NCBI GenBank assembly: GCA_964562675.1
Contig: CAZLUG010000002.1
Coordinates: 5,852-69,851 of the forward strand
Source of the DNA: an uncultured Candidatus Saccharibacteria bacterium
GTDB taxonomy: Bacteria; Patescibacteriota; Minisyncoccia; Minisyncoccales; CG1-02-41-26
Direction: 5' to 3'
Length of the DNA: 64,000 nt
In this document: positions 1-64,000 of the stretch, piece by piece
Layout of the letters: every line of letters begins with the position of its first letter
Numbering within the stretch: position 1 is the first letter of the stretch
Translations under genes and position numbers: made by a program
Notes under the pieces: generated by a model
The model's database searches: none
Told to the model about the DNA's origin: nothing
Seen by the model: only the letters and a program-made list of their open reading frames with translations

Positions 1-72
1 ACTTCTAATGATTTGCGTCAATAAATTTTGCTGTTTTTCCGTAAGTTGTAACACCTGATTGGCACCCTGCAT
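1..72 (-). CDS. partial CDS (5' end only; continues beyond window start), unknown product
   Basis: Reverse-complement of 1..72 begins ATG and reads MQGANQVLQLTEKQQNLLTQIIRS. A GGAAGGGGG Shine-Dalgarno-like motif lies 7 nt upstream on the minus strand. Confidence 0.3.
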   Translation of the reverse strand, partial: MQGANQVLQLTEKQQNLLTQIIRS

Positions 73-161
73 CTTTTAACCCCCTTCCATGTTGTGATTG
101 AACTATTTCTATAATAACACAAACAAAAAAGGAAGCGCAACTTATTAAGCTACGCTTCAAT

Positions 162-422
162 TTATTCTCGGTCTCCCTTTTGGATAATTCGCCATCTTAT
201 GATGTTATTTGGCAACTCGGTGATGATATATTCGAATGTCTCATCTTTGCTAATATTAATTTTTCGGTAAAATCCTTTTACCACAACTTCTAGACGAATT
301 GTTTTTTCGTAGTTAATTTTTTGTTCACCTTGGTGCCTTATTTTTTTCCAGTTAGCTGGAATATCTATGATGACGAGTCTTTTCAAGATTTCTTTCGGCT
401 CTGTTTTTGCTCTAGTAGTCAA
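162..422 (-). CDS. small hypothetical protein (~86 aa)
   Basis: ORF track 162..431 (GTG start). An internal TTG at 422 is preceded by AAGGAGGTGAG at ~6 nt spacing, so the shorter start is preferred. I recognised no family. Confidence 0.45.
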   Translation of the reverse strand: MTTRAKTEPKEILKRLVIIDIPANWKKIRHQGEQKINYEKTIRLEVVVKGFYRKINISKDETFEYIITELPNNIIRWRIIQKGDRE

Positions 423-733
423 TTTACTCACCTCCTTGAATAGACCAATATTTATTAAAGAACAGTTTTAAACTATAGAATATTTTATCAAAGATAGTTT
501 GTCTTGTCAAAAAATTGCTTCTTCATAAATAATTTATCAAAAGCAGTGGATAAAATTCAATTTCTCGGTTTCTTTTGTTGCTTTAGCCATTGCGGCTGCT
601 GCTTACTTCGGGCTCAAAGCAATAGATTGCCTGTTTTTTTACTTTGCGAGATATGGTTTTTACCCTCAACAGATAAAAGCAAAATAAAAAACTGGTGCGC
701 AATATTTCCGCATTTCTAAAAAGTGAAGTGTAG

Positions 734-804
734 TCGGAGTGCCGGGAGTTGAACCCGGATTACACGCACCCCATGCGTGTATAATGCCGTTATACCACAC
801 TCCG
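734..804 (-). tRNA. tRNA-Pro (anticodon GGG)
   Basis: On the minus strand the 7-bp acceptor stem is CGGAGTG/CACTCCG. The T-arm is CCGGG-TTCAACT-CCCGG. The anticodon arm is CACGC-ATGGGGT-GCGTG, giving anticodon GGG with U33 and G37. The variable loop is 4 nt and the D-region is short and slightly irregular. The 3' CCA is not encoded. Confidence 0.7.
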
Positions 805-834
805 AATCCTCCCCCCTAAAGAGAAAAAATAATA

Positions 835-1092
835 CTACTTTTTGACGCTTGCGGGTTTCTTTTCTTTTTTGCCTTGGAATTTAGAAAGAGTTCTGATACA
901 TCGGGTACAAGCCAGCACTCTTTGCCCAGCAAACTTTCGGAAAGGTTCTTTTTTAATATCAGCGGGAATTCTTACCCATTGAAGATTTGGTTTTCTCCTT
1001 AGTTTGGGAGTGGGATTATATTTACCTCTTAATTTATTGAGCTTCCGCCCAACTTGAGGTTTTTTTCCGCAGATTTGGCAAATTCTACTCAT
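835..1092 (-). CDS. rpmB: 50S ribosomal protein L28
   Basis: The N-terminus MSRICQICGKKPQVGRKL and the 85-aa basic protein match the bL28 pattern (MSRVCQVTGKRP...). Confidence 0.85.
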   Translation of the reverse strand: MSRICQICGKKPQVGRKLNKLRGKYNPTPKLRRKPNLQWVRIPADIKKEPFRKFAGQRVLACTRCIRTLSKFQGKKEKKPASVKK

Positions 1093-1112
1093 ATGCGCTA
1101 TAATACAACAGA

Positions 1113-1760
1113 TTGTTTATTTTTTCAATTATGGGAGTTTTAATTTTTGTTTTTCTTATCTTTGTTTTTCTGTATTCCGTGATTATCCATGAGATTTCGC
1201 ATGGGGCAATGGCTAATTATTTAGGCGATCCAACCGCAAAAATGGCTGGACGCTTAAGTCTGAATCCCTTAAAACACTTAGATCCTATCGGCTCAATTAT
1301 TCTTCCTGTTTTGCTGATTATGGTGCATAGTAATATTATAGTAGGTTGGGCTAAACCAGTTCCGGTTAATCCTTTAAATTTAAGAGATAAACGGTACGGA
1401 GAAGCTAAAGTAGCCTTAGCTGGTCCCGCGGCTAATTTTTTAATGGCTGTCGTTTTTGGTTTATTGGCTCGGTTTGCGCTTCAGCAATTTCAACTAGTTT
1501 TTTTAGCCAGGCTAGCGTTCATTTTTGGATATATTTGTTGGATTAATCTCGTCTTGGCAGTTTTTAATTTAATTCCTATTCCTCCTTTGGATGGAGCTCA
1601 TATTCTTTTTGCTGTTTTGCCAAAAAGCGCGGTCCGGTTTAAACTGTTTCTGGTGCGATACGGATTTTTGATTCTCATTTTCTTAATCTTTTTTTTCTTT
1701 AATTATTTTAGTCCAATTGTAAACTTTCTTTTTAAGCTTATCATCGGCCAGAATTTTTAA
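1113..1760 (+). CDS. M50-family (site-2 protease-like) membrane zinc metalloprotease
   Basis: The HEISHGAMA (HExxH) motif sits in the first TM helix, followed by multiple hydrophobic segments and a conserved LDGG-like region (PPLDGAHIL). Confidence 0.7.
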   Translation: MFIFSIMGVLIFVFLIFVFLYSVIIHEISHGAMANYLGDPTAKMAGRLSLNPLKHLDPIGSIILPVLLIMVHSNIIVGWAKPVPVNPLNLRDKRYGEAKVALAGPAANFLMAVVFGLLARFALQQFQLVFLARLAFIFGYICWINLVLAVFNLIPIPPLDGAHILFAVLPKSAVRFKLFLVRYGFLILIFLIFFFFNYFSPIVNFLFKLIIGQNF

Positions 1761-1780
1761 TTCAATTTTTGTTCAAGAGT

Positions 1781-1809
1781 TTGACATTCTGCAATTTTTT
1801 TGTTAAATT
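1781..1809 (+). promoter_or_regulatory. candidate sigma70-type promoter upstream of rpsL (-35 TTGACA, 17-nt spacer, -10 TAAATT)
   Basis: TTGACA at 1781-1786 and TAAATT at 1804-1809. The rpsL ATG at 1818 lies ~9 nt downstream, which would make the mRNA near-leaderless. Confidence 0.35.
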
Positions 1810-1817
1810 TTTATCGT

Positions 1818-2234
1818 ATGCCAACTATTAATCAACTTATTAGAAAAGGGAGGAAAAGCGTTAAACGGAAAACTCAAGTTATGGCCTTAACGTTTAGCAT
1901 GAATAGCCTAAAGAATAGAAGAATTTATTATCCTTCTTCTTTCAAAAGGGGAATATGCTTAAAAGTTTGGGCGGTGGCGCCAAAGAAACCGAATTCTGCT
2001 TTAAGAAAAGTAGCAAGAGTTAAACTCTCTAATGGAGCAGAAGTTACGGCTTATATTCCCGGGGAGGGACATAATTTGCAAGAGCATTCTATTGTTTTAA
2101 TCCGCGGGGGCAGAGTAAAAGATTTGCCGGGCGTAAGATATCATATTGTGAGAGGAGTTTTAGACGCCTCGGGAGTAGAAAAAAGAAAACAAGGCCGTTC
2201 AAAATACGGGACAAAAAAGGCGAAGAAAGCCTAA
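1818..2234 (+). CDS. rpsL: 30S ribosomal protein S12 (with ~14-aa insertion in N-terminal extension)
   Basis: [26 protein letters not shown] and [29 protein letters not shown] are canonical uS12. The ORF-track start at 1800 is a TTG; the conserved N-terminus begins at ATG 1818. Confidence 0.95.
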
Positions 2235-2263
2235 ATTATATTTAGAAAGTCATTAATCTATTA

Positions 2264-2728
2264 ATGTCAAAAAAATTTCGAAAAAAAGAAACAAGTCCGG
2301 ATTCTCGCTACCAAAGCATAGAAGTAGGTCAGTTTATTAATCATATTATGAAGAACGGCAAGAAATCTTTGGCAAGGAGAATTTTGTATAGAGCTTTTGA
2401 TATTATCAAGAAAAAGTCTAAAAGTGATCCCTTGGATATTTTTAAAAGAGCTCTTGAGAATGTCGGACCAGTAGTTGAAGTAAAAGCAAAAAGAGTAGGT
2501 GGAGCTACTTACCAAGTGCCTAGGGAAGTTCCAGTGAATAGGAGATTTACTTTAGCAATGAGATGGATACTTGAAGCAGCTCGGAAGAAAAAGGGGAAGC
2601 CCATGGAAATGAAATTGGCTGACGAGTTAATAGCGGCTGCCAAAGAAGAAGGAGAAGCTATAAGGAAAAGAGTCAACGTTCATCGAATGGCTGAGGCCAA
2701 TCGAGCTTTCGCGCATTTTGCAAGATAA
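2264..2728 (+). CDS. rpsG: 30S ribosomal protein S7
   Basis: uS7 pattern: RYQSIEVGQFINHIMKNGKKSLA...KRVGGATYQVP...AHFAR at the C-terminus. Confidence 0.95.
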   Translation: MSKKFRKKETSPDSRYQSIEVGQFINHIMKNGKKSLARRILYRAFDIIKKKSKSDPLDIFKRALENVGPVVEVKAKRVGGATYQVPREVPVNRRFTLAMRWILEAARKKKGKPMEMKLADELIAAAKEEGEAIRKRVNVHRMAEANRAFAHFAR

Positions 2729-2851
2729 TTAATATCTTCCGAATTCTCTTTATAGTTGAATGATGCCTGTCTTTTTTTTCTTTACTAATAATAGATTTCC
2801 AAAATTAAAAGGGAAGCCAAAAGATTTTTCTTAATCAAATTTTATATTTTT

Positions 2852-4957
2852 ATGCCAAGACAATATCCTTTAGAAAGAATTCGTGATATAGGAATAATTG
2901 CTCATATTGACGCCGGTAAAACAACAGTAACGGAGCGAGTTTTATTTTATACCGGTATTAGCCATAAAATAGGAGAGGTGCATAACGGCCAGGCTATTAT
3001 GGATTGGATGGCCGAGGAGAAAGAAAGAGGTATTACTATTACTTCTGCTTCAACTACTTGCCACTGGATTCCTTTGGCATCAAATCGCAGGAAGGAGGAT
3101 GAATACCAGATAAATATTATTGATACACCGGGACACATTGATTTTACGGTTGAAGTCCAAAGGAGCTTACGTGTTTTAGACGGGGCGATAGTTGTCTTTG
3201 ATGGAGTAGCAGGAGTAGAGCCCCAGTCAGAAACAGTCTGGCGCCAAGCTGATAAGTTTCAGGTACCAAGAATTTGTTTTATTAACAAGATGGATAGAAT
3301 GGGAGCGAATTTTGACAAAAGTTTTCAGTCTATTATAGAAAAATTATCTCCTCAGGCAGTGGCTATTCAAATCCCTATTGGCCAAGAAGAAAAATTCGAA
3401 GGTGTTATTGACCTTATCCAAATGAAAGCTTTGTATTTTGAGGGGGCTTTCGGCCAAGAAGTAAAAGAGAAAGATATTCCGGATAACTTAAAGGAAACGG
3501 CTATGGCTGCGCGAGAAAAAATGCTGGAAAAAATAGCCGGGGAAGATGATGTATTATTAGAAAAATTTGTTCGGAAAGAAAGCATTTCCGTAGAAGAAAT
3601 AAAAAAATCTCTCCGCAAAACTACTCTAAGTTATAAAATTATCCCCGTCCTTTGCGGTTCAGCCTTAAAAGACAAGGGTATTCAACCTTTGTTGGATGCT
3701 GTTTGTGCTTATCTGCCCAGTCCTCAGGATCTTCCATCCACTCAAGGCACGAATCCATTAACGGGTGAAAAAACCGAGAGGGAACAATCAGATTCTGCAC
3801 CCTTTACGGCCTTGGTTTTTAAAATTGCGACCGACCCTTACGTTGGAACCTTAAACTACTTTCGGGTTTATTCCGGCTCTTTAAAGAAAGGGTCATATCT
3901 TTTGAATACAACAACTGGAGTTAAAGAAAGAATCGGCCGGCTTCTCAGAATGCATGCCAATCAAAGGATGGAATTAGATGAAGTCTTTACCGGAGATATC
4001 GCTGCGACGGTTGGATTGAAAAGAACTAGCACTGGGCACACCCTTTGTGATCCAGACCATCCTATTATTTTAGAAAAAATTACTTTTCCCGAACCGGTGA
4101 TTTCAATTAAGATTGAACCAAAAACTAGAGCTGACCAAGAAAAACTTACTTTGGCGTTAAAAAAACTTGCTGATGAAGACCCAACCTTTAGAGTTAAAGA
4201 AAATATCGAAACAGGAGAAACTATTATTTCTGGCATGGGAGAACTTCATTTAGATGTTCTTATTGATCGGATGAAAAGAGAATTTCAAGTAGAGGCTGAT
4301 ATTGGGAAACCTCAAGTGGCTTACAAAGAAACTATTTGTGCCAATTCGGAGGCAGAAGGAAAATATATTCACCAATCAGGAGGCAGAGGACAATATGGGC
4401 ATGTTTGGTTGCGAGTTCAACCGCGTTCGCGAGGCGAGGGTTTTGAATTTAAAAATGAGATTAAAGGAGGAGTTATTCCTCAAGAGTTTATTCCCGCGGT
4501 TAAAAAGGGCGTTGAAGAAATGATGAGTAAGGGTGTCCTGGCAGGTTATCCGATGGTTGATATGGAAGTGGCGCTTTATGATGGTTCTTTTCACGAAGTT
4601 GATTCTTCGGAGATTGCTTTTAAAATTGCTGCTGCCGAAGCATTGAAGTCTGCTTCCCAAAAAGCAAAACCTATTCTTTTAGAGCCTGTCATGAAAATTG
4701 AAGTGGTTGTTCCCTCGGAATTTTTTGGCGATGTTATTGGAGACCTTAATCGAAGAAGAGGCCTGATTGAAGAAACAAAGGATAGGATTAATTTAAAAGT
4801 TATTGACGTTAAGGTGCCATTAGCGGAGATGTTTGGTTATGCGACTGGTTTACGCTCTCTGACTCAGGGAAGAGGCACTTTCACCATGGAATTTGACCAT
4901 TATGAGAAAGTTCCAGAGAATATCACAAAGGAGATTATAGAAGGGAAAAGGAGTTGA
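2852..4957 (+). CDS. fusA: elongation factor G
   Basis: 701 aa with G-domain [17 protein letters not shown] and NKMD, and the EF-G domain IV/V C-terminus. Gene order is rpsL-rpsG-fusA-tuf. Confidence 0.97.
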
Positions 4958-4961
4958 TCTT

Positions 4962-5276
4962 GTGTTATTCAGTTTTTTGAGTTATATTCAAACAAATCAA
5001 AGACAATTTATGAATTTAGACGAAATTAAAAATATCCTTACTTCTAGCAGCGATAAATTTGTTTTTATTGAAAACGGCCAGCCGCTTTTTGTGATGATGA
5101 CCTACGCAGAATATAGAAAGAATTTTGGTGCTCAAAAATTGTCGAAAAACGAAAGTGATATTATTGGGAAACAAGAGGAGAAAGTTTTTACGCCCGAACT
5201 TTTATCTTCCCGCGCAAATCAGACCACTAATGATTTACCCAAAGACCACTTGACTTTAGAAGATTTGCCGTTTTGA
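4962..5276 (+). CDS. small hypothetical protein; weak Phd/YefM-antitoxin-like N-terminal pattern
   Basis: GTG start with AAAGGAG 8 nt upstream. The segment NLDEIKNIL...FIENGQPLFVMMTYAEYRKN resembles the YefM/Phd core (xNGxPxAVLxSxEEY). No toxin partner is adjacent. Confidence 0.4.
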   Translation: MLFSFLSYIQTNQRQFMNLDEIKNILTSSSDKFVFIENGQPLFVMMTYAEYRKNFGAQKLSKNESDIIGKQEEKVFTPELLSSRANQTTNDLPKDHLTLEDLPF

Positions 5277-5350
5277 GCACAAAAATTAAATAAATTGGAT
5301 AATTAATAGATAACCATTTCAGCCAGGTCGTTATTTTTTAACCAAAAGGG

Positions 5351-5379
5351 TTGACTTTAAAGTTTCTTTTTTATAAGAT
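5351..5379 (+). promoter_or_regulatory. candidate promoter upstream of tuf (-35 TTGACT, 17-nt spacer, -10 TAAGAT)
   Basis: TTGACT at 5351-5356 and TAAGAT at 5374-5379, in the 218-bp spacer before tuf. Confidence 0.3.
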
Positions 5380-5494
5380 AGAAGAGATTTGATAAAAAAT
5401 TAGGGTCAATATTAAATATAATGGAACCTATCTTGAAACCTAACAACTAGAAGTTATTTTGTTTTAAGATTTATGTTTCAAATTGTAATTTTTT

Positions 5495-6691
5495 ATGGCA
5501 AAAGAAAAATTTGAGAGGACAAAACCTCATTTAAATATAGGGACGATTGGCCACGTTGATCACGGAAAGACTACTTTAACCGCCGCCATTTTAAAGATTT
5601 CTCGAATGGAGGGTTTTAAGGCGTCTGAAAAGGGAGTTACGGAAATTGATTCAGCTCCTGAAGAAAAAGCTCGTGGCTTAACAATTAATATTTCTCATAC
5701 AGAATTTGAAACAAAGAAACGCCATTATGCTTTAATTGATTGTCCGGGTCATGCTGATTACATCAAGAATATGATTACCGGCGTAGCTCAAATGGATGGA
5801 GCTATTTTAGTTGTTTCAGCCGTGGATGGACCAATGCCCCAGACAAGAGAACATGTTTTATTGGCTCGCCAAGTCGGTTTACCGTCAATTGTAGTTTTCC
5901 TTAACAAAACTGATCAGGTTAATGATCCAGAAATGATAGAATTAGTGGAATCTGAAGTAAGAGAATTATTGGACAAATATCAATTTCCAGGAAAAGACAC
6001 GCCGATTATTAAAGGTTCTGCTTTGAAAGCCCTTGAAGCTAAATCTTTAGACGATGAAGTTGCTAAACCAATACTTGAATTATTTAAAACAATAGATGAT
6101 TATTTTCCTGAACCAAAGAGGAATCTTGACAAACCGTTTTTAATGGCTATCGAAGATGTCTTTTCTAAATCAGGAAGAGGCACCGTCGCAACCGGAAGAA
6201 TTGAGAGAGGAATAGTTAAGGCGGGTGATAAAGTGGAATTAGTCGGCTTGCGTCCAACTCAAGAAACCGTAGCAATTAGCATTGAAACATTTAACAAATC
6301 TTTAGATGAAGGAAGAGCAGGTGATAATGTGGGGGTTTTGTTAAGAGGCTTAAAAAAGGATGAAGTAGAACGTGGACAAGTTTTAGCCAAGCCTGGAACT
6401 GTGACTCCCCATTCTGAATTTGAAACAGAAGTTTATATTTTAAAGAAAGAAGAAGGCGGACGCCATACACCATTCTTTTCAGGTTACAAACCTCAGTTTT
6501 ATATTAGAACGTGTGATGTAACCGGAGAAGCTACTTTACCCGAAGGCACAGAAATGGTAATGCCAGGTGATACTGTTAAGTTAAAGGTTAAATTAGCGGC
6601 TCCTGTGGCTTTGGAAGAACAACAAAGATTTGCCATTCGAGAAGGTGGTCGGACAGTAGGAGCAGGCGTTATCACAAAGATAATCAAGTAA
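5495..6691 (+). CDS. tuf: elongation factor Tu
   Basis: [21 protein letters not shown] and NKTD are present in a 398-aa protein. Confidence 0.97.
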
Positions 6692-6739
6692 TAAAAGAAA
6701 AAAAAGTTTTAATTTAAGTGTTTCAATTATTATATTGGC

Positions 6740-7072
6740 ATGCATTCCGAGAAAAAAGATGAAATAAAATCTCGTTTGAGGGTAAAACTTAAATCTTACG
6801 ATTATAAAGTGATAGACATGAGCGCTCATCAGATTGTAGATGTTGCTTTGAGGTCAGGTGTCCAGATTCTAGGGCCAGTGCCCTTACCCACAGAAATTCG
6901 GAAATATACAGTAAACCGAGCAAGTTTTGTTCACAAAGACTCGCGCGAGCAGTTTGAGATGAGAGTCCACAAGAGATTGATTGAGGCTCTCAATCCGAAC
7001 CAGAAATTTATTGATGCTTTGAGGGATATTAACCTTCCGAATGGAGTAGAAATTGAAGTAAAAGCCACCTAA
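6740..7072 (+). CDS. rpsJ: 30S ribosomal protein S10
   Basis: uS10 pattern: LRVKLKSYDYKVIDMSAHQIVD...GPVPLPT...FEMRVHKRLI. Confidence 0.9.
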   Translation: MHSEKKDEIKSRLRVKLKSYDYKVIDMSAHQIVDVALRSGVQILGPVPLPTEIRKYTVNRASFVHKDSREQFEMRVHKRLIEALNPNQKFIDALRDINLPNGVEIEVKAT

Positions 7073-7278
7073 AAAAGAGATGTTCATTTAGTGAAAAATG
7101 CGAAGAGAGTGTTGAATGCAATAGATAATTATCAATCTATTTTTTATGCAGGAAATTTTTATTTTTTAGCATATTTTGCGAGAAAGCCTTGTTTTTAATT
7201 TGTACCGGGCTTAAACCCGGTATTTGATTAGGTAACAAGAGATATACAAACAGGCAGAAAGAGGCAAATTTAGGGTAT

Positions 7279-7872
7279 ATGAGATTTATTTTAGGCAAAA
7301 AAATAAAAATGGATCAGTTTTTCAACGAAGAGGGAATTTCGCCAGTTACTTTAATAGGGGCCGGGCCTTGTTTTATTACTCAATTAAAAAAGAAAGAAAA
7401 AGACGGTTATGAAGCAGTTCAAATCGGCTATGAAAAATTAAAGTCACAGAGAATACGGAAGACAATGAAAGGTAAAGAGTTTCGGTATCTTAGAGAATTT
7501 AAAGACGAAATTAAGAATTATAAAGTCGGACAGGAAATTAGTATCGCTATTTTCCAAAAAGGCGATAAAGTTAAAGTCTCTGGTTTTAGCAAAGGGAAAG
7601 GATTCCAAGGAGCAGTCAAGAGATGGGGTTTCACCGGAAGAAATGCAACCCATGGAGTGAAACATGAACATCGAACTTTAGGTTCAGTTGGAGGAGCTTA
7701 TCCTCAGCACGTTATGAAAGGGAAAAAAATGCCTGGAAGAATGGGAGGAGAACGAACCTCGGTTAAAAACTTAGAAATTGTTTGGATTAATAAAGCCGAA
7801 AATTTGTTAGCCTTAAAAGGAGCGGTGCCTGGCCGAAAGGGAACATTGCTTGAGATTCAAACGAGAGAGTAA
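7279..7872 (+). CDS. rplC: 50S ribosomal protein L3
   Basis: uL3 pattern: ILGKKIKMDQFFNEEGISPVTLI...KGKGFQGAVKRWGF...KMPGRMGGERTSVKNLEIV. Confidence 0.93.
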   Translation: MRFILGKKIKMDQFFNEEGISPVTLIGAGPCFITQLKKKEKDGYEAVQIGYEKLKSQRIRKTMKGKEFRYLREFKDEIKNYKVGQEISIAIFQKGDKVKVSGFSKGKGFQGAVKRWGFTGRNATHGVKHEHRTLGSVGGAYPQHVMKGKKMPGRMGGERTSVKNLEIVWINKAENLLALKGAVPGRKGTLLEIQTRE

Positions 7873-7889
7873 CCGTTTTTTATTAAATC

Positions 7890-8534
7890 TTGAAAATTAT
7901 GAAAGCTTCTGTTTATGATTCAAAAGGCAAAGAAGTTAAGCAAATAACCCTCCCCAAAGATATTTTCAATGTAGAAGTGAACCTTGATTTATTACATCAG
8001 GTAGTTGTTTCTCAGATGTCTAATCGGCGTAAAACGATTGCCCATACTAAAGACCGAGGAGAGGTGCGTGGAGGAGGAAGAAAACCTTGGCGTCAAAAGG
8101 GGACAGGGAGAGCTAGGCACGGGTCACGCCGGTCTCCTATTTGGATTGGTGGTGGAGTGACTTTTGGGCCGAGAAAGGAAAAAATATTTAAAAAGGGTAT
8201 ACCGAGAAAAATGAGGAGAAAGGCTCTATTTATGGCGCTTTCGGCGAAGGCGAAAGGAAATTTGTTAACACTTCTTGATAAATTAGAACTTGACAAAGCA
8301 AAAACAAAAGAGATGTTTAAAATTCTGGGGAATTTACCTTGTCGACAACGAAACGTTTTGTTGATTTTACCAAGCTGCGATAAAAAAATTATCTTGGCTT
8401 CGAAAAATATTCCTGGGATTTCCACAATTCAAGCTAAAGATATCAATGTTCTAGATTTATTGTCATTTAAATATTTGTTGATGCCGGAAAAATCAATTAA
8501 GATTATTAAAAATACTTTTGCAAAAACAAGTTAA
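7890..8534 (+). CDS. rplD: 50S ribosomal protein L4
   Basis: uL4 pattern: GGGRKPWRQKGTGRARHGSRRSPIWIGGGVTFGP. Confidence 0.93.
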   Translation: MKIMKASVYDSKGKEVKQITLPKDIFNVEVNLDLLHQVVVSQMSNRRKTIAHTKDRGEVRGGGRKPWRQKGTGRARHGSRRSPIWIGGGVTFGPRKEKIFKKGIPRKMRRKALFMALSAKAKGNLLTLLDKLELDKAKTKEMFKILGNLPCRQRNVLLILPSCDKKIILASKNIPGISTIQAKDINVLDLLSFKYLLMPEKSIKIIKNTFAKTS

Positions 8535-8595
8535 AATTTATTTTATTAAAGATAAAAATTTTCAGCCTTTATATTTAATGTTTTAATATCTTAGT

Positions 8596-9072
8596 ATGGC
8601 TTTATTAAATGTTTTTAAGAAAAAGCAACCTTCAGGAAAAAAAGAAAAGAGTCCGGAGAAAATTTCGAATACCCAAAAAACAAAGAAAAAAGCTGAAGCA
8701 AAAGTTTTGAAAAAAGAAAAAACGCAAGGGGCAAAGACCGCTAAAACTTCCGCTCGACCGGTTAATTTTACGGCAAAAGGGAAACCTTATCACGAATCTT
8801 TCCGAATTTTACAGTCTCCCCATGTAACCGAAAAAGCTACTGCCTTAGCTGACAAAAATCAATACATATTTAAAGTTTATCATTCTGCCAACAAAACCGA
8901 GATTAAAAAAGCAGTTGAAAGTATTTACAACGTTCAGGTAGTTTCTGTGCATACGGCTAGTTTACCCGGGAAAAAAAGGCGTCTTGGTAAGCAAACTGGT
9001 TGGAAAAAAGGATATAAAAAAGCGATAGTTTCTTTAAAGGCTGGTCAGGAGATAGAAATTTTGCCAAGATAA
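8596..9072 (+). CDS. rplW: 50S ribosomal protein L23 (with ~60-aa lysine-rich N-terminal extension)
   Basis: uL23 C-terminal core: PHVTEKATALADKNQYIFKV...KTEIKKAVESIYNVQVVSV. Confidence 0.9.
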   Translation: MALLNVFKKKQPSGKKEKSPEKISNTQKTKKKAEAKVLKKEKTQGAKTAKTSARPVNFTAKGKPYHESFRILQSPHVTEKATALADKNQYIFKVYHSANKTEIKKAVESIYNVQVVSVHTASLPGKKRRLGKQTGWKKGYKKAIVSLKAGQEIEILPR

Positions 9073-9119
9073 TATTATTTTTTCCTTGCTCGGCTTCGAA
9101 CGGAGAATAGTTAATAATT

Positions 9120-9920
9120 ATGAATTTAGGGAAGAGAAAAAAAATATTGGCCAAAAAAAGGCCGGAGAGAAGCTTGGTTAAACCACTGAAAAGCAAAGGC
9201 GGCCGGTTTTTTTCCGGAAGAATTTCGATTCGCCATCGAGGCGGGGGAGTGAAAAAACTTTATCGCCTGGTAGATTTTAAGAATCAAAGATTAGGCGAAA
9301 GAGCCAAAGTACAAGCTTTAGAGTATGACCCAAATAGAACAGCCTATATTGCTCTTTTGGAATATGAAGATGGTCAAAAAAAATATATTATCGCTCCCGA
9401 CAAACTGAAGAAAGGAGACGAAATTATAATATCTGAAAAAGCACCGCTGAGCCCGGGCAATCGGATGGCGCTAAAAAATATTCCTGTCGGAACGGTTGTT
9501 CATAATATTGAGATTAATCCCGGTCAAGGGGGGAAAATTGCTAAAGCAGCGGGTAATGCATGCGAAATTGTTGCTCAAGAAGGAAAATACACGATCTTAA
9601 AAATGCCGTCTCGGGAGCTCAGGAAAATACTTTCTAATTGTTTTGCTTCAATAGGAGTAGTTTCAAACGTTGAACACCGTTTTCAAAAAGTTGGAAAAGC
9701 AGGTTCTCGGCGCTTAAAAGGGTGGCGGCCAACGGTTCGCGGATCGGCAATGAATCCTTGTGATCACCCTCACGGAGGCGGAGAAGGCAGGACGTCAATT
9801 GGCTTGAAGTACCCAAAGACGCCATGGGGAAAACCAGCCCTAGGTGTGAGAACACGGCGGCGCAAATGGAATGATAAACTTATTCTTAAACGGAGGAAAA
9901 AAGGCAAAAGAAATTCGTAA
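9120..9920 (+). CDS. rplB: 50S ribosomal protein L2
   Basis: uL2 pattern: RNQRLGERAKVQALEYDPNRTAYIAL...GWRPTVRGSAMNPCDHPHGGGEG. Confidence 0.95.
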   Translation: MNLGKRKKILAKKRPERSLVKPLKSKGGRFFSGRISIRHRGGGVKKLYRLVDFKNQRLGERAKVQALEYDPNRTAYIALLEYEDGQKKYIIAPDKLKKGDEIIISEKAPLSPGNRMALKNIPVGTVVHNIEINPGQGGKIAKAAGNACEIVAQEGKYTILKMPSRELRKILSNCFASIGVVSNVEHRFQKVGKAGSRRLKGWRPTVRGSAMNPCDHPHGGGEGRTSIGLKYPKTPWGKPALGVRTRRRKWNDKLILKRRKKGKRNS

Positions 9921-9950
9921 TTTAAATAGTTAAAAATCCATCACAAAATT

Positions 9951-10250
9951 ATGAGCAGGAGTTTAAAAAAAGGACCATATGTCAATGAGAAATTATTAAA
10001 GAAATTGTCAAAGCTTAAGGCTGGAGACAAAACGGTTATTAAAACTTGGTCAAGATCTTCAACTATTACCCCAGAAATGACCGGTTTTACATTCGGGGTT
10101 TATAACGGGAAAGAACATTTGAAAGTTTATATCACCGAAGATATGATTGGGCACAAATTAGGAGAGTTTTCCCCGACGACTAAATTTCACCGACACGGCG
10201 GGAAAATGCAAAAAGAGCTTGAGTCAAAGAGTAAAACAACAAATCAATAG
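9951..10250 (+). CDS. rpsS: 30S ribosomal protein S19
   Basis: uS19 pattern: [11 protein letters not shown]...[40 protein letters not shown]. Confidence 0.95.
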
Positions 10251-10306
10251 CCTACTTCAGGAGGGATAAATTTGCAATAAGTTGATTATTCATTACTATA
10301 TTATCC

Positions 10307-10870
10307 ATGCAAGTTAAAGTAAAATTAAACCATTTAAAAATAGCGCCCAGAAAAGTCCGCCTAGTAGCTGATTTAGTTCGTGGGAAGAAAGCAAGTTTAG
10401 CCAAAGCGCTTTTAAATTTCAGCGTTAAGCGGGGAGCTGTTTCTCTTCGGAAATTACTAAATTCAGCTTTGGCAGCGGCAAAAAATAATTATCATTTGGA
10501 CGAGGATCGATTTTACATTACGGAAGTTAAGGTTGACGAAGGGCCAAAGCTCAAACGGTTTAGAGCTCGTTCGCGGGGGCAAAGCTATTCTATTTTAAAG
10601 AGAAGTTCTTGTGTAACTTTGGTAATTTCAGAAATTAATAAGTCTTCTTCCCGAGTTCCTAAGCAAAAAGAATCGGCGAAGAAATCAACATCACCTAAAA
10701 AAGAACAAATATTAGCCAAGAAAGACGAAAAGTTGGTAAATAAGAAGAAAGAAGAAAAAATAAATAACAAAGTTGAAACCCTTAAACCGAAATTTTCTAG
10801 TGAGACCGTCCATCACCAAGGTTTAGGTAAAAAGAGTCTTAAGAGAGTTTTTAGACGAAAGGCTTTCTAA
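10307..10870 (+). CDS. rplV: 50S ribosomal protein L22 (with ~75-aa K-rich C-terminal extension)
   Basis: The uL22 core is RKVRLVADLVRGKKASLAKALLNFSVKRGA...GPKLKRFRARSRGQSYSILKRSSCVTLVI. It is followed by a low-complexity K/E-rich tail. Confidence 0.9.
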   Translation: MQVKVKLNHLKIAPRKVRLVADLVRGKKASLAKALLNFSVKRGAVSLRKLLNSALAAAKNNYHLDEDRFYITEVKVDEGPKLKRFRARSRGQSYSILKRSSCVTLVISEINKSSSRVPKQKESAKKSTSPKKEQILAKKDEKLVNKKKEEKINNKVETLKPKFSSETVHHQGLGKKSLKRVFRRKAF

Positions 10871-10879
10871 AAAAATATT

Positions 10880-11548
10880 TTGAATATGTCACACAAAACT
10901 AACCCAAAAATATTGCGAATAAGAAATATGGGAGATTGGTTGAGTAGAGGTTTTTATGGAAAGCATCTTGCCCGCGATCTGGAAGAGGATTTTAGAATCC
11001 GTAGTTTTTTGAAGAAAAAATTAGCAGCTGGCGCTGTTGAAAATATTATTATTAATCGTTCAGGATCTTTACTGAAAATTATTATAAAAACTGCCCGACC
11101 GGCTTTAATTATTGGAAGAGGCGGAAAAGAAATTGAACGCCTGCAAAAACTCTTGCAAAAAGTAATACTTAAAGGTAGGATAAAAAACGCTGGTGTGAAT
11201 CGGCAGACAAAAATTGATGTTGAGGAGGTCAAAAATTTTTGGCTTTCGGCAAATTTAGCTGCCCAATGGGTTAGCCAGCAATTAGAAAGGCGAATGCCTT
11301 ACCGAAAAGTTTTGAAAATGGGCCTTTCTAAAATTATGGCTCAGAGAGAAGCAAAAGGGGCAAGGATTGAAGTAGCGGGGCGGTTAAATGGAGTAGAAAT
11401 AGCTAGAACCGAATGGTTAGCGGAAGGGCGAATGCCTAGAGCTAACTTAAGAGCAATCATAGATTATGGTTTTACCGAAGCTCATTGTAAATACGGAACG
11501 ATTGGCGTAAAAGTTTGGATTTATAAAGGAGAGAGATTTAAGGAATAA
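10880..11548 (+). CDS. rpsC: 30S ribosomal protein S3
   Basis: KH domain and uS3 C-terminal domain: IGRGGKEIERL...GRLNGVEIARTEWLAEGRMP...GVKVWIYKGE. Confidence 0.95.
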   Translation: MNMSHKTNPKILRIRNMGDWLSRGFYGKHLARDLEEDFRIRSFLKKKLAAGAVENIIINRSGSLLKIIIKTARPALIIGRGGKEIERLQKLLQKVILKGRIKNAGVNRQTKIDVEEVKNFWLSANLAAQWVSQQLERRMPYRKVLKMGLSKIMAQREAKGARIEVAGRLNGVEIARTEWLAEGRMPRANLRAIIDYGFTEAHCKYGTIGVKVWIYKGERFKE

Positions 11549-11568
11549 AAGTTGATTATTGATTATTT

Positions 11569-11982
11569 ATGTTTCAGCCAAAGAAAACAAAGTTTCGTAA
11601 ACAGCAAAAAGGAAGGTCTCGAAAGCGTTTAACGGAGACAAAAGGAACAACTTTAGCCTTTGGGAGTTTTGGAATGAAGGGATTGGAAGCTTGCTGGGTA
11701 ACGAGCCATCAATTGGAAGCAGCGAGGAGAGTAATGTTGAGGTATTTAAAAAAGAAAGGGAAATTCTGGTTTAGAATTTTTCCCCAAAAACCAATTACGG
11801 CCAAAGGGAATGAAGTACCGATGGGAGGAGGCAAAGGAACGGTTTCCGACTATGTTTTTCCGCTCAAACCAGGTAGGATTATTTTAGAGTTAGATGGAGT
11901 GGAGGAAAGTGTGGCCCGAGAAGCCATAAAGCAAGCTTCAACAAAATTACCGGTAAAGATTAGATTTATCAAAAGAGTTTAA
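11569..11982 (+). CDS. rplP: 50S ribosomal protein L16
   Basis: uL16 pattern: MFQPKKTKFRKQQKGR...GGGKGTVSDYVFPLKPGRIILEL. Confidence 0.95.
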   Translation: MFQPKKTKFRKQQKGRSRKRLTETKGTTLAFGSFGMKGLEACWVTSHQLEAARRVMLRYLKKKGKFWFRIFPQKPITAKGNEVPMGGGKGTVSDYVFPLKPGRIILELDGVEESVAREAIKQASTKLPVKIRFIKRV

Positions 11983-12016
11983 CGATTTTTATATTTGGTG
12001 AAAAAACGTTGTTATT

Positions 12017-12232
12017 ATGAAAAGAAAAGAAAAAATTAAAGAGTTTTCCCGTTTTGGCCGAAAAGAAAGGTTGCATACTGCCCAAAAGAAGCAGGATAAG
12101 TTAAGACAGTTGAGGTTTGATCTTGCTGCTGGCAAAGTGAAGAACATACGGGAAATCCGAGAAATCAAGAAAGATATTGCCAGAATTAAAACTTTAATGC
12201 AAAAAGATTCTTCTCCAGACTTGAAGAGTTAA
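12017..12232 (+). CDS. rpmC: 50S ribosomal protein L29
   Basis: A 71-aa helical basic protein in the conserved slot between rplP and rpsQ; the LRQLRFDLAAGKVKN region is uL29-like. Confidence 0.85.
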   Translation: MKRKEKIKEFSRFGRKERLHTAQKKQDKLRQLRFDLAAGKVKNIREIREIKKDIARIKTLMQKDSSPDLKS

Positions 12233-12278
12233 ACGAAATTTTTTGTTTAGAGAAAAATTGATTTAAATATTTAAAATC

Positions 12279-12512
12279 ATGTCCAAAAGACGATTAAAAG
12301 GTGAAATTGTTTCTCTCAAGATGGCAAAAACAGCCGTGGTAAAAGTGAGGAGCATTAAACAACATCCTAAGTATCACAAGAGATATAGAAGTGATAAGAG
12401 ATATAAAGCCCACCTTCTCAAAAGCGGTTACAAAATGGGAGATAAGGTTATCATTGAAGAGAGCCAGCCAATCTCAAAAGAGAAACATTGGATAGTTTTA
12501 AAAAAGGTTTAA
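12279..12512 (+). CDS. rpsQ: 30S ribosomal protein S17
   Basis: uS17 pattern: LKGEIVSLKMAKTAVVKVRSIKQHPKYHKRYRSDKRYKAH. Confidence 0.9.
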   Translation: MSKRRLKGEIVSLKMAKTAVVKVRSIKQHPKYHKRYRSDKRYKAHLLKSGYKMGDKVIIEESQPISKEKHWIVLKKV

Positions 12513-12515
12513 TTT

Positions 12516-12884
12516 ATGATTCAACCAGGAACAATTTTAAAAGTAGCTGATAATTCGGGTGCTAAACTCGTCCAGTGTTTTAATATTCCTGGTGGAACAC
12601 GAAAACGTTATGCTCGCATTGGTGATATTATTGTTGGGGCGGTTAAGAAAGCTGAACCAAGAAGAGGAGTGAAAACTCATGAGGTTGTCCACGCTGTTGT
12701 CATAAGACAGCGAAAAGCCTTTAAAAGAAAAGATGGTTCTTATATAAAGTTTGGGGATAACGCCTGTGTTATTTTGGCGGACAACAAAAATCCAAAAGGG
12801 ACTAGAATTTTAGGGCCGGTCCCGCGAGAATTAAAGACAATAGGTTTTACGAAAATAGCAACTATGGCCAAAGAACTTTTATAA
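12516..12884 (+). CDS. rplN: 50S ribosomal protein L14
   Basis: uL14 pattern: MIQPGTILKVADNSGAKLVQCFNIPGG...IGDIIVGAVKKAEP. Confidence 0.95.
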   Translation: MIQPGTILKVADNSGAKLVQCFNIPGGTRKRYARIGDIIVGAVKKAEPRRGVKTHEVVHAVVIRQRKAFKRKDGSYIKFGDNACVILADNKNPKGTRILGPVPRELKTIGFTKIATMAKELL

Positions 12885-12923
12885 AAGTTCTTGGATGTAT
12901 TGATTCTCTTTGCGAAAATATTT

Positions 12924-13244
12924 ATGAAAATTCAAAAGAACGATCAAGTTTTAATAATGAGTGGCCGAGATAAAGGCAGAAAAGGCAAAGTTTTAAGAGT
13001 TTTCCCGTCTCAAGATAAAATTTTGGTGGAAGGCATTAAGATTCATAAAAAGCATATTAAACCAAAGCGAGAAGGGGAGAAAGGACAACTTGTTGAAGTT
13101 GCTTCGCCGTTACCGGTAGGTAAAGTTAAATTGATATGTCCAAAATGCGGGAAGCCGACAAAGATTGGTTATAAAATTATCACCCAGTCAGACGGGAAAA
13201 AGACAAAAAGCAGAATTTGCAAAAAATGCGGGGCAGAAATATAG
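12924..13244 (+). CDS. rplX: 50S ribosomal protein L24 with C-terminal Cys4 zinc-ribbon-like tail
   Basis: The KOW core is MKIQKNDQVLIMSGRDKGRKGKVLRV. The C-terminus carries CPKCG...CKKCG. The ORF-track start at 12891 precedes the conserved N-terminus; ATG 12924 is preferred. Confidence 0.85.
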   Translation: MKIQKNDQVLIMSGRDKGRKGKVLRVFPSQDKILVEGIKIHKKHIKPKREGEKGQLVEVASPLPVGKVKLICPKCGKPTKIGYKIITQSDGKKTKSRICKKCGAEI

Positions 13245-13316
13245 AAATAATTAGAAAAAATTTTTAATATTTGTTAAACCCAGAAAAAATTAAATTCCAT
13301 TAGAAAAATAATTCTT

Positions 13317-13880
13317 ATGCTTAAATTAGCAGAAAAATATAAAAAGGAAGTGAGGCCAGCATTAAAGAAGGAATTTGGTTACCGCAATGATATGGCCGTT
13401 CCTCGTATTAAGAAAATTGTTGTGAGCTGTGGTTTTGGGAAAGATATTATCGGGAAAACAAAAGATGAACAAAAAAAACTTTTAGCCCACATCTCCAACG
13501 ACTTGGCATTGATTACAGGACAGAAACCGGCTTTTCGCAAAGCTCGAAAGTCAATTTCTAACTTTAAACTCAGAAAGGGAAATATTATTGGGGCAGAAGT
13601 GACTTTGCGGAAAAAGAGAATGTATGATTTTATAGAGAGATTAATTTACATTGCTTTACCCCGCAGTCGTGATTTTCGTGGTATTCCTTTACATTCTCTT
13701 GACCAAACAGGGAATTTAAATTTAGGTATACGAGAGCAAGTAATTTTTCCCGAAATTACCATTGAAAAAGAAAAGGGGATTTTCGGGTTGAATATTACGG
13801 TTGTCACGAGCGCTAAGAATACAAAAGAGGGCCTAGCATTATTAAAGCTTATAGGTTTTCCGATGAAACATAGCCAGTAA
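13317..13880 (+). CDS. rplE: 50S ribosomal protein L5
   Basis: uL5 pattern: MLKLAEKYKKEVRPALKKEFGYRNDMAVPRIKKIVVSCG...NLGIREQVIFPEI. Confidence 0.95.
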   Translation: MLKLAEKYKKEVRPALKKEFGYRNDMAVPRIKKIVVSCGFGKDIIGKTKDEQKKLLAHISNDLALITGQKPAFRKARKSISNFKLRKGNIIGAEVTLRKKRMYDFIERLIYIALPRSRDFRGIPLHSLDQTGNLNLGIREQVIFPEITIEKEKGIFGLNITVVTSAKNTKEGLALLKLIGFPMKHSQ

Positions 13881-13913
13881 ATCACTTTTTATTTTGGAAT
13901 TTTTAGAAATTTT

Positions 13914-14099
13914 ATGGCAAAAAAATCACAAATCGTTAAAGCTCAAAAGAAACCGAAATTTAAAACTAGAACAGTAAATCGCTGTTTTAAATGTGGCCGG
14001 AAAAGAGGATTCATTAGAAAGTTTGGTCTCTGCAGAATTTGTTTTCGAGAAATGGCAAGCAAAGGGGAAATTCCGGGAGTCAAAAAATCTTCTTGGTAA
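13914..14099 (+). CDS. rpsN: 30S ribosomal protein S14 type Z (zinc-binding)
   Basis: 61 aa with [23 protein letters not shown] (C-x2-C...C-x2-C), in the conserved position between rplE and rpsH. Confidence 0.9.
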
Positions 14100-14128
14100 C
14101 AAATAATTTTTTAAAGAAATAAATAATT

Positions 14129-14521
14129 ATGCTTAATCCAATTACGGACATGCTTAATAGGATAAGAAATGCGCAATCCGTCCATCATAAAACTGTGGAT
14201 ATCCCTTATTCCAAAGTAAAATTTGCTTTGTCGGTAGTTTTGGATAAAGAAGGTTTTATTGCCGGAGCAAGAATAAAGAAAAGGAAAAAAGAAAAAATAA
14301 TAGAGCTAGGTTTAAAATATCTGCCGAATGGATTACCTCGTATTTCCGGATTAAAAAGAATTTCAAAATCCAGCCAGAAAGTTTACAAAAAATCGAAAGA
14401 CATAAAAAAAGTAAAAGGAGGATATGGTCGAGTTATCATCTCTACTTCACAAGGATTAATGAGTAATATAGAAGCGCATAAGGCCAAATTAGGAGGCGAG
14501 ATTTTAGTCGAAGTATGGTGA
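14129..14521 (+). CDS. rpsH: 30S ribosomal protein S8
   Basis: uS8 pattern: DMLNRIRNAQSVHHKTVDIPYSKVK...GGYGRVIISTSQGLMSNIEAHKAKLGGEIL. Confidence 0.95.
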   Translation: MLNPITDMLNRIRNAQSVHHKTVDIPYSKVKFALSVVLDKEGFIAGARIKKRKKEKIIELGLKYLPNGLPRISGLKRISKSSQKVYKKSKDIKKVKGGYGRVIISTSQGLMSNIEAHKAKLGGEILVEVW

Positions 14522-14618
14522 GTTCGAGAAGAAATTAAGGAAGGCTTTTAATATATAGGTGCTTAAATAAGTTTTAGATTTTATATATTATCAAGCCGAC
14601 TTATTCTTTTATAAGATT

Positions 14619-15164
14619 GTGAGCAAAATAGGGAAAAAAATAATTGAAATACCCGAAGGAGTGGAAGTTAAAATTAATAATGAAACAGTTACAGTTAAAG
14701 GGCCGAAAGGAGAACTCTCCCTACGGATTTTGCCAGAGGTGGAAATTAAGGCCAAAGACAAGAAAGTGATTGTTTTGCCAAGAAAGCAAACAAGGAAAAC
14801 AGAAGCTTTTTGGGGATTAACAAGAATGCTTTTGTTTAATCAGATAAAAGGGGTGAGCGAGGGATTTGAAAAGAAGCTGGAGATAAAAGGCATTGGGTAT
14901 AAGGCTGTTTTAGAGGGAAATAATAAGTTGCGTTTAGAGGTAGGATTTTCTCATCCCGTTATTTTTGATATTCCAACTGGAATTGAAGCAAAGGTGGAAA
15001 AGAACATTATCACTATTTCAGGCATTGATAAACAGAAGGTAGGTGAATTTGCAGCCAGCATTCGCAGAATAAGACCCCCGGAACCATATAAAGGAAAAGG
15101 TATTCGTTATTTAGGTGAAGTGGTAAGACGAAAAGAAGGCAAACGAACGGTTGCCACTAGTTAG
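14619..15164 (+). CDS. rplF: 50S ribosomal protein L6
   Basis: GTG start. uL6 pattern: [33 protein letters not shown]. Confidence 0.93.
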
Positions 15165-15181
15165 TTGAAAGGTTTTTATTT

Positions 15182-15631
15182 ATGTTATCTTATCAAAATA
15201 AAAGGCAAAATAGGCACCGAAGAATTCGGGCAAAAGTTAGGGGTAAATCAGAAATCCCCCGTCTTTGCGTTTTTAGATCGCATAAGCACATTTATGCTCA
15301 GTTAATTGATGATGAAAAATCCAAAACTCTTTTAACAGCGAGTGACCTTGACCTTAAAGAATCATCTCGGGCCAAGGGGTTGAAAGAATCTTTGCCGCCA
15401 AAAAAAATAGCGGGAGATAAGAAAAAAAAGGCTCAAGAGCCAAAATCAAAAGTCTCTGAGATAAAGAGAACATCAAAAGTTTCTTTGGCTTTCGATTTAG
15501 GAAAGTTAATTGCTGAAAAAGCGTTAAAGCAAAAGATAAAAAAGGTTGTTTTTGACAGAGGTGGATATTTGTACCATGGTAGAGTAAAGGCAATTGCTGA
15601 TGGCGCTAGAGAGGGAGGTTTAAAATTCTAA
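15182..15631 (+). CDS. rplR: 50S ribosomal protein L18 (with ~40-aa K-rich internal insertion)
   Basis: uL18 N- and C-terminal blocks, [19 protein letters not shown]...[28 protein letters not shown], are split by a low-complexity K/S-rich segment. Confidence 0.85.
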
Positions 15632-15657
15632 AAACATTTTAAGAAAATATTCTATTT

Positions 15658-16128
15658 ATGTTTAGAAAACAAAGAAATCAGAAATTTAAAAAGAGCGAAT
15701 ACGAATCTAAACTTTTAGATTTGACGAGGGTTACAAGAGTAACGGCTGGCGGGAAACAATTAAGATTTAGAGCAGTTGTAGTTGTAGGCAACAAAAAAGG
15801 AAAAGTTGGGGTAGAAATAGCCAAAGGCAGTGATGTGGCGAAAGCTATTACGAAAGCGACAAGATTAGCGAAAAAGCGTTTGATAGAAATTCCGCTTATC
15901 GATAAAGGCATCCCTTATGAAATAGAAACAAAATTTGGGAGTGCTCGAGTAATCTTAAGACCTCAAAAGAAAGGGAAAGGGCTTATTGCCGGAGGAGCAA
16001 TGAGAGTAGTTTGTGATTTAGTTGGTATTAAGGATATCTCTGCTAAAATTCTTTCGAAATCAAGAAACAAATTTACAATTGCCAAAGCAACCATTAAAGC
16101 TCTGCAAAAATTAACCGAAACTCATTAA
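15658..16128 (+). CDS. rpsE: 30S ribosomal protein S5
   Basis: uS5 pattern: RVTRVTAGGKQLRFRAVVVVGNKKGKVGVEIAKGSDVAKAI...LIAGGAMRVVCDLVGIKDISAK. Confidence 0.93.
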   Translation: MFRKQRNQKFKKSEYESKLLDLTRVTRVTAGGKQLRFRAVVVVGNKKGKVGVEIAKGSDVAKAITKATRLAKKRLIEIPLIDKGIPYEIETKFGSARVILRPQKKGKGLIAGGAMRVVCDLVGIKDISAKILSKSRNKFTIAKATIKALQKLTETH

Positions 16129-16141
16129 TTTAGGAATATAT

Positions 16142-16576
16142 ATGCAAATCCATCAAGTTAAACCTATCCACAAATCCCAGAAAAAGAAAAGAATCGGCCG
16201 AGGAGGAGTTAAAGGACATTTTTCCGGGCGAGGAATGAAAGGGCAAAAATCAAGAGCAGGCAGGAAAATGCAACCGTTTATCAGAGAACTAATTAAAAAA
16301 TATAAAAAGTTGCGGGGTTACAAGATGAAATCTAGAAAGAAGAAACAGATTGGCATCAATCTTGGTTTTTTGAATAAAAAATTTAGAGCGGGTGATTTGA
16401 TTAATCCAGCAATATTAGTTCAAAAAAAGATTGTCAGGCGGCAAGAGGGGAAAGTTCCAGAGATTAAAATTTTAAGCCAAGGAAAATTGCAAAAGAAATT
16501 TATCTTCCAAGGATGCAGTTTTTCAAAAAAAGCAGAAGAGAAAATAAAAGAACAAAAGGGGATCATTAAATCATAG
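16142..16576 (+). CDS. rplO: 50S ribosomal protein L15
   Basis: uL15 pattern: KKKRIGRGGVKGHFSGRGMKGQKSRAG. It follows rpsE after only 13 nt, so no rpmD (L30) lies between them. Confidence 0.9.
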   Translation: MQIHQVKPIHKSQKKKRIGRGGVKGHFSGRGMKGQKSRAGRKMQPFIRELIKKYKKLRGYKMKSRKKKQIGINLGFLNKKFRAGDLINPAILVQKKIVRRQEGKVPEIKILSQGKLQKKFIFQGCSFSKKAEEKIKEQKGIIKS

Positions 16577-16620
16577 AACCGCAACTGCTTACTTGGCACT
16601 TAAATGAGGAGAATAATCCT

Positions 16621-17904
16621 ATGAATTGGTTTCAAAAACTCATTCTTATTTTTAAAAATCGCCAATTACGGAATAAAATTCTTTTTGTTCTAGGAATCTT
16701 TGTAGTTTTCCGGTTGATGGCTAATATTCCTATTCCGGGTATTAATATCGAGAACCTGAGAAGATTTTTTGCTCAGAACCAAATGTTTGGCCTTTTAAAC
16801 CTGTTTACGGGCGGAGCCTTAAGCAATCTCTCAATTGTGATGTTAGGGCTTGGCCCATATATCACGGCGGTTATTATTCTCCAGCTTTTGACAATGATTT
16901 TCCCTCAGTTGGAAAAAATGTATAAAGAGGAGGGAGAACAGGGCCGAAGGAAATTCAACCAATACGGAAGACTTTTAACCGTCCCTTTGGCAGCGCTTCA
17001 GGGCTATGGGATGTTAACGCTTTTCCAACATCAAAATATTATTCCTAGTCTTTCTCCTATTTTACTTCTTAGTTCTCTTTGTACCATTACGGGGGGAGCG
17101 GTGCTTTTAATGTGGCTTGGTGAATTGATTTCTGAGAAGGGTATTGGGAATGGAGTTTCCCTGCTTATTTTTGCAGGGATTGTGGCGAGAACCCCTATGC
17201 AGCTTCGCCAAATAGTTTTGACTTGGGATATTTCGAGAGTTCCTTCTTATATTGCCTTTTTCATTGGTTCGATATTTATTATTGTAGGAGTGGTTTTAGT
17301 TAATGAAGCAAGGCGGAATATTCCAGTTTCTTACGCTAAGCGAGTGCGCGGGCAAAAAATGTATGGAGGGGTTTCAACTTATTTGCCAATGATGGTTAAT
17401 CCTGCCGGGGTAATACCTATTATTTTTGCCTTAAGCCTTCTTCTTTTCCCCGGCATGCTTGCTAATATGTTAGCCGCCACCGGCAATGCTGTTTGGGCTG
17501 GTTTTGCCAAAGGTTTGAGTAATTTCCTACAAAATGGTTGGATCTATGGCAGTTTATATTTTGTTTTAGTATTTATCTTTACTTACTTTTATACCGCCGT
17601 GACTTTTGACCCTAAAGCAGTTTCTGAAAATTTACAGAAAATGGGAGGATTCATTCCTGGAATTAGACCGGGACGTTCAACGGCAGAGTTTTTACATAAA
17701 ATTTTGTACAGAATTTTAATCATCGGAGCAAGTTTTTTAGGATTTGTGGCAATTTTGCCTTCAATTATACAAGGTATTACGGGAGTGACGGCTCTTAGAT
17801 TTTTAACTGGAGGCACGGGATTGCTAATTATTGTTAGCGTGGTTCTGGATAGTTGGCGGCATATTAAGGCCCAGCTTGAAATGCGGGAATACGAAAAACT
17901 TTAG
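16621..17904 (+). CDS. secY: preprotein translocase subunit SecY
   Basis: 427 aa with 10 predicted TM segments and SecY signature regions: GIxP, LLQLLTMIFPQLE, GGTGLLIIVSVVLD. Confidence 0.95.
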   Translation: MNWFQKLILIFKNRQLRNKILFVLGIFVVFRLMANIPIPGINIENLRRFFAQNQMFGLLNLFTGGALSNLSIVMLGLGPYITAVIILQLLTMIFPQLEKMYKEEGEQGRRKFNQYGRLLTVPLAALQGYGMLTLFQHQNIIPSLSPILLLSSLCTITGGAVLLMWLGELISEKGIGNGVSLLIFAGIVARTPMQLRQIVLTWDISRVPSYIAFFIGSIFIIVGVVLVNEARRNIPVSYAKRVRGQKMYGGVSTYLPMMVNPAGVIPIIFALSLLLFPGMLANMLAATGNAVWAGFAKGLSNFLQNGWIYGSLYFVLVFIFTYFYTAVTFDPKAVSENLQKMGGFIPGIRPGRSTAEFLHKILYRILIIGASFLGFVAILPSIIQGITGVTALRFLTGGTGLLIIVSVVLDSWRHIKAQLEMREYEKL

Positions 17905-17952
17905 ATTAAGAATTCAATAAGCCAAATCAGCTTGCATAACTATTAAAATTTT

Positions 17953-18645
17953 ATGCACAAATTAGTTGTTATTTTAATGGGAATGCCCGGGGCGGGCAAG
18001 GGAACTCAGGGAACGCTTTTAGCAGAGAAATTCAATTTATATTACTTTGAAACCAGTAAAATTATTGAAAAAGCTATTAAGAATGCTCGCAAAGGAGATT
18101 TTGTTAAAGTTGGTTCTCAAAAGTATTATTTTTCTCACGAAAAGAAGCTCTGGGAAGATGGCGTTATTTGCAGTCCGCCATTTGTTTTCTCTTTGGTCAA
18201 AAAGAAAATTAAAGAACTATTCAAAAAAGATGAAAATTTATTATTGTCTGGTTCCCCGCGGACAATAGAAGAAAGCGAAGCATTAATGCCGCTCTTGGAG
18301 AAATTATACGGGAAGAAAAATATTAAAATTGTTCTCCTGCAAATTTCTGCCGAAGAATCCATTTTTAGAAATTCTCACCGGCGGATTTGTGCTCTTATGC
18401 GGCATCCTATTTTGTACACCCCAGAAACGAAAAACCTCAAAAGGTGTCCCTTAGATGGTTCTAAACTACAGCGCCGGAAAGGTCTTGATGACCCAGAAAC
18501 CATTAAAGTACGGCTGAGAGAGTATCAGCAGAAAACTTTTCCCTTAATAAAATATTTTCAAAAAGAGGGTTTTTCAATCAAGAAAATTAATGGTAAAGGG
18601 TCGGTCGAACAAGTATTTAAAAGAATCTTAGCAAAATTTAAATGA
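17953..18645 (+). CDS. adk: adenylate kinase
   Basis: P-loop GMPGAGKGTQ and a lid-domain metal-binding-like segment (H-x3-C...C-x-x-D), in the conserved position after secY. Confidence 0.9.
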   Translation: MHKLVVILMGMPGAGKGTQGTLLAEKFNLYYFETSKIIEKAIKNARKGDFVKVGSQKYYFSHEKKLWEDGVICSPPFVFSLVKKKIKELFKKDENLLLSGSPRTIEESEALMPLLEKLYGKKNIKIVLLQISAEESIFRNSHRRICALMRHPILYTPETKNLKRCPLDGSKLQRRKGLDDPETIKVRLREYQQKTFPLIKYFQKEGFSIKKINGKGSVEQVFKRILAKFK

Positions 18646-19391
18646 TATCAATTAAATCAGCAGAAGAAATTTCTATTATGAGAGAGGGCGGAAGGTTGTT
18701 GGCAGAAATTCTAGAAAAGGTCAAAAAACAAAGCAAGCCGGGTGTTAAAACCAAAGATTTAGATAAATTAGCGGAATCTCTTATTATCGCCGCTGGGGCG
18801 AAACCAGCATTTAAAGGATATGATGGATTTCCCAGCACTTTGTGCACTTCGGTAAATCAGGTGATAGTCCATCAAATTCCTTCAGACTATCAACTGAAAG
18901 ACGGCGATATTTTTACTTTGGATATAGGGTTGTACCTTAAGGGATTTTTTAGCGATATGGCCCAGACTATTCCTATTGGAAAGGTAAATCCGGAAGGATT
19001 AAGGTTAATTCGCGTTACCAAAAGGTCTTTAAAATACGCTATTCAGAAATCTAGAGCAGGAAATACTTTTGGGGATATAGGGAATACAATTCAACGGTAT
19101 GTTGAATCTCAAGGCTTGAATGTTGTAAGGGAGCTTTGCGGTCACGGAATTGGTAAAGATCTCCACGAAGAACCAGATGTTCTAAATTATGGCCAGCGCC
19201 ACAAAGGACCTAAAATTGAGCCGGGAATGGTTTTTTGTATAGAACCAATGGTTACCCTTGGTGATTGGCAGATTAAGCAGTCCGCGGATAAATCCGGCTG
19301 GGAGACAACCGACGGTTCGTTTTCAGCGCATTTTGAGCATGAAGTAGCTATTTTAAAAAATGGGAAAGCTGAAGTTCTCACGAAAATTTAG
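18642..19391 (+). CDS. map: methionine aminopeptidase type I
   Basis: Metal-ligand blocks: FTLDIG (D), DMAQT, CGHGIG (H), FCIEPMV (E) and FEHEV (E). Confidence 0.93.
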   Translation: MISIKSAEEISIMREGGRLLAEILEKVKKQSKPGVKTKDLDKLAESLIIAAGAKPAFKGYDGFPSTLCTSVNQVIVHQIPSDYQLKDGDIFTLDIGLYLKGFFSDMAQTIPIGKVNPEGLRLIRVTKRSLKYAIQKSRAGNTFGDIGNTIQRYVESQGLNVVRELCGHGIGKDLHEEPDVLNYGQRHKGPKIEPGMVFCIEPMVTLGDWQIKQSADKSGWETTDGSFSAHFEHEVAILKNGKAEVLTKI

Positions 19392-19448
19392 AGCAGGCCA
19401 AGTTAAAATTAATTGATTTTTTTGTTTTAAACTTATTGAATAATTAGT

Positions 19449-20498
19449 TTGAATAAAATTTTTATGAAGCGCACTAAAAATATTAAATTTCCTTCTGAAT
19501 TACGCTTTGACCCGATGGGAGAAGACTGGGTAGTTGTGGCAGTAGGGCGCGCCAAAAGACCTGAAATTTTAAAATGGCAACCTGCTAAGAGAGTTCGAAG
19601 TTCAAAAATTAATTGTCCATTTTGCCATCTCGAGACTCAAAAAAAACCTCTCTTAATTTTTGCCCAAGGAGAAAAAATTGTTTCCCCAAAAAAAATTCCT
19701 GCTCATTGGACAACGGCAGTTATCCCAAACAAATTTCCTGCTTTTCAACCAGCGAATTCTTTAAAAGTTATTCAAGAAGGGCCTTATAAATTAATGCCCG
19801 CTGTTGGTTTTCATGAATTAGTTATTACCAGAGACCACAAAAAACACATTGCTAAATTATCTCTTTCCGCTATCAGAGAAATGATTGATGCTTACCAGGA
19901 TAGATATTTATCTTTAAAAAATAAAAAATTCGTGAATTATATATCCATCTTTTGTAATCACCGAGCAGAGGCAGGTGCTTCTATTCCTCATCCTCACTCT
20001 CAAATTATAGCTATTCCCTTGATTGATTCTGATCTCCGCAAAGCTTTAGGAAATGCTAGGCGATATTATAAAAATCATCAAAAATGTCTTTATTGTGCAG
20101 GTAATGCTTTAGAAAAGAAAGAGAAAAAAAGAATTATTTTTGAAAATAAGGAATTTTTAGCTATCTGTCCGTTTGCCTCAAAGGTTGCTTTCGAGGTTAT
20201 TATTTCTCCCAAAAAACACCTTCCGTATTTTGAAAACATTACCTCGGAAGAAAAAAAATACTTGGCTGAGACTTTCAAAGTTGTTCTTTCTAAACTTGAT
20301 CGAGGGTTAAATAATCCTCCTTATAATTTCTATTTGCACACTGCTCCTTGCGATGGGCAGGATTATAGCTTTTATCATTGGCATTGGACGATTCTTCCGA
20401 AAACGGCTACAATGGCTGGCTTTGAATTAGGGGCAAGAATTGAGATTTCGACTATTGAACCAGAAAAGGCTGCTGAATATTTAAGAAAACAAAAATGA
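19449..20498 (+). CDS. galT: galactose-1-phosphate uridylyltransferase-family (GalT/HIT-like) protein
   Basis: 349 aa, similar in length to class I GalT (~348 aa). It has an N-terminal CPFC zinc motif and the HPHSQ active-site motif (GalT HPHGQ). Confidence 0.7.
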   Translation: MNKIFMKRTKNIKFPSELRFDPMGEDWVVVAVGRAKRPEILKWQPAKRVRSSKINCPFCHLETQKKPLLIFAQGEKIVSPKKIPAHWTTAVIPNKFPAFQPANSLKVIQEGPYKLMPAVGFHELVITRDHKKHIAKLSLSAIREMIDAYQDRYLSLKNKKFVNYISIFCNHRAEAGASIPHPHSQIIAIPLIDSDLRKALGNARRYYKNHQKCLYCAGNALEKKEKKRIIFENKEFLAICPFASKVAFEVIISPKKHLPYFENITSEEKKYLAETFKVVLSKLDRGLNNPPYNFYLHTAPCDGQDYSFYHWHWTILPKTATMAGFELGARIEISTIEPEKAAEYLRKQK

Positions 20499-20505
20499 TA
20501 TATTT

Positions 20506-21267
20506 ATGAGATTAATAGTGGCCAACTGGAAAATGAATCCGATTTCTTCAAAGAGAGCTCTCGAAATTTTTAATCAATTTTTAAGGGGTATAACAATCTC
20601 GCATACTGAGGTTATTATTTGTCCTCCATTTTTATATCTTCCATTTTTATCCACTAAGCTTAAGAAGCTAAAGGAAAAGAAAATTAAATTAGGGGCTCAG
20701 GATTGCGCTTTTGCTGAAAAAGGCGCTTTTACTGGTGAGATTTCTCCTTTGATGCTGAAAGACTTGGGGGTAAAATTTGTCATTCTCGGTCATTCTGAAC
20801 GCCGGATGATACTTAAAGAAACTGATGAAATCATCAACAAGAAATTAAAAGAAGCTTTGAAAACAGGCCTTCAACCCATTCTTTGTATTGGCGAGACAAT
20901 TGCTGAAAGGGAAAAAGGAAAAACTTTTTTAGTCTTGGAGAATGAAATTAAAAAGGGGTTAAAAGGAATATCACGCAGAGACGCTGCAAAAATTCTTTTT
21001 GCTTACGAACCGATTTGGGCAATTGGGAAAAGAGATTCATGCCCGGTTCATGAAGTAATGATTGAAGCGCTTTCAATCAGAAAAATTCTGACGGGGTTAT
21101 ATAATAAAAAAATTGCCAAATCAGCTAAGATTCTTTATGGAGGAAGTATAGATTCGACTAATGTAAATGATTATCTGCACAATTTTGCTCTCCAAGGTTT
21201 TTTAGTTGGAGGTTCTTCTATTGAACCAAAAGATTTTGTTAAAATAGTTAAGATTGCGGGAAAGTGA
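20506..21267 (+). CDS. tpiA: triosephosphate isomerase
   Basis: TIM motifs: IVANWKMN, ILGHSERR, GETIAERE, YEPIWAIGKR and YGGS. Confidence 0.93.
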   Translation: MRLIVANWKMNPISSKRALEIFNQFLRGITISHTEVIICPPFLYLPFLSTKLKKLKEKKIKLGAQDCAFAEKGAFTGEISPLMLKDLGVKFVILGHSERRMILKETDEIINKKLKEALKTGLQPILCIGETIAEREKGKTFLVLENEIKKGLKGISRRDAAKILFAYEPIWAIGKRDSCPVHEVMIEALSIRKILTGLYNKKIAKSAKILYGGSIDSTNVNDYLHNFALQGFLVGGSSIEPKDFVKIVKIAGK

Positions 21268-21838
21268 TTTTCAATATTATCCCCGGATTTTTTTCATTAC
21301 AGCTTTAGCGCTTAAATTTATGCTGAGTTTTAAAGAAGCTAACTTTTACAATCCAACTGTGGGACGATTGACGTTTCAAATGACTGTTCAGGAGATTTTG
21401 CGATATATGGCTGAAAAGCCCGAAAAATTTTACGATGTTGTGGTAGGGTGCGACTCCTCATCTGAAGAAATTCCCACTTTCCCAGTCGTTATTGTGGTCT
21501 TGAGGGTAGGAGAAGGAGGAAGATTTTTTATCAGGAAAATTTCTTATCCTTCAGCTCCAAGAGGTAAATTTCATAATTTTCACCAGAGAATCTTACAAGA
21601 AATCCTATTATCTTGTGAACTTGCTTTGTCATTAAAAGAAGAATTAAGCAAACAAATACGTATCAGGCACGCGAGTTTTCATTATCGGTTCCGTTATATC
21701 CATGCTGACATCGGGGAACAAGGCCCAACGAAAGATATGATTAAAGAAGTAGTAAATTTGATTCAAAGTAATGGTTTTGAAGCAAAGATTAAACCAGAAT
21801 CATTTGCTGCCTCAATAGTGGCAGATAGATTTACTTAA
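21254..21838 (+). CDS. hypothetical protein (possible RNase H-like fold; assignment tentative)
   Basis: ORF overlaps the tpiA stop by 14 nt. It has a DVVVGCDSS...VVIVVLRVGEGG beta-strand/acidic pattern and no recognisable catalytic signature. The actual start may be an internal Met (e.g. ~21320). Confidence 0.35.
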   Translation: MRESDFQYYPRIFFITALALKFMLSFKEANFYNPTVGRLTFQMTVQEILRYMAEKPEKFYDVVVGCDSSSEEIPTFPVVIVVLRVGEGGRFFIRKISYPSAPRGKFHNFHQRILQEILLSCELALSLKEELSKQIRIRHASFHYRFRYIHADIGEQGPTKDMIKEVVNLIQSNGFEAKIKPESFAASIVADRFT

Positions 21839-21845
21839 TTAAATT

Positions 21846-23711
21846 ATGAATTCTGCTGGTATAAGAAAAAAATTTTTGGATTTTTTCAAGAAAAATGGGC
21901 ATAAGATTATTTCTTCGAGCTCTTTAGTTCCCAATGATTCTACCGTTCTTTTTACTTCGGCCGGGATGCAGCAATTAGCTCCTTATTTATCAGGGGAAAA
22001 AGACGTTATAAAAGATTTTGGTCAAAGGCACCTCGCTTCTTGCCAGAAGTGCCTGAGAACGGGAGATATTGATGCGATAGGAGATGACACTCACCATACT
22101 TTTTTTGAAATGTTGGGGAACTGGTCAATTGGCCAAGATAAAGATGGATACTTTAAAGAGAAAGCGATTAAGTATTCTTTAGATTTTCTTTGTAATGTTT
22201 TGAAGCTCGAAAAGAAACGGCTGTGGGTAACAATTTTTAAAGGTGATGGAAAAATTCCTCGAGACGAGGCGTCTTTAAGGATTTGGCAGGAAAATGGAAT
22301 TCCCCGATCTAGAATTAGGGAGTTTGGCATGGAAGACAATTTCTGGGGTCCCGTTAGAGAAACTGGCCCATGCGGTCCCTGTACTGAAATTCACTATGAC
22401 CGCGGAGAAAAATTTGGTTGTGGCCGCGCTGATTGTGGTCCAAATTGTCCATACTGCCAACGATTTGTAGAGGTTTGGAATTTGGTTTTTATGGAGTATG
22501 ACAAGCAATTAATGTCTACCCAAAAAGGGAAGCCGGCTTATATCTATAAAAAATTGCCCCAGAAAAACGTTGATACAGGTATGGGATTTGAAAGATTAAT
22601 TTCTATTTTAGAGAAAAAACCCTCTGCTTATGAAACTGATATTTTTTCTTTAGCGTTGAAAACTGTTATTCAAAAGTCTCCCTATGAATACGATGGACGC
22701 CAAAAACAATTCAGAATTTTGGTAGACCACTTGAGAGCAGTAATCTTTCTAGCCGCTGAAGGGTTAACTCCAAGCAATTTAGGCAGGGGATACATTTTAC
22801 GGCGGATTCTCAGAAGAATTATGAGATATGCTAAAGAGCTTGAATTGCCAAAACAATGGTATGTAGATTGTATAAAGGCTTTTTTAAAAACTTATCAATC
22901 TTTTTATCCGGAGCTTTTGCGGAAAGAATCTGAAACTCTTGTTATTATCCAAAATGAGGAAGAAAAATTTCAAAAGACGCTACGCCAGGGCTTAAAAGAA
23001 TTTAAGAAACTTATATTTTCAAAAACCCAAAGAAGTAAATCAAAAATAATCACGGGCCGAGAAGCTTTTGAACTTTATGAAACTTATGGGTTTCCCTTGG
23101 AATTTACAAAAGAAATGGCTCTAGAACAAGGGTTTGGAGTCGAGGAGAAAGAATTCAAGGAAGCCTTAGAGCAACACCGAATAGTATCCCGTCGAGGCGC
23201 TAAAGAGAAATTTGGAGGACACGGAATCAAAGAAGATAATCCAAGCTTTTCAAAGGATAATCTTAAAATTATAAGACTTCACACAGCCACTCATCTGCTT
23301 CAAGCAGCTTTGAGAAAAATTTTAGGTAAGGAGGTTTCTCAGAAAGGCTCTGACATTAATGCTGAAAGGCTACGATTTGATTTTTCTTTTAATCGAAAGC
23401 TGACTCAAGAGGAGATTAGAAAAGTAGAGGATTTAGTCAATGGGAAAATCCGGGAGAATTTAAAAGTACGGTGGGAAAAGATGCCCAAGAGTCAAGCGCT
23501 GGCTTCTAAAGCTTTGGCGTTTTTCCCTGAAAAATATCCGGATGTAGTGAGAGTGTACACTATTTTTAACCCTGAAACCGGTGAGGTTTTTTCTCAAGAA
23601 ATTTGCGCTGGACCCCACGTGGAGAGTATATTAGAATTAGGTAAGTTTAAAATTATAAAAGAGAATTCTTTAGGACGAGGAATACGGCGGATTAAAGCAA
23701 TTCTAAAATAA
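21846..23711 (+). CDS. alaS: alanyl-tRNA synthetase, shortened form (catalytic + editing domains, no C-Ala domain)
   Basis: The AlaRS N-terminus is FLDFFKKNGHKIISSSSLVPNDSTVLFTSAGMQQ...FFEMLGNWSIG. The editing-domain motifs are HTATHLLQAAL and CAGPHV. It is only 621 aa against ~870 aa for typical bacterial AlaRS. Confidence 0.88.
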   Translation: MNSAGIRKKFLDFFKKNGHKIISSSSLVPNDSTVLFTSAGMQQLAPYLSGEKDVIKDFGQRHLASCQKCLRTGDIDAIGDDTHHTFFEMLGNWSIGQDKDGYFKEKAIKYSLDFLCNVLKLEKKRLWVTIFKGDGKIPRDEASLRIWQENGIPRSRIREFGMEDNFWGPVRETGPCGPCTEIHYDRGEKFGCGRADCGPNCPYCQRFVEVWNLVFMEYDKQLMSTQKGKPAYIYKKLPQKNVDTGMGFERLISILEKKPSAYETDIFSLALKTVIQKSPYEYDGRQKQFRILVDHLRAVIFLAAEGLTPSNLGRGYILRRILRRIMRYAKELELPKQWYVDCIKAFLKTYQSFYPELLRKESETLVIIQNEEEKFQKTLRQGLKEFKKLIFSKTQRSKSKIITGREAFELYETYGFPLEFTKEMALEQGFGVEEKEFKEALEQHRIVSRRGAKEKFGGHGIKEDNPSFSKDNLKIIRLHTATHLLQAALRKILGKEVSQKGSDINAERLRFDFSFNRKLTQEEIRKVEDLVNGKIRENLKVRWEKMPKSQALASKALAFFPEKYPDVVRVYTIFNPETGEVFSQEICAGPHVESILELGKFKIIKENSLGRGIRRIKAILK

Positions 23712-23735
23712 TCACCAAGGAAAAATAAAAAAAGT

Positions 23736-24932
23736 ATGGTTTTGCCTTTCTTTAAAATATTTTCTGCTAGGACACCTTCGCGGAAGGATTTTCTTTTCTT
23801 GGCTATTGGCAATAACCAGGTAGAGGGGTTAGTATTTCAAAAAACAATAGATAAAAAAATAAAAGTTTTGGCTTATGACCGTGAGCCCATTGAACTTTTT
23901 GGGATTTTTGAAACCAGGAATTTTTACAATGAAGTTTTGAAACGGTCTATTTTTAAAATTTTGAAATCTCTCCAGCTTGAACGAGGAAAATTTACCGAGG
24001 TGTTTGTTAACCTAGGTCCAAGAGATTTAAAAAGTTATGTTTCTTATATTAATTTTCACCGAAAAAATCCTGGAAAGATTTCCGAAAAGGAGAAAGATGA
24101 TATTTTAGATTTTGCCTTTAAGGAATCAGCTAACGAGCTTTATGAAAAATTTTCTCGAAATGCTACCAATTCTGCAAAAAAAGATATTAAACTCATCAGA
24201 CGTAAAATTTTGGATATTAAAATTTCCGGATATTCTGTGCCGACTTTAGTTGGTTACACTGGGAAAGATATTGGGTTGAGAATTCTTTCGATTTTAGGAT
24301 ATCAATCAGAGCTTAAGAGATACACAAACATACTTCAATATTTTGGTTTTAAGAAAATTGATTTTAGAAGCAAAGCCGAGGGACTTGCGGATTGGCTAGA
24401 GCAAAAAAAGAAAGATTCCGAAAAGTACTCCGCGACCATTTTAGATGTAACTTCAAATAACACCCAAGTTTTCTTGATTCAGAAAAACTGCTTAGATTGG
24501 GTAGGAGAATTTAAAATAGGCGAAAATAATTTTTTAGAAGTTCTGTCAAAGAAATTTGGCATGCAATCTTCAATGGCTTCTCAATTAGTTGAAAAATTTA
24601 TTAGAGGGAAATTAGAGAAAAATTTAACAAAAGAACTTGAGAAATATTTTTCGTTGCCTTTTAATACTTGGTGCGATCAGCTAAAGTACGAGCTTGAAGA
24701 ATTTAAAAAGAGAAATTTTATTTTTGTTCAATCTTTCCACTTTCTTGAGAATACAATTCTCATTCCTCTTCTGCGTTCTAGCTCGGGAAAGAATACTTTT
24801 GGAGAGTTGATCATTCTAGAGAATTTTAAAATTTCTTCTTTACGGCCGAAAGATTTTTCTATCAAGGCTAATTCTCGCTATCTCAATAATCCACTTGCTA
24901 CGAGAATTACTTTATTAGCTTTAGGAACTTAA
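23736..24932 (+). CDS. hypothetical protein, possibly actin-like ATPase (FtsA/PilM-like)
   Basis: ~400 aa. The N-terminal segment FLFLAIGNNQVEGLVFQ weakly resembles the phosphate-1 loop of FtsA/PilM, and the size fits, but there is no firm motif match. Confidence 0.3.
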   Translation: MVLPFFKIFSARTPSRKDFLFLAIGNNQVEGLVFQKTIDKKIKVLAYDREPIELFGIFETRNFYNEVLKRSIFKILKSLQLERGKFTEVFVNLGPRDLKSYVSYINFHRKNPGKISEKEKDDILDFAFKESANELYEKFSRNATNSAKKDIKLIRRKILDIKISGYSVPTLVGYTGKDIGLRILSILGYQSELKRYTNILQYFGFKKIDFRSKAEGLADWLEQKKKDSEKYSATILDVTSNNTQVFLIQKNCLDWVGEFKIGENNFLEVLSKKFGMQSSMASQLVEKFIRGKLEKNLTKELEKYFSLPFNTWCDQLKYELEEFKKRNFIFVQSFHFLENTILIPLLRSSSGKNTFGELIILENFKISSLRPKDFSIKANSRYLNNPLATRITLLALGT

Positions 24933-24935
24933 TAT

Positions 24936-26192
24936 ATGATCAAGAAAATTTTTGATATTAAACCACCGGAGAAGGACGAAAGAGTTGTTCAATCTTTCCC
25001 GGAAAAAACTGGATTGCCAAAACAACACTCAATCCATTTGAAAAAAATTCTCTTTTTTGGTTTAGGACTATTGATTTTTAGTCTTGGCATGGTCGTCATT
25101 ATTGATTTAAACTCAAAAATGATAATTGAGTTAACGCCTCGCGAGAGGATTATCACAGCTACCACGACTGTTCAGGCTATCTCTGAAACATCAGCTTCTA
25201 CCTCCCAAGAAAAGGCTATTAACACCCAGTTATTGAAAATTCACCAAGACGCCACAGAGAAATTTTCAGCGACGGGGGAAAAAACCGAAGAAGGGAAGGC
25301 AAAAGGAACAATACGTATTTATAATAAAAGTCTTTCTTCTCAGACAATAGTTTTTCGAGCGGGTACCCGTTTTTTATCTTCAGATGGCTCAAAAACTTTT
25401 GTTTCTCCCAAAAAAATCTATATTCCTGCTAGCTATTTTAAAAACGGGAAAAGACTGCCAGGTACGGTAGATGTCACAGTTGAAGCTGTGGAGCCGGGAC
25501 CGGACTATAATATTGGGCCCTCGAAATTTTCTGTTCCTGGATTGTCGGGCGATGCTTTATATTACAGTATTTACGGCGAATCAAATTCTTCGTTTTCCGG
25601 TGGTTTTAAAAAGAGCGTTAAGGTAGTCAGTAAAAGTGACTTGGAAAAGGCTAAACAAAATCTTCGAGGAGAACTTTTACATAATGCGAATCAGAGTTTA
25701 AAGCAAAAATTGCCCAAGGATTTCGTTTTTCTCAAAAAAAGCACTTCTACAGAATCACTAAAAATTTCTTGTTCCCAGAAATCTGGTGATGTTGTTTCGG
25801 CGTTTTCTTGTCAAGGAGATATTTTTTTAGAAGCTTTGGTTTTTGACGGCAAAGAATTAGAAAGTATTGCCAAAAAAATTGTTTTAAAGCAACTTTTGGA
25901 CTCAGAAGCTATTAATGAAAATAGTTTATCTTTTCACTACGATGTAGAGAATTTAGATATCAAAAAAGGGACAGCAACCCTTAGTATAAATTCTTTAGTC
26001 AAAGTTTATAAGAAAATAGACAAAAATTTTCTAAAATCAAGAATTAAGGGTGAATCAGAAAGCACAATGAGAAACATTATAGCCAGTGAATTTCCCGAAA
26101 TTCAGAAAGCGGAAATTAAAATATTTCCCTTTTGGCTGCATTCGGCGCCGAAGAATGAAAACAAAATTACTTTTGTTTTAAAACTAAATTAG
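24936..26192 (+). CDS. hypothetical bitopic membrane protein (short cytoplasmic N-terminus, one TM, large extracytoplasmic domain)
   Basis: The TM helix LFFGLGLLIFSLGMVVII lies ~35 aa from the N-terminus. The remainder is Ser/Thr/Lys-rich and beta-rich. It directly follows the FtsA/PilM-like gene. Confidence 0.4.
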   Translation: MIKKIFDIKPPEKDERVVQSFPEKTGLPKQHSIHLKKILFFGLGLLIFSLGMVVIIDLNSKMIIELTPRERIITATTTVQAISETSASTSQEKAINTQLLKIHQDATEKFSATGEKTEEGKAKGTIRIYNKSLSSQTIVFRAGTRFLSSDGSKTFVSPKKIYIPASYFKNGKRLPGTVDVTVEAVEPGPDYNIGPSKFSVPGLSGDALYYSIYGESNSSFSGGFKKSVKVVSKSDLEKAKQNLRGELLHNANQSLKQKLPKDFVFLKKSTSTESLKISCSQKSGDVVSAFSCQGDIFLEALVFDGKELESIAKKIVLKQLLDSEAINENSLSFHYDVENLDIKKGTATLSINSLVKVYKKIDKNFLKSRIKGESESTMRNIIASEFPEIQKAEIKIFPFWLHSAPKNENKITFVLKLN

Positions 26193-26280
26193 CCTGAAAT
26201 TTTGCCAGTGGAGAATTTACTTTTGTCATCGGCAGCAATGGAAAAAGTTGACGTTTAAATAAATTTTTGCTAAGATAAAT

Positions 26281-26514
26281 TTGGATTTAGTTAAATTAAT
26301 GTTAAAGAAAAATCAAGCAAGAGGGGAAGTTATTGAGGCCTTGCCCAGCCTCTCTTTTAAGGTAAAATTGGAGAATGGACAGGAAGTCCTTGCTCGTTTA
26401 AGAGGAAAGTTAAGAGTTTATAGAATTAAGATTTTGCCGGGGGATAAAGTGATTGTTGAAATAAGCCCTTACGACAAAACTAAAGGTAGAATTATTTACC
26501 GACTTAAGTATTGA
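26281..26514 (+). CDS. infA: translation initiation factor IF-1
   Basis: IF-1 S1-like fold: [62 protein letters not shown]. Confidence 0.9.
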
Positions 26515-26596
26515 AAGACAACCAGCAAAGAGGCTTAGCGAGCAATAACTTCATTCCATTTTTAACGGCAGAAGCCGATTTTCTTATTTAGGTATT

Positions 26597-26713
26597 ATGA
26601 AAGTTCGTTCATCAGTGAAGAAAATTTGTGATAATTGTAAAATTGTCCGCCGAAAAGGGAAAGTCTATGTGATTTGTAAAAATCCTAAGCATAAACAAAG
26701 GCAAGGGAGGTGA
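26597..26713 (+). CDS. rpmJ: 50S ribosomal protein L36
   Basis: Not in the ORF track because it is under 60 aa. Translation gives [38 protein letters not shown], a canonical bL36 zinc ribbon. Confidence 0.9.
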
Positions 26714-26756
26714 TTTTGCTATTTAAAGGTTTTTTGAATTTTGTTAAATTTATTTT

Positions 26757-27146
26757 ATGGTACGTATTGTAGGCGTTAGTATTCCTGACGAAAAATATAT
26801 AGATATTGCTCTAACCTATATTTATGGTATAGGTCGTTCTTTGGCTAACAAAATTTTGCAAGAAACAAAAATCAGTTCTTCAAAAAAAACAAAAGATTTG
26901 AGCGAGGAAGAATTAAACCGGATTAAAAAGTTTATCGATGATCATTTTGTCATTGAAGGAGAACTTCGCCGCCAAGTAGTTTCAAACATTAGAAGGTTAA
27001 AGGGCATAGAATGTTGGCGAGGAATTCGTCATCTCAAGGGGTTGCCTGTTCGCGGACAGAAAACGAGAAAGAATTCCAGGACAGTACGGGGGAATATTAG
27101 AAAAACAGTAGGATCAGGGCACAAAGCTCCTCCGGCGCCGAAATAG
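26757..27146 (+). CDS. rpsM: 30S ribosomal protein S13
   Basis: uS13 pattern: MVRIVGVSIPDEKYIDIALTYIYGIGRSLANKIL...LKGLPVRGQKTRKNSRT. Confidence 0.95.
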   Translation: MVRIVGVSIPDEKYIDIALTYIYGIGRSLANKILQETKISSSKKTKDLSEEELNRIKKFIDDHFVIEGELRRQVVSNIRRLKGIECWRGIRHLKGLPVRGQKTRKNSRTVRGNIRKTVGSGHKAPPAPK

Positions 27147-27205
27147 TTTTCAGATAAATACTAAAATTTTGTTGAGATAACTTATTAATTTATTTTTCAA
27201 AAAGT

Positions 27206-27658
27206 ATGGGAAAGAAACGAGTTATTCATAGGACAAAAGAAGAAATTCTCAAAGAAGGGGAAAGAATAGAGAAAGCTGTTAGCAAGGAAATTAAAACAAA
27301 AGTTTTGCCAAAGATTAGGGAAGGCAGGTTTTATATTTTTTCAAGTTACAATAATACAATAGTTTCCCTCACCGATGACAAGGGAGATGTCTTAGCCCAG
27401 AGAAGTGCAGGAGCCATTGGCTTTAAAGGAACAAAAAAGGGTACTTCTTTCGCTGCTTCACGTGTAGCTCAAGTTATGGTAAATATTGCCGAAAAGCTTA
27501 AAATTCAGAAAATTCATATCTTTGTTAAGGGAATTGGCAGTGGGCGAGAATCTGTTCTCCGCACTTTAATGAATTATGGATTTGACGTTCTTTCTATCCA
27601 AGATGTCACACCTATTCCCCATAATGGTTGTCGGCCAAAAAAAGTCAGAAGGGTATAG
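27206..27658 (+). CDS. rpsK: 30S ribosomal protein S11
   Basis: uS11 pattern: IFSSYNNTIVSLTDDKGDVLAQRSAGAIGFKGTKKGTSFAA...IFVKGIGSGRESVLRTL. Confidence 0.95.
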   Translation: MGKKRVIHRTKEEILKEGERIEKAVSKEIKTKVLPKIREGRFYIFSSYNNTIVSLTDDKGDVLAQRSAGAIGFKGTKKGTSFAASRVAQVMVNIAEKLKIQKIHIFVKGIGSGRESVLRTLMNYGFDVLSIQDVTPIPHNGCRPKKVRRV

Positions 27659-27738
27659 CAATAATATTTGTTTTTGAGATTTTGTTTGGGGGAAATAGTA
27701 TATTTATTAGAAATAAAAAATATTAATTATTTAGAGTT

Positions 27739-27801
27739 ATTATATTCATTCTTGTATGCAGAAAAATGCTTGTAAAATTTGTAGAAGGTTAGGGCAAAAA
27801 C
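27739..27801 (+). repeat. direct repeat copy 1 (63 bp, identical to 27935..27997): 17 nt of 5' leader + first 15 codons of rpsD
   Basis: Exact 63/63 match at an offset of 196 bp. Mismatches flank both ends (27738 vs 27934, 27802 vs 27998). Confidence 0.9.
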
Positions 27802-27935
27802 GCCGCTCCGCTTTCCAGACCCTGGCGGTTCTGGCGTCCCGTTTTCAACGGGACTGTTTCCACTACGGAGAAACATTCTGTTTCCCCGCCCCCTTTTTGG
27901 GTTTTTGCCCTAAAAGGAGTAATATCATAGATTAA
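27756..27935 (+). CDS. upstream ORF (59 codons): first 15 codons of S4 fused to read-through of the GC-rich insert
   Basis: ATG 27756 reads MQKNACKICRRLGQK, then out of S4 sequence through the structured element, and stops at TAA 27933-27935, 17 nt before the authentic rpsD ATG. It is below the 60-aa ORF-track cutoff. Whether it is translated is unknown. Confidence 0.3.
   Translation: MQKNACKICRRLGQKRRSAFQTLAVLASRFQRDCFHYGETFCFPAPFLGFCPKRSNIID
27792..27910 (+). ncRNA. GC-rich (~60% GC) multi-hairpin RNA element closed by a 10-bp outer stem, embedded in the rpsD leader
   Basis: Outer stem: GGGCAAAAAC (27792-27801) pairs with GTTTTTGCCC (27901-27910). Internal perfect hairpins: CCAGA/TCTGG (27815-27834), GTCCCG-TTTTCAA-CGGGAC (27836-27854) and TGTTTC-CACTACGGA-GAAACA (27855-27875). 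This is strikingly GC-rich against the ~35% GC background. Confidence 0.55.
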
Positions 27936-27997
27936 TTATATTCATTCTTGTATGCAGAAAAATGCTTGTAAAATTTGTAGAAGGTTAGGGCAAAAAC
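27935..27997 (+). repeat. direct repeat copy 2 (63 bp), containing the authentic rpsD start
   Basis: Identical to 27739..27801. ATG 27952 continues into the full-length S4 ORF. Confidence 0.9.
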
Positions 27998-28581
27998 TCT
28001 TTTTGAAGGGAGAAAAATGTTTTTCTTCTAAATGTCCAATGATTAAGAAACCTTATCCTCCTGGGAAAACAACTCAAAAAAGGAGAAGACGTTTATCTGA
28101 ATACGGAGTAGAATTTGCCGAAAAACAGAAGCTAAAGAACTGGTATAATCTTTCAGAGCATCAGTTTTATCAATACGTCTCTAAGGCTTTATCAGAAAGG
28201 AAAAAAGCTGAAGAAACTCCCTTAGAGCTCTTAAATTTATTAGAGAGGCGGTTTGACAATGTGGTTTTCAGATTGGGTTTTGCAGCTTCAAAAAAGGAGG
28301 CGCGCCAACTTGTTTCTCACGGGTTTTTTTTCGTGAATGGCAAAAAAGTCAATATTCCTTCGTTCCAGCTTAAAAAGGGTGATGTTGTATCTTTAGCGGC
28401 AAGCAAAGCAAAGAAAGAAAAAACTAAAGTTTTTAGCCTTCGTTTAAAGAAAGCTCAGCCTCCTGCTTGGTTGAAGTTGTTGAAAGAAAAAATGGAAGGG
28501 AAAGTTTTAAGAGATCTTAATTTAAGCGACTTGAGTTTTCCGGCTGAGATTTCTTCAATTTTTGAGTTTTATTCACGATAA
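27952..28581 (+). CDS. rpsD: 30S ribosomal protein S4
   Basis: The uS4 N-terminal zinc finger is [23 protein letters not shown] and the S4 RNA-binding domain is [38 protein letters not shown]. Confidence 0.93.
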   Translation: [209 protein letters not shown]

Positions 28582-28626
28582 TTGATTAAGTCGAAAATTT
28601 AAAATGCCCATTTTTGGGAAAAATAT

Positions 28627-29577
28627 ATGATTCCTTTACCATCTCAAATAAAAGTCACTAATCAAGCAAAAAACAAGGCGAATTTTGAAATATCGGGATT
28701 ATATCCCGGCTACGGCATCACGATTGGTAATACCTTAAGAAGAGTACTCCTTTCTTCTTTAGAGGGTGCAGCTATTACACAGTTTAAAATTAAAGGAGTC
28801 ACTCAGGAATTATCTACTTTGCCCGGCGTTTTAGAGGATACTATCTTTATCATTTTAAACCTTAAAAGATTACGTTTTAGAAGTTATAGCCAACAGCCCC
28901 AAAAAGCTACTTTGGATGTACGAGGAGCAAAGGTTGTATGTGGCAAAGATCTCAAATTACCACCTGATCTGCAAATAGTAAATCCCGAAGAAAAAATAGC
29001 CACTCTCACTGCCAAATCTTCTCATTTAGAAATGGAAGTTCAGGTTGAAAAGGGAGTAGGATACAATTCTGTAGAAAAGAGACCGGAAGATAAAAAAACT
29101 ATAGGCACAATTCCCATAGATGCTATTTTTACGCCCGTTAAAAAAGTGAGTTTCCGAGTGGATAATATGATGGTTGGCAAAAGAACTGATTTTGATAAAC
29201 TGCAGATTGCAATTGAGACAGATGGCACCCTGACTCCTCGAGCCGCTTTGCAGCAAGCGATAGATCTTCTCATCAAACATTTTTCTGACCTCAATGACCT
29301 TTTAAGCAAAGGAAACGAGCAAAAGGAGTCTTCAAAAAAGAGTATTAAGCCAAAAAGCTCAAAAAAGGAAGAAACAAAAGCCGAGGAACCACAAAATATT
29401 GAGAACCTAAAAATTTCTCAGAGAATTAAAAACGCTTTACTGAATAATAACATTAAGACCGTTAATGGTTTACTTCGCAAGCCCGAAAAAACGATTTTGG
29501 GCTTAGAAGGAATGGGAACAAAAAGCGTGCGAGAACTTAAGAAAGCTCTCAAGAAATTAGGTTTAGAGCTAAAATAG
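28627..29577 (+). CDS. rpoA: DNA-directed RNA polymerase subunit alpha
   Basis: 316 aa with N-terminal dimerisation domain (NTLRRVLLSSLEGAAI) and a C-terminal alpha-CTD HhH after a K/E-rich linker. Confidence 0.93.
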   Translation: MIPLPSQIKVTNQAKNKANFEISGLYPGYGITIGNTLRRVLLSSLEGAAITQFKIKGVTQELSTLPGVLEDTIFIILNLKRLRFRSYSQQPQKATLDVRGAKVVCGKDLKLPPDLQIVNPEEKIATLTAKSSHLEMEVQVEKGVGYNSVEKRPEDKKTIGTIPIDAIFTPVKKVSFRVDNMMVGKRTDFDKLQIAIETDGTLTPRAALQQAIDLLIKHFSDLNDLLSKGNEQKESSKKSIKPKSSKKEETKAEEPQNIENLKISQRIKNALLNNNIKTVNGLLRKPEKTILGLEGMGTKSVRELKKALKKLGLELK

Positions 29578-29581
29578 TCTT

Positions 29582-29932
29582 ATGCGGCATCTTAAAAAAG
29601 GACGAAAATTTTCAATGAAAGCTGCTCCAAGAAAAGCCTTATTAATTTCACTAGCAAGTGAGATTGTTTTGCGGGGGAAAATTAAGACTACTCATGCCAA
29701 AGCCAAAGAAGTTTCTTCTTACTTAGAAAAGTTTTTGACCAAAGCCAAAAAAGGAGATTTAGCCTCTCGAAGAATGATTAATCGTTATTTTTCTAAAAAA
29801 ACTACAAAAAAAATGATTGAAGAAATCGCTCCTAAAATACAAACTCGGAAAGGAGGTTATACAAGAGTTATTAAACTTGGTCCTCGGAAAGGAGATGGGG
29901 CAAAGATGGCGGTTATAGAGCTTGTGAAATAA
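29582..29932 (+). CDS. rplQ: 50S ribosomal protein L17
   Basis: bL17 pattern: MRHLKKGRKFSMKAAPRKALLISLASEIVLRGKIKTTHAKAKEV...GGYTRVIKLGPRKGDGAKMAVIELV. Confidence 0.93.
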   Translation: MRHLKKGRKFSMKAAPRKALLISLASEIVLRGKIKTTHAKAKEVSSYLEKFLTKAKKGDLASRRMINRYFSKKTTKKMIEEIAPKIQTRKGGYTRVIKLGPRKGDGAKMAVIELVK

Positions 29933-29948
29933 TTAATAAATAGATTTT

Positions 29949-30296
29949 ATGCAGCGTAAAACTTATACAATTGATGCTCAAAACAAATCTTTAGGTCGAA
30001 TAGCAGTCGAGGCGGCCAGGATTCTGAGAGGGAAACATAAGCCGGATTTTGAACCTTCTCAAGACAAAGGGGATTTTGTTTTAGTAAAGAATATTAAGAA
30101 AATTAAGCTGACTGGCCGTAAATTCGAAAAGAAGGTTTACCAGCATCATACTGGTTTCCCTGGTGGTTTAAAAAAGAAAGCCGTTGCTGAAGTTTTTCAA
30201 CAAAGTCCCGGAACTGTTTTACGCAAAGCGGTTTTTGGTATGTTGCCGAAAAATAAGTTGAGGCAAATAATGATTAAACGCTTAAAAACAAATTAA
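29949..30296 (+). CDS. rplM: 50S ribosomal protein L13
   Basis: uL13 pattern: KTYTIDAQNKSLGRIAVEAARILRGKHKPDFEPSQDKGDFVLVKN...VFGMLPKNKL. Confidence 0.93.
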   Translation: MQRKTYTIDAQNKSLGRIAVEAARILRGKHKPDFEPSQDKGDFVLVKNIKKIKLTGRKFEKKVYQHHTGFPGGLKKKAVAEVFQQSPGTVLRKAVFGMLPKNKLRQIMIKRLKTN

Positions 30297-30297
30297 G

Positions 30298-30876
30298 TTG
30301 TCTCATTATCTAAACGTTTTAGAATTTATGGAAAAATCAACGAAAAAAAAGAAAATTCCAGTTGTCTCAAGCAAAACAACTAAAACAACCAAGGCAGTGA
30401 AGATAGACAAGATAGTGAAATCTACTAAATTATCATCACCTAAATCTTCTTCCACTAATAAAAAGCCTGAAAAGAAAATCGAAAAAGAGAAATATTTTGA
30501 GTCGGTAGGGCGCAGGAAAAGCAGTCGAGCACGGATACGCCTTTTTACCCAGGGAGAAAAAGACATTGAAGTCAATAATAAACCTTTAGTTACTTATTTT
30601 CCTACCGAAGAGCTTCAAAAGATTGTTAGAGCACCTCTTGATATTATTAAAAGCTCGGATAAATTTAGAATCCAAATAAAGGTTAGGGGCGGAGGTGTCC
30701 ATTCTCAGGCAGAGGCGATGCGGCATGGCATTGCGAGAGCTTTAGTTGTTTTAAATCCTTATTTTCGTAAGAGACTGAAAAAAGCAGGGTATCTGACCCG
30801 TGATGCCAGAGTAAGAGAACGAAAGAAATTTGGTTTGAAAAGAGCCCGCCGAGCCCCGCAGTGGTCAAAGAGATAG
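30298..30876 (+). CDS. rpsI: 30S ribosomal protein S9 (with ~60-aa K/S/T-rich N-terminal extension)
   Basis: The uS9 core is YFESVGRRKSSRARIRLF...GGGVHSQAEAMRHGIARAL...KKFGLKRARRAPQWSKR. The start could instead be an internal Met. Confidence 0.9.
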   Translation: MSHYLNVLEFMEKSTKKKKIPVVSSKTTKTTKAVKIDKIVKSTKLSSPKSSSTNKKPEKKIEKEKYFESVGRRKSSRARIRLFTQGEKDIEVNNKPLVTYFPTEELQKIVRAPLDIIKSSDKFRIQIKVRGGGVHSQAEAMRHGIARALVVLNPYFRKRLKKAGYLTRDARVRERKKFGLKRARRAPQWSKR

Positions 30877-30927
30877 AAAATAAAAAAAGAGCAGTTTTTA
30901 AGACTTGCTCAGGTCTATAGAAAGAAA

Positions 30928-31128
30928 TTAGTCGGGAGATTTCTCTTTCGTTTCGTAAAGGAACAAAATTGTTCTGCTACTATTTGATATTGCAACTCTT
31001 ACGTCTATGATTTCAATGACATTCTTAGTAAATGCTAGCCACTTGTTGATTTTTTCTTCTCTTGCTTGATCGTCCTTATCATTAAACGCTAGCGATGTGC
31101 AATCTGAAAAAAGTTTAACAAGTTTCAT
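30928..31128 (-). CDS. small hypothetical ORF (doubtful)
   Basis: A 66-aa ORF from internal Met MKLVKLFSDCTSLAF..., convergent with rpsI. It has no recognisable domain and partially overlaps the leader of the next gene. It may be spurious. Confidence 0.15.
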   Translation of the reverse strand: MKLVKLFSDCTSLAFNDKDDQAREEKINKWLAFTKNVIEIIDVRVAISNSSRTILFLYETKEKSPD

Positions 31129-31189
31129 TCTTATCCCTCCTTTCAATAAAGTATTTATAGAATACAATATAATCGTTTATTTTTCAATT

Positions 31190-31873
31190 ATGCTCAGGGA
31201 ACTCATTGACCAATTTTATCTAGACCGGGAAAAACCTCGAGAGCAAACCCATTTTTATATTACCGATGCGGGAAAATGCCCTCGGGCCATTTTTTTTAAG
31301 TTCAAACAAGCCCCAAGAGCTCAATTAAACCCGCGTATTTTGCGAGTTTTTGACCATGGTGATTACATTCATCGCTTTATTTTACGTCCGCTTTTTACGT
31401 TAGGATTAGTGAGAGCTTCAGAAATTAATATCCCTCCTCAAGAGCTTATCGGCGGGAGAGCAGATGCTATTTTGACTTTAGAAGACGAACTTTATGTTTT
31501 AGACATCAAGAGTATGAATAGTATGATTTTTCACCGGTTGGCTGAACCAAAACCAGAGAATGTTGACCAAATTCAACTTTATCTGCACTTTTTCAAAATT
31601 AGAAAAGGACTTTTACTTTATGTCAATAAAGACACCCAAGAACTTAAGGAATTTTTAGTTAATTACGATCCTGAACTTTGTGAAAAACTTTTAAAGAATT
31701 TACGTCTTCTCAAAGAAAAAATTGACCAGAATATTATTCCTGAACCATTATCTGATTGGCCGCATAATTGGCAGTGCCGTTATTGCCAATTTAAGACAAT
31801 TTGTTCTAAAATCGGCCGAAAAGAAATGAAGTGGGATATCTTTAAACAACAGATGGAAGCTCATAAACAATAG
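31190..31873 (+). CDS. Cas4-like PD-(D/E)xK nuclease with 4-Cys (Fe-S) cluster motif, stand-alone
   Basis: Preferred start is MLRELIDQ (ATG 31190). It has an N-terminal Cys (GKCPR), a RecB-type core GRADAILTLEDELYVLDIKS (D...E-x-K), a QLYLHF (QxxxY) motif, and C-terminal CRYCQFKTIC (C-x2-C-x5-C). No cas genes or CRISPR array lie nearby. Confidence 0.6.
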   Translation: MLRELIDQFYLDREKPREQTHFYITDAGKCPRAIFFKFKQAPRAQLNPRILRVFDHGDYIHRFILRPLFTLGLVRASEINIPPQELIGGRADAILTLEDELYVLDIKSMNSMIFHRLAEPKPENVDQIQLYLHFFKIRKGLLLYVNKDTQELKEFLVNYDPELCEKLLKNLRLLKEKIDQNIIPEPLSDWPHNWQCRYCQFKTICSKIGRKEMKWDIFKQQMEAHKQ

Positions 31874-31880
31874 CCTGGCT

Positions 31881-33299
31881 TTAAAGAAAATTACTGAGGA
31901 GCATTAAGGCATTTTTACCAATAAAATAAATTCTTCCATCGCTCTGCAATTTTTCAACCAAAAGAAGCTTTGAAACCAAGGGAGTTTTAAGGGGAAAGAT
32001 GTTTAAACTGGCGGTCGGATCAATCTCGGTTATTTTGATTTCTCCGGCAATGTTCAGAACTAAATAATCATTATTTAACCAATGGCATTGTTTAATTTCT
32101 CCGGAAAAGCGATTTAAAAAGTAAGATTGGCCTTGGTTGTAAATAAAAATTTCATTCTTATTTAGAATAGCCATTTTACTGCCGTCGGGAGAAAGGATGA
32201 TTTCTCTTACTGGTTTTATTAATTCTTTAAAATTTCCTTTTTGGGTAAGATAATAAAGAGTTTGATTAGTCTTAAGAAATACCCCTAGTTTGTTTGCCCA
32301 AAAAGTGTAGTTTTGGGTCGGCTTAATAGAAATTGGTTTAAGGTTGAAGGCTTCTTTTATTTTCCCATTACTGTCGATATTGAGCAAGAAGCCTGAATTT
32401 GTCAAAACAATTATTTTATCTCCTTGGATTTGAAAAGTCGCTAAATTGTTTAATAGCGGTGAGGGCTTAAAAACTTTTTGGCCTAAAAAAACTGAAAAAA
32501 GAGTATTATTTTGCAAATAAAAAAGTTTGTCTTCCGTTGGAAAGAATTCAATATTTCGATATCCGTCTTTGAGAAAATTTAGAGGTTTTAAAGAAATCTT
32601 TCCAGATTTATAATCTCCCAGAAATTCTGTCGGAGATTTTTTTGAAACAAGGGAAAAGATAATTTCTTTTTGATTTTTGTTCCATTTGATTGGTAAAAGA
32701 TTTTTAAGTTTTAAAGTTTTTTGAAAGCCAAGAGAAGTTATTTGATTACTAGTGCCCGGAGAAACAATCTCTAGTTTTTGATTTGGATTATTTTGATTTA
32801 AGTTTACTGCCTGATCTGACTTTGAACTTGTAGTGAATTCTTCGCACAATAGTTCTTGATTATCCCTCGAAACTAGGCAGTTTGATATTTTATTAGCTAA
32901 AATAAGTAGTTGATTAGTGCGCTTAACTAAAAGGACATTAGAGAATTCACTGACTTTATTTTCTTTTACTTTGACAATTTTTTTCCAGGTAAAATAATTT
33001 GGTTTTTTTACCTCGAGCATATATTTTTTTGGCAATAAATTTGTAATGAGAAAAGGGGGAAATAAGTTTTTGACGAGGTAATTATTGGAAAAAGAGGAAA
33101 ATTGTTTTTGAAATTTTCCATCAAGATAAATTTTGGCCGGCGCATTTTTGATTCTAATCGAAATACTACCCGTTTTAAGAAAGCTTTTTTTTACCGGGTC
33201 AAATCTATAACCTTGAGAATAAAATAAAGTATAGATAGCCAAAAGGACAAAGGCAACCACGAAAAAAATAAATATAACTAAACGAATTTTTTTATTCAT
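31881..33299 (-). CDS. hypothetical membrane-anchored protein with PEGA-like domain and large beta-rich ectodomain
   Basis: N-terminal signal anchor IRLVIFIFFVVAFVLLAIYTLF. A PEGA-like segment SISIRIKNAPAKIYLDGKF follows. The ~350-aa N/K/F-rich remainder is predicted beta-rich. Confidence 0.5.
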   Translation of the reverse strand: MNKKIRLVIFIFFVVAFVLLAIYTLFYSQGYRFDPVKKSFLKTGSISIRIKNAPAKIYLDGKFQKQFSSFSNNYLVKNLFPPFLITNLLPKKYMLEVKKPNYFTWKKIVKVKENKVSEFSNVLLVKRTNQLLILANKISNCLVSRDNQELLCEEFTTSSKSDQAVNLNQNNPNQKLEIVSPGTSNQITSLGFQKTLKLKNLLPIKWNKNQKEIIFSLVSKKSPTEFLGDYKSGKISLKPLNFLKDGYRNIEFFPTEDKLFYLQNNTLFSVFLGQKVFKPSPLLNNLATFQIQGDKIIVLTNSGFLLNIDSNGKIKEAFNLKPISIKPTQNYTFWANKLGVFLKTNQTLYYLTQKGNFKELIKPVREIILSPDGSKMAILNKNEIFIYNQGQSYFLNRFSGEIKQCHWLNNDYLVLNIAGEIKITEIDPTASLNIFPLKTPLVSKLLLVEKLQSDGRIYFIGKNALMLLSNFL

Positions 33300-33378
33300 A
33301 TTAATCTATTTATTCTAGTAAAATTAGAGTATATTTGCAAAAAAAGGGGATTTAAGCTAAAATTAAAAATCATTAAAT

Positions 33379-34653
33379 ATGGCAGAAAGATTTATTATCA
33401 GAGGCCAAAAGCCCCTTCAAGGGACAGTAGAGATCAGCGGCTCAAAAAATGCATCAGGAGCCTTATTAGCTGCTACTCTTCTTACTAAAGAAGCATGTAT
33501 TTTAGAAAACTTGCCTCGCGTTACTGATATTTTAAACTTTCTAAAAATTATCCAAGGAATGGGAGGGACGGTGGAATGGCTTAACGAGCACACTGCCAGG
33601 ATTCAGAATAATAATCTTGACCCAAGTAAATTAGATTTTGGCTTAGTCTCCCGAGCAAGGCTTCCTGTCCTGCTTATGGGGGCTCTCTCGGCTCGATTCC
33701 CGTCATTTAAGATAACTAGGCCGGGAGGAGACCGTATAGGGCTTAGACCTATTACAACGCATCTTAAAGCTTTCAAGAATTTAGGCATCGAAATTACTCA
33801 GTCGGGAGATTTTTACATCCTAGCAAAAAAGGGAGTTCCAGAAAAAGACATTACACTTTCAGAATTTAGTGTTACAGCGACTGAGAATATATTACTTGCG
33901 ACCTCGCTAACCCCCGGGCAAAAAACGATTATTAAAGGAGCAGCCTGTGAGCCAGAAATTCAAAATTTAGCTGAGATGTTAACCAAAATGGGGGCAAGCA
34001 CAAAATTAGTTGGCCAGCATGCATTTTCGGTTGATGGGCAAAGTAAACTTAGGGGAGTAAAACAAGCTGTTATTCCTGATAGAATTGAAGCAGGCACATT
34101 TATAATCGCAACAGCTTTCACGGGAGGGAAAGTAAATATCAAAAAACTTCGTGTAGAGCACCTTGACGTTTTTTTAGAAAAACTTCTCGAAATCGGGGTG
34201 CGATTTAAAGTAGACAAAGAGAAAGAAGAGATAACGATTTATCCTTCTTTGGATTCTCTGCGCGGCAGTAAAGTCCAAGCTTTGCCTTATCCAGGTTTCC
34301 CCACCGATTTACTTCCTCTCATTGTACCTCTTCTTACCCAGGCAAAAGGAAAGAGCTTGATTCACGACCCTTTATATGAGAATCGGTTAAATTATACCCA
34401 GGAGTTAAGAAAGATGGGAGCTGATATAGAAATTGTTGATCCTCACCGAGCTTTTGTTTTTGGTAAAACAAATCTAACGGGTGTGAACATTGAATCTTGG
34501 GATATTAGAGCAGGAGCGTCTTTGGTTGTAGCGGGACTCAAAGCAGAAGGGGTGTCAACTATTGAAAATATCTATCAAATCGACCGAGGATATGAACAAA
34601 TAGAAAAAAAACTTCAGAAATTAGGAGTAAATATTAAACGAGTTAATTCTTAA
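33379..34653 (+). CDS. murA: UDP-N-acetylglucosamine 1-carboxyvinyltransferase
   Basis: EPSP-synthase fold. The MurA N-terminus is FIIRGQKPLQGTVEISGSKNASGALLAATLL; the motif KLRGV and the active-site region are present. Confidence 0.95.
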   Translation: MAERFIIRGQKPLQGTVEISGSKNASGALLAATLLTKEACILENLPRVTDILNFLKIIQGMGGTVEWLNEHTARIQNNNLDPSKLDFGLVSRARLPVLLMGALSARFPSFKITRPGGDRIGLRPITTHLKAFKNLGIEITQSGDFYILAKKGVPEKDITLSEFSVTATENILLATSLTPGQKTIIKGAACEPEIQNLAEMLTKMGASTKLVGQHAFSVDGQSKLRGVKQAVIPDRIEAGTFIIATAFTGGKVNIKKLRVEHLDVFLEKLLEIGVRFKVDKEKEEITIYPSLDSLRGSKVQALPYPGFPTDLLPLIVPLLTQAKGKSLIHDPLYENRLNYTQELRKMGADIEIVDPHRAFVFGKTNLTGVNIESWDIRAGASLVVAGLKAEGVSTIENIYQIDRGYEQIEKKLQKLGVNIKRVNS

Positions 34654-34690
34654 CTTACCGAAACTAAACAGATTATTTTTTTTCTTTATT

Positions 34691-35698
34691 ATGTTTGTCA
34701 ATAAAATTGCAATTGATTTAGGAACCTGCAACTCACTGGTTTTTGTGCCAAAAAAGGGGATTATTTTAAACGAGCCGTCAGTGGTAGCTGTTTTGCAGCC
34801 GGAAAATAAAATTTTGGCGGTCGGCAAAGAGGCAAAAACAATGATTGGCCGAACGCCCGATTCTATCAGGGTTTACCGGCCGTTGAAGGATGGTGTTATA
34901 GCTGATTACCGAGTTACTCAGGTAATGTTGCGTTATTTTATTAAAAAAGCAAGGGGGAGTTTTGCTTTTCTTAAACCAGAAGTGGTTGTATCTGTCCCGG
35001 TGGGTAGCACTTCTACCGAAAGGCGAGCCGTCATAGAAGCAGCCTTGCATGCTAATGCCAGAATGGCTTTTGTGGCCAAGGAGCCTCTTTTAGCTGCTAT
35101 TGGAGCGGGAATTCCTATTAATGCTTGCCAAGGAAATATGATTGTTAATATTGGCGGGGGAACCTCAGAAATTGCAGTGATTTCTTTGGGTGGAATTGTC
35201 ACCGCGAGTTCCGTCAGAGTGGGAGGAGATAAAATTGACGAAGCAATAGGGGAATACATTAAGAAGAAGTACAATTTAGCAATTGGGACACAAACCGCTG
35301 AAGAGATAAAGATAAAAATAGGAACGGCTATCCCTAAAAGGAAGGAAAATACAATTGAAGTGAGAGGACGTGACTTAGTTTCTGGATTGCCGCGGAATAT
35401 TAAAGTAAGTTCTAATGAGATAGCCGGTGCTATTAAAGACGTTCTCCAAGAAATTATTAGTGTAATCAAGCAAGTTCTCAGAGATACTCCTCCCGAGCTT
35501 TCAGCCGATATTATGAATAAAGGCATTATTGTTTCTGGGGGAGGGGCGTTGTTAAGAAATATAGATGAATTGATAGCTCGTAGCACAAGCGTTCCTTGTT
35601 TCGTAGCAGAAGAACCCCTTTATTGCGTCGTTAAAGGCACGGGTGTGGTTATTGAACACCTCGACACCTATAAGAGAAGCCTCATGAGTAAAAAGTAG
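34691..35698 (+). CDS. mreB: rod shape-determining protein MreB
   Basis: Actin fold: IAIDLGTCNSLVFV, NEPSVVAV, DIGGGTSEIAVISLGGIV and the IVSGGGALLRNIDELI C-terminal block. Confidence 0.95.
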   Translation: MFVNKIAIDLGTCNSLVFVPKKGIILNEPSVVAVLQPENKILAVGKEAKTMIGRTPDSIRVYRPLKDGVIADYRVTQVMLRYFIKKARGSFAFLKPEVVVSVPVGSTSTERRAVIEAALHANARMAFVAKEPLLAAIGAGIPINACQGNMIVNIGGGTSEIAVISLGGIVTASSVRVGGDKIDEAIGEYIKKKYNLAIGTQTAEEIKIKIGTAIPKRKENTIEVRGRDLVSGLPRNIKVSSNEIAGAIKDVLQEIISVIKQVLRDTPPELSADIMNKGIIVSGGGALLRNIDELIARSTSVPCFVAEEPLYCVVKGTGVVIEHLDTYKRSLMSKK

Positions 35699-35710
35699 GT
35701 TAAAAATTAA

Positions 35711-36709
35711 ATGGAGTTAATTGGCTATCAAAATCAATGGGAATTTCTTTCGAGAGAAGTCCGTAACTTAAGAGTTTCTCAGGCTTATCTTTTTTCAGGA
35801 CCGGCTGAAATAGGAAAGAGAAAAATGGCCTTGGAATTGTTAAAACTATTAAATACCAACGTTCGCGGTTTTAATCAGGCTTTTTCTCGAATTTTCCGTG
35901 AGACAGGGATGATTGAGAAGAATATTTTTCCGGATTTATATTTTGTTCAACCCCAGAATCAGGATAATTCGACCCAGGTAAAAATAAGAGGGAAAGATAT
36001 TAGCATTACTCAGATTAGAAATCTTAGAGATTTTTTAAGGTTTAAAGCTCAAATATCCCGTTTCAAAATGGCTATCGTAGATAATGCAGAGAGAATGACA
36101 ATAGATGCTCAAAACAGTCTTTTAAAAACCTTAGAGGAACCAAAAGAGCAGACAATTTTAGTGCTTATCACTTCGCAAGAAAACAGCTTGTTGGCTACGG
36201 TGCGCTCGCGAACTCGGATTTTAAGATTTTCACCGCTCTCTTCGTTAACAATGGAAAAAGCTTTCCAGGGAAAAATCTCTCCTGAAAAACTTCAAGACTT
36301 GATTTTTCTTGCTCAAGGCCGGCCTGGGCGAGCTATAAAGTTGCTTAAAAATCCAAAGCAGTTTCAAGCCGAAGTAGAAATGATTAAAACTTTTCCTAAA
36401 TTGTTTAGCAGTCCTTACTTAATACGCTTTCAGTTTGTTAAAGATTTATTGAAAGAAAACTCAAAATTTCCTGCTCCTAAAGAGTTTTTAGATATTTGTT
36501 TAATCTATTTCCGTTGGATTTTGCTAAAAGAGATTGGGTTGGGCCAAAATATTCCTTCTACTTTGGTTAAGAATTCTTATCTTTTAGGCAATTTAAACTT
36601 GGAACAGGTAAAAAAAATTATTGAATTTTTAGAAAAATTAAAAGTTTTATTGGCTAAAACAAATTTAAATTCAAAATTAGCCTTAGAAACATTTATGACT
36701 TATGTTTGA
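35711..36709 (+). CDS. holB: DNA polymerase III delta-prime-like clamp-loader subunit
   Basis: AAA+-like N-terminus: QAYLFSGPAEIGKRKMALEL. It has the clamp-loader SRT-like motif (TVRSRTRILRF) and the ~330-aa size. Confidence 0.7.
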   Translation: MELIGYQNQWEFLSREVRNLRVSQAYLFSGPAEIGKRKMALELLKLLNTNVRGFNQAFSRIFRETGMIEKNIFPDLYFVQPQNQDNSTQVKIRGKDISITQIRNLRDFLRFKAQISRFKMAIVDNAERMTIDAQNSLLKTLEEPKEQTILVLITSQENSLLATVRSRTRILRFSPLSSLTMEKAFQGKISPEKLQDLIFLAQGRPGRAIKLLKNPKQFQAEVEMIKTFPKLFSSPYLIRFQFVKDLLKENSKFPAPKEFLDICLIYFRWILLKEIGLGQNIPSTLVKNSYLLGNLNLEQVKKIIEFLEKLKVLLAKTNLNSKLALETFMTYV

Positions 36710-37256
36710 TAAAAATCTTGAAAAAATAAAAATAGAAGTTGAAGAAAAAATATCTAAATTTAAAGAAGCAATTGTTAAAATTAGAACTTCAAGAATTTCT
36801 CCTTCTTTGGTTGAAAATATCAAAGTAGATTGTTTTGGCAAAGATTTACCATTAAAAACTTTAGCTTCTATTTCCTCCCCGATGCCCAGAGAATTGCTTT
36901 TACAGCCTTGGGATAAAATATATCTTGAATCTATAGAAAAAGCTATTCAAAGATCGGGATTAGGACTTACGCCGATTTTAGATAAGGATAAAATTCGTTT
37001 AATGGCGCCTGTTTTAAACGCTGAATACCGAGAAGATTTGCTTAAACTTCTTGGCCAAGAAAAGGAGCTTGCCCGGGAGAATATTAGGCGTTTGCGGGAA
37101 TCAGCCTGGCGAGGCATACAAGATAGTTTCCAGAAAAAAGAGATTAGTGAGGACGAAAAATTTAAAGCGAAAGATAAACTTCAAGAGATTATTGATAAAG
37201 CTAATAAAAAAATCCAAGAAATTTCCCAAGCTAAGGAAAAAGAAATTGTTGTCTAA
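36702..37256 (+). CDS. frr: ribosome recycling factor
   Basis: RRF pattern: KFKEAIVKIRTSRISPSLVENIKVDCFGKDLPLKTLASISSP...LTPILDKDKIRLMAPVLNAEYRED. Confidence 0.93.
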   Translation: MFDKNLEKIKIEVEEKISKFKEAIVKIRTSRISPSLVENIKVDCFGKDLPLKTLASISSPMPRELLLQPWDKIYLESIEKAIQRSGLGLTPILDKDKIRLMAPVLNAEYREDLLKLLGQEKELARENIRRLRESAWRGIQDSFQKKEISEDEKFKAKDKLQEIIDKANKKIQEISQAKEKEIVV

Positions 37257-37336
37257 AACCATTATTTCTAAATTTTTATTTCCCAAGGATAAATCCTTAT
37301 TATCCGTAAAATTATATTTCGGTTATTTTTAAATTT

Positions 37337-40300
37337 ATGGATCTTCCAAAACGAGAGGAACAAATTATAAAATTTTGGCAGCAGAGAAAGATTTTCCAAA
37401 AGTCTCTGAAGCAGAACAAAAAGCGGCCTTATTTTAGTTTTTACGATGGGCCTCCTTTTGCTACCGGTTTACCGCATTATGGACACATTCTAGCTTCAAC
37501 CGTTAAAGACACCGTTTTACGTTATTGGTCTCAGCATCGTTATAGAGTTGAGTGGCGAGTGGGGTGGGATTGCCATGGGCTACCAGTAGAGAATCTTATT
37601 GAAAAAGAGTTAGGAGTTAAAACAAAAAAAGAGATTGAAAAGAAAATTGGTGTAGGAAAATTTAATCGAGCTTGCCGAAATTCTGTTTTTCGTTGTGTCA
37701 ACGACTTTCAAAAAATTCTTCAGCGAATAGGGCGATGGGCTGATTATGCAAATGCCTACGCTACTTTAGACCCGAATTACACCGAAAGTGTTTGGTGGGT
37801 TTTTAAAAAATTATTTGATAAAAAACTTATCTATCAGGATTACCGTGTAACTCCTTACTGCCCGCGTTGTGGCACTCCGTTGTCTAACTTTGAAGTTAAC
37901 CTAGGATACAAAAATGTTGAAGATGAATCTATTTACGTAAAATTTGCTCTTTTAGACCAGCCTCAAACTTTCTTTTTAGTTTGGACTACTACTCCCTGGA
38001 CTCTACCAGCTAATCTTGCCATAGCCGTTAACCAAAAATTTGAATATGTAAAAATTCGCCTAGAAAATAATGACAATAATCTTTCTCCTCAATTTCTTAT
38101 CTTGGCGAAAAAGCGGTTGGGCATTATTAAAGGAAATTATAAAATTATAGAAAATTTGTCTGGCCGTAAATTAGTGGGTTTGGCATATTCTCCTCTTTAC
38201 AAATTGAGAAATCATGAATTTAATCTTGAGCAAAAAAACAAAATTTTTAAGGTTGTTCCAGCTGATTTTGTTACCCTAGAGGAAGGGACAGGATTGGTGC
38301 ATATGGCCCCAGCTTTTGGGGAAGACGATCGGCAGGTAGGGAAAAAGTTTAACTTGCCTATTCTTATAACTATCAATTCCGAAGGGTCAATTTTGAAAGG
38401 ATTAGGTATTCCCGGTGAAGGAAAATTTGTTAAAGAAGCAGACAAAGACATTAAAACAGATTTAAAGAAACGAAATTTGCTTTATCGAGCAGAGAAAATT
38501 AAACATATTTATCCATTTTGTTATCGCTGTGATACCCCGCTTTTGTATTATCCCCTAAAAAGCTGGTATTTGAAGGTTACCGATTTTAGAAAACAATTAG
38601 TGGCTAACAACCAAAAAATTAATTGGCGTCCGAATTACTTAAAAAATGGGCGTTTTGGAAAATGGCTGAAAGGAGCAAGAGATTGGTGTTTATCCCGTAA
38701 TCGTTATTGGGGTGCTCCTATTCCTATTTGGGAGTGTTCTCATTGCCAAAAGAAAATAGCTGTTGGTTCAAAACAAGAATTAGGCAGACTAAGTACCACG
38801 TCTAACTTTTATTACCTTTTAAGGCATGGTGAAACTTCCTGCCATCAAAAAGGAATCATTGCCAATGATATTAACCATGATACCTGCCACTTGACTTCAG
38901 CGGGGAAAAAACAAATTCAAGAGGTGGCAAAGAAGTTAAGGAAAGAAAAAATCGATGTTATTTTTGCTTCTGATTTACGGCGCACTAAAGAAACCGCAAA
39001 CATTGTAGCTAAAACTCTTGGCCTAAAGGTAGAATTTTCTCCGAAACTTCGGGATCTGAATGTAGGACTCTACAATGGCCGTAGACTCGATTTTATTAAA
39101 GAACAAGTTTCTTTTGCAAAAAATCCCCAAGAAGCCTTTCCTAAAGGAGAAAGCTTAGTAAGCTGTTGGCAAAGAATGAAAGATGTCTTTCACGATACGG
39201 AGAGCAAATATCAAGGAAAAAAAGTACTAGTCATAGGACACGCCTTTCCCTTAAAATGCTTTGAGGGTATTCTTAAAGGCCATGGTTTATCTGAGGTGAG
39301 AGCAAAGAGAAATTTTGAAGTTGCTGAATTAAAAAAGATTGTCGGCAAAAAATGGCCCTTCAATGAAAGCGGAGAATTTGATTTTCATCGTCCCTACATT
39401 GATGAAGTTACACTCAAGTGTCCGATTTGCCATCATCCAATGAAACGCGTCCCTGAAGTTTTTGATTGCTGGTTTGAATCTGGTTCAATGCCGTATGCTC
39501 AGTGGCATTATCCTTTCAGCCACAAAAAAGTCGTGGAGAAAACTTTTCCCGCCGATTTTATTGCTGAAGGCGTAGACCAAACTCGAGGATGGTTTTATAC
39601 CTTGCATGTTTTAGCTACAGCCTTAACTCTGGAAAATATTGGCTTAGGAAAAAATAAGCCGGCCTTCAAGAATGTCATTGCCCACGGTTTAGTTCTAGGA
39701 GAAGATGGACGAAAGCTCTCTAAACACCTTAAGAATTATTCATCCCCCAATAACATTATCGACCATTACGGAGCTGATGCTTTACGTTTCTTTTTGCTGA
39801 GTTCTACGCCTATTGGACAGGATTATATTTTCTCTCAAAAAAGATTATCAATTACTTTTCGCCAAGTCATTGTAACTCTTTGGAACTCTTGGCAGTTTTT
39901 AAAAACATATTTACCAAAAGGGTTTATTTTGACGCCGAAAATTCAACCCCAAAATATTCTCGACAAATGGATTCTCTCTCGATTAGGTACTTTAGAAATT
40001 GAAATAGAAAAACAAATGAAGGCTTACCAATTGACCAAAGCAACTAGATTAATTGGAGTTTTTATAGATGATTTGTCAAATTGGTATATTCGCCGTTCGC
40101 GAATTAATTTTCAAAAAGAATCGGGAAAAACCGATAAAATAAAATCTGCCAACTTACTGGGTTTTACCTTGCTAAGATTATCCCAAATTTCTGCTCCGTT
40201 TATGCCTTTTTTAAGCGAAATGATTTATCAGTGGTTAAAAGAAAAAGCTCAATGGAAACTTCCCGAATCGGTCCATCTCACTCGTTATCCCGAAAAAGAG

Positions 40301-40834
40301 AAATCGTTTCAAAGCATTGCTCTGGAACGAAAAATGAAATTGGCCCGAGAAATAGTTGCTGAAATTCTTAGCCAGCGCTCTTCGCATAATTTAAAGATTC
40401 GCCAGCCTCTAAGCAAAGTAAGTTTTCCTCTAGATAAACTAAAAAATAAGAAATTGTGGAAAGTGGTGCAAGAAGAGACAAATATCCAAAAAATTGTCTT
40501 TAATCAAAAGCAGAAAGAGAATATTATTCTAGATACCAAACTTACCCCAGAGTTAAAAGAAGCAGGATTTTTAAGGGAGTTTATGCACGATATTCGGTCA
40601 CTGCGCAAAAAGACCGGTTTTAACCGTTTCCAAAAAACCAGCTTGAGTGTTACCGGTAATGAAAAATTTGTCTCTCTTGTCCAGAAAAATCAAGCAATTA
40701 TCCAAAAGGAGACATTATTGCAAGACATCCATTTTCCTCTTAGGGAAAGCGATATTTCTCAACAAGAAACGTACCTCCAAAAAGATTTTATTTTTCTTGA
40801 ATTTCAAGGTAAGATTTACTTGAGGAAGAATTAA
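37337..40834 (+). CDS. ileS: isoleucyl-tRNA synthetase, type 2 (eukaryote-like), carrying an inserted histidine-phosphatase domain
   Basis: Class I aaRS with PPFATGLPHYGHIL (HIGH region) and KLSKHLKNY (KMSKS-like). Type-2 IleRS blocks are WCLSRNRYWGAPIPIW and HRPYIDEVTLKCPICHHPMKRVPEVFDCWFESGSMPYAQ. A ~190-aa insert lies between these two blocks. Confidence 0.93.
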   Translation: MDLPKREEQIIKFWQQRKIFQKSLKQNKKRPYFSFYDGPPFATGLPHYGHILASTVKDTVLRYWSQHRYRVEWRVGWDCHGLPVENLIEKELGVKTKKEIEKKIGVGKFNRACRNSVFRCVNDFQKILQRIGRWADYANAYATLDPNYTESVWWVFKKLFDKKLIYQDYRVTPYCPRCGTPLSNFEVNLGYKNVEDESIYVKFALLDQPQTFFLVWTTTPWTLPANLAIAVNQKFEYVKIRLENNDNNLSPQFLILAKKRLGIIKGNYKIIENLSGRKLVGLAYSPLYKLRNHEFNLEQKNKIFKVVPADFVTLEEGTGLVHMAPAFGEDDRQVGKKFNLPILITINSEGSILKGLGIPGEGKFVKEADKDIKTDLKKRNLLYRAEKIKHIYPFCYRCDTPLLYYPLKSWYLKVTDFRKQLVANNQKINWRPNYLKNGRFGKWLKGARDWCLSRNRYWGAPIPIWECSHCQKKIAVGSKQELGRLSTTSNFYYLLRHGETSCHQKGIIANDINHDTCHLTSAGKKQIQEVAKKLRKEKIDVIFASDLRRTKETANIVAKTLGLKVEFSPKLRDLNVGLYNGRRLDFIKEQVSFAKNPQEAFPKGESLVSCWQRMKDVFHDTESKYQGKKVLVIGHAFPLKCFEGILKGHGLSEVRAKRNFEVAELKKIVGKKWPFNESGEFDFHRPYIDEVTLKCPICHHPMKRVPEVFDCWFESGSMPYAQWHYPFSHKKVVEKTFPADFIAEGVDQTRGWFYTLHVLATALTLENIGLGKNKPAFKNVIAHGLVLGEDGRKLSKHLKNYSSPNNIIDHYGADALRFFLLSSTPIGQDYIFSQKRLSITFRQVIVTLWNSWQFLKTYLPKGFILTPKIQPQNILDKWILSRLGTLEIEIEKQMKAYQLTKATRLIGVFIDDLSNWYIRRSRINFQKESGKTDKIKSANLLGFTLLRLSQISAPFMPFLSEMIYQWLKEKAQWKLPESVHLTRYPEKEKSFQSIALERKMKLAREIVAEILSQRSSHNLKIRQPLSKVSFPLDKLKNKKLWKVVQEETNIQKIVFNQKQKENIILDTKLTPELKEAGFLREFMHDIRSLRKKTGFNRFQKTSLSVTGNEKFVSLVQKNQAIIQKETLLQDIHFPLRESDISQQETYLQKDFIFLEFQGKIYLRKN
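38807..39300 (+). other. embedded histidine phosphatase (PGAM/His_Phos_1-like) domain within ileS
   Basis: Catalytic RHG motif YYLLRHGETSCHQ (codons at 38810-38833). An Arg motif is in ASDLRRTKETANIV. The second catalytic His is in KKVLVIGHAFPLKCF. The domain length is ~165 aa. Confidence 0.7.
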
Positions 40835-40926
40835 ATCTTTTCTTTTTAAAAACTTAGAATTTAAAGCAAGTATTATATAATAAAGGTCAATAATATTCTG
40901 TCATTAATTATGAAAAGATTATTTTT

Positions 40927-41472
40927 ATGAAAAAATGGTTAAAGTTCCTATTAATTTTCCTTATTATTTTGGCAATTTCAGTTATCGTTTTGGCTTTTAT
41001 TGGTTCTAAAGGGGGAAAACTATCTCCTAATATTTTTCACCTTAATAAAGGAACAAAGAAAACTCCCCTCAATGAAGTAGTTGTAGATAATGTAAGGTTC
41101 AAATTGGTTTCTTTAAAAAACCTTGGCAGTGTTCTCCAGGGGAAAGATGCTCCTTATCTAAAAAGGATAAGCAACTTGCAGGCCGAAGGAAAATTTCTGG
41201 AAATTACTTTATCAGCGGAAAATTTAGGCACTACTTCCCAGCCATATTGGTTTGTCTCTTATCTTGTTGACGGAGAAGGAAAGCAGTTACGTACAGGCTG
41301 GAAAGCCGAAAGCTGGATTCCTCAAAATGATGAATGCTATGGGAGGCTTGATCCAGGAAAGGCGCCGAAAATTTGTAAGAAAATTTTCGATGTCCCCTTA
41401 GACGCAGCTGGTCTAAAGTTAAAGGTGGAAGTTGGCCTTAAATACAATGGTTTGTTGAATTTGGGAATATAA
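40927..41472 (+). CDS. hypothetical secreted/membrane-anchored protein (DUF4352-like pattern, tentative)
   Basis: N-terminal TM/signal WLKFLLIFLIILAISVIVLAFIG, followed by a ~150-aa beta-rich domain. Confidence 0.4.
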   Translation: MKKWLKFLLIFLIILAISVIVLAFIGSKGGKLSPNIFHLNKGTKKTPLNEVVVDNVRFKLVSLKNLGSVLQGKDAPYLKRISNLQAEGKFLEITLSAENLGTTSQPYWFVSYLVDGEGKQLRTGWKAESWIPQNDECYGRLDPGKAPKICKKIFDVPLDAAGLKLKVEVGLKYNGLLNLGI

Positions 41473-41567
41473 AATTTACTCTGAAGACTTGCGATAATCT
41501 TATTTTGTAAATTTTGTTTAAGTTTTTCTGAATTAAATTTTAATGTGTTTTTCTAAGGAGAATTTCT

Positions 41568-42773
41568 ATGTTGAATGGATTACAAACGGAGAAGATATTT
41601 ACGGTCAGCGAATTTATTTCTCTCCTAAATAGAATTTTGTTGCCCCAGAGAGCGATTGTTCAAGGAGAGGTGGGAAAGATGAGTCAAAGAGCTAGCTATA
41701 CATTTTTCCCGCTTCGTGATAAGCAAAAACAAGAGACTTTAAATTGTTTTGTCTGGCAGGATAAGTTGGAATATTTTGGGACTACTCTCAAAGAGGGGAT
41801 GGAAATAAAAGTTGAAGGTTTCCCAGCTATCTTTCGCCGTACCGGAAGTTTAAATTTTCAAGTAGAACAGATTGCGTTGGTAGGAGAAGGAGCCCTAAAA
41901 CAGGCTTTTGAAGCTTTAAAAAGAAAACTTAAAGAACTTGGCTATTTTTCTTTAGAGCATAAAAAGGTCATTCCTCGATTTTCGCAAAAGATAGGACTTA
42001 TTACTTCTCGTTTTGCCGCTGCAAAAACTGATTTTCTTGAGCATCTCGGCAAATTCAGCTTCGAAATTTATTTTTATGATGTCAGAGTTGAGGGAATAAG
42101 AGCAGTAGATGATATTATTAGGGCTATCCGTTGGTTTAATGAAAATATGTCTGACATTGATGTTCTCGTTATAACTCGTGGCGGAGGAAGTTGGGAAAGC
42201 CTGCAAGCTTTTAACTCGGAAATGGTTGCCAGAGCTATTTTTGCCTCAAAGATTCCTATTATTGCGGGGGTAGGTCATGAGGTAGATGAAACAATTGCTG
42301 GTTTTATAGCTGATAAAAGAGCATCAACTCCCACCCATGCTGCTCGAATCTTAAGTGATCCTTGGAAATTAGCCCGAGAATTAGTTGCAGAAGCCAAAGA
42401 AAATATTTTTTCCGCTTTAGCAAAATCCCGCCGTAATTATCAAATCCGCCTCAATAATATTTTTGCCCAAAATCTTTCTCTGTTTCGGGAAGCTCTCAGA
42501 AGGAACAATAAAGAGTTATCACAAAAAACTGTTCAGCTTTTTCAAAATTATTCACATTGGCTGGGAAGGCTAAAAAACACCTTAGATCAATATCAGGAAA
42601 AACTGATTCTTTCCAGCCCCCAACTGAAACTTAAGCAGGGTTATAGTATTGTTTTTAATCAAAAAGGTGAAATTCTTAAAAGAGCAGATGAGCTGAAACT
42701 TGGAGAAGAAATGACAACTATATTCTATCGCGGGAAGGCTAAATCAGAAGTAAAGAAATTAATCGATAAATAG
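41568..42773 (+). CDS. xseA: exodeoxyribonuclease VII large subunit
   Basis: N-terminal OB fold (IVQGEVGKMSQRASYTFFPLRDKQ...LNCFVWQ) and central catalytic region (GLITSRFAAAKTDF...VITRGGGSWESL). Confidence 0.9.
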   Translation: MLNGLQTEKIFTVSEFISLLNRILLPQRAIVQGEVGKMSQRASYTFFPLRDKQKQETLNCFVWQDKLEYFGTTLKEGMEIKVEGFPAIFRRTGSLNFQVEQIALVGEGALKQAFEALKRKLKELGYFSLEHKKVIPRFSQKIGLITSRFAAAKTDFLEHLGKFSFEIYFYDVRVEGIRAVDDIIRAIRWFNENMSDIDVLVITRGGGSWESLQAFNSEMVARAIFASKIPIIAGVGHEVDETIAGFIADKRASTPTHAARILSDPWKLARELVAEAKENIFSALAKSRRNYQIRLNNIFAQNLSLFREALRRNNKELSQKTVQLFQNYSHWLGRLKNTLDQYQEKLILSSPQLKLKQGYSIVFNQKGEILKRADELKLGEEMTTIFYRGKAKSEVKKLIDK

Positions 42774-42870
42774 TTTTTCTTCATAGACATAATATAGGTT
42801 TCGCAAATTAGTTTTAAGAAACTTGGAAATTTAAAGGGATTCTGTGTATTATTTTAATCATTAAGCAAAT

Positions 42871-43077
42871 ATGCCTACTGCAAAAAATAAAATAAATTTT
42901 AATGAAGCTTTTGCTGAACTTGAAGAAATTAATCAATGGTTTCAGCAGGAAAATATCGATTTAGACGAAGGCTTGAAAAAATTCAAGAGAGGCATGGAAC
43001 TTATAAATCTTTGCAAAAAAAGATTAACCGAAGTTGATAATAAGTTTCAAGAAGTTAAAAAAGAATTCTCAGACTAA
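42871..43077 (+). CDS. xseB: exodeoxyribonuclease VII small subunit
   Basis: 68-aa helical protein with FNEAFAELEEINQWFQQENIDLDEGLKKFKRGMELINLCKKRL, which is XseB-like. It immediately follows xseA. Confidence 0.85.
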   Translation: MPTAKNKINFNEAFAELEEINQWFQQENIDLDEGLKKFKRGMELINLCKKRLTEVDNKFQEVKKEFSD

Positions 43078-43078
43078 A

Positions 43079-46030
43079 ATGCCTAGAAAACTTAATTTGG
43101 CCCAAAAAAAAGCCGTCCACTTTAATGAAGGGCCTCTTTTAGTAGTTGCGGGCGCTGGAACTGGGAAAACAACGGTTATTACTCAACGTTTAGCATATTT
43201 AGTGAAAAACAAGAAAGCGAAAGCCAATGAGGTGCTTGCTTTAACTTTTACCGAGAAAGCCGTCGAGGAAATGGAAAATAGAATAGACGACTTGCTTTCT
43301 TCAAGCTACTTGGACCTTTGGATTTCAACATTTCATTCATTTTGTGAAAGAATCCTCCGTGATAACGCTTTTGATATAGGTCTCAGTCCGAATTTCAAAG
43401 TTCTTAATCAAACTTCATCTTGGCTTTTAGTGAGACAGAATATCAAAAGATTTAGATTGAATTATTACCGGCCTTTGGGGAACCCTTCTAGATTTATTTT
43501 TGCCCTTTTGAAACACTTTTCCCGATGCAAAGATGAAGGAATTTATCCTGAAAATTACTTGGAATTTGCCGAAAATTTCAAGGGCCTAAATTCTCAACTT
43601 AAAGAAGAAAAAGCTAGAATTAAAGAAGTAGCGAAAGCCTACGCTGATTATCAAAATTTGCTTTTAGAGAAAGGTTTTTTGGATTTTGGTGATTTAATAA
43701 ATTATACCTTAAAGGTTTTTCGCCAACGGAAAACTATTTTAGAACATTATCAAAAACAATTTAAATATATCTTAATTGATGAGTTTCAGGACACAAACTG
43801 GGCTCAATATGAATTGATAAAATTATTAGCTCTGCCAAAAAACAATCTCACGGTTTGCGCCGATGACGACCAATCTATTTATCTTTTTAGGGGAGCTTCT
43901 TTTAATAACGTTTTAAGGTTTCGCAAAGATTACCCAAAAGCCAAAGAGATTGTTTTAACCAAAAATTATCGTTCGACACAGAATATTCTTGACCTAGCCT
44001 ATAAATTTATCCAATTAAATAATCCGAATAGGCTTGAATACCAATTGAATAAAGACCGAGAAATTCTTCGTAAGGCAAAAGATAAGGGTGTAGATTTATC
44101 ACATTTTAAGAAAATAGACAAAAAACTTAAAGCCGTCACTGCTAAAAAGGGTATTATCAAATATCTTCACTTTGAGAGTTTAGCCAAGGAAGCCCAAGGT
44201 GTAGCTGAAGAAATTATTAAGATTTACCAGAAAGATTCTAAGACAAAATTAAGTGATTTCGTTGTTTTGGTGAGAGCCAATAAAAGCGCCCAGCCATTTT
44301 GCCAGGCTTTTAGTAAAGCTAATATTCCTTATCAATTTTTAGCACTAAAAGGGCTTTACCAAAAATCAGTAATTATTGACGTCATTTCTTATTTTAAGCT
44401 CTTAGATAATTACCATGAAGGACCTGCTTGTTATAGAGTTTTGAATTTACCTCATTGGGAAATTTCCCCAAAAGACATTTCAAAAATTATTTTTTCAAGC
44501 AGAATGCGCGCTCAATCTATCTATGAAACTCTTCTCAGGGTTGACACAATTAAGGATTTAAGCAAAAAAACAGTTTTGGCGGTGAAGCGCTTATTAAAAC
44601 TTCTTAAGAAACATTCTAAACTAGCGCGAGAGGGGAGTGTCAGTGAAGTTTTCACCGCATTTTTAGAAGACTCCGGCTATTTAAAGTACTTGGCTAAACA
44701 AAATAACCAGAAAAGCCGGGAGAGTTTAGAATATCTCGAGCAATTTTATGATAAAATTAAACTCTTTGAAGCTAGCGAGATAGATTCTCATTTAAGCAGT
44801 TTTAGGCAACAAATAGAATGGGAAATCGAAGCAGGGGAGGAAGGTTCACTAAAATTTGATGCATATTCTGAAAAAAATGCCGTTAAAATTATGACAATCC
44901 ATGCCGCTAAGGGACTAGAATTCAAATATGTTTTTTTAGTTAGCTTGGTGGATAAACATTTCCCAACAATTGCCGTTAAAGAACCTATTGAAATTCCAGA
45001 ACCTTTAATTAAAGAAGTTATTCCCAAAGGAGACATCCATTTGCAAGAAGAAAGAAGATTATTTTATGTTGGTTTAACTCGAGCAAAAAGGGGAATTTTC
45101 CTAACTTCCGGAGAAGATTACGGAGGACAAAGAAGAAAAAAGATATCAAGGTTTCTCCAAGAGCTTGGTTTTAAAGGGAAAATTCGAAAGAAAGCAGAAC
45201 CGAAACTTTCTTTCGAAAACAAAAATGCGTTTAAAAAAGATAAATCTTTTTCGTTCCGGAGAAAAATAAAAATTTCTCACCTTTCTTACACTCAGCTTGC
45301 CGCTTTTGAAAAATGTCCGCTCCAGTATAAATTTGCTCACATCTTAAAAATTCCCGTCAAAGGGAAAGCTTCTTTTACTTTTGGCAAGGTAATGCACCAC
45401 ACCCTTTTTGAGTTTGTTTCTTTGGCTAGCGAAAAGATAAAAAATCGCCAGCCAATTCCTCCATTTCGCAGCCTTCTTGAATTTTATAATAAAAATTGGC
45501 TGAACCAATGGTATTTAGACAGAGAACAACGTTCCGACTACAAAAAGTTAGGCGAAAAATCCTTAAGGAAATTTTACAAAGATTTTGCAAGTGAAAAGCC
45601 AATGATAAAATTTATTGATGAAAAGCCATTTTTAGAGAGAGGCTTCAATTTAAAAATGGGAAGTTATCACTTAACTGGTCAAATTGACCGCATCGATGAA
45701 TTAGAAGATGGGGAAGTAGAGATTATTGATTACAAAACGGGAAATCCAAAAAAAGCGCTTTCAAGAGAAGATAAAGAACAATTGTTAATTTATCAAATGG
45801 CGGTTGAAAATATTTTGGGATTAAAAATAAAAAGGCTTACTTACTATTATCTTAACAACAACCAAACGATTTCTTTTTTAGGAACTCAGAAAGAAAAAGA
45901 GTCTCTGAGACAAAAAATTTTGGCGGAAGCCAAAAAAATTGAATCTGGAAAATTTTCCCCTCATCCAGGATGGCAATGCCAATATTGTGACTTTCGGGAA
46001 ATATGCGAATTTAGGGAAAATCATCAATAA
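43079..46030 (+). CDS. UvrD/PcrA-family helicase fused to C-terminal Cas4/AddB-type Fe-S PD-(D/E)xK nuclease
   Basis: The ATG at 43079 abuts the xseB stop; the ORF-track start is an upstream TTG. Helicase motifs include Walker A GAGTGKTT, DEFQDTN, and the motif VI region VGLTRAK. The C-terminus has EKCPLQY (N-Cys), GQIDRIDELEDGEVEIIDYKTG (D...E-x-K), QLLIYQMAVE (QxxxY) and CQYCDFREIC (C-x2-C-x5-C). Confidence 0.85.
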   Translation: MPRKLNLAQKKAVHFNEGPLLVVAGAGTGKTTVITQRLAYLVKNKKAKANEVLALTFTEKAVEEMENRIDDLLSSSYLDLWISTFHSFCERILRDNAFDIGLSPNFKVLNQTSSWLLVRQNIKRFRLNYYRPLGNPSRFIFALLKHFSRCKDEGIYPENYLEFAENFKGLNSQLKEEKARIKEVAKAYADYQNLLLEKGFLDFGDLINYTLKVFRQRKTILEHYQKQFKYILIDEFQDTNWAQYELIKLLALPKNNLTVCADDDQSIYLFRGASFNNVLRFRKDYPKAKEIVLTKNYRSTQNILDLAYKFIQLNNPNRLEYQLNKDREILRKAKDKGVDLSHFKKIDKKLKAVTAKKGIIKYLHFESLAKEAQGVAEEIIKIYQKDSKTKLSDFVVLVRANKSAQPFCQAFSKANIPYQFLALKGLYQKSVIIDVISYFKLLDNYHEGPACYRVLNLPHWEISPKDISKIIFSSRMRAQSIYETLLRVDTIKDLSKKTVLAVKRLLKLLKKHSKLAREGSVSEVFTAFLEDSGYLKYLAKQNNQKSRESLEYLEQFYDKIKLFEASEIDSHLSSFRQQIEWEIEAGEEGSLKFDAYSEKNAVKIMTIHAAKGLEFKYVFLVSLVDKHFPTIAVKEPIEIPEPLIKEVIPKGDIHLQEERRLFYVGLTRAKRGIFLTSGEDYGGQRRKKISRFLQELGFKGKIRKKAEPKLSFENKNAFKKDKSFSFRRKIKISHLSYTQLAAFEKCPLQYKFAHILKIPVKGKASFTFGKVMHHTLFEFVSLASEKIKNRQPIPPFRSLLEFYNKNWLNQWYLDREQRSDYKKLGEKSLRKFYKDFASEKPMIKFIDEKPFLERGFNLKMGSYHLTGQIDRIDELEDGEVEIIDYKTGNPKKALSREDKEQLLIYQMAVENILGLKIKRLTYYYLNNNQTISFLGTQKEKESLRQKILAEAKKIESGKFSPHPGWQCQYCDFREICEFRENHQ

Positions 46031-46037
46031 CAAAAAA

Positions 46038-46706
46038 CTATTTTATCGTGCGCCATTCAATGTCAGAATCCTTGCCGGCAAACTCCAACCATTGGCCTTC
46101 AGGGTCAATGACGTACCATTTCTTGCGTGTTTGCGACCAAACCATAGGATTGCCATCGTAAAATGGTTTTTTTACTACATCTTTTGGTTTTAATTTATCA
46201 AGCTCTAGCCATTTTTTAAACACCGTCTCGATAGCATAATCCAAATTACGGGATTTCGCCCATTTAGATACTTTTAATATAGCTTTTTTTGCCATTTCTA
46301 CCGACCCCGCTAATTCTAAAAGCTGTTTTGCGGGTCGGGTAAATCTTGAATAAATTATCTTTCTTTTCGAAGCATTTTCCTTCAGCTGTTCTAAGCTTAT
46401 TTCCTTAGTTTTAAAATAATAGGTAACGATTTGGCGGATAGCGGTTTCTTTTTTTAAGTCTTGATAATACTTTATTTTTCCAGTTTTGAGATATTCTTCA
46501 ATTTTTACAGCAATACTTTTCCCGATTCCGGGAATATCCTTCAAACCTTTTATTCCTTTCTCTTTCAAAATAACGGAAACATCTGATTTCAATGAATTCA
46601 AAGATTCCGCCGCTATTTTATACGCTTTTGGTTTATAAGGTATGCCCTTAATAAGTAAAAGTTCCGATATCTCAGATAATATTTTAGCTATTTCCTGGTT
46701 TTTCAT
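46038..46706 (-). CDS. HhH DNA-binding protein resembling the N-terminal (8-kDa/lyase + fingers) region of family-X polymerases, without polymerase domain
   Basis: NQEIAKILSEISELLLIKGIPYKPKAYKIAAESL resembles the PolX N-terminal helix bundle. An HhH-GIG motif is present (IPGIGKSIAVKIEEYLKTGKI). The ~90-aa C-terminal part is unassigned. Confidence 0.5.
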   Translation of the reverse strand: MKNQEIAKILSEISELLLIKGIPYKPKAYKIAAESLNSLKSDVSVILKEKGIKGLKDIPGIGKSIAVKIEEYLKTGKIKYYQDLKKETAIRQIVTYYFKTKEISLEQLKENASKRKIIYSRFTRPAKQLLELAGSVEMAKKAILKVSKWAKSRNLDYAIETVFKKWLELDKLKPKDVVKKPFYDGNPMVWSQTRKKWYVIDPEGQWLEFAGKDSDIEWRTIK

Positions 46707-46728
46707 ATCTTAAAGGATAAAAGAAAAG

Positions 46729-47250
46729 TTATGAAAATTTTTCAACTTTGAATTTGTAAACTATGATTCTTCCAAAACGGGGATCAATTCCTCCTTTTTG
46801 GCAGGCAATACTAATTTGTTTTTCAATTGTGTCCACCCCTTTTAAATTCGGCAGTAAGAGGCCGCTCTGAAGGGGGTTATCAGCACTTTTGACAATCACT
46901 CCATATTTTTTGGGGTCTAATTCCTTGAGATTGCTAACTTGTTCTGGAGGACTTAATATTGAAACCTCATAGTTCAGATAGGGCAATTCACTGACTTTTA
47001 GGGGTTGAAATCGGTAATCTTTGGCAGCGGCGGCAATAGCGCTATGGATAAGTTCTTGAGCAATATTTTTTTGGGTAGGTAAATATGTTCCCACGCATCC
47101 GCGCAATTGGCCTTTTTTCTCTAGAGTCACAAAAACACCTGCTTTCTTTTCTAGAAACTCTTTAGGTAGGTTAGAAGGGGGAAGTATAATTTTCCCTTCT
47201 TTCAGGTAATTTTCTATAGCTTCTTTGGCTAGTTGGATGAGAGGATGCAT
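46729..47250 (-). CDS. AMMECR1-domain protein (AmmeMemoRadiSam system protein A)
   Basis: Signature LRGCVGT (AMMECR1 LRGCIG motif), ~170 aa. Confidence 0.8.
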   Translation of the reverse strand: MHPLIQLAKEAIENYLKEGKIILPPSNLPKEFLEKKAGVFVTLEKKGQLRGCVGTYLPTQKNIAQELIHSAIAAAAKDYRFQPLKVSELPYLNYEVSILSPPEQVSNLKELDPKKYGVIVKSADNPLQSGLLLPNLKGVDTIEKQISIACQKGGIDPRFGRIIVYKFKVEKFS

Positions 47251-47282
47251 AAATTTTCTAATTTTGTTAAGAGGACGGACTG

Positions 47283-47597
47283 TTAATTTTGATTTTTTAA
47301 TTTTTCTATTATCTCTTTTATCCTTTTAGCTTCTTCTTTTACTACTTCGCTTGAATATTCGGCTGAATGGCTGGGCGCGTTTTGATAAATAGGCTTTTTT
47401 TGGTCCAAGTGTAAATTAAAAATCAAAATACCGTTTCCTTCCTTAAGGTAAATATGGAATCGGGGATATCTATTGCCCCCCAGAGGACGGATACAATTTA
47501 TTTCATCTTCTTTCTTTCCTAAAAAATAATAGCCGATTCTCTTTATAATAGTGTAAATATTTTCTTTTAATGACTCTTGAGAGATAATAAGTCTCAT
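47283..47597 (-). CDS. small hypothetical protein inserted between AMMECR1 and Memo-like genes
   Basis: A 104-aa ORF with tight spacing to its neighbours (its start codon directly abuts the upstream gene's stop; ~32 nt to the downstream gene). I recognised no domain. Confidence 0.35.
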   Translation of the reverse strand: MRLIISQESLKENIYTIIKRIGYYFLGKKEDEINCIRPLGGNRYPRFHIYLKEGNGILIFNLHLDQKKPIYQNAPSHSAEYSSEVVKEEAKRIKEIIEKLKNQN

Positions 47598-47598
47598 G

Positions 47599-48219
47599 TT
47601 AGTTGAGAAATTTAAAATTTGCTACTAAATAGCCAACTCCAAAAGGTCCTTCGTAAGATAAAATTTCTGGCTGCCAGTTTAATTTTTCTCCAGTTAAAAT
47701 ACCTAGCAAAAAAGAAAAAGAACGCAATCCGCAATCCGCTGCTTGGGGATAAATATCATCTAAGTTCAAAATTTTTTCTATATCTTTTCTTTTTAGGCTT
47801 TCTAAAAGGGCTTTATCAAATTTTGGGCCATCGGGCTGAAACCCGTATGGGCCGTCTTCTTTTAAGCAATGTGATAAATCACCCGAAGCAACCAAAGCGT
47901 ATTTTTTATCTTTCTCAAGCGAGCGAGCTATTTCCTTTCCTTTATTAAAATAGAATTTCGGCGGCTCAAAACCCGTTAAGAGAGTTTTTATTTCTCCTTT
48001 AAAGTTAGGGGTAATAAAATACAATGGTACTTTAAACCCCCAATCCAAATGAGGCGAAGATATTATTAAAATATCTGGCTTTTTTTGTGCGAGCTCCTTG
48101 TTAAGTTTTTTTAAACCTGCAATGGTTTTTTTAACTTTTTCTCTGTCCTCTTTAGAACCTACTGATGGCAGTAAGATCGGGGGATGGGGAGAAAAACAAG
48201 CAAAAGTAATCATATACAC
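47599..48219 (-). CDS. Memo/LigB-like protein (AmmeMemoRadiSam system protein B), apparently N-terminally short
   Basis: FSPHPPILLP and ASGDLSHCL motifs fit the Memo-family metal site. It is 206 aa against ~260-280 aa for the family. Confidence 0.6.
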   Translation of the reverse strand: MYMITFACFSPHPPILLPSVGSKEDREKVKKTIAGLKKLNKELAQKKPDILIISSPHLDWGFKVPLYFITPNFKGEIKTLLTGFEPPKFYFNKGKEIARSLEKDKKYALVASGDLSHCLKEDGPYGFQPDGPKFDKALLESLKRKDIEKILNLDDIYPQAADCGLRSFSFLLGILTGEKLNWQPEILSYEGPFGVGYLVANFKFLN

Positions 48220-48223
48220 TAAT

Positions 48224-49240
48224 CTAGTTTATAATATGTAAATTTTCTTTGCACTTTGAACAATATCCATGATTGTCATAACGGATAACTTGATATCCTT
48301 CCCGCTTAATCATTAAACTGCCGCATCGCGGGCAATAAGTACTTTGGTGTTTAAAATCATCAATGACATTTCCGATATAAACAAATTTTAATCCCGCTTT
48401 TTTGGCAATTTTGTATGCCTCCAAAAGAGTTGCTTTGGGAGTAGGGGAAACATCATTCATTTTATAAGCCGGGAAAAAAGCAGAAAGATGCCAGGGAATA
48501 TTAGGATTGATATTATAAATAAATTTAGCGATTTGATGAAACTCTTTAGACGAATCATTAAAATTAGGGATAATCAAAGTTGTTATTTCTTCCCAGACAC
48601 CAAGTTTATGCACTCTTTTAATGGTTTCTTTAACGGGTTCTAATTTTGCTTTGACAATTTCCTTGTAGAATTTTTCAGAAAATGACTTTAAGTCAATATT
48701 AATTGCATCTAAATAAGGGTGAATAAGTTCTAGGGCTTCTTTTGATTCGTATCCATTTGATACCCAGACATTTTTAATGCCAGCTTCTCTTGCTAATTTC
48801 ATTGTATCTAAAGCGTATTCTAAAAAGACAGTTGGTTCGTTGTAAGTATAAGCAATAGTTGGAATTTGCTGAGTTTTACAATATTGGACAATTTCTTGAG
48901 GGGCTAATTCTTTGCTTAGTTTTGGAATAATTTCTGGATTTTTTTGGGCTGTTTGCGAAATTTCCCAATTTTGGCAAAAATTACACCCAAAATTACACCC
49001 ATAGGTACCAAAAGATAAAACTTGACTGCCTGGCTTAAAATGAAAGAGTGGTTTTTTCTCAATTGGGTCAATGTTCAATGTAGCAGCTTTCCCATAAACT
49101 AAAGAATAAAGTTTTCCTCCAATATTTTTTCTTACTCCGCAAATTCCCGTTTTCCCTTCCGGCAATACGCAGTAATGGGCGCAATTTCTGCATTGAATCT
49201 TCTTTCCAGAGAGTTTTTTATAAAGATAAGCTTCTTTCAT
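48224..49240 (-). CDS. AmmeMemoRadiSam system radical SAM enzyme
   Basis: Radical SAM CNFGCNFC (C-x3-C-x2-C). An N-terminal auxiliary Cys cluster CRNCAHYC...C is present and a C-terminal CPRCG...CSKC. It lies in an operon with the Memo-like and AMMECR1 genes. Confidence 0.85.
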   Translation of the reverse strand: MKEAYLYKKLSGKKIQCRNCAHYCVLPEGKTGICGVRKNIGGKLYSLVYGKAATLNIDPIEKKPLFHFKPGSQVLSFGTYGCNFGCNFCQNWEISQTAQKNPEIIPKLSKELAPQEIVQYCKTQQIPTIAYTYNEPTVFLEYALDTMKLAREAGIKNVWVSNGYESKEALELIHPYLDAINIDLKSFSEKFYKEIVKAKLEPVKETIKRVHKLGVWEEITTLIIPNFNDSSKEFHQIAKFIYNINPNIPWHLSAFFPAYKMNDVSPTPKATLLEAYKIAKKAGLKFVYIGNVIDDFKHQSTYCPRCGSLMIKREGYQVIRYDNHGYCSKCKENLHIIN

Positions 49241-49451
49241 GCTGTTTCTTTATTAGGTGGTTATTTTTTCTTTCGCATGTTTCACTGGGTTTTCTATATT
49301 CTATCACAAAATAAAGAATTGATTAAATTTCAAAAATCCAAAACATAAATGTTTTGTTCAATTTCTGCCATTATCGCTAAGTGTCAATTTCGAAATTTTA
49401 GAAGATTTTTGGAAAACGGTTTTCAAAATAAACTAGACTCTTTACTGAAAG

Positions 49452-49480
49452 TTGTCTTAAAAAGTAAAAGATGTTATAAT
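49452..49480 (+). promoter_or_regulatory. candidate promoter for acyl-CoA synthetase gene (-35 TTGTCT, 17-nt spacer, extended -10 TGTTATAAT)
   Basis: TTGTCT at 49452-49457 and TGT+TATAAT at 49472-49480, 24 nt upstream of ATG 49504 in a divergent intergenic region. Confidence 0.4.
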
Positions 49481-49503
49481 GTATTAGATTAAATAAATAC
49501 CCT

Positions 49504-51267
49504 ATGATAAAAACAAAAGACGGGATTGACAATAATCATCCTTGGTTTCAATTTTATCCTAAAGGAAAATCTTTTTCTCTCCATTATCCGGAGGTTCCGC
49601 TATACTCCTTTCTTGACAAAACAGCGGAAAATCAACCGAATAAAACAGCTTTGGTTTTTTACAACCAGAAAATAAGTTACCAACAATTAAAAGAATTAAC
49701 AGACAAATTTGCTAACTTGCTTAAAAATCTATCCATCAAAAAAGGCGACCGCGTCGCCTTTTTGCTTCCAAATTGCCCTCAGTTTGTCATTGCTCTTTAC
49801 GGAACAATCAAAACTGGCGCTATTGCCACTGTTTTGAATCCTCTTTACAGCAAAGAGGAATTGCATTCTTGCTTACAAAATTCAAAACCTAAAATTATTG
49901 TCTCTTTAAAAATGTTCGTTGATAAAATTGCTGATTATCCGGGGAAAATCATTATTACAAAAATTTCTGATTACTTGCCCCAAAAACTTAAAATTCTTTT
50001 CAACATTAAAGAAATCATAAAGTCTCCAAAAGAAGAAAAGAAGAATTTACCCAAGAGAAAAGATGTCTTTTGGCTCCGCAAAGCTTTAAAAAACAGTTCA
50101 GCTAAACTTCAGCCTGTCCAAATTAACGCTCGCCAAGATCCAGCTTTAATAATTTACACTTCCGGCACTACCGGCGTGCCAAAAGGCGCAATCTTAACTC
50201 ATTTTAACTTAGTTTCCAATGCTTTTTCGCTAAACGTTTGGGCTGAAGAAATCAAAACAGACAGTTATTTAGCTGTTTTGCCGCTTTTCCACATTTACGG
50301 TTTAACCGTACAACTATTAACGGCTATTTTAAGAGGGGCTTCGGTGATTCTTTTACCAAAATTTCACACTCGCGAAGTGGTCAAGACTATCCAGAAATAT
50401 AAAATCCAATATTTTGTCGGTGTTCCCCAAATGTACAGCGCTTTAGTGAAATATTCTGCTTCTACTCATCAGCTTCATCTATTTGATTCACTCATCCTTT
50501 GTTCAAGCGGAGCGGCATCTATCTCGGGTTACTTGTGGAACAAAATAAAAGAAATAGCCCCTCGGGCAAAATTAATGGAAGGATATGGACTCTCGGAAAC
50601 ATCACCAGTAGTGCTTATTGATTCTCTCTCGAAAAATTACTTTAAAAAAGAAGGTTCCCCGGGCATCCCAATTTTTGATACGGACGTAAGAATTGTTGAT
50701 ATGGAAACAGGCAGGGAGCTTGCGGCGGGGGAACCAGGAGAAATTGTTGTCAAAGGACCGCAGGTTTTCCAGGGTTACTGGCATAATTTAGAAAAAACAA
50801 AGCAAGTGTTAAAAAATGGTTGGTTTTACACTCATGATATTGGGCATATGGATCCAGACGGCAGATTCTATATCCACGAACGCATTGACGATATCATTAA
50901 TGTCAAAGGTGAAATGGTGTGGCCGGGAAGAGTAGAGCGAATTTTAAAAAAACATCCTAAAATTAAAGAAGCCGCCGTGATTAGCGTAAAAAGCGAGTAT
51001 TACACCCAAGCGATTAAAGCTTATCTTGTACTTAAGAAAAAACAGACTATTAGTAAGGCTGAGGTGACAAATTTTTGCCAAGATAAATTAGCCCGCTATG
51101 AAATTCCTGTTTTTATTGAATGTGTGGAGAAACTGCCTCGAACTTATGTAGGGAAATTGCAACGTTTTAAATTAAGGAAGAAATCCAGGCAAAAGGCTAA
51201 GCCTGTTAAGCATAATTTAAATAAAAAGGCCGAAAACAGTAAAAAAAAGAAAAACATGAAGAAATAA
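49504..51267 (+). CDS. long-chain-fatty-acid--CoA ligase (AMP-binding enzyme) with K-rich C-terminal tail
   Basis: AMP-binding motifs: YTSGTTGVPKGA, GYGLSETS and the C-terminal domain. The last ~35 aa are lysine-rich low complexity. Confidence 0.9.
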   Translation: MIKTKDGIDNNHPWFQFYPKGKSFSLHYPEVPLYSFLDKTAENQPNKTALVFYNQKISYQQLKELTDKFANLLKNLSIKKGDRVAFLLPNCPQFVIALYGTIKTGAIATVLNPLYSKEELHSCLQNSKPKIIVSLKMFVDKIADYPGKIIITKISDYLPQKLKILFNIKEIIKSPKEEKKNLPKRKDVFWLRKALKNSSAKLQPVQINARQDPALIIYTSGTTGVPKGAILTHFNLVSNAFSLNVWAEEIKTDSYLAVLPLFHIYGLTVQLLTAILRGASVILLPKFHTREVVKTIQKYKIQYFVGVPQMYSALVKYSASTHQLHLFDSLILCSSGAASISGYLWNKIKEIAPRAKLMEGYGLSETSPVVLIDSLSKNYFKKEGSPGIPIFDTDVRIVDMETGRELAAGEPGEIVVKGPQVFQGYWHNLEKTKQVLKNGWFYTHDIGHMDPDGRFYIHERIDDIINVKGEMVWPGRVERILKKHPKIKEAAVISVKSEYYTQAIKAYLVLKKKQTISKAEVTNFCQDKLARYEIPVFIECVEKLPRTYVGKLQRFKLRKKSRQKAKPVKHNLNKKAENSKKKKNMKK

Positions 51268-51279
51268 ATAAACTATTTT

Positions 51280-51936
51280 ATGTCAGAAAAAACTGTAATA
51301 ATATTTGATCTTGATGGCACGATTGTTAGTAAAAACACCCAGACCAGTTTGTTCATTTATCTTTTCAAAAAAAAGAAAATCTCTTTAAAATTTTTTTCTC
51401 AGGTTATTTTTTGGTCAATTTTGTACAAACTTGGAATAATAAATTTATCAAAAATAATGGGGAAAATTTATCGATTTACTTCAAAACTTGACCCGGATAA
51501 CTTCGAGAGTTTACTCACTGAATTTTATCGAGATATAATCAGAAAACAAATTTACCGTAGGGCTTTGCAATTGATTGAGAAATATGAATCATCCGGCATG
51601 CCAGTTGGTTTAATATCTACTTCCATTCAACCATTAGTAAAAATAGTAGGGGATCAGTTAAAAGTGAATTTTGCAATAGGCACGAAACTTCAGGTAGAAA
51701 ATGGAAAATTTACCGGAAAAATTGCAGGAAAACCAATGTATGGCATAGTAAAACTTGAGACAATGCGAAAATTAGCTCAGGAAAACGGTTGGGATTTAGC
51801 TTCTAGCTATTTTTTTTCAGATAACCATTCTGACAAACCTTCACTTGAAGCAGTAGGCCATCCTCGAGCAATTAACCCTACCCCCAAACTTAGAAAAATG
51901 GCTCGACGCAACCACTGGCTAATTTTATACTGGTAA
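51280..51936 (+). CDS. HAD-superfamily hydrolase (subfamily IB, phosphoserine-phosphatase-like)
   Basis: Motif I VIIFDLDGTIV, motif II LISTS, a K motif and motif IV (FFSDNHSD). Confidence 0.8.
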   Translation: MSEKTVIIFDLDGTIVSKNTQTSLFIYLFKKKKISLKFFSQVIFWSILYKLGIINLSKIMGKIYRFTSKLDPDNFESLLTEFYRDIIRKQIYRRALQLIEKYESSGMPVGLISTSIQPLVKIVGDQLKVNFAIGTKLQVENGKFTGKIAGKPMYGIVKLETMRKLAQENGWDLASSYFFSDNHSDKPSLEAVGHPRAINPTPKLRKMARRNHWLILYW

Positions 51937-51943
51937 CAATTAT

Positions 51944-52345
51944 ATGACTTTTTTTCATCAAAAATTTTTCACCCAGACTAAAGGGCAATTTGATTTTATT
52001 GATATCACCGATTTAGCTAAAAGTATTGTAGAAAAATCAGGTGTCAAAAATGGTTTTTTAAATGTCGAAAGCTTACATACTACTTTCGCAATTATTATAA
52101 ATGAGAATGAATCTCGTTTAATTACAGATATAAAAGCAATGCTTAAAAGATTGGTTCCGCAAGATATTCAATATCATCATCCCGATAATGGTTACGCTCA
52201 TTGTCGATCAGCCCTCCTTGGCCCTTCGGAAACTCTTAATGTCTACCAAGGAAAAATCGAATTAGGAAACTGGCAGCGGATATTTGCGGTAGAACTAGAC
52301 AGTTCTCGCCCCCGTGAAATTTCTTTCGCTGTCATTGGAGAATAG
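51944..52345 (+). CDS. YjbQ/UPF0047 family protein
   Basis: ~133 aa with GFLNVESLHTTFAIIINENE...HCRSALLGPSETLNVYQGKIELGNWQRIF, typical of YjbQ. Confidence 0.8.
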   Translation: MTFFHQKFFTQTKGQFDFIDITDLAKSIVEKSGVKNGFLNVESLHTTFAIIINENESRLITDIKAMLKRLVPQDIQYHHPDNGYAHCRSALLGPSETLNVYQGKIELGNWQRIFAVELDSSRPREISFAVIGE

Positions 52346-52621
52346 CCAAAAGACAACGAAAAGAAGATTATAATAGGTATACAACGATATCCTCAATCTT
52401 ATAATATTCTGGTAATCATAACCTTATATCATTCCATATATCCTCGATTCTATTAAAATAGGATTTTCATTCTTCTGGGAAGAGAAAAGTAGATTTAGAC
52501 ATCTCTTTCCTCGCTTTAGTAGGATTTAGCGGAGACATTATAATTCTTTTCTTCAACTTATTAATCTTACCCTACGGCAATTATTTTATTGCCTCATACC
52601 ATCTCGTTGTTGCTTATATGA

Positions 52622-53750
52622 TATGCACATGAAGATACATGGGTGACACTCTAAAAATCAAGAAATATGAAGGAACCCATTGATTTAAAGGATGTTACCT
52701 ACTGTGATAGAGTGGAAATTAAGCTAATCTACGAATTGGGTTATCGTTTAATCAATGAAGTGGTTCTGCTCTATCATATGCTCTCATTTTTAAATAAATA
52801 CAATGATTTTTCCAAGGAAGCCAAACCAAAACTAAAATGGATAGACTATTATCATCAATGTGGCAATGTTTCTAAGATCTGTTGATGTTTCGGCATTTCC
52901 CGCCAATGTTTCTATGAATGGTATTGAAAATATGGCCCGAACAACCTTTACGCCCTGGAAAATCGATCTACCACCTCTATCAGGAAAAGACAAAGAGAAA
53001 TTACTCCAGAACAAACATTAAGAGTTATCGGGTTAAGAAAGAAATATATTCGCCACAGCAAGATTAAACTGGCCAGAATCTATCAACGAGAATATGGAGA
53101 AGTTATTTCTTCCTGGAAAGTCCAAAAAGTCATTAAGAAATACAGACTCTACCACAATTCCAAGAAAATCACTAAAATTCCGTATAAACGCTTAATCGCC
53201 ATTCAGAAGAAGAGAATCACCGAACTGAACAAAAAGCCTAAAAATGGATTTTTTCTTTGTTTAGATGCTATTAAATTAAGAATGAACAATCTCAAAATAT
53301 ACATCTTTACCGAAATAGATTCTTTTTTAAGGTGGCTTTCGCCTGAATGTACAAGAATGCTAATCCCTACAACGCAGCTGATTTCCTTAATAGGTTGCTT
53401 TACTTAGTTAACGGAAGAATTGAAAACATTCAAACAGATAACGGAAGTGAAATTGAAAAATACTTTAACCAGGCCTGCCGAAAAATGGGATTAGTTAGAT
53501 ATTACAGCCATCCGAGAACCCCTAAGGATAATCCAGTCAATGAACAATTAAACAAAACCTTAGAAGATGAATTTATCAGTCTTATCAATTTTAATCCTAA
53601 TGTTACGTAATTTAACAAGAACCTGACCGAATGGCTGATTGAATACAATTTTAAAAGGCTCCATCAGGCACTTAACTACGAAACGTCGATAAAATTCAAT
53701 AATTTTATTAAAGTGTCACCTATGTGCTCATCGCACACAATAGATTGACA
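52622..53750. mobile_element. degraded IS element (IS481-family-like DDE/rve transposase), ~1.1 kb
   Basis: Imperfect terminal inverted repeats share the core GGTGACACT (52642-52650) against AGTGTCACC (53712-53720). The interior encodes rve-integrase-core fragments in at least three frames. Confidence 0.6.
52667..53748 (+). pseudogene. frameshifted DDE transposase (integrase core domain) pseudogene
   Basis: One frame gives ...LCLDAIKLRMNNLKIYIFTEIDSFLRW... (first D and second D regions). Another frame gives IQTDNGSEIEKYF...YSHPRTPKDNPVNEQLNKTLEDEF (DNGSEF and E/K region). A third frame gives the C-terminal ...TEWLIEYNFKRLHQALNYET. Stops and frameshifts lie between the pieces. Confidence 0.6.
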
Positions 53751-53891
53751 AAGTCATCCAATTTTGATAAAATAACTTTAAATATTGAAAAAGTTTCTTA
53801 ACTTTAAAAATTAAATAATGAACGAAGATAAAAAGTCTCTTGGAAAAGAAATTTTGTATTAAAAAAAAGAGACGAAAAGGAGGTGAGAAAT

Positions 53892-54089
53892 ATGTCTAGC
53901 ACAGAAGATTCTTACGAGAAAGGTTATGCAGACGGCAGAAGAGAAGCAGAGCACGAGGTAGAAGATGGATTAAGTGGGACCATTTCTGATGTATTTACAG
54001 GAAAGATCAACTATAATCCTGACGGGTCCACAGCATACGACGAAGGTTTCCAAGATGGACTTGAGGATGGCCGTGGAGATTATGAGTAG
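53892..54089 (+). CDS. small acidic protein with two G-[YF]-x-D-G-[RL]-x-[ED] repeats
   Basis: A perfect SD AAAGGAGGTGA sits 9 nt before ATG 53892; the ORF-track start is GTG 53883. Local GC (~48%) is above background. The repeats are YEKGYADGRREAEHE and YDEGFQDGLEDGRGD. Confidence 0.45.
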   Translation: MSSTEDSYEKGYADGRREAEHEVEDGLSGTISDVFTGKINYNPDGSTAYDEGFQDGLEDGRGDYE

Positions 54090-54133
54090 TCATCCATTTT
54101 TGAGGGAGAGAATATTACTCTCCCTCTATCATT

Positions 54134-54688
54134 TTGTATAATATGGTTATAGAATTTGAATTTTTTCTCATAATAATAATTTTATTTTTATTAATCTTTT
54201 TTTCTCCTACCACGGTAAAAGCAGCTTTTATGGGAGCGCCGTTTGTGCCCACTCCAAAAAAGATAATTCGTAAAGCCTTGAAAACTGCTCATTTGAAAAA
54301 AAACGAGAAATTATATGATTTGGGTTGCGGCACTGGAAGGGTTTTGGTTATTGGAGCAAAGGAATTTGGGGCGAAAGTGACAGGGGTGGAATATTCTATA
54401 CCTCTTTTTGCTTTGGCTAAAATAAATCTGCTCTTGCACAAAATTAAAAATGGAAAAATTTATAGAAAAGATTTCTTTAAAGAAAACATAAAATTAAATA
54501 ACGCTGATGTTGTTTTTTTATTCTTAACCCCAAAAGCTTTTCCTAAGCTGAAAGGTAAATTTGAGAGAGAGTTAAAACCAGGCACTAGAATAATCGCTTA
54601 TTCCTCTCCTCTTTTATTTTGGGAACCAACCGAAACAGTTTTTACTCCAAATCCAAAAATAAAGATATATCTCTATATCAAGAGGTAA
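54134..54688 (+). CDS. membrane-anchored small class I SAM-dependent methyltransferase (CbiT-like), paralog 1
   Basis: N-terminal TM FFLIIIILFLLIFF. Then GAPFVPTPKKIIRKALKTAHLKKNEKLYDLGCGTGRVLVIGA (motif I) and the acidic motif-II residue in VTGVEYS. Confidence 0.75.
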   Translation: MYNMVIEFEFFLIIIILFLLIFFSPTTVKAAFMGAPFVPTPKKIIRKALKTAHLKKNEKLYDLGCGTGRVLVIGAKEFGAKVTGVEYSIPLFALAKINLLLHKIKNGKIYRKDFFKENIKLNNADVVFLFLTPKAFPKLKGKFERELKPGTRIIAYSSPLLFWEPTETVFTPNPKIKIYLYIKR

Positions 54689-54988
54689 ACATAAACATTT
54701 CCCTATAATGCATTTAAACTATTGCTATTTTAAAACACAGTTTTAGATGAAGAGGAAAAATAATCAGATATAAATTATCCGTCGAAAATACTAAAACTAA
54801 AAAATATACAGTTTTCAATGCACTGGTTGGTGAATTCAGCAGCTAAGCCGCAATAGCAATGCAACATACATTATTATCTTTTTGATGAATCATAATTTCT
54901 GTTCTAAGCTACTTGGTCTAACTCAATTAAATTTTGTTTAATTTCACCAGTTGGTTATTAAATCAGTTTTTCTAGAGAGCCGTTTTTG

Positions 54989-54997
54989 TGTTATAAT
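54989..54997 (+). promoter_or_regulatory. extended -10 promoter element (TGT TATAAT) upstream of sensor-paralog gene
   Basis: TGTTATAAT lies in the 440-bp non-coding spacer, ~135 nt upstream of ATG 55132. No good -35 is present. Confidence 0.25.
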
Positions 54998-55131
54998 TAT
55001 TCATTATAGAAGAAACTCTGAAAATTTTATTAATCTAGAGATATTAAGCCTATGGAACCACAGGAAATTTTCGGAGTGAAGTGGATAAAAAAAAGAGATC
55101 TCTTGGAAATTGCTAAGGCTAATTAAAAATA

Positions 55132-56277
55132 ATGGATAGTTTAAGTGTTAATTTATTTACATCATCGTGTTTTATAACTGGTTTCTTGGCAATAGGATTA
55201 GGTGTTTTTGTTCTCTCAAAGGGGTATAGAAAAAAAACGCATCGTGCGTGGTTTTTATTAAGTTTAGCTATATTTATATGGTCAATAGCCCTGGGTGGAA
55301 CGACGATTGCTAAAAACAAGGAAATTGCCTTATTTTGGCAAAGAATATTATATATAGGAACTATTTTATTGCCCGTTTTGTTCCTAGATTTTTGTTCGTT
55401 TTTTACAAAGGTTTCTCATGGCATAAAGCGAATATTATGGATAGGTTCTATTTTAACAGCCATTTTTTTAATTTCTGTCTTCACAAAATTTTTTATAGCA
55501 GGAATAGAACCGAGAACTAGTTTTGGTTACTGGCCTATAAAAACTGGGGTTTTATACCCTTTGTTTTTAGCGTTCTTCGCGTTTTATATTAGTTATTCAT
55601 TTATCCTCTTGAAAAAAGTTTATAATCAATCTTATGGAATTAAAAAGCGGCAAATATCATTTTTATATTATGGAGCTCTTATTGGTTTTATTGGTGGTTC
55701 AACTAATTTTCTATTAGATTTTGATATCAAAAATTTTTACCCTTTTGGAAATTTCTTTATCGCATTATACGTTGTAATCGTAACTTATGCGATGTTCAAA
55801 TATCATTTAATGGAAATTAAACTCATAGCTACTCAATTGTCTGTTGGACTAGTAGCTATTATTCTTTTCGTAGATATTTTATTATCAAACTCACTAATTA
55901 TTTTTTGGCTAAAGATAGGTATATTTTTTGGATTTCTTTACCTTGGCTATTTATTAATTAAAAGCGTTTTAAACGAAACAAACCAAAGACAAAGAATAGC
56001 GAAAATGGCAAAGGAACTAGCGGAAAATAATGATTCTCTCAAAGAACTTAACGGGACACTTGATGAAAAGGTGAAAGAAAGAACGGAAGAGTTGGAAAAA
56101 AGCAGAGCAACACTTGAAAAAACTAATAAGGATTTAGGAAAGAGCACAAAGGAAATAGAAGATAAGGAAAAAGAACTCGAAAAATGGTATAATCTAACTG
56201 TCGGTCGGGAATTAAAAATGATAGAGTTAAAAAAGAAAATTGAGGAATTGAAAGGAAAAGATCAAGTTTACAGATAA
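55132..56277 (+). CDS. multi-pass membrane sensor-domain protein with C-terminal coiled coil (kinase-less paralog of the downstream histidine kinase N-terminus)
   Basis: About 7 TM segments. Blocks are shared with the 57818 protein: WSIALGG/WALAVGL, YAMFKYHLMEIKLIATQLSVGLVAIILFV/YAITKHHLFNIKVILTELFVGLISFFLLV and FLYLGYLLIKSV/FLYLGYSLIKSV. The C-terminal ~110 aa is a K/E-rich coiled coil with no HisKA/HATPase. Confidence 0.6.
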   Translation: MDSLSVNLFTSSCFITGFLAIGLGVFVLSKGYRKKTHRAWFLLSLAIFIWSIALGGTTIAKNKEIALFWQRILYIGTILLPVLFLDFCSFFTKVSHGIKRILWIGSILTAIFLISVFTKFFIAGIEPRTSFGYWPIKTGVLYPLFLAFFAFYISYSFILLKKVYNQSYGIKKRQISFLYYGALIGFIGGSTNFLLDFDIKNFYPFGNFFIALYVVIVTYAMFKYHLMEIKLIATQLSVGLVAIILFVDILLSNSLIIFWLKIGIFFGFLYLGYLLIKSVLNETNQRQRIAKMAKELAENNDSLKELNGTLDEKVKERTEELEKSRATLEKTNKDLGKSTKEIEDKEKELEKWYNLTVGRELKMIELKKKIEELKGKDQVYR

Positions 56278-56280
56278 ATT

Positions 56281-56976
56281 ATGCAGAAATCAAAATTCTG
56301 GGAAAAATACTTTAGGGTTTATGATGTTTTGAATTTCTTTATTCCGTACCAAGAATTATTGGATAAAATCTGTGAGGTTTTAGAAATTCAACCGGGAGAA
56401 AGAGTGCTAGACGCAGGTTGTGGTACAGGAAACTTAGCTATTAAAATGGACAGAAGGGGGGGGCGAGTAATTGGTCTAGATAATTGTGAAGAAGCATTAA
56501 AAACCTTTAGAAAAAAAAATCCTTCTATTAAATTGATATTTGCTGATTTAACACAAAAATTTCCTTTCCCGGATAATTATTTTGACAAAATTGCTTCTAA
56601 TAACGTGCTTTATACTATCCAAAGCGAAAAACTTAAATTAGTTCTAAAGGAGTTATTTCGTGTATTAAAACCGAATGGGAAATTGGCAATATCTAATCCT
56701 AAAAAAAATTGGAGTGCGTTTAAAATTTATAGTTATGGCTTTAAAAAAAGTCTTTCTAAAAATGGTTTCCTTTTGACAACCCATCATGTTTTTAAAACAG
56801 TTGTACCTACACTAAAAATTCTTTATTATAACCATTTAATAAGAAAAATGTGGCATTACCATTTTTTTCAACCGGAAGAGCAAAAACAACTTCTTCTCAA
56901 AATTGGATTTAAAGAGGTATCTAATGATATTTTTTTATATGGCAAACAAGTAATTTTAAATGTAGGTACAAAATAA
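56281..56976 (+). CDS. class I SAM-dependent methyltransferase
   Basis: Motif I VLDAGCGTGNLAIKM, motif II-like VIGLDNCEEAL, and post-I LKPNGKLAI. Confidence 0.8.
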   Translation: MQKSKFWEKYFRVYDVLNFFIPYQELLDKICEVLEIQPGERVLDAGCGTGNLAIKMDRRGGRVIGLDNCEEALKTFRKKNPSIKLIFADLTQKFPFPDNYFDKIASNNVLYTIQSEKLKLVLKELFRVLKPNGKLAISNPKKNWSAFKIYSYGFKKSLSKNGFLLTTHHVFKTVVPTLKILYYNHLIRKMWHYHFFQPEEQKQLLLKIGFKEVSNDIFLYGKQVILNVGTK

Positions 56977-57110
56977 AATGTTTTTGTTGTGTCTTTACGA
57001 CAAGAGATTAGAAAACTAACATTCACAGAAAAATCACTTTAGGAAATTACTCAATCCAGAAATGTGCTATGTATACTATCGTCCTAGCAAGAATAAGAAT
57101 TATTTAAATT

Positions 57111-57785
57111 ATGAAATTACTGCTAACAACTAAGATTGACAAAAAAAATGTTTTGAAATTCGGCATTCCAACGAATAAAATAGAAAGAGAGAAAATTTTT
57201 AAATTAAGATATACTGTTTATATCCTAGAAAAAGGTTATCGAGAATCAAAAGCTACTGTTAAGAAACAAGAATATGATAAATATGATCGAAAAGTACGAA
57301 CTCAATACTTTATGGCTTTACTTGGTAAAAAACTGGTGGGGACAATTAGATTAGTAGTGGGAAGACCACTGCCTGTAATGGAAGATTACTTCGAATTTCA
57401 AGAACCCAAAGAAACAAAGAAATTTTCATCTAATCAAATAGCTGAAATAAGCCGGGCAATTTCGCGACCTAGAGGCGCTGCCCTTCCTCGTCACATAGTC
57501 TCCCTCGGGCTATTTTTCTGTCTCTTGCAGTGGAGCTCTAAACATAATATCAAAGTTGAATACGAAGTAGTTAAGAAGGATTTAGCAATAAAATTAAAAA
57601 AAATTAATTTACCCCTTCATAAAATTAAAAATTTTTCTCTAAAAAACACCCCCTTAACTCGTGAATATTCTGGTTATTTTAAAAAAAACACAAATAATCT
57701 TTTCATTTTTTACTTTTTCACCAGAAAAGTACAAAATCAATTAGAGAAAATTCTTTCCAAAATGCAATATCTGAAAATTACTTAG
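57111..57785 (+). CDS. LuxI-family (autoinducer synthase / N-acyl amino acid synthase-like) GNAT-fold acyltransferase
   Basis: The LuxI signature is aligned against V. fischeri LuxI recalled from memory (not database-verified): LRYTVY..EKGY (LRYQVF..LEW), EYDKYD (ESDEYD), YFMALLGKKLVGTIRLV (YIYACDD..VSGCWRLL) and EISRAIS (ELSRFAV). Confidence 0.6.
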   Translation: MKLLLTTKIDKKNVLKFGIPTNKIEREKIFKLRYTVYILEKGYRESKATVKKQEYDKYDRKVRTQYFMALLGKKLVGTIRLVVGRPLPVMEDYFEFQEPKETKKFSSNQIAEISRAISRPRGAALPRHIVSLGLFFCLLQWSSKHNIKVEYEVVKKDLAIKLKKINLPLHKIKNFSLKNTPLTREYSGYFKKNTNNLFIFYFFTRKVQNQLEKILSKMQYLKIT

Positions 57786-57817
57786 ATGTCTAAAAAAATT
57801 TATCCCTTGTAATAAAT

Positions 57818-59482
57818 TTGACTCTTGTTAAAACAACTATGGAAATTGGGGCTTTAATTTCGATTATTGTAAGTTTAATCAACTTCTTTTTTGGGTTATT
57901 CATCCTGATAAAAAACTCTAAAGATTTATCAAGTAAGCTTTATTTTATTTTATCTACCTCAGCTTCTATTTGGGCATTAGCCGTTGGATTAGGCAGAATA
58001 TCTCAATCTTTCCCTACCTTACTATTATGGGAAAAAATCTCTTACATAGGGGGAATTGGGACGGCTCTTTTCTTTTTCTACTTTTCTATTGTTTTCCCTT
58101 TCTTTAGCTTCTTTCGGATTCGCAAAAAGAATAATCTAGCTCTTTCTGTTTTAGTATTGCCTCTCATTCTTTTCGTTTTTTTGTTAAAAATAATTATTTT
58201 CAACTTTGATACCTTCGTACAAAATGTGGCATTTGCGAGTTCCTCTAAATACGTAATCGCCAGTATCATATTCAAGTTCGGTAAAAATTATACTCTCTAC
58301 GTTCTATTTATTCCTGTCCTATTCGGGTTAGCATTAATTAATCTATTCCTTAAATATAAAAAAGCTACCCATACTGAAAAAGCACAAATATTTTTTGTTA
58401 TCTTAGGAACTTCAATTTCTTTGTTTTCAGCAATATTTTTAAACCTTATACCTAGAAGGAACATTCTTGAGTATAATTATCTTGCTCCAAGTTTCATATT
58501 AGCAACTGTTATATCTATCGCTTATGCCATTACAAAACACCATCTCTTTAATATTAAGGTTATTCTTACAGAATTATTTGTTGGATTGATTTCATTCTTT
58601 CTACTTGTAAAAGTATTCATAGGACAAAATACTACCGAGCGATTACTTTGGTTACTCATTACTATCATTTTTCTTTATCTTGGTTATTCATTAATCAAAA
58701 GTGTCTGGAGAGAAATAAAAAGGCGGAAGAAATTAGAAATTTTAACACACCAACTAGAAAAAGCTAATGCGGAATTAAAACGGATAGACAAATCTAAAAC
58801 AGAGTTTTTGTCTATGGCCTCTCACCAATTAAGAACACCTCTCACCGCTATCAAGGGATATATTTCAATGTCTTTAGAGGGGGATTACGGTCAACTCTCT
58901 GAAAGAGAGAAACGAGTTCTAAAAAACGTTTACCAATCAAATGAAAGGTTAATCAATATCGTAAACGATTTATTAAATATTTCACGAATTGATTTGGGGA
59001 AAATGGAGCTTAAGAAAGCACCAGTTCGAATCAATAAACTTATAGAAAGTATTTCTCAAGAATTTCAGGAAAAATTTAAAGAAAAAAATCTGAAATTTAT
59101 ATTCCAAAAATCTAAAGAACCTTTGCCAGAAATTGAAGCTGATGCTCTAAAAATTTCTCAAGTGATATCTAATCTTTTAGACAACGCTTTGAAATATACA
59201 CGTAAAGGTTCTATTGTGATTGCTTCTAAATTTGACCCGCTGAAAAAGATTATTTTGATATCTGTTCAAGATACTGGCGAAGGGTTAAATAAAGAAGAAA
59301 AAGGGAAAATATTTGAGAGTTTTGTGAGAGGGTCAGCTGGAATTAATGACTGGGTACAAGGAGTTGGGTTGGGGCTTTGTGTGGCAAAACGTTATGTAGA
59401 ACTTCACCACGGAAAGATTTGGGTAGAATCTGCCGGGAAGGGGAGAGGCGCTACTTTCTATGTTGCACTACCGGTAAAATAA
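57818..59482 (+). CDS. sensor histidine kinase with N-terminal 7TM-type sensor domain
   Basis: ~7 TM segments, then a coiled-coil linker. HisKA is EFLSMASHQLRTPLTAIKGY. HATPase_c has N-box NLLDNALKYT, G1 DTGEGL and G2 GVGLGL. TTG start at 57818; ATG at 57839 is possible. No response regulator is in the window. Confidence 0.85.
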   Translation: MTLVKTTMEIGALISIIVSLINFFFGLFILIKNSKDLSSKLYFILSTSASIWALAVGLGRISQSFPTLLLWEKISYIGGIGTALFFFYFSIVFPFFSFFRIRKKNNLALSVLVLPLILFVFLLKIIIFNFDTFVQNVAFASSSKYVIASIIFKFGKNYTLYVLFIPVLFGLALINLFLKYKKATHTEKAQIFFVILGTSISLFSAIFLNLIPRRNILEYNYLAPSFILATVISIAYAITKHHLFNIKVILTELFVGLISFFLLVKVFIGQNTTERLLWLLITIIFLYLGYSLIKSVWREIKRRKKLEILTHQLEKANAELKRIDKSKTEFLSMASHQLRTPLTAIKGYISMSLEGDYGQLSEREKRVLKNVYQSNERLINIVNDLLNISRIDLGKMELKKAPVRINKLIESISQEFQEKFKEKNLKFIFQKSKEPLPEIEADALKISQVISNLLDNALKYTRKGSIVIASKFDPLKKIILISVQDTGEGLNKEEKGKIFESFVRGSAGINDWVQGVGLGLCVAKRYVELHHGKIWVESAGKGRGATFYVALPVK

Positions 59483-59575
59483 TACCTTACTCTCTTACGA
59501 AATTTTATCTAACTACTCTTAAAGAATACCTAATGAGAAGTGTCATTTTTTTCTGGGTATAAGCATTTATTATTA

Positions 59576-59609
59576 CTGAAAGGTATCCGCCATTTCAGTT
59601 TTGTTTTTT
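59576..59609 (+). terminator. candidate rho-independent terminator after the histidine kinase gene
   Basis: CTGAAA-(11 nt loop)-TTTCAG stem followed by TTTTGTTTTTT. The stem is only 6 bp. Confidence 0.35.
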
Positions 59610-59639
59610 ATGTTGGTTCTATAATAGTATAAAGTTATT

Positions 59640-60161
59640 ATGTATCTTTTAATTCTGTATCTCTCAATTTTAGGACTAACTATACTATTACTCTCCGGCG
59701 CTCTTTTTGATGCCCCCTGGGTTCCAACTAGAAAAAGAGATTTTGAGCGAATAGCAAAATTAGCAAAATTGCAACCAGGAATATCATTTTATGATTTGGG
59801 TTGCGGCACGGGAGAAATGCTATTTTATTTGTCTTCTAAGTACAAAGTAAATTGTGTAGGCGTGGAAATATCGCCAATTTTATATTTGTATTCAAAAATA
59901 AAATCGCTGTTTTATAAAAGAGTAAAAATCATATACGGCGATTTTTATCAACATAACATATCAAAAGCTGACATTGTATATGCTTTTTTAATGCCTAAAT
60001 CTATGGATAAGCTAAAGAGAAAAATTAAGAAAGAATCAAAAAAAGATGCAAGAATTATAATATCATGTTGGTCGCTTCAAGGTTACAATCCAACGTTAAT
60101 AAGCCAAAAAAATAATAGGATGACATATTATCTATATGGAAAATCCGCTCTATTAAAATAG
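59640..60161 (+). CDS. membrane-anchored small class I SAM-dependent methyltransferase (CbiT-like), paralog 2
   Basis: N-terminal TM LLILYLSILGLTILLLSGALF. Then DAPWVPTRKRDFERIAKLAKLQPGISFYDLGCGTGEMLF, the same architecture as the 54134 gene. Confidence 0.75.
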   Translation: MYLLILYLSILGLTILLLSGALFDAPWVPTRKRDFERIAKLAKLQPGISFYDLGCGTGEMLFYLSSKYKVNCVGVEISPILYLYSKIKSLFYKRVKIIYGDFYQHNISKADIVYAFLMPKSMDKLKRKIKKESKKDARIIISCWSLQGYNPTLISQKNNRMTYYLYGKSALLK

Positions 60162-60254
60162 GGCGGATTAGCGTATGGGAAATATGTTTCTTTATTCCCG
60201 ATTGTTTTGCTGTCCTTGCAACTTACACACATCCTTCTGGCAGAGTCTGCTTAG

Positions 60255-60283
60255 AGTCTATCGAAGTTAAACTTCGATAGACT
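60255..60283 (+). terminator. perfect 12-bp hairpin (AGTCTATCGAAG-TTAAA-CTTCGATAGACT) followed by TCTTTAATGTTT
   Basis: Seen directly, ~95 nt downstream of the methyltransferase stop. It could be a terminator or a protein-binding palindrome. Confidence 0.35.
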
Positions 60284-60506
60284 TCTTTAATGTTTAATGC
60301 AAAGATAGTATTCTCTCTAAACCAAGACTACCAGTGGCAAAAACCGCTATATATGTGTAAACATTACCTAAAGCATTTGGCAAGAACTAAAAAATTACTT
60401 ATAATAAAAGGAGCGACAGTGAATTTAAAGATTATTTTTTTAAGAGCAATTATTGATAAATTAGTTCCAAAACGCCTTTAACCTTAGAAGATTTCTTTAT
60501 GAATCA

Positions 60507-61169
60507 ATGGGGAATAAAACTAAAAAATTAATCATTCTCGTCAGTCTTTTTAAAAGCAGGATGGGAGCTGTTAAAGATTTATTAGTTTTGTTGGGAAAAG
60601 GGGTAAGAGTAAGAGAGATAGATAAAGAATATCAAGAGAAAAAACTTTTTGGGCCATGGGGATTAGAGGAATTAGCCAAATTATATAAGGGTTTTCCTAA
60701 AGATAAATTACAAACGGCGGCTTTGTATTATTGCCGAAAAAACTTATTGGATGGGCTAAGGGAGCTTGCCGTTAATCTGAAGAAAAAAGGGTTTATTCTC
60801 GGCATTTTAAGCTCAAATCCTCAGTTCATCATTGATTCTCTAAGAAGATTTCTGCCAGTGGATTTTGCTTTTGGCACCCAGTTAGATTTTTGCCAGGGAA
60901 TAGCAAATGGGAAAATTAAAAGAGAACTTAATATGTATGAGAAAAGTGAAATTTTAAGGCGAGAAGAGGAAAAATACAGCATAACCTCGCAGAATGTTAT
61001 GGTTATAGGCCGAGCAACCATAAATCATCTTTTGATGGCAGAAGAAGCAGGAAAATTTATTGGCTTTAATCCGGAAACAGAAAATCTCACTAAAATTATT
61101 AATGCAAACCAAGAAATCAAAAAGTTCTTACTCTTGAAAAATTCATCCCATTTTCCTCAACTTCGTTAA
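60507..61169 (+). CDS. HAD-like fold protein with degenerate motif I
   Basis: C-terminal HAD motifs are GILSSNPQFI and MVIGRATINHLLMAEEAGKFIGFNP (D/K region). The N-terminal DxD nucleophile motif is not recognisable. Confidence 0.45.
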   Translation: MGNKTKKLIILVSLFKSRMGAVKDLLVLLGKGVRVREIDKEYQEKKLFGPWGLEELAKLYKGFPKDKLQTAALYYCRKNLLDGLRELAVNLKKKGFILGILSSNPQFIIDSLRRFLPVDFAFGTQLDFCQGIANGKIKRELNMYEKSEILRREEEKYSITSQNVMVIGRATINHLLMAEEAGKFIGFNPETENLTKIINANQEIKKFLLLKNSSHFPQLR

Positions 61170-61255
61170 CACTCAATCGAAGCAACGAGGATAGATCGCT
61201 GCCGTAGCAGTGATTTATTATTACTATTTGAGATTTAAGAGAGGAAAAAGAGTTT

Positions 61256-61876
61256 ATGCAAAATCAAACTAAGAGACTATTCATTGCTGTTAATTTTCAA
61301 AACAAGATTAAGTCAGCTCTAAAAAACCGCCAGCAGGCAATTGAAAGTCTCTTTCCGGAAGAATTAATATCGGCAGGCTTAATTCGTTGGACGAAAATAG
61401 AAAATCTTCATCTGACTTTATGTTTTATTGGCTATGTCAAAATACAATTTATTCCCAAAATAGTATCTGTTGTAAACAATGTAGCCAGCCAATTTTCTCC
61501 TTTTTACCTACAATTTAAAGAAATTCAATATGGACCGCTAAACATTTTGCCTCCGCGAATGATTTGGGCAGATGTAGAACGATCGGAAACCTTATTAAAA
61601 ATTACAGAAAAAATAAAACACCAGCTCGAGGCAATAAATATCCAAAATGAGACAATGCGAAGATTATTTGTTGCTCATGTTACATTGGGAAGGTTAAAGA
61701 GTTGGTTGTGGAGAAGAATTGACGAAGAAGAAAGGCCCAAAATCTCTCAAGAGCTTTCTTTAAGATTTCCGGTAAGGTCAATCGAAATTATGGAAAGTGT
61801 ATTGAAGAGAAAGGGTGCAGAATACAAAATTCTCCAAAGTGCCAGTTTAAACCAAGGGAAGGAAAAAGAAATTTAA
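61256..61876 (+). CDS. thpR: RNA 2',3'-cyclic phosphodiesterase (2H phosphoesterase, LigT/ThpR family)
   Basis: Two H-x-T-x motifs, HLTLCFIG and HVTLGRL, about 80 aa apart. Confidence 0.8.
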   Translation: MQNQTKRLFIAVNFQNKIKSALKNRQQAIESLFPEELISAGLIRWTKIENLHLTLCFIGYVKIQFIPKIVSVVNNVASQFSPFYLQFKEIQYGPLNILPPRMIWADVERSETLLKITEKIKHQLEAINIQNETMRRLFVAHVTLGRLKSWLWRRIDEEERPKISQELSLRFPVRSIEIMESVLKRKGAEYKILQSASLNQGKEKEI

Positions 61877-61893
61877 AGGTTTATATTTCAACC

Positions 61894-63234
61894 ATGAAAG
61901 TCTATTTTATCGGTATTGGAGGTATCGGCACGTCTGCTTTAGCCCAATATTACCTATCCCAAAACTATAAAGTTAGTGGTTCTGATTTAGTTTCTTCAGA
62001 AATTACTAATTTTCTCCAGAAAAAAGGAGTAAAAATATTTATAGGGAAGCATCAATCAAAAAATTTGCCTCGAGATGCTGACTTTGTAATTCACAGCCCC
62101 GCTGTCAACCAAAATAATCCTGAAATTAAAGAAGCTATTAGAATGCAAGCTCGAAACGGAAATCTTCAGATACTAAGTTATCCTGAGGCCCTGGGTAATT
62201 TAACTAAAAAATATTGGACCATAGCTGTAACTGGCACTCATGGGAAAAGCACAACTACCGCCATGATTGCTCTTCTTTTAATAAAAGCTGGTTTAGACCC
62301 TACTGTGATTATCGGAACAAAGCTTAGAGAATTTTCTAATACCAATTTCCGTTTAGGCAAATCAAAGTATTTAGTTATAGAAGCTTGTGAGTACGCAAAA
62401 TCTTTCCTTAATTATTGGCCAAAAATGATTATCTTGACCAATATTGAGAAAGAACACCTTGATTATTATCAGAATTTGAAAAATGAACTTCAAGGTTTCA
62501 AAGAATTTATCAGTCATCTTCAAAAAAATGGAATATTAATAGCAAATAATGATGATTATAATATTAGAAAAATTCTATCTTTGTTTGCTTTAAAAGCAAA
62601 ACCAAAAATTAAATTTTATTCTTATTCTCAAAAAGAGGGAAAAGATTTAAAGAGTATTTTAAAGGTACCTGGAGATCACAATGTATATAATGCTCTGGCA
62701 GCATTAAGTGCCGCAAGAGCATTAAAAATTCCTGATAAGATTTCTTTCCAGGCTCTTTCACAATATCAAGGAAGCTGGCGGCGCTTCGAACAAAAAAAAC
62801 CAAAAAATAAAAAAATTAAAGCAAAGATTATTTCCGATTATGCTCATCATCCAACCGAAATAAAAGCAACACTTAAAGCAGCAAAAGAAAAGTATCCTAC
62901 CCAAAACATCATTTGTTTTTTCCAACCTCATCAATATCAAAGAACTTATTATTTATTTAAAGATTTTGTGAAAGTATTCAAAGAAACCTTAAAAAAACAA
63001 TGGCTTAAGGAACTGTTTATTACTGATATTTACGATGTTGCTGGCCGAGAAAAAAAGACTATTAAACAAGAAATAAATAGCCGAAAACTTGTACAAGCCG
63101 TCCATAGAGCGGAAGCAATTTATTTGCCAAGCCAAAAATTAGAAAAGCGTTTCAAGGAATTCTTACAAAAAAAAGTGGTAATCATCGTTATGGGAGCGGG
63201 TGATATTTACAAGATAGCCGAAAAACTAAAATAA
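61894..63234 (+). CDS. murC: UDP-N-acetylmuramate--L-alanine ligase
   Basis: N-terminal Rossmann YFIGIGGIGTSALAQYY, Mur ligase P-loop AVTGTHGKSTTTAM, and the C-terminal domain. Confidence 0.93.
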   Translation: MKVYFIGIGGIGTSALAQYYLSQNYKVSGSDLVSSEITNFLQKKGVKIFIGKHQSKNLPRDADFVIHSPAVNQNNPEIKEAIRMQARNGNLQILSYPEALGNLTKKYWTIAVTGTHGKSTTTAMIALLLIKAGLDPTVIIGTKLREFSNTNFRLGKSKYLVIEACEYAKSFLNYWPKMIILTNIEKEHLDYYQNLKNELQGFKEFISHLQKNGILIANNDDYNIRKILSLFALKAKPKIKFYSYSQKEGKDLKSILKVPGDHNVYNALAALSAARALKIPDKISFQALSQYQGSWRRFEQKKPKNKKIKAKIISDYAHHPTEIKATLKAAKEKYPTQNIICFFQPHQYQRTYYLFKDFVKVFKETLKKQWLKELFITDIYDVAGREKKTIKQEINSRKLVQAVHRAEAIYLPSQKLEKRFKEFLQKKVVIIVMGAGDIYKIAEKLK

Positions 63235-63309
63235 ACAGAGTTGCAAAATACCCACAATTTTTCTGAGCTTATATTGATTTTACCGAAAAACTTAGCTAAG
63301 ATAGATAAA

Positions 63310-64000
63310 ATGCTTAAACAAACTAGGCAACAAAAAATCAAGGAACTCTTGACAAGAGGAGTGGAAAATGTCATTGAACGAAAAAGCCTTCTGCGAAAGC
63401 TTCATTCGAGCCAGAAATTGCGGATAAAGCACGGCGTTGACCCTACCGGACCTCGAATTCATCTCGGGAGAGCCATTCAATTATGGAAACTGCGGGAGTT
63501 TCAAGAGCTCGGCCATCAAGTAGTGATTATCATTGGTGACTTCACTGCTCAAATTGGCGATGCTTCAGATAAAACAGCGATGAGAAAACCTTTAAGCAAG
63601 GAAGAGGTTGAAAAAAACTTAAAAGATTACAAATATCAAATAGGAAAAATTTTAGACCTCAAAAAAGTGGAGTTTCACCGAAACTCGGAATGGTTAGCAA
63701 ATCTCTCTCTGCAAAAACTTCTTCCGCTGGCAATGAAATTTACGGCTCAGCAAATGATTCAAAGAAGAAACTTTAAAGAAAGATGGGAAAAAGCAAAGCC
63801 CATCGGCGTACACGAACTTTTGTATCCTATTCTTCAAGGGTATGATTCGTTGCAGATTAAAGCTGATGTCGAAATAGGGGGGACAGATCAACTCTTCAAT
63901 TTGAAAGTAGGCAGGGATATTCAAAGGCTTTATGGCCAATCACCTCAAGATATTATGACGACAAAGATGCTTTACGGCCTAGACCAACGCAAAATGTCAA
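63310..64000 (+). CDS. tyrS: tyrosyl-tRNA synthetase (3' end truncated by window)
   Basis: GVDPTGPRIHLGR (HIGH region), LQGYD, GGTDQLFN and ...KMS at the window edge (start of KMSKS). Confidence 0.85.
   Translation, partial: MLKQTRQQKIKELLTRGVENVIERKSLLRKLHSSQKLRIKHGVDPTGPRIHLGRAIQLWKLREFQELGHQVVIIIGDFTAQIGDASDKTAMRKPLSKEEVEKNLKDYKYQIGKILDLKKVEFHRNSEWLANLSLQKLLPLAMKFTAQQMIQRRNFKERWEKAKPIGVHELLYPILQGYDSLQIKADVEIGGTDQLFNLKVGRDIQRLYGQSPQDIMTTKMLYGLDQRKMS

Follow-up and report, generated by a model that had tools for sequence, protein, structure and literature searches.

The window (the whole 64,000-nucleotide stretch of DNA that was analysed) contains the start of rpsD, the gene for ribosomal protein S4, twice. 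The 63 nucleotides at 27739-27801 recur without a single mismatch at 27935-27997, giving a direct repeat (R, copies 1 and 2). The 133 nt between them (27802-27934) are GC rich, with 58.6% GC over the first 99 nt and 56% over the first 112 nt, compared with ~35% window-wide. An initial annotation of this DNA had recognized the 63-bp duplication, the 133-bp insert and its GC content, and our analysis confirmed all three. The features of the locus are as follows; L001 denotes a near-identical strain described below.

27206-27658, + strand: rpsK (ribosomal protein S11), the upstream operon gene; a 150-aa ORF, with Pfam Ribosomal_S11 found on the identical L001 gene.
27659-27738, + strand: native S11-S4 spacer (u), common to the empty allele; 100% identity to L001 up to 27801.
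27739-27801, + strand: R copy 1, a pseudo-start; 17 nt from the end of the rpsD leader plus the first 15 S4 codons and 1 further nt.
27756-27935, + strand: upstream ORF (uORF) of 59 codons with its TAA at 27933-27935; 15 authentic S4 codons, then read-through of the insert.
27802-27934, no strand assigned: the 133-nt insert, missing from the near-identical strain (alignment with L001).
27804-27906, - strand (antisense to rpsD): core of the structured element E, without the 3' third of the family (relatives-only covariance model R1 and HMM).
27815-27834, - strand: helix P-b of E, CCAGAACC / GGGUCUGG on the minus strand, aligned to model helices 2 and 3.
27836-27854, - strand: variable hairpin between P-a and P-b with an 8-bp perfect stem (folding; comparison with relatives).
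27866-27888, - strand: helix P-a of E, CGGGGAAAC / GUUUCUCCG on the minus strand, aligned to model helix 1 and covarying in the family.
27901-27913, + strand: b', 13 nt that repeat rpsD codons 12-15 and 1 further nt exactly in inverted orientation (inverted pairs I5 and I6).
27914-27934, + strand: x, 21 AT-rich nt containing AAGGAG, presumed donor flanking DNA.
27935-27997, + strand: R copy 2, the functional proximal leader and rpsD start, continuous with the intact S4 ORF.
27952-28581, + strand: rpsD (ribosomal protein S4), intact, 209 aa; protein identical in L001, with Pfam Ribosomal_S4 and S4 domains.

We treat the duplication as 63 nt because the extra 23 nt in the 86-nt extended repeat returned by the repeat finder match at 14 of 23 positions only (empirical p ~0.002 against all window 23-mers). 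A p value of this size is a weaker signal among AT-rich spacers. No second copy of the insert was found in the 64-kb window, and its x segment has no other copy there at up to 5 mismatches. Between the direct repeats lie only the read-through uORF and a 49-aa antisense ORF, and these 133 nt hold no integrase, recombinase or cargo gene. The ORF table agrees with the earlier description of a uORF that starts at 27756 and ends at the TAA of 27933-27935, ahead of the S4 ATG at 27952. Its stop lies 16 nt ahead of the S4 AUG, and rpsD with the insert retains 17 proximal nucleotides of its leader. Protein look-ups found no gene on record for the 59-aa uORF product, nor for the 53-aa partial product expected on a Logan unitig. 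Read on the element (minus) strand, the order is rpsD antisense (copy 2), x', b (corresponding to rpsD codons 12-15), the truncated E core and rpsD antisense (copy 1); b' thus flanks E on its 5' side in E's own orientation.

The initial annotation had further proposed a 10-bp outer stem enclosing three hairpins. The outer stem is present and extends to 13 bp, with TTAGGGCAAAAAC (27789-27801) pairing with GTTTTTGCCCTAA (27901-27913), which pairs equally well with the end of R copy 2 (27985-27997). An exact 13-nt inverted copy of the junction-adjacent 13 nt within a 133-nt insert has a chance expectation of ~2e-6, and the window holds just 3 perfect inverted repeats of 13 nt or more, the b' pairing among them. 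Two of the hairpins, at 27815-27834 and 27836-27854, are as proposed, and the third conserved helix fits 27866-27888 better than the 27855-27875 given before. A folding test had been recommended for 27785-27920. The predicted fold of this region is more stable than that of shuffled controls whichever strand is taken (+ strand, z = -3.9 and -54 kcal/mol; - strand, z = -4.35).

Known RNA classes do not account for this structure. A permissive Rfam search (E <= 10) of 27500-28200, and of 27789-27934 alone, returned no relevant family, with matches at chance level only. On 7 loci that carry a full-length E, Rfam likewise gave chance-level matches, plus sub-threshold Alpha_RBS near rpsM starts. Self-cleaving ribozymes and group I/II introns were without an Rfam match at the window region and at these 7 loci, so the suggestion of a ribozyme-like element finds no signature in Rfam. 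The tRNA/tmRNA scan was negative at the locus, as was the scan for intrinsic terminators over 27100-28700. The two ends of the insert are not joined by terminal inverted repeats, the sole inverted repeat being that between host 27789-27801 and internal 27901-27913. An exact 24-mer of the insert matched nothing in 185,579 species genomes or in the JGI metagenomes, and blastn of the insert against phages and plasmids gave no match.

An exact look-up of the S4 protein identified a sole other contig (L001; ENA ERZ23499380, SONG20-1_SAMN10739806 scaffold_27). L001 has one rpsD start and no insert, and it differs from the window by one repeat plus the insert, exactly 196 bp; its S11-S4 spacer is 97 nt, compared with 293 nt in the window, and the uORF is missing from this empty allele. 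Pieces of the same scaffold_27 (L001, L162, L164 and L166) are colinear with window positions 6621-52773 at 99.88-99.89% identity, with 24 mismatches in 21,181 nt and 26 in 21,206 nt, and every aligned piece is ungapped. The 196-bp difference is therefore the only indel or structural difference found over ~46 kb between strains that are ~99.9% identical. S4 and the compared flanking proteins are identical in the two, and none of the 6 SNPs in the adjoining 3.6 kb on the downstream side changes an amino acid. Judged by these alignments, the site is a structural polymorphism between close strains.

Apart from L001, the closest S4 proteins belong to metagenome-assembled genomes of Candidatus Nealsonbacteria and further Parcubacteria; they are only ~60% identical, a figure that holds for Nealsonbacteria S4. 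We examined 156 related Nealsonbacteria/Parcubacteria loci, namely those in which S11 and S4 were both locatable. Their S11-S4 spacers have a median of 10 nt and in most relatives measure 1-20 nt. A duplicated S4 start or an insert at rpsD occurs in 0 of the 156 loci, which also answers the earlier question of whether orthologous loci carry the same arrangement, and we found no intermediate relative with the insert. The 10-nt median spacer and the lack of a duplicated start at these 156 loci exclude a conserved S4-sensing leader at rpsD.

Read-derived contigs speak for the presence of the filled allele. Logan contig SRR8443420_5424 (L163) corresponds to window positions 8733-27768 and ends exactly 30 nt into R (R[30]), and Logan contig SRR8443420_246558 (L167) corresponds to 27968-29655 and starts at R[34], 30 nt before the end of R. 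The latter is identical to the window at 1688 of 1688 positions, window SNP alleles included. If Logan contigs derive from a k=31 graph, 30 nt is k-1. A 63-nt node that is entered from two different sequences and left towards two others makes the unitigs of a k=31 graph stop at 30 and resume at 34. The contig ends at R[30] and R[34] therefore indicate that the SRR8443420 reads hold a second left and a second right context of R. Such second contexts are expected if the filled allele is present, whether by itself or in mixture with the empty allele, and a population with the empty allele alone would be expected to give an unbroken contig; we infer the contexts from the contig ends. By our reasoning, the breaks are not due to a single SNP, since one at position p would leave contig ends at p-1 and p+1 instead of R[30] and R[34]. 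The concern about population heterogeneity that had been voiced in the initial annotation was justified.

The origin of the insert became apparent from relatives. An nhmmer search with the insert gave weak antisense matches to GC-rich spacers in two relatives, and iteration led to a family of elements that we call E. In relatives, E is a structured element of ~170-230 nt that starts just past the stop codon of one gene and whose 3' tail (...GAGCGAYAAAYUWUGWAWUACCACU) abuts the AUG of the next. It occupies the spacer between an upstream ORF and infA (L006), between the genes for L36 and S13 (L019, L141, L125 and L137), between those for S13 and S11 (L087, L096 and L042) and between those for S4 and RpoA (L112, L017 and L051), and it also occurs after the gene for S9 (L091). 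E precedes rpsM, rpsK, rpoA or infA, or follows rpsI, and is never found at rpsD in relatives. Searching all loci with the covariance model R1 recovered 10 copies at E <= 1e-3 in five spacers, all on the + strand and intergenic.

A compact full-length E consists of a 5' stem, the hairpins P-a and P-b, and a 3' three-way junction, and folds with z = -5.1. In an alignment of 11 sequences, which was fitted to the covariance model and for that reason favours the structure, 93.7% of cells are paired, 8 of 19 pairs have changed on both sides, and 0 of 500 shuffles equal this; when the structures are slid by 1-3 columns, the paired share drops to 33-67%. P-b, for example, covaries between UUAAAAACC/GGUUUUUAA and CCAGAAACC/GGUUUCUGG. 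At the position of the variable hairpin at 27836-27854, relatives carry hairpins of differing sequence and length. The covariation test that had been recommended for the locus thus revealed a conserved covarying structure in relatives, but one that lies antisense to rpsD in the window. E is present once in a 7.7-kb contig of a relative and is missing from the ~46 kb of the sister strain, and a 20-mer of the family had no match in viral contigs; judged by these samples, E does not appear to be a high-copy repeat. The literature that we searched held nothing relevant on a CPR ribosomal-operon RNA motif, and E is apparently a previously undescribed covarying multi-domain RNA element of Nealsonbacteria ribosomal-protein operons.

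Membership of the insert in this family was assessed with models built from relatives alone, an HMM from 8 relatives and the covariance model R1 from 6. R1 matches the minus strand of the window at 27906-27804 over the full model (positions 1-108) with 43.7 bits and an E-value of ~6e-9; the next best match in the window has an E-value of 0.41, and on the + strand R1 reaches 11.4 bits only, on a palindromic hairpin. The relatives-only HMM has a single match in the 64-kb window, on the minus strand at 27896-27804 (E-value, 2.8e-4; model positions 30-121 of 190). Because both models match, we regard the insert as a genuine member of E. The copy in the window is nevertheless truncated. It is without the 3' three-way-junction domain and the conserved tail, stops at GAGCGGAGCGGC and is also without the conserved UCGG of the 5' junction. 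It lies on the - strand inside the duplicated 5' end of rpsD, whereas relatives have all 10 copies on the + strand, in intergenic positions. In L006, the 15 nt that flank E on its 5' side (922-936) repeat the last codons of the upstream gene (835-849) perfectly in inverted form, at a distance of 72 nt; the corresponding distance in the window is 71 nt. Perfect inverted repeats of this kind have a background frequency of 0.065 per kb in these loci, so that one coincidence among 11 copies has a chance of ~5%, and the other E members that we checked have no such arms. We take the inverted copy in L006 as a lead and not as a finding.

These data probably reflect a polymorphism in one strain of a Nealsonbacteria-like (Parcubacteria) population, in which the insert is a recent, strain-specific antisense fragment of E, an intact rpsD was regenerated, and the uORF and the stems are by-products of the insertion and not an S4 sensor. 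The initial annotation had favoured a lineage-specific device in which S4 binds the insert and the uORF sets rpsD expression. S4 is an autogenous repressor in E. coli and B. subtilis, the uORF stops 16 nt ahead of the S4 AUG, the 13-nt b' could pair with either copy of b, and the region folds better than shuffled sequence. An evolved leader or attenuator is nevertheless highly improbable: the structure is missing from a ~99.9% identical strain with an identical S4 and from all relatives, which have a median spacer of 10 nt; the conserved helices belong to the antisense strand; E in relatives is never at rpsD; and the lack of an Rfam match and the 63/63 identity, which points to a very recent event, do not suit such a device either. 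The other reading offered there, a structured element inserted with duplication of its target, came close to the evidence, except that the insert is a truncated fragment with flanking DNA and falls short of a complete mobile unit. An artefact of the assembly or the library, in the form of a chimeric join or a mis-traversed graph loop in a genome with a single rpsD start, has in its favour that the source is a metagenome bin, that the site is simple in one assembly (L001) and that the NCBI record apparently calls S4 from Met30, as if the annotators too had found this region odd. The independent SRR8443420 assembly, which breaks k-1 = 30 nt inside both ends of R, makes an assembler artefact unlikely. 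We also reason that a 13-nt identity is too short for graph mis-joins at usual k; 63 is not known to equal k or k-1 in any of the usual metagenome assemblers; and the insert is a genuine clade-specific element and not a contaminant or an adapter. Overall, we consider an artefact of either kind improbable.

A further reading sees in E an active non-autonomous mobile element that makes long target duplications and whose 5' flank, complementary to the target, guides or marks insertion. The five different spacers occupied across genomes, the perfect 13-nt inverted target copy at the 5' flank of the window copy and the perfect 15-nt inverted copy at the same flank in L006, with its spacing of 72 versus 71 nt, are consistent with this. 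However, the L006 arms may be a coincidence (~5% by chance) and are not shared by the other members checked, each sampled locus has a single copy, none is present in the 46 kb of the sister strain or in viral contigs, and the window copy is truncated and antisense. Moreover, neither the gene lists nor the ORFs examined place a transposase, reverse transcriptase or recombinase beside any copy. We therefore hold an active mobile E to be rather unlikely, and its fuller version, an undescribed structured mobile element of Parcubacteria with base-pairing-directed insertion, 13-15-nt flank copies and gene-rebuilding duplications, to be a long shot. If true, base-pairing targeting of this type would be without a described counterpart among bacterial non-autonomous elements. 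The last reading concerns the polarity of the event. The filled state could be older within the species, and L001 could have lost the insert through a precise deletion between the 63-bp repeats. Direct repeats around hairpin-rich DNA are classic deletion substrates, and the repeats here, which flank hairpins, would suit such a deletion; two genomes do not polarize the event, and relatives at ~60% S4 identity show only that the duplication is derived somewhere in the lineage. The 63/63 identity and the lack of an intermediate relative with the insert favour a very recent origin instead, and we find an older filled state doubtful but worth keeping in mind. This alternative would alter the timing of the feature and not its nature.

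How would an antisense fragment of E have reached rpsD? On the reading that we prefer, a recent insertion, 133 nt of DNA would have entered rpsD 46 nt into the coding sequence, made up of the antisense 5' two-thirds of E and, next to it on the + strand, the 13 nt of b' and then the 21 nt of x. The event would have copied 63 bp of the target, namely 17 nt of the leader and S4 codons 1-15. With the target duplicated, a complete rpsD with its proximal leader would be rebuilt downstream, and the dead S4 start would stay upstream and open the 59-codon ORF. The identity of the repeats at all 63 positions implies that this happened very recently. A target duplication of 63 bp is unusually long.

The simplest parse is that one contiguous donor piece (x'-b-E) lies between two copies of the 63-nt target. 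It may have been copied from a donor locus during repair or replication, by a template switch with re-priming 63 nt upstream, or alternatively a 63-nt staggered break may have been filled in. Because the insert is truncated and carries flanking DNA that is not part of the element, we infer that a copy from a donor locus fits better than a complete element having transposed. Searches of the window, of the 46 kb of the sister strain and of the genome and metagenome collections turned up no donor copy, and no microhomology is obvious at either junction. The annealing and template-switch schemes that we drew up on paper either turn E the other way round or move the 13-mer to a junction. None of these simple schemes accounts for an inverted 13-nt copy lying 99 nt into the insert, and the mechanism is therefore incomplete.

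What would the insertion mean for S4 synthesis? Translation initiated at the first AUG would run through 15 S4 codons and then 44 codons from the antisense E. The ribosomes would melt the hairpins of the antisense E on their way and terminate 16 nt ahead of the genuine start codon. Synthesis of S4 probably goes on, either through reinitiation or through independent initiation. A spacing of 16 nt between the uORF and the S4 gene is typical of coupled genes in this clade and may favour continued production of S4. The 59-codon uORF most likely arose as a side effect of the insertion, and we see no sign that it or the stop-start geometry has been selected, but it is conceivable that the insertion has newly acquired a regulatory effect on S4.

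E resembles several known families of short structured repeats that are transcribed together with operons. Like REP/BIME and ERIC of enterobacteria, Correia of Neisseria and BOX/RUP/SPRITE of Streptococcus, it is short (~100-230 nt), hairpin rich and GC richer than its host, and it is likewise intergenic, variably positioned between genomes and polymorphic between close strains. It differs from REP/BIME-type repeats in that it appears to be low copy (at most 1 per sampled locus), in its strongly conserved unpaired nucleotides and multi-domain, functional-RNA-like fold, and in that it is always sense in relatives with its 3' end at the next AUG; the insert, in addition, has ends without mutual terminal inverted repeats and a duplication of 63 bp, not 2-10 bp. 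As with the S4-binding alpha-operon leader (Rfam RF00140 Alpha_RBS), the structured RNA lies in the infA-rpmJ-rpsM-rpsK-rpsD-rpoA region. Unlike that leader, the insert has no Rfam match, is not kept at rpsD in relatives or in the sister strain and has its structure on the antisense strand, and the E family precedes several different genes.

Templated insertions attributed to FoSTeS/MMBIR and filler DNA share with the insert that a fragment with flanking DNA lies between perfect copies of the target and that it is truncated and inverted against the usual orientation, here that of E. They differ in that no donor was found, no junction microhomology is obvious and simple versions of these mechanisms, as far as we traced them, do not yield the 13-nt inverted copy inside the insert. 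In comparison with MITE or IS transposon insertions, the duplication is 63 bp rather than short and the insert is a truncated E with 34 nt of flank, and in comparison with integrative elements that duplicate an att site, the insert is without integrase or recombinase and cargo. As in termination-reinitiation uORFs, the 16-nt gap between stop and AUG resembles the 1-20 nt S11-S4 spacing of relatives, but the uORF here is the decapitated start of the same gene, a product of the duplication, and is missing in the sister strain.

For annotation, the locus presents a decoy S4 start. The public record apparently calls S4 from Met30 (180 aa, P0001; a look-up of P0001 found none on record), whereas the true start of the 209-aa protein is at 27952. 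For the population genomics of CPR bacteria, the site illustrates that the 5' end of an essential gene tolerates a 196-bp insertion, and it provides a clean pair of a filled and an empty site for studying the origins of rearrangements in tiny genomes. The insertion itself is of modest interest. As a candidate new cis-acting RNA, the E family is more promising than the insert, and it merits follow-up together with the target-complementary 13-mer.

E, a GC-rich, structured RNA-like element of about 170-230 nt, contains a pair of hairpins that covary and a three-way junction on its 3' side. Some of its unpaired nucleotides are conserved, and expansion hairpins occur at fixed positions. It occupies different spacers of the infA-rpmJ-rpsM-rpsK-rpsD-rpoA-rplQ-rplM-rpsI region, depending on the Nealsonbacteria/Parcubacteria genome, and every copy in these relatives is in the sense orientation. 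E had no match in Rfam, and the family is apparently new, without an earlier description.

Copies of E in loci of relatives (L numbers; coordinates of each locus, sense)
L112 901-1072
L019 1446-1652
L141 1241-1468
L096 1561-1729
L087 116-287, the same copy as L168 3088-3245
L006 913-1101
L017 3131-3384
L042 1864-2043
L051 3137-3268
L091 5322-5466

The 3' tail of E, AYUWUGWAWUACCACU, is conserved and immediately abuts the AUG of differing genes (rpoA, rpsM and rpsK). No Shine-Dalgarno motif was found in the final ~15 nt of the tail in the five loci listed below. The translation-initiation region of the gene next after E, whichever it is, may come from the element itself.

E tail abutting an AUG
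L112 1057-1075
L019 1637-1655
L096 1714-1732
L141 1453-1471
L137 ~285-302

The JGI gene call for S11 in L169 (160-741) is 193 aa long, being extended upstream by reading through E; hence, copies of E can sit unseen in protein databases as spurious N-terminal extensions.

L006 carries a 15-nt perfect inverted repeat with arms at 835-849 and 922-936, separated by 72 nt. One arm is made up of the upstream ORF's final codons with its stop and the other is the immediate 5' flank of E, a layout resembling that in the window, where arms of 13 nt lie 71 nt apart. With 11 copies of E to consider, an arrangement of this kind would arise by coincidence with a probability of roughly 5%.

The same group of genomes contains another recurrent small element, distinct from E, whose terminal inverted repeats read ACCCCGTTAGAAGT(C)...(G)ACTTCTAACGGGGT, their arms lying 37-110 nt apart. 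It looks like a MITE family.

MITE-like element
L010 1141-1205
L015 4285-4415
L054 4344-4476
L096 822-955
L139 1134-1259
L160 4258-4341

In five relatives, the Rfam model Alpha_RBS (RF00140) gave sub-threshold matches (22-25 bits versus a gathering score of 38) at, or shortly 5' of, the rpsM start. These may represent a diverged S4 operator in its canonical position.

Sub-threshold Alpha_RBS matches
L019 1645-1685
L096 1108-1208
L017 1512-1592
L141 1461-1501
L006 1503-1586

On a 79,612-bp public NCBI contig, from which the window was probably taken, S4 (P0001) is called from Met30 (180 aa), which leaves out the N-terminal Cys-rich segment. The window ORF at 27952-28581, 209 aa from 27952, agrees with the S4 of all relatives. 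The AT-rich S11-S4 spacer (27659-27755) measures 97 nt even in the empty allele, that of the nearly identical strain lacking the insert, whereas it is 1-20 nt in most relatives (median 10; 156 loci). This difference suggests that translational coupling between rpsK and rpsD has been lost in the lineage of the window.

Follow-up and report, generated by a model that had tools for sequence, protein, structure and literature searches.

A Histidine Phosphatase Domain Nested within the CP3 Zinc Subdomain of Type-2 Isoleucyl-tRNA Synthetases of Patescibacteria

RESULTS

The ileS gene of an uncultured "Candidatus Saccharibacteria" bacterium (37337..40834 on the plus strand of the window, the 64,000-nucleotide stretch of DNA that was analyzed) specifies a type-2 isoleucyl-tRNA synthetase (IleRS) of 1,165 amino acids that carries, according to its open reading frame, the TIGR00392 profile, and an AF2 model, a nested phosphatase domain. 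We consider it probable that this domain is a catalytically competent PhoE/PspA-like phosphomonoesterase that serves IleRS and ValRS as a dedicated partner, and we infer its activity, its coupling to the synthetase, and the class of its substrate from the evidence laid out below.

A complete type-2 IleRS surrounds the domain

The type-2 identity of the host enzyme, which an earlier note on this DNA had read from the sequence, is borne out by profile and structure comparisons. The 1,165-residue protein scores 862 bits against the ileS equivalog profile TIGR00392 (cutoff of 621), and the full-length AF2 model (pLDDT of 90, pTM of 0.84) superposes on the IleRS2 structures 8C8V, 8WND, and 1ILE with target-normalized TM scores of 0.82 to 0.92. 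The top matches by structure and sequence are all of type 2 (1ILE, the P. megaterium IleRS2, and eukaryotic cytosolic enzymes), whereas the type-1 IleRSs 1FFY and 8C9E score far lower. Two narrower affiliations were rejected: the mupirocin-resistance enzymes MupA and MupB (NF000257 and NF000258; 695 and 693 bits against an "exception" cutoff of 1,900) and membership in the GNAT-bearing IleRS family NF040702 (290 bits against a cutoff of 1,999).

The synthetase falls into two parts on alignment to 1ILE, the Thermus thermophilus enzyme. The N-terminal part (residues 1 to 486; 37337..38794, plus strand), of which residues 3 to 486 align with residues 10 to 480 of 1ILE, comprises the first Rossmann half, the CP core, the CP1 editing domain, CP2, the CP2-3 linker, and the start of CP3. 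The C-terminal part (residues 680 to 1165; 39374..40834, plus strand), of which residues 680 to 1007 align with residues 487 to 809, comprises the end of CP3, the second Rossmann half, and the anticodon-binding and type-2 C-terminal domains, and is matched by Pfam Anticodon_1 and DUF5915. The class I signatures PHYGH (position 46) and KLSKH (position 793) and the CP1 editing-site motifs WTTTPWT (position 216) and GTGLVHMAPAFGEDD (position 317) are present, as is a further intact 10-residue motif at position 450 in the N-terminal part, and the positions of the synthetase and editing motifs are invariant or nearly so among aligned IleRS homologues. As judged from the sequence, the IleRS part is complete, its synthetic, editing, and zinc motifs and its anticodon-binding domains all being intact, and it can be presumed to charge tRNA-Ile in the normal way.

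Two CxxC pairs of CP3 flank the insert

Between these parts the Pfam tRNA-synt_1 match is broken into two stretches by a His_Phos_1 (branch 1) domain, delimited by PF00300, the alignment, and the AF2 model to residues 487 to 679 (193 amino acids; 38795..39373, plus strand). This segment stands in place of a linker of about 6 residues in 1ILE, and the same site holds only 12 to 25 residues in insert-less relatives. The earlier note had estimated about 190 extra residues and supposed that other type-2 IleRSs have no equivalent sequence here, and both points agree with the alignment to 1ILE; its coordinates (38807..39300, residues 491 to 654) take in the Pfam core only. It had also described the domain as inserted into the catalytic core, of which the insertion stands but the location does not: the insert belongs to the CP3 zinc subdomain, with one CxxC pair on either side of it, and lies outside the Rossmann core proper. 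The first pair of this zinc knuckle (C467 and C470; 38735..38746, plus strand) is kept in 75 and 74, respectively, of 76 insert-bearing homologues, and each Cys of the second (C695 and C698; 39419..39430, plus strand) is kept in 75 of the 76. CP3 is a peripheral zinc-binding connective-peptide subdomain whose topology differs among IleRSs, and its zinc motif has been described for the T. thermophilus enzyme (PMC7191050). The CP2-3 linker, part of the tRNA 3'-end (reveromycin A) pocket of yeast IleRS (PMC7955072), precedes the tethered insert by about 28 residues.

The GC content of the insert (0.38 to 0.39) is the same as that of the remainder of ileS, and no meaningful direct or inverted repeats were found at its borders; with border repeats absent and composition unbroken, a mobile-element origin was rejected. 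A chimeric join, against which the earlier note had advised a check, is excluded by the orthologues, since the same insert occupies the identical site in well over 100 independent assemblies.

The insert is a branch-1 histidine phosphatase with a conserved active site

When put to the His_Phos_1 profile, as the earlier note had proposed, residues 493 to 656 match PF00300 with 114 bits (gathering cutoff of 21.7; E = 8.9e-33; profile positions 2 to 168 of 194), and the insert alone gives E = 2.8e-34. Within the full-length AF2 model the insert region has a pLDDT of about 87 to 97, and a model of the insert only (pLDDT of 83) resembles 4IJ6, 4IJ5, 4QIH, and 1H2E at TM scores of 0.76 to 0.82 (probability of 1.00), with the PspA structures 4IJ6 and 4IJ5 at 0.82. 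Every one of the closest experimental structures belongs to a small-molecule phosphomonoesterase, namely, PspA, glucosyl-3-phosphoglycerate phosphatase, a riboflavin-pathway phosphatase, PhoE, and CobC. By its profile match and these models, the insert is a member of branch 1 of the histidine phosphatase superfamily, with a predicted dPGM-like alpha/beta fold. Each specific NCBIfam subfamily was rejected, the scores for the whole protein and the insert being 85 and 90 bits for CobC (TIGR03162; cutoff of 163), 72 and 73 bits for PspA (NF045917; cutoff of 350), 78 and 83 bits for GpmB (NF002901; cutoff of 261), and 31 and 35 bits for SixA (TIGR00249; cutoff of 74.5). Because every one of these scores falls below its cutoff, homology gives no substrate assignment.

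The three active-site motifs that the earlier note had picked out are real, and both catalytic His residues are kept in orthologues. R496-H497-G498 (38822..38830, plus strand), the RHG motif with the predicted phospho-acceptor His, has its Arg and His in 129 of 131 embedded copies, the two others being alignment gaps in truncated copies; R549, the phosphate-binding Arg of SDLRRTKETA (38981..38983, plus strand), is kept in 130; and H635, the second active-site His, within VIGHAFP (39239..39241, plus strand), is kept in all 131. A GES...R motif spans E605 to R613 (39149..39175, plus strand), with E605 kept in all 131 copies and R613 in 130 of them. The predicted proton donor is D573 (39053..39055, plus strand), which corresponds in the alignment to the catalytic Glu of PspA (4IJ5); most family members have Glu here, and the position is acidic in all embedded IleRS copies (Glu in 96 of 131, Asp in 35), with Asp also found in 22 of 74 free-standing proteins. 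The residue after RHGE is His503 in the query, replacing Asn.

Taken as a set, R496, H497, R549, the acid at 573, E605, R613, and H635 are complete in all but a few of the 131 embedded copies, the exceptions having single positions gapped or substituted, and multi-copy proteins keep the catalytic positions in nearly all of their domains. Mean pairwise identity is 40% among inserts versus 57% for the IleRS body, and the retention of the catalytic positions at this low identity points to purifying selection on catalysis. The free-standing relatives carry the same catalytic residues.

The embedded form is widespread and alternates with a gene upstream of ileS

The IleRS-embedded phosphatase is widespread in Patescibacteria and is not peculiar to one genome. 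A search of other patescibacterial IleRSs, as the earlier note had recommended, places it at the same CP3 site in 76 of the 120 closest homologues. It is also present in 21 of 80 species-representative ileS loci, which were sampled among the matches listed from a profile scan with a full IleRS alignment; at the remaining 59, which include other Patescibacteria, a phosphatase is neither inside ileS nor nearby, and IleRS therefore has no general need of the domain. Some proteins bear the phosphatase in tandem, with 2 to at least 4 copies, a second insertion site is known besides CP3 (up to two sites in each of IleRS and ValRS), and one IleRS also bears a Nudix domain. All fusion partners among the top 150 cluster representatives sampled are IleRS or ValRS, with no other hosts seen. 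The NCBI pipeline gives the enzymes with an insert no more specific name than "class I tRNA ligase family protein," and automated reconstructions may consequently count such genomes as devoid of IleRS or ValRS.

The closest free-standing relatives are about 190 amino acids long. For seven of the nine such homologues examined, the next gene downstream on that strand is an ileS without the insert, often with a 4-nucleotide overlap and otherwise with a gap of 1 to 22 nucleotides, and one locus has two tandem phosphatase genes followed by ileS; the other two of the nine are not beside ileS. The 21 loci whose ileS has the domain embedded showed no extra phosphatase gene within 5 kb, and wherever an IleRS gene adjoins a phosphatase gene, the insert is absent (80 sampled loci). 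The embedded and adjacent-gene forms are distributed in a complementary way. Much of the adjacency falls within a conserved argS-ileS-recO neighborhood, and common descent, instead of repeated selection, may account for part of it.

In a neighbor-joining tree of the IleRS body (120 sequences), built to ask whether the insert arose only once, enzymes with and without the insert are not cleanly split (18 of 120 misplaced), and in a neighbor-joining tree of 243 phosphatase domains, built on about 180 columns at about 35% identity, embedded and free-standing copies are interleaved in 83 blocks. Given that the signal in the domain tree is too weak for capture events to be counted, we relied instead on nearest-neighbor identity and the shared Asp573. 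Its own small clade aside, the query insert is 40 to 44% identical to the ileS-adjacent free-standing subfamily, with which it has Asp573 in common, and its mean identity to other embedded copies is lower, at 32%.

A homologous site in ValRS carries the same family

In Gracilibacteria and Peregrinibacteria, members of the same phosphatase family occupy the homologous CP3 site of ValRS; 71 of 120 ValRS matches have the family there, and an adjacent phosphatase gene was found at none of the three insert-less valS genes examined. Twenty-two of the 71 ValRS proteins have a complete catalytic set in none of their copies: most have lost the proton donor, nine have lost the second His as well, and three have an unaligned domain start. 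A noncatalytic role may therefore suffice in these 22 proteins.

DISCUSSION

We picture the query as a bifunctional protein, in which a type-2 IleRS holds a whole small PhoE/PspA/CobC-like phosphatase in the loop of its CP3 zinc subdomain. By analogy with related histidine phosphatases, the insert would hydrolyze a phosphomonoester through a phospho-His497 intermediate, with the phosphate held by R496, R549, R613, and H635 and the leaving group protonated by D573. The subdomain that carries it begins directly after the CP2-CP3 linker, part of the tRNA 3'-end pocket in yeast IleRS. The phosphatase would be a dedicated partner of IleRS and not a random passenger, provided in related Patescibacteria by a separate gene that is probably translationally coupled upstream of ileS, or from inside IleRS, or from inside ValRS, so that the embedded form may be seen as the fused version of a two-gene module. 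The operon linkage and the recurrence in ValRS support a real functional tie to the synthetase. As for the substrate, we infer that the most probable candidates are small phosphorylated metabolites or nucleotides that are turned over in connection with the reaction of the Ile/Val synthetases.

A bolder proposal, which we hold to be unlikely, would make the domain a third catalytic center of class Ia synthetases in Patescibacteria. The phosphatase, tethered to CP3, would act either on a terminal 2'- or 3'-phosphate at the acceptor end of the tRNA bound to the enzyme or on an adenylate-derived nucleotide that the synthetic site produces; taking the phosphate off would then be integral to Ile/Val charging, repair, or quality control, and the two proteins of the phosphatase-ileS operon would accomplish this as a noncovalent complex.

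Several observations would fit an unrelated housekeeping enzyme lodged in an insertion-tolerant CP3 loop, where fusion to an essential, constitutively expressed gene would secure its expression in a streamlined genome: the topology of CP3 varies among IleRSs, most IleRSs do without the domain, free-standing copies exist (some in unrelated neighborhoods), and the closest relatives are metabolic phosphatases. We nevertheless regard this reading as unlikely, because a single family has been captured by both IleRS and ValRS, each of which has it at as many as two sites, with these two as the only fusion partners in the top 150 cluster representatives, and because the unfused form is operon coupled to ileS; nor would the complementary alternation of embedded and adjacent-gene forms be expected of a passenger.

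The activity could alternatively be directed at the tRNA itself, the domain removing in cis a 3'-phosphate, a 2'-phosphate, or an opened 2',3'-cyclic phosphate from the acceptor end of tRNA-Ile or tRNA-Val and, as a third catalytic site on the synthetase, enabling the charging or repair of damaged or processed tRNA. Although the insert begins some 28 residues past the linker that forms part of the 3'-end pocket in the yeast enzyme, and although its hosts are two tRNA-handling enzymes with a homologous insertion site, the nearest relatives in both structure and sequence are small-molecule phosphatases, and we know of no branch-1 histidine phosphatase that acts on RNA ends. Charge was discarded as an indicator of RNA binding: basic values (median pI of about 9) are found for the IleRS-embedded and the free-standing domains, but the IleRS body itself has a pI of 9.7 in an AT-rich, lysine-rich genome, so the high pI of the insert is not specific, and the ValRS-embedded copies are acidic (median pI of 5.9). 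On balance, we find a tRNA-end phosphatase quite improbable.

Highly improbable is a noncatalytic module, serving as a phosphate- or tRNA-binding, dimerization, or scaffold element and keeping its enzymatic residues only for ligand binding, for even though 22 of the 71 ValRS proteins lack a complete set while the RH and the phosphate-binding Arg persist in nearly all aligned copies, and even though branch-1 histidine phosphatases commonly dimerize and tandem arrays could form internal pseudodimers, the proton donor and both His residues are kept in every full-length copy embedded in IleRS, which is more than simple binding would require, and the same residues are kept in the free-standing relatives.

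Aminoacyl-tRNA synthetases are among the best-studied enzymes, and their extra domains have repeatedly revealed new biology, including editing, membrane anchoring, and signaling. A complete second enzyme with a conserved active site within IleRS and ValRS over a large bacterial radiation, alternating with an operon-coupled form and sometimes multiplied up to at least fourfold, points to an unrecognized connection, open to selection, between the removal of phosphate and the synthesis of Ile- and Val-tRNA in organisms with minimal genomes. Solving this connection would also reveal what the large patescibacterial family of "PhoE-like" proteins does.

Comparison with known systems

The body of the query is an ordinary type-2 IleRS like 1ILE and 8C8V, with all motifs present, and solved or described IleRSs have at most a short linker at the position of its CP3 insertion. 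IleRSs with an additional enzymatic domain have already been cataloged, as the GNAT-bearing family NF040702, but in the full-text literature searched, recent IleRS and aminoacyl-tRNA synthetase surveys included, we found no published synthetase with a histidine phosphatase domain, in agreement with the earlier note, whose author was aware of none.

The insert itself is like the small phosphatases PspA (4IJ5, the phosphoserine phosphatase of H. thermophilus), PhoE (1H2E), CobC (6E4B), Rv2419c, and the riboflavin-pathway HFP (9MMH) in its fold (TM scores of 0.76 to 0.82), its size of about 190 to 210 amino acids, and its catalytic constellation of RHG, two Arg residues, an acid, and a second His. 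Its identity to these structures is only 19 to 26%, and it departs from them in having Asp in place of Glu as the proton donor and in being nested inside another enzyme. The Rv2228c-type RNase H/acid phosphatase (NF005567), whose profile is among the top NCBIfam matches to the insert (85 to 89 bits, below the cutoff of 326), likewise joins a CobC-like domain covalently to a nucleic-acid-handling enzyme, although there the fusion with RNase H is end to end, whereas the query has a nested insertion in a synthetase.

The closest parallel in process, an analogy and not a homology, is CAAD, in which the stand-alone Curt1 family has been recruited repeatedly into internal positions of monomeric cyanobacterial class I synthetases (ValRS, IleRS, LeuRS, GluRS, and others), with gltX beside curt1 in related species, alternative insertion points, and synthetases that are still active (PMC4893482). 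Both cases have a stand-alone family in the same phylum, a neighboring-gene stage, and several class I synthetases as hosts. CAAD, however, is a nonenzymatic membrane anchor with transmembrane helices, whereas the phosphatase insert is soluble and has a conserved active site, and, unlike CAAD, it is limited to IleRS and ValRS as far as sampled, lies mainly in CP3, and has been multiplied in tandem.

Structure and placement of the phosphatase insert

The ileS gene of the window (37337..40834, forward strand) is a single unbroken ORF encoding a type-2 isoleucyl-tRNA synthetase (IleRS) of 1165 aa, which scores 862 bits against TIGR00392 (cut-off of 621) and in which the Pfam tRNA-synt_1 match is broken in two and followed downstream by Anticodon_1 and DUF5915. 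When aligned to Thermus thermophilus IleRS (1ILE), residues 3-486 correspond to 1ILE 10-480 and residues 680-1007 to 1ILE 487-809, so the 193 residues between these blocks (aa 487-679; 38795..39373, forward strand) stand in place of a linker of about 6 residues; insert-less relatives have 12-25 residues at this position. The histidine-phosphatase profile His_Phos_1 (PF00300) matches aa 493-656 (E = 8.9e-33, and 2.8e-34 with the insert alone). An earlier note, based on reading the sequence, had described some 190 extra residues with histidine-phosphatase identity, and the profile search and Thermus alignment that it proposed bear this out: its interval, 38807..39300, is aa 491-654, the Pfam core, and the insertion point is fixed between 1ILE residues 480 and 487. 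GC content is uniform along ileS, and no repeats were found at the insert borders.

The same note placed the insertion in the catalytic core, which holds insofar as the insert lies between the Rossmann halves in sequence, but the site itself is peripheral. In published domain maps, the connective-peptide subdomain CP3 begins right behind the CP2-CP3 linker 'ARDWNVSRNRYWG', comprises residues 459-526 in yeast IleRS, and holds a zinc motif in T. thermophilus (PMC7955072, PMC7191050). The linker of the window's IleRS spans residues 446-459, and the insert has a CxxC pair on either side (467/470; 695/698), which nests the phosphatase in the CP3 zinc-knuckle loop; the four cysteines are each kept in 74-75 of 76 insert-bearing homologues. 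Judged from these landmarks, the host of the insert is CP3, not the catalytic core. From its motifs, the rest of the synthetase looks fully functional: PHYGH and KLSKH mark the synthetic site, WTTTPWT and GTGLVHMAPAFGEDD the editing site, and the zinc cysteines of the CP core are also present. The AlphaFold2 model of the whole protein (pLDDT 90, pTM 0.84; insert mostly pLDDT 87-97) matches type-2 IleRS structures with target-normalised TM values of 0.82-0.92.

By sequence, the closest solved structures to the insert are the H. thermophilus phosphoserine phosphatase PspA, PhoE, and CobC. PspA is also the top fold match (TM 0.82) of a model of the insert alone (pLDDT 83), followed by glucosyl-3-phosphoglycerate phosphatase, a riboflavin-pathway phosphatase, PhoE, CobC, and fructose-2,6-bisphosphatase; because the insert falls under the cut-off of every specific NCBIfam subfamily, no substrate is assignable by homology. 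Of 131 IleRS-embedded domains, 129 retain R496 and H497 (gaps in two truncated copies account for the rest), 130 retain R549, 130 retain R613, and all retain E605 and H635. The proton-donor position is acidic throughout (E in 96, D in 35), and Asp573 of the window's protein is a variant within the family, one that 22 of 74 free-standing members share. This conservation stands against a mean pairwise identity of 40% in the insert versus 57% in the IleRS body. With its catalytic residues kept in 129-131 of 131 copies and its PspA-like predicted fold, the insert can be read as an intact enzyme, as the earlier note had supposed, and no relic.

The gene lies within a housekeeping stretch, behind mreB, a holB-like DNA polymerase III delta' gene, and frr (35711-37256) and ahead of a gene whose 181-aa product has no Pfam match, of xseA, and of a gene for a UvrD/PD-(D/E)XK (AddA-like) helicase-nuclease (40927-46030). 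A lysine/arginine-rich, TTG-initiated ORF of 93 aa just upstream of ileS (37051-37332, forward strand) overlaps the 3' end of frr out of frame and is probably a spurious ORF of AT-rich sequence. The 64-kb window contains no second histidine phosphatase, and its sole tRNA gene is tRNA-Pro GGG (733-804).

Distribution among synthetases

A search for IleRS homologues, which takes up the proposed look at other Patescibacteria, recovers the same insert at the same site in 76 of the best 120, which derive from NCBI, JGI, ENA, and Logan assemblies, share 46-62% identity with the window's protein, and have named sources including Nealsonbacteria, Jorgensenbacteria, Colwellbacteria, Paceibacterota, and Parcubacteria. 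The insert is neither an assembly artefact nor unique to this genome. Among the matches listed for GTDB species representatives, the domain is embedded at 21 of 80 ileS loci (including Paceibacteria, Minisyncoccia, Spechtbacterales, Peregrinibacteria, and Peribacteria), and in 59 the phosphatase is neither embedded nor nearby (Chloroflexota, spirochaetes, clostridia, and archaea, as well as some Patescibacteria).

Tandem doubles occupy CP3 in the homologue P0173 and in L028 and L029 (Peribacteria and Peregrinibacteria loci), and every copy in the tandem IleRS examples keeps the core catalytic residues; P0272 and P0273 group with P0173 among the tandem-array proteins. Two further IleRSs, P0175 and P0236 (1419 aa), combine the CP3 copy with a second just ahead of the anticodon-binding domain. 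Another Patescibacteria IleRS (P0265, NCBI MCX6807234.1) has, in addition to a CP3 histidine phosphatase (aa 642-819), a Nudix domain (aa 226-343) that interrupts the protein close to where CP1 starts; the Nudix box of this domain, at residue 258, is perfect. About ten IleRS "fragments" span from the start of the phosphatase domain to the IleRS C-terminus, which is commoner than expected from random contig truncation (cluster representatives P0124, P0139, P0188, P0199, P0201, P0212, P0215, and P0257); these may be gene-calling artefacts, or ileS genes split into an N-terminal half and a half made up of the phosphatase and the C-terminal part.

The domain also occurs in valyl-tRNA synthetases (ValRSs). 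Protein P0121, a ValRS fragment, has at least four phosphatase domains in tandem behind the N-terminal half of the synthetase, and 71 of 120 ValRS matches to it (proteins P0393-P0510) contain the domain, as one copy in 57, two in 12, three in one, and at least four in one; P0395 is among the synthetases with such arrays of two, three, or at least four domains. Domain-bearing ValRSs belong to Gracilibacteria and Peregrinibacteria, and several of the contigs that encode them are 0.7-1.4 Mb long. The insert of one (P0415, aa 460-655) falls between residues 420 and 442 of T. thermophilus ValRS, behind 'WNISRQLWWGHQIPAWYC' and ahead of 'DTWFSS', the homologous CP3 site, and a second insertion site lies some 40 residues upstream of this motif region. 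Unlike the IleRS copies, a subset of the ValRS copies have lost residues. In 22 of the 71 ValRSs, every copy falls short of the full catalytic set: most are without the proton donor, nine also have the second His replaced by Asn, and three are counted here because the domain start is unaligned.

Insert-bearing IleRSs and ValRSs are labelled by NCBI only as "class I tRNA ligase family protein," and insert-less relatives mostly as "isoleucine--tRNA ligase" or "valine--tRNA ligase"; the former could be missed by automated metabolic reconstructions.

The phosphatase as a separate gene

An exhaustive search that used only the insert as query returned 1,051 cluster representatives (E <= 1e-10). Of the best 150, roughly half are IleRSs, whole or fragmentary, in which the domain occupies this site, and roughly half are free-standing proteins 170-220 aa long. 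The nearest free-standing subfamily comprises Parcubacteria/Paceibacterota proteins annotated as "PhoE" by JGI. When nine members were inspected in contig context, two were away from ileS. The other seven directly precede an insert-less ileS and share its strand, either overlapping it by 4 nt (ATGA type) or leaving a gap of 1-22 nt; one of these seven loci (L087) has a tandem phosphatase gene pair (64% identical) ahead of ileS. Five of the downstream genes are confirmed IleRS orthologues with a CP3 junction of only 7-16 residues, and the remaining two (968 and 951 aa) have the IleRS Pfam domain set. The embedded and adjacent-gene states are complementary: every ileS adjoining a phosphatase gene is without the insert, and embedded-domain ileS loci have no additional phosphatase within 5 kb. 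Leaving out its own small clade, the window's insert is 40-44% identical to the ileS-adjacent subfamily, with which it shares Asp573, versus a mean of 32% to other embedded copies. An argS-ileS-recO neighbourhood is common to most of the adjacent loci, and the linkage to ileS may in part reflect synteny by descent, not selection acting repeatedly.

Two side observations concern these loci. In L001-L003, free-standing Nudix genes precede the phosphatase-ileS pair by a few kb. In L005 (8591-11418), the insert-less ileS behind the phosphatase gene is called as two overlapping genes (757 and 189 aa), the cause being a frameshift or else a real split close to the C-terminal domain.

Discussion

In an otherwise intact type-2 IleRS, CP3 houses a whole branch-1 histidine phosphatase whose active site is conserved. 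Across Patescibacteria, members of the same phosphatase family are either built into IleRS or ValRS or encoded by a gene that is operon-coupled to ileS. We consider it reasonably probable that the phosphatase is active, that it has a dedicated synthetase partner, and that the fusion represents a covalent version of the two-gene module. Because CP3 comes straight after the linker that, in yeast IleRS, forms part of the pocket for the tRNA 3' end (PMC7955072), the domain is tethered near the synthetic site. By analogy with its nearest relatives, the substrate would most probably be a small phosphomonoester, possibly a nucleotide by-product.

That the domain is instead an unrelated housekeeping enzyme housed in a permissive loop seems rather unlikely; CP3 topology does vary among IleRSs (PMC7955072, PMC7191050), but a passenger would hardly alternate between the embedded and adjacent-gene states in so complementary a way. 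A tRNA-end phosphatase working in cis is unlikely, the nearest fold matches of the insert all being small-molecule phosphomonoesterases. A non-catalytic module for binding or dimerisation, for which one might look to the depleted ValRS copies, is very improbable, the active-site positions of IleRS copies being kept.

The insert-bearing sequences are already public, with automatic Pfam labels. A full-text literature search, together with a reading of recent IleRS and aminoacyl-tRNA synthetase surveys, found no synthetase described with a histidine-phosphatase domain, in agreement with the earlier note. NCBIfam does hold a GNAT-bearing IleRS family, of which the window's protein is no member. 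The closest precedent for recruitment of a phosphatase family into IleRS and ValRS is the cyanobacterial CAAD domain, a stand-alone family that class I synthetases have acquired repeatedly and for which a neighbouring-gene stage is described (PMC4893482); unlike the IleRS insert, which is a phosphatase domain, CAAD serves as a membrane anchor and is not an enzyme.

Follow-up and report, generated by a model that had tools for sequence, protein, structure and literature searches.

The uncultured Candidatus Saccharibacteria genome analysed here carries, on one strand, genes for both subunits of exonuclease VII (ExoVII) followed by a gene for a 983-aa protein in which a UvrD-type helicase is fused to a Cas4-like nuclease. 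We consider these to be three bona fide DNA-repair genes that have probably become neighbours by chance in one lineage of the Patescibacteria (CPR), and not a functional module under selection. The arrangement is absent from all relatives examined, which argues for a local juxtaposition and against a conserved repair machine. What speaks against chance adjacency is that three genes for DNA-end processing lie in a row with a junction of a single nucleotide, which is suggestive.

The exonuclease VII genes and their junction with the helicase gene

The window, the whole stretch of 64,000 nucleotides that was analysed, is otherwise occupied around the locus by housekeeping genes, including a ribosomal protein operon, mreB, holB, frr and ileS. 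The features discussed here are as follows.

41568–42773, + strand: xseA, exonuclease VII large subunit, 401 aa (TIGR00237, Pfam Exonuc_VII_L, tRNA_anti_2)
42774–42870, + strand: xseA–xseB spacer, 97 nt
42871–43077, + strand: xseB, exonuclease VII small subunit, 68 aa (TIGR01280, Pfam Exonuc_VII_S)
43075–43081, + strand: xseB/helicase stop–start junction TAA-A-ATG (stop 43075–43077, 1-nt spacer 43078, ATG 43079–43081)
43079–46030, + strand: UvrD-type SF1A helicase fused to Cas4-like PD-(D/E)XK nuclease, 983 aa (Pfam architecture)
43091–45109, + strand: helicase motor, residues 5–677 (invariant columns in homologue alignment, motif blocks)
45164–45283, + strand: basic linker, variable and of low confidence, approximately residues 696–735 (AF2 pLDDT, homologue comparison)
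45278–46009, + strand: Cas4/AddB-type PD-(D/E)XK nuclease domain, residues 734–977 (PDDEXK_1)
46038–46706, − strand: 222-aa protein with PolX 8-kDa-like HhH N-terminus (HHH_8, E 8e-16)

XseA clears the TIGR00237 cut-off of 180 with 323.7 bits, in an alignment that spans model positions 6–389 of 389, and matches Pfam Exonuc_VII_L (E 9e-64) together with an N-terminal OB fold (tRNA_anti_2). Its catalytic domain contains RGGG at residue 204 and GHEVD at residue 236, and the gene is preceded by an AAGGAG Shine–Dalgarno sequence 7 nt upstream. XseB reaches 53.5 bits on TIGR01280 (cut-off 35) and matches Pfam Exonuc_VII_S with an E value of 5.5e-15. The two proteins had been identified as ExoVII subunits in the initial annotation, and both lie above the equivalog cut-offs; xseA and xseB encode a canonical exonuclease VII, predicted to be a bidirectional ssDNA exonuclease. 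In passing the equivalog cut-offs both subunits resemble ExoVII of E. coli and Firmicutes, and the adjacent xseA–xseB order is that found in many Gram-positive bacteria. Only the downstream neighbour differs notably from the E. coli and Firmicutes systems.

The gene coordinates and the 1-nt spacing between xseB and the helicase gene were confirmed. The public gene call starts the helicase at an upstream TTG (43034) instead, giving a protein of 998 aa and a 44-nt overlap with xseB, while the N-termini of homologues favour ATG 43079 as the probable start. There is no Shine–Dalgarno sequence at the xseB/helicase junction, as is also the case for most genes of the window. Our scan found no terminator-like site between the three genes, the + strand of the xseA–xseB spacer included, and a single promoter-like match in that spacer (42823–42852, TTGGAA-18-TATTAT) that is no better than chance. 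The promoter scan returned 20 promoter-like sites where shuffled sequence gave 19.0 ± 4.4; neither it nor the terminator scan exceeded the yield from shuffles. Co-transcription of xseB with the helicase gene is probable, and translational coupling is possible. Both are compatible with a junction of 1 nt that has no terminator, but tight spacing is common in the window: gaps of 5 nt or less separate 8/56 co-directional gene pairs, and the functionally unrelated holB and frr overlap by 8 nt.

A different reading of this junction is that ExoVII and the helicase-nuclease form a lineage-specific module expressed from one transcript, in which the helicase would start unwinding at an end or nick, leaving the displaced ssDNA to be degraded by ExoVII and by the nuclease of the fusion itself. 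The shared strand, the 1-nt stop/start junction and the lack of a terminator-like site fit such a module, and none of the three enzymes looks catalytically impaired. Some support also comes from E. coli, where ExoVII works together with UvrD-type helicases in mismatch-repair excision, and from the ability of ExoVII to back up RecJ. However, ExoVII removes 5' as well as 3' tails and is therefore not an obvious partner for making a 3' RecA substrate, xseB may be served by a promoter within the 97-nt gap that precedes it, and the close spacing is shared with unrelated genes of the window. Together with the gene order in relatives described below, this leads us to regard the module as unlikely.

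A complete UvrD-type motor joined to a Cas4-like nuclease

The 983-aa protein has more than 8000 homologues, and the best 120 all have the same architecture. Inteins are present in some of them.

The initial annotation had described a full SF1 UvrD/PcrA core, and this description holds. Pfam places UvrD-helicase at residues 5–286 (E 1e-79) and UvrD_C at 291–677 (E 3e-48), a 2B insert is present, and SF1A motifs Q, I, Ia, II, III, IV, V and VI are all intact and invariant across the homologue alignment. The motifs include AGAGTGKT (motif I, with K30), DEFQD (motif II, 234–238), DDDQSIYLFRGAS (motif III, with F270 at the pawl position), NYRS (motif IV), TIHAAKGLEF (motif V) and RRLFYVGLTRA (motif VI). 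Tryptophan and phenylalanine alternate at the pawl position within the family, and the W325F variant of AdnB retains 90% of resection velocity (PMC8789073).

PcrA, UvrD and Rep are the closest relatives of the motor (27–33% identity, Foldseek E ~1e-44) and have all the helicase motifs; against PcrA structures the identity is 32–33%. They differ from the fusion in having no nuclease domain, and the fusion falls below all of their equivalog cut-offs (pcrA 484.8 bits against 911; uvrD 367 against 1144; rep 404 against 951). In Foldseek searches with an AF2 model of the protein (pLDDT 79.4) the core retrieved PcrA/UvrD, and the full length retrieved AddA, AdnB, AdnA, AddB and RecB (4cej_A, 6ppr_B, 7sjr_A, 3u4q_B and 1w36_B; E 1e-26 to 1e-42), all of which have the fold of an SF1A motor that carries a RecB-family nuclease at its C-terminus.

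Such a motor might suggest that the fusion is simply the housekeeping PcrA/UvrD orthologue of the organism, acting in nucleotide excision repair, mismatch repair, RecA removal or as a replication accessory, with a nuclease tail added and an ExoVII adjacency that mirrors the excision step by UvrD and an exonuclease. By family and by structure the motor does indeed match PcrA, UvrD and Rep best, there is no second UvrD-like gene within the 64-kb window, and inteins such as those in some homologues are typical of important conserved proteins. Nevertheless, a pcrA score of 485 bits against a cut-off of 911 is poor for an orthologue, and six related genomes contain a separate plain PcrA-like gene of 550–660 aa located 1–5 kb from the fusion gene. 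Two of these more PcrA-like paralogues were scored and gave 650 and 761 bits on the pcrA model. In these relatives the fusion must therefore be counted as a diverged paralogue, and we find orthology to be very unlikely.

The motor is followed by a linker for which residues 702–728 have a pLDDT below 50 in the AF2 model, and whose length and sequence differ among homologues. The nuclease domain then matches PDDEXK_1 (PF12705) with 123 bits against a cut-off of 22 (E 2e-35) and contains E853, IDRID (D870, D873), IIDYK (D884, K886) and QLLIY (Q901, Y905), residues that are all invariant in the homologue alignment. It has exactly four cysteines, C746, C967, C970 and C976 (codons 45314–45316, 45977–45979, 45986–45988 and 46004–46006), forming a C...C-x2-C-x5-C pattern. 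The helicase motifs, nuclease motifs and four cysteines are invariant in 25 homologues of 54–64% identity, in agreement with the RecB/Cas4-type nuclease, its D/E/K residues and the cysteine pattern that had been proposed.

The four cysteines probably bind an Fe-S cluster. The model has low confidence around the cysteine loops, as expected without the cofactor, and in the best solved match of the nuclease domain, 9iab (E 2e-5), the CxxCx5C tail and the four cysteines align. The 9iab structure is probably that of the cyanobacterial Argonaute-associated ACE1. The nuclease fold, motifs and C...CxxCx5C cluster ligands are shared with the Cas4 family (9iab; Sulfolobus SSO0001, 4ic1), although the members named are stand-alone proteins of ~200–280 aa that work with Cas1/Cas2 or pAgo. 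A CRISPR or pAgo context is absent here, no cas1 or cas2 was found among the annotated genes at the locus or in relatives, and at 61.3 bits the domain is just short of the cas4 cut-off of 65 (TIGR00372).

Gene order in relatives

We counted, at the species level, the loci encoding helicase homologues that had at least 2 kb of upstream sequence. xseAB was upstream of the helicase-nuclease in 0/57 of these loci and in 0/5 of the nearest relatives (55–64% identity), and a helicase was near xseA in 0/3 xseA-centred metagenome loci. In the closest relative (64% identity) the genes downstream of the helicase are retained, and the difference lies precisely on its upstream side, where an AAA_14/DUF4143 ATPase takes the place of xseAB. 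The compact end-resection module put forward in the initial annotation did not survive this comparison, and the absence of the arrangement from every other locus examined, even from a relative this close, also speaks against a module confined to the lineage.

In favour of such a module, xseAB lies near the helicase, 2–5 kb downstream and on the same strand, in two loci only (L003 and L022). The chance expectation for finding xseAB nearby is roughly one case per 80 loci, for a 14-kb span and a genome of ~1 Mb. These two loci, where no more than 5 kb lies between the co-oriented genes, could conceivably reflect a weak and evolutionarily labile linkage between xseAB and the helicase.

In relatives, members of the family are often found beside other recombination genes. 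Ten loci have RmuC no more than 450 bp away, two have RuvB starting 4 nt downstream, and several have RarA/MgsA in the vicinity. Paired helicase-nuclease genes were seen in none of 86 loci, where the sole second helicase-like ORFs are plain PcrA-like helicases.

UvrD-Cas4-like fusions were described computationally by Hudaiberdiev et al. 2017 (BMC Evol Biol 17:232; PMC5704561) as the largest pfam12705 branch, often stand-alone or in non-conserved contexts and predicted to act like RecB/AddB nucleases. The protein described here has the identical arrangement, with a UvrD-like SF1 helicase at the N-terminus and, at the C-terminus, a Cas4-like nuclease bearing the Fe-S cysteines. By this architecture it is a member of a large and already known family, abundant in Patescibacteria, for which no partner gene is conserved. 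For part of the family conserved contexts with type III restriction-modification or Dcm/Vsr genes have been reported (PMC5704561), and by analogy the fusion could be a defence accessory that degrades invading DNA. PADLOC GajB and phage helicase/exonuclease profiles do match the domains, but these are generic matches to the UvrD core and include no nuclease-specific defence model. In contrast to the published contexts, restriction-modification, Dcm and Vsr genes were seen neither here nor in 86 relatives, and the neighbours have housekeeping or recombination functions, making a defence role highly improbable.

Immediately downstream and on the opposite strand is the gene for the 222-aa protein, which had been described as PolX-N-terminal-like with an HhH domain and without a polymerase domain. 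This is accurate: the HHH_8 and PolX 8-kDa domain matches are confined to residues 1–88 (E 7e-11 against Thermus thermophilus PolX residues 1–88), and no polymerase palm was found in the protein. The gene ends a convergent string of radical SAM, Memo/LigB, ORF104 and AMMECR1 genes (46729–49240). The gene before it in relatives is always AMMECR1, and those after it are fmt and efp, with no helicase. It belongs to the convergent AMMECR1-Memo-radical-SAM operon and not with the helicase.

Comparison with multi-subunit helicase-nucleases and a proposed role

The fusion would combine features that are divided between subunits in AddAB and AdnAB. In AdnA and AddB, too, a RecB-type nuclease with an Fe-S cluster subdomain comes after a UvrD-like motor, or a domain resembling one, and the Foldseek alignments of the model to them extend over more than 1000 columns. 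In AdnAB this subdomain is at the fork and the nuclease cleaves the displaced 5' strand (PMC8789073). However, AdnA and AddB have only 13–16% sequence identity to the 983-aa protein and are non-driving subunits of obligate heterodimers encoded beside their partner, whereas in the fusion the motor motifs are all intact and a paralogous helicase-nuclease partner gene is adjacent in 0/86 loci. AddA, AdnB and RecB provide the other likeness, an active SF1A 3'-to-5' motor carrying a C-terminal PD-(D/E)XK nuclease on a linker; for AdnB the nuclease motifs align and the TM-score normalised to AdnB is 0.69–0.72. These proteins operate in multi-subunit complexes, and in the case of AddA and AdnB the Fe-S cluster is in the partner subunit (AddB or AdnA) and not in the lead-motor subunit. 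Equivalog scores are far below cut-off for addA_Gpos (218 against 708), recB (159 against 696) and addB_alphas (35 against 487).

Because we found no biochemically characterised member of the UvrD-Cas4-like fusion family in the literature searched, the mechanism suggested here rests on homology to AddAB, AdnAB and RecB. The PcrA/UvrD-type SF1A motor would hydrolyse ATP, track 3'-to-5' along one strand and unwind the duplex, and the flexible linker of ~40 residues would tether to it a PD-(D/E)XK nuclease of the Fe-S type (AddB/AdnA/Cas4-like) that cuts the unwound ssDNA. The protein may then be a single-chain enzyme that processes ends or gaps for recombinational repair. Under chance adjacency, the reading we prefer, the xseB–helicase junction would have arisen by genome compaction, once the 5' side of the helicase gene had undergone a local rearrangement.

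A broader and more tentative proposal, possible though on balance doubtful, is that the Patescibacteria fusion is a self-sufficient single-polypeptide enzyme for resection of double-strand breaks that replaces RecBCD, AddAB or AdnAB in minimal genomes, working with whichever ssDNA or recombination factor is at hand. If so, an active lead motor of the AddA/AdnB kind and the Fe-S "wedge" nuclease that AddAB and AdnAB carry on the partner subunit would be united in one chain, and its helper would be ExoVII in this organism and RmuC, RuvB or RarA elsewhere.

Gene layout and the xseB-helicase junction

The locus consists of a canonical exonuclease VII (ExoVII), which is a textbook enzyme, and an already catalogued UvrD-Cas4-like helicase-nuclease, encoded in the following order:

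41568-42773, + strand, xseA (ORF map, raw sequence)
42871-43077, + strand, xseB (ORF map, raw sequence)
43079 (ATG) to 46030 (stop), + strand, helicase-nuclease gene (long ORF, start in line with the family)

The initial annotation placed xseB and the helicase gene 1 nt apart, and both this spacing and the coordinates were confirmed by the ORF map and the raw sequence, in which the junction reads TAA-A-ATG with a spacer of exactly 1 base and the gap between xseA and xseB is 97 nt. The public gene call for the contig (P0001) starts the helicase at an upstream TTG (43034) to give 998 aa; the ATG at 43079 fits the N-termini of 24 homologues, the closest included (MVEKLNKEQ, against MPRKLNLAQ here).

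In this genome such a junction counts for little as evidence, because 8 of 56 co-directional neighbour pairs in the window are spaced by 5 nt or less, and holB (DNA polymerase III delta') and frr (ribosome recycling factor) overlap by 8 nt. The Shine-Dalgarno sequence was discarded as an argument for coupling: few genes in the window, xseA among them (AAGGAG, 7-nt spacer), have a recognisable one, and nothing follows from the lack of one ahead of the helicase gene. A scan to define the transcription unit was equally uninformative, since promoter-like and terminator-like matches were no more numerous than in shuffled controls. It is likely that xseB and the helicase gene are co-transcribed, which does not by itself indicate joint function.

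Conservation of the gene order

We searched the family alignment against one genome per species (GTDB representatives) and obtained 80 loci from many Patescibacteria lineages and from Aminicenantes, Chloroflexota, Acidobacteriota, Omnitrophota and others, nearly all of them matching over residues about 5-976. Using phmmer to compare the XseA and XseB of the window with all six-frame ORFs of these loci, xseA was found in just two (L003 and L022), and in both the xseA-xseB pair comes 2-5 kb further downstream than the helicase gene. By chance alone the genes would be expected together about once in 80 loci (14-kb windows, ~1 Mb genomes); two co-occurrences were seen, or three if this window is counted. 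In 57 of the loci the sequence extends at least 2 kb upstream of the helicase gene, and none of these has xseA on that side; xseAB was next to the helicase in none of the five nearest relatives (55-64% identity) in a large protein collection. At the P0002 locus, from the closest relative (64%), the downstream string is whole (HHH_8, AMMECR1, LigB/Memo, radical SAM) and the upstream side differs, having an AAA_14/DUF4143 ATPase, so that a rearrangement breakpoint falls at the 5' end of the helicase gene. The metagenome scan centred on XseA is the thin arm of the analysis, as it gave only four loci; three metagenome loci with xseA-xseB had no helicase-nuclease within 6 kb.

A conserved xseAB-helicase operon was rejected on the helicase-centred scans, nearest-relative look-ups and xseA-centred scans. 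The proposal that these genes form a compact DNA-end resection module is thus not supported, its synteny test having come out negative, and the gene order xseA-xseB-helicase is a one-off.

Identity of the proteins

XseA scores 323.7 where the NCBIfam equivalog cut-off is 180 and XseB 53.5 where it is 35, so both pass, and XseA contains the RGGG and GHEVD motifs. The 983-aa fusion comprises UvrD-helicase (residues 5-286), UvrD_C (291-677) and PDDEXK_1 (734-977) domains. In an alignment of 25 homologues that are 54-64% identical to the query, all SF1A helicase motifs are invariant, as are the nuclease residues E853, D870/R871/D873, D884-Y885-K886 and Q901...Y905 and the sole cysteines of the nuclease domain, C746, C967, C970 and C976. 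The motif III 'pawl' is F270, at a position where W and F alternate within the family; because the AdnB variant W325F keeps 90% of its resection velocity (PMC8789073), the motor of the fusion is expected to work.

The AlphaFold model has a pLDDT of 79.4; the linker (702-728) and the surroundings of the Cys loops are predicted with low confidence. Its motor matches PcrA/UvrD/Rep (E about 1e-44, 27-33% identity), and at full length the model matches AddA, AdnB, AdnA, AddB and RecB. For the nuclease domain alone the best solved relative is 9iab, a Cas4-family protein with the same CxxCx5C tail, and the AdnB nuclease motifs also align with the domain. Profile matches, invariant columns, model fold and 9iab therefore bear out the domains, motifs and Cys pattern first read as a UvrD-type helicase joined to a Cas4-like nuclease.

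The UvrD-Cas4-like family

UvrD-Cas4-like fusions were described by Hudaiberdiev et al. 2017 as the largest branch of pfam12705, with a monophyletic helicase part, predicted RecB/AddB-nuclease-like action, and genomic contexts that are either beside type III restriction-modification or Dcm/Vsr genes or stand-alone and non-conserved (PMC5704561). We found at least 8000 candidate homologues of the fusion at E 1e-10 or better, and its architecture is common to all of the top 120, some of which carry inteins. Intein/Hint domains (PF14890, PF01079) bring the homologous proteins P0005, P0009, P0010, P0032, P0047, P0100, P0117 and P0118 to 1300-1430 aa. When the nuclease domain alone was the query, at least 6349 representatives of 50%-identity clusters matched with E values no higher than 1e-3, and among the matches listed the domain is nearly always C-terminal. 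The top matches P0241, P0242 and P0244 (1050-1300 aa) have 4-5 separate matching stretches at ~29% identity and may consist of Cas4-like nuclease domains repeated in an array. Among the loci examined, the Patescibacteria lineages that have the fusion are diverse. [quoted passage not shown]

Relation to known helicase-nucleases

By curated score the fusion is not an orthologue of PcrA/UvrD (485 against 911 bits). The reading that it is the sole UvrD of the organism is weakened by a separate plain PcrA-like gene 1-5 kb from the fusion in six related genomes, the two of these genes that were scored reaching 650 and 761 bits with the PcrA model; the organism's own genome is seen over only 64 kb. 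In these relatives (L026, L030, L040, L041, L050 and L075) the plain helicase (550-660 aa) is encoded convergently, downstream of the fusion gene, often with one or two FemAB-family genes between them.

The fusion also falls outside AddA, AddB and RecB by score, and no gene for a paralogous partner subunit adjoins it in any of 86 loci, so it is not a member of the heteromeric AddAB/AdnAB/RecBCD systems; the best reading is that it works like them. AddB and AddA share out the work as AdnA and AdnB do. In AdnAB, the lead motor is AdnB, whose nuclease is fed the 3' tracking strand, and AdnA is a motor-like subunit that holds the Fe-S cluster, its nuclease cutting the displaced 5' strand and its cluster subdomain sitting at the fork (PMC8789073). 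Compared with AdnAB, the fusion unites an apparently active motor and an Fe-S-type nuclease in a single chain.

Genomic neighbours

All-against-all clustering of neighbours in the 86 loci, with RuvB and RarA/MgsA told apart by family scans, gave no universal partner gene but recombination genes that recur on the strand of the fusion gene. An RmuC-family gene lies on the same strand within 450 bp of the fusion in 10 loci (L026, L033-L036, L041, L066, L069, L071 and L075) and nearby in 3 more, RuvB is 4 nt downstream in two (L010, L019), and RarA/MgsA is close in several (L006, L007, L054). None of the three is present in the window, where the context is housekeeping: a ribosomal protein operon, a murA-like gene, mreB, holB, frr and ileS. 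As a defence system the locus was rejected, PADLOC giving just generic UvrD-core matches (GajB, RTasHel) and none for XseA, XseB or the helix-hairpin-helix (HhH) protein encoded nearby; PHROGs matched generic helicase and exonuclease families. Because of the recombination-gene neighbours in relatives, these generic PADLOC matches and the housekeeping context, a recombination/repair role is better supported than a defence role.

Two other genes in the window were noted. In the isoleucyl-tRNA synthetase (37337-40834, + strand, 1165 aa) an insertion divides the class I catalytic domain in two; the inserted segment is a complete histidine-phosphatase domain (residues 493-656, His_Phos_1, E 9e-33). 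Upstream of xseA (40927-41472, + strand) is a 181-aa predicted membrane/secreted protein that has no Pfam or NCBIfam match and matches phrog_806 (E 9e-11), a phage family whose function is unknown.

The HhH protein

The following gene is convergent with the helicase gene:

46038-46706, - strand, HhH protein of 222 aa

Its product was rightly described as a PolX N-terminus without the polymerase domain, as its match is to the 8-kDa domain of PolX (residues 1-88 of the Thermus thermophilus protein, E 7e-11) and Foldseek returned N-terminal parts of PolX-family proteins only; the C-terminal half consists of helices and a small beta sheet. There are 3718 homologues, the best 120 being 70-79% identical and all close to 222 aa in length, and the protein is extremely conserved in Parcubacteria-type CPR, where this level of identity extends to hundreds of homologues. 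In relatives (L081, L087-L090) the HhH gene always directly follows AMMECR1, ending a radical SAM-Memo/LigB-small ORF-AMMECR1 string, with fmt and efp coming next; a helicase neighbour is confined to this locus and that of the closest relative. On this tie to the AMMECR1 operon a functional link with the helicase was rejected, and the constant position hints that the enigmatic three-gene radical SAM-Memo/LigB-AMMECR1 system has a nucleic-acid-binding component. The small ORF between Memo/LigB and AMMECR1 (97-104 aa; 47283-47597, - strand, in the window, 4043-4336 in L087 and 5140-5433 in L089) is without a family match.

Proposed action and significance

The SF1A motor of the fusion would translocate 3' to 5' and unwind DNA at the expense of ATP, and at ends, gaps or stalled forks the tethered Fe-S PD-(D/E)XK nuclease would cut the ssDNA that the motor has unwound. 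ExoVII, produced from the same region, could trim the ssDNA products, and nothing indicates a dedicated partnership between the two enzymes. It is a tentative suggestion, and one that we think rather doubtful, that reduced CPR genomes have in this fusion their single-chain enzyme for end resection.

With the helicase-nuclease architecture catalogued since 2017 and the gene order here a one-off, the arrangement itself matters little. What retains value is a very large fusion family, spread over diverse Patescibacteria lineages, for which the literature searched held no biochemical characterisation. The recurrent RmuC, RuvB and RarA neighbours are a better comparative lead on one-chain resection than adjacency to ExoVII. 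The fusion would define the minimal bacterial end-resection machine if, in reduced genomes, it does take the place of AddAB/RecBCD as one chain.
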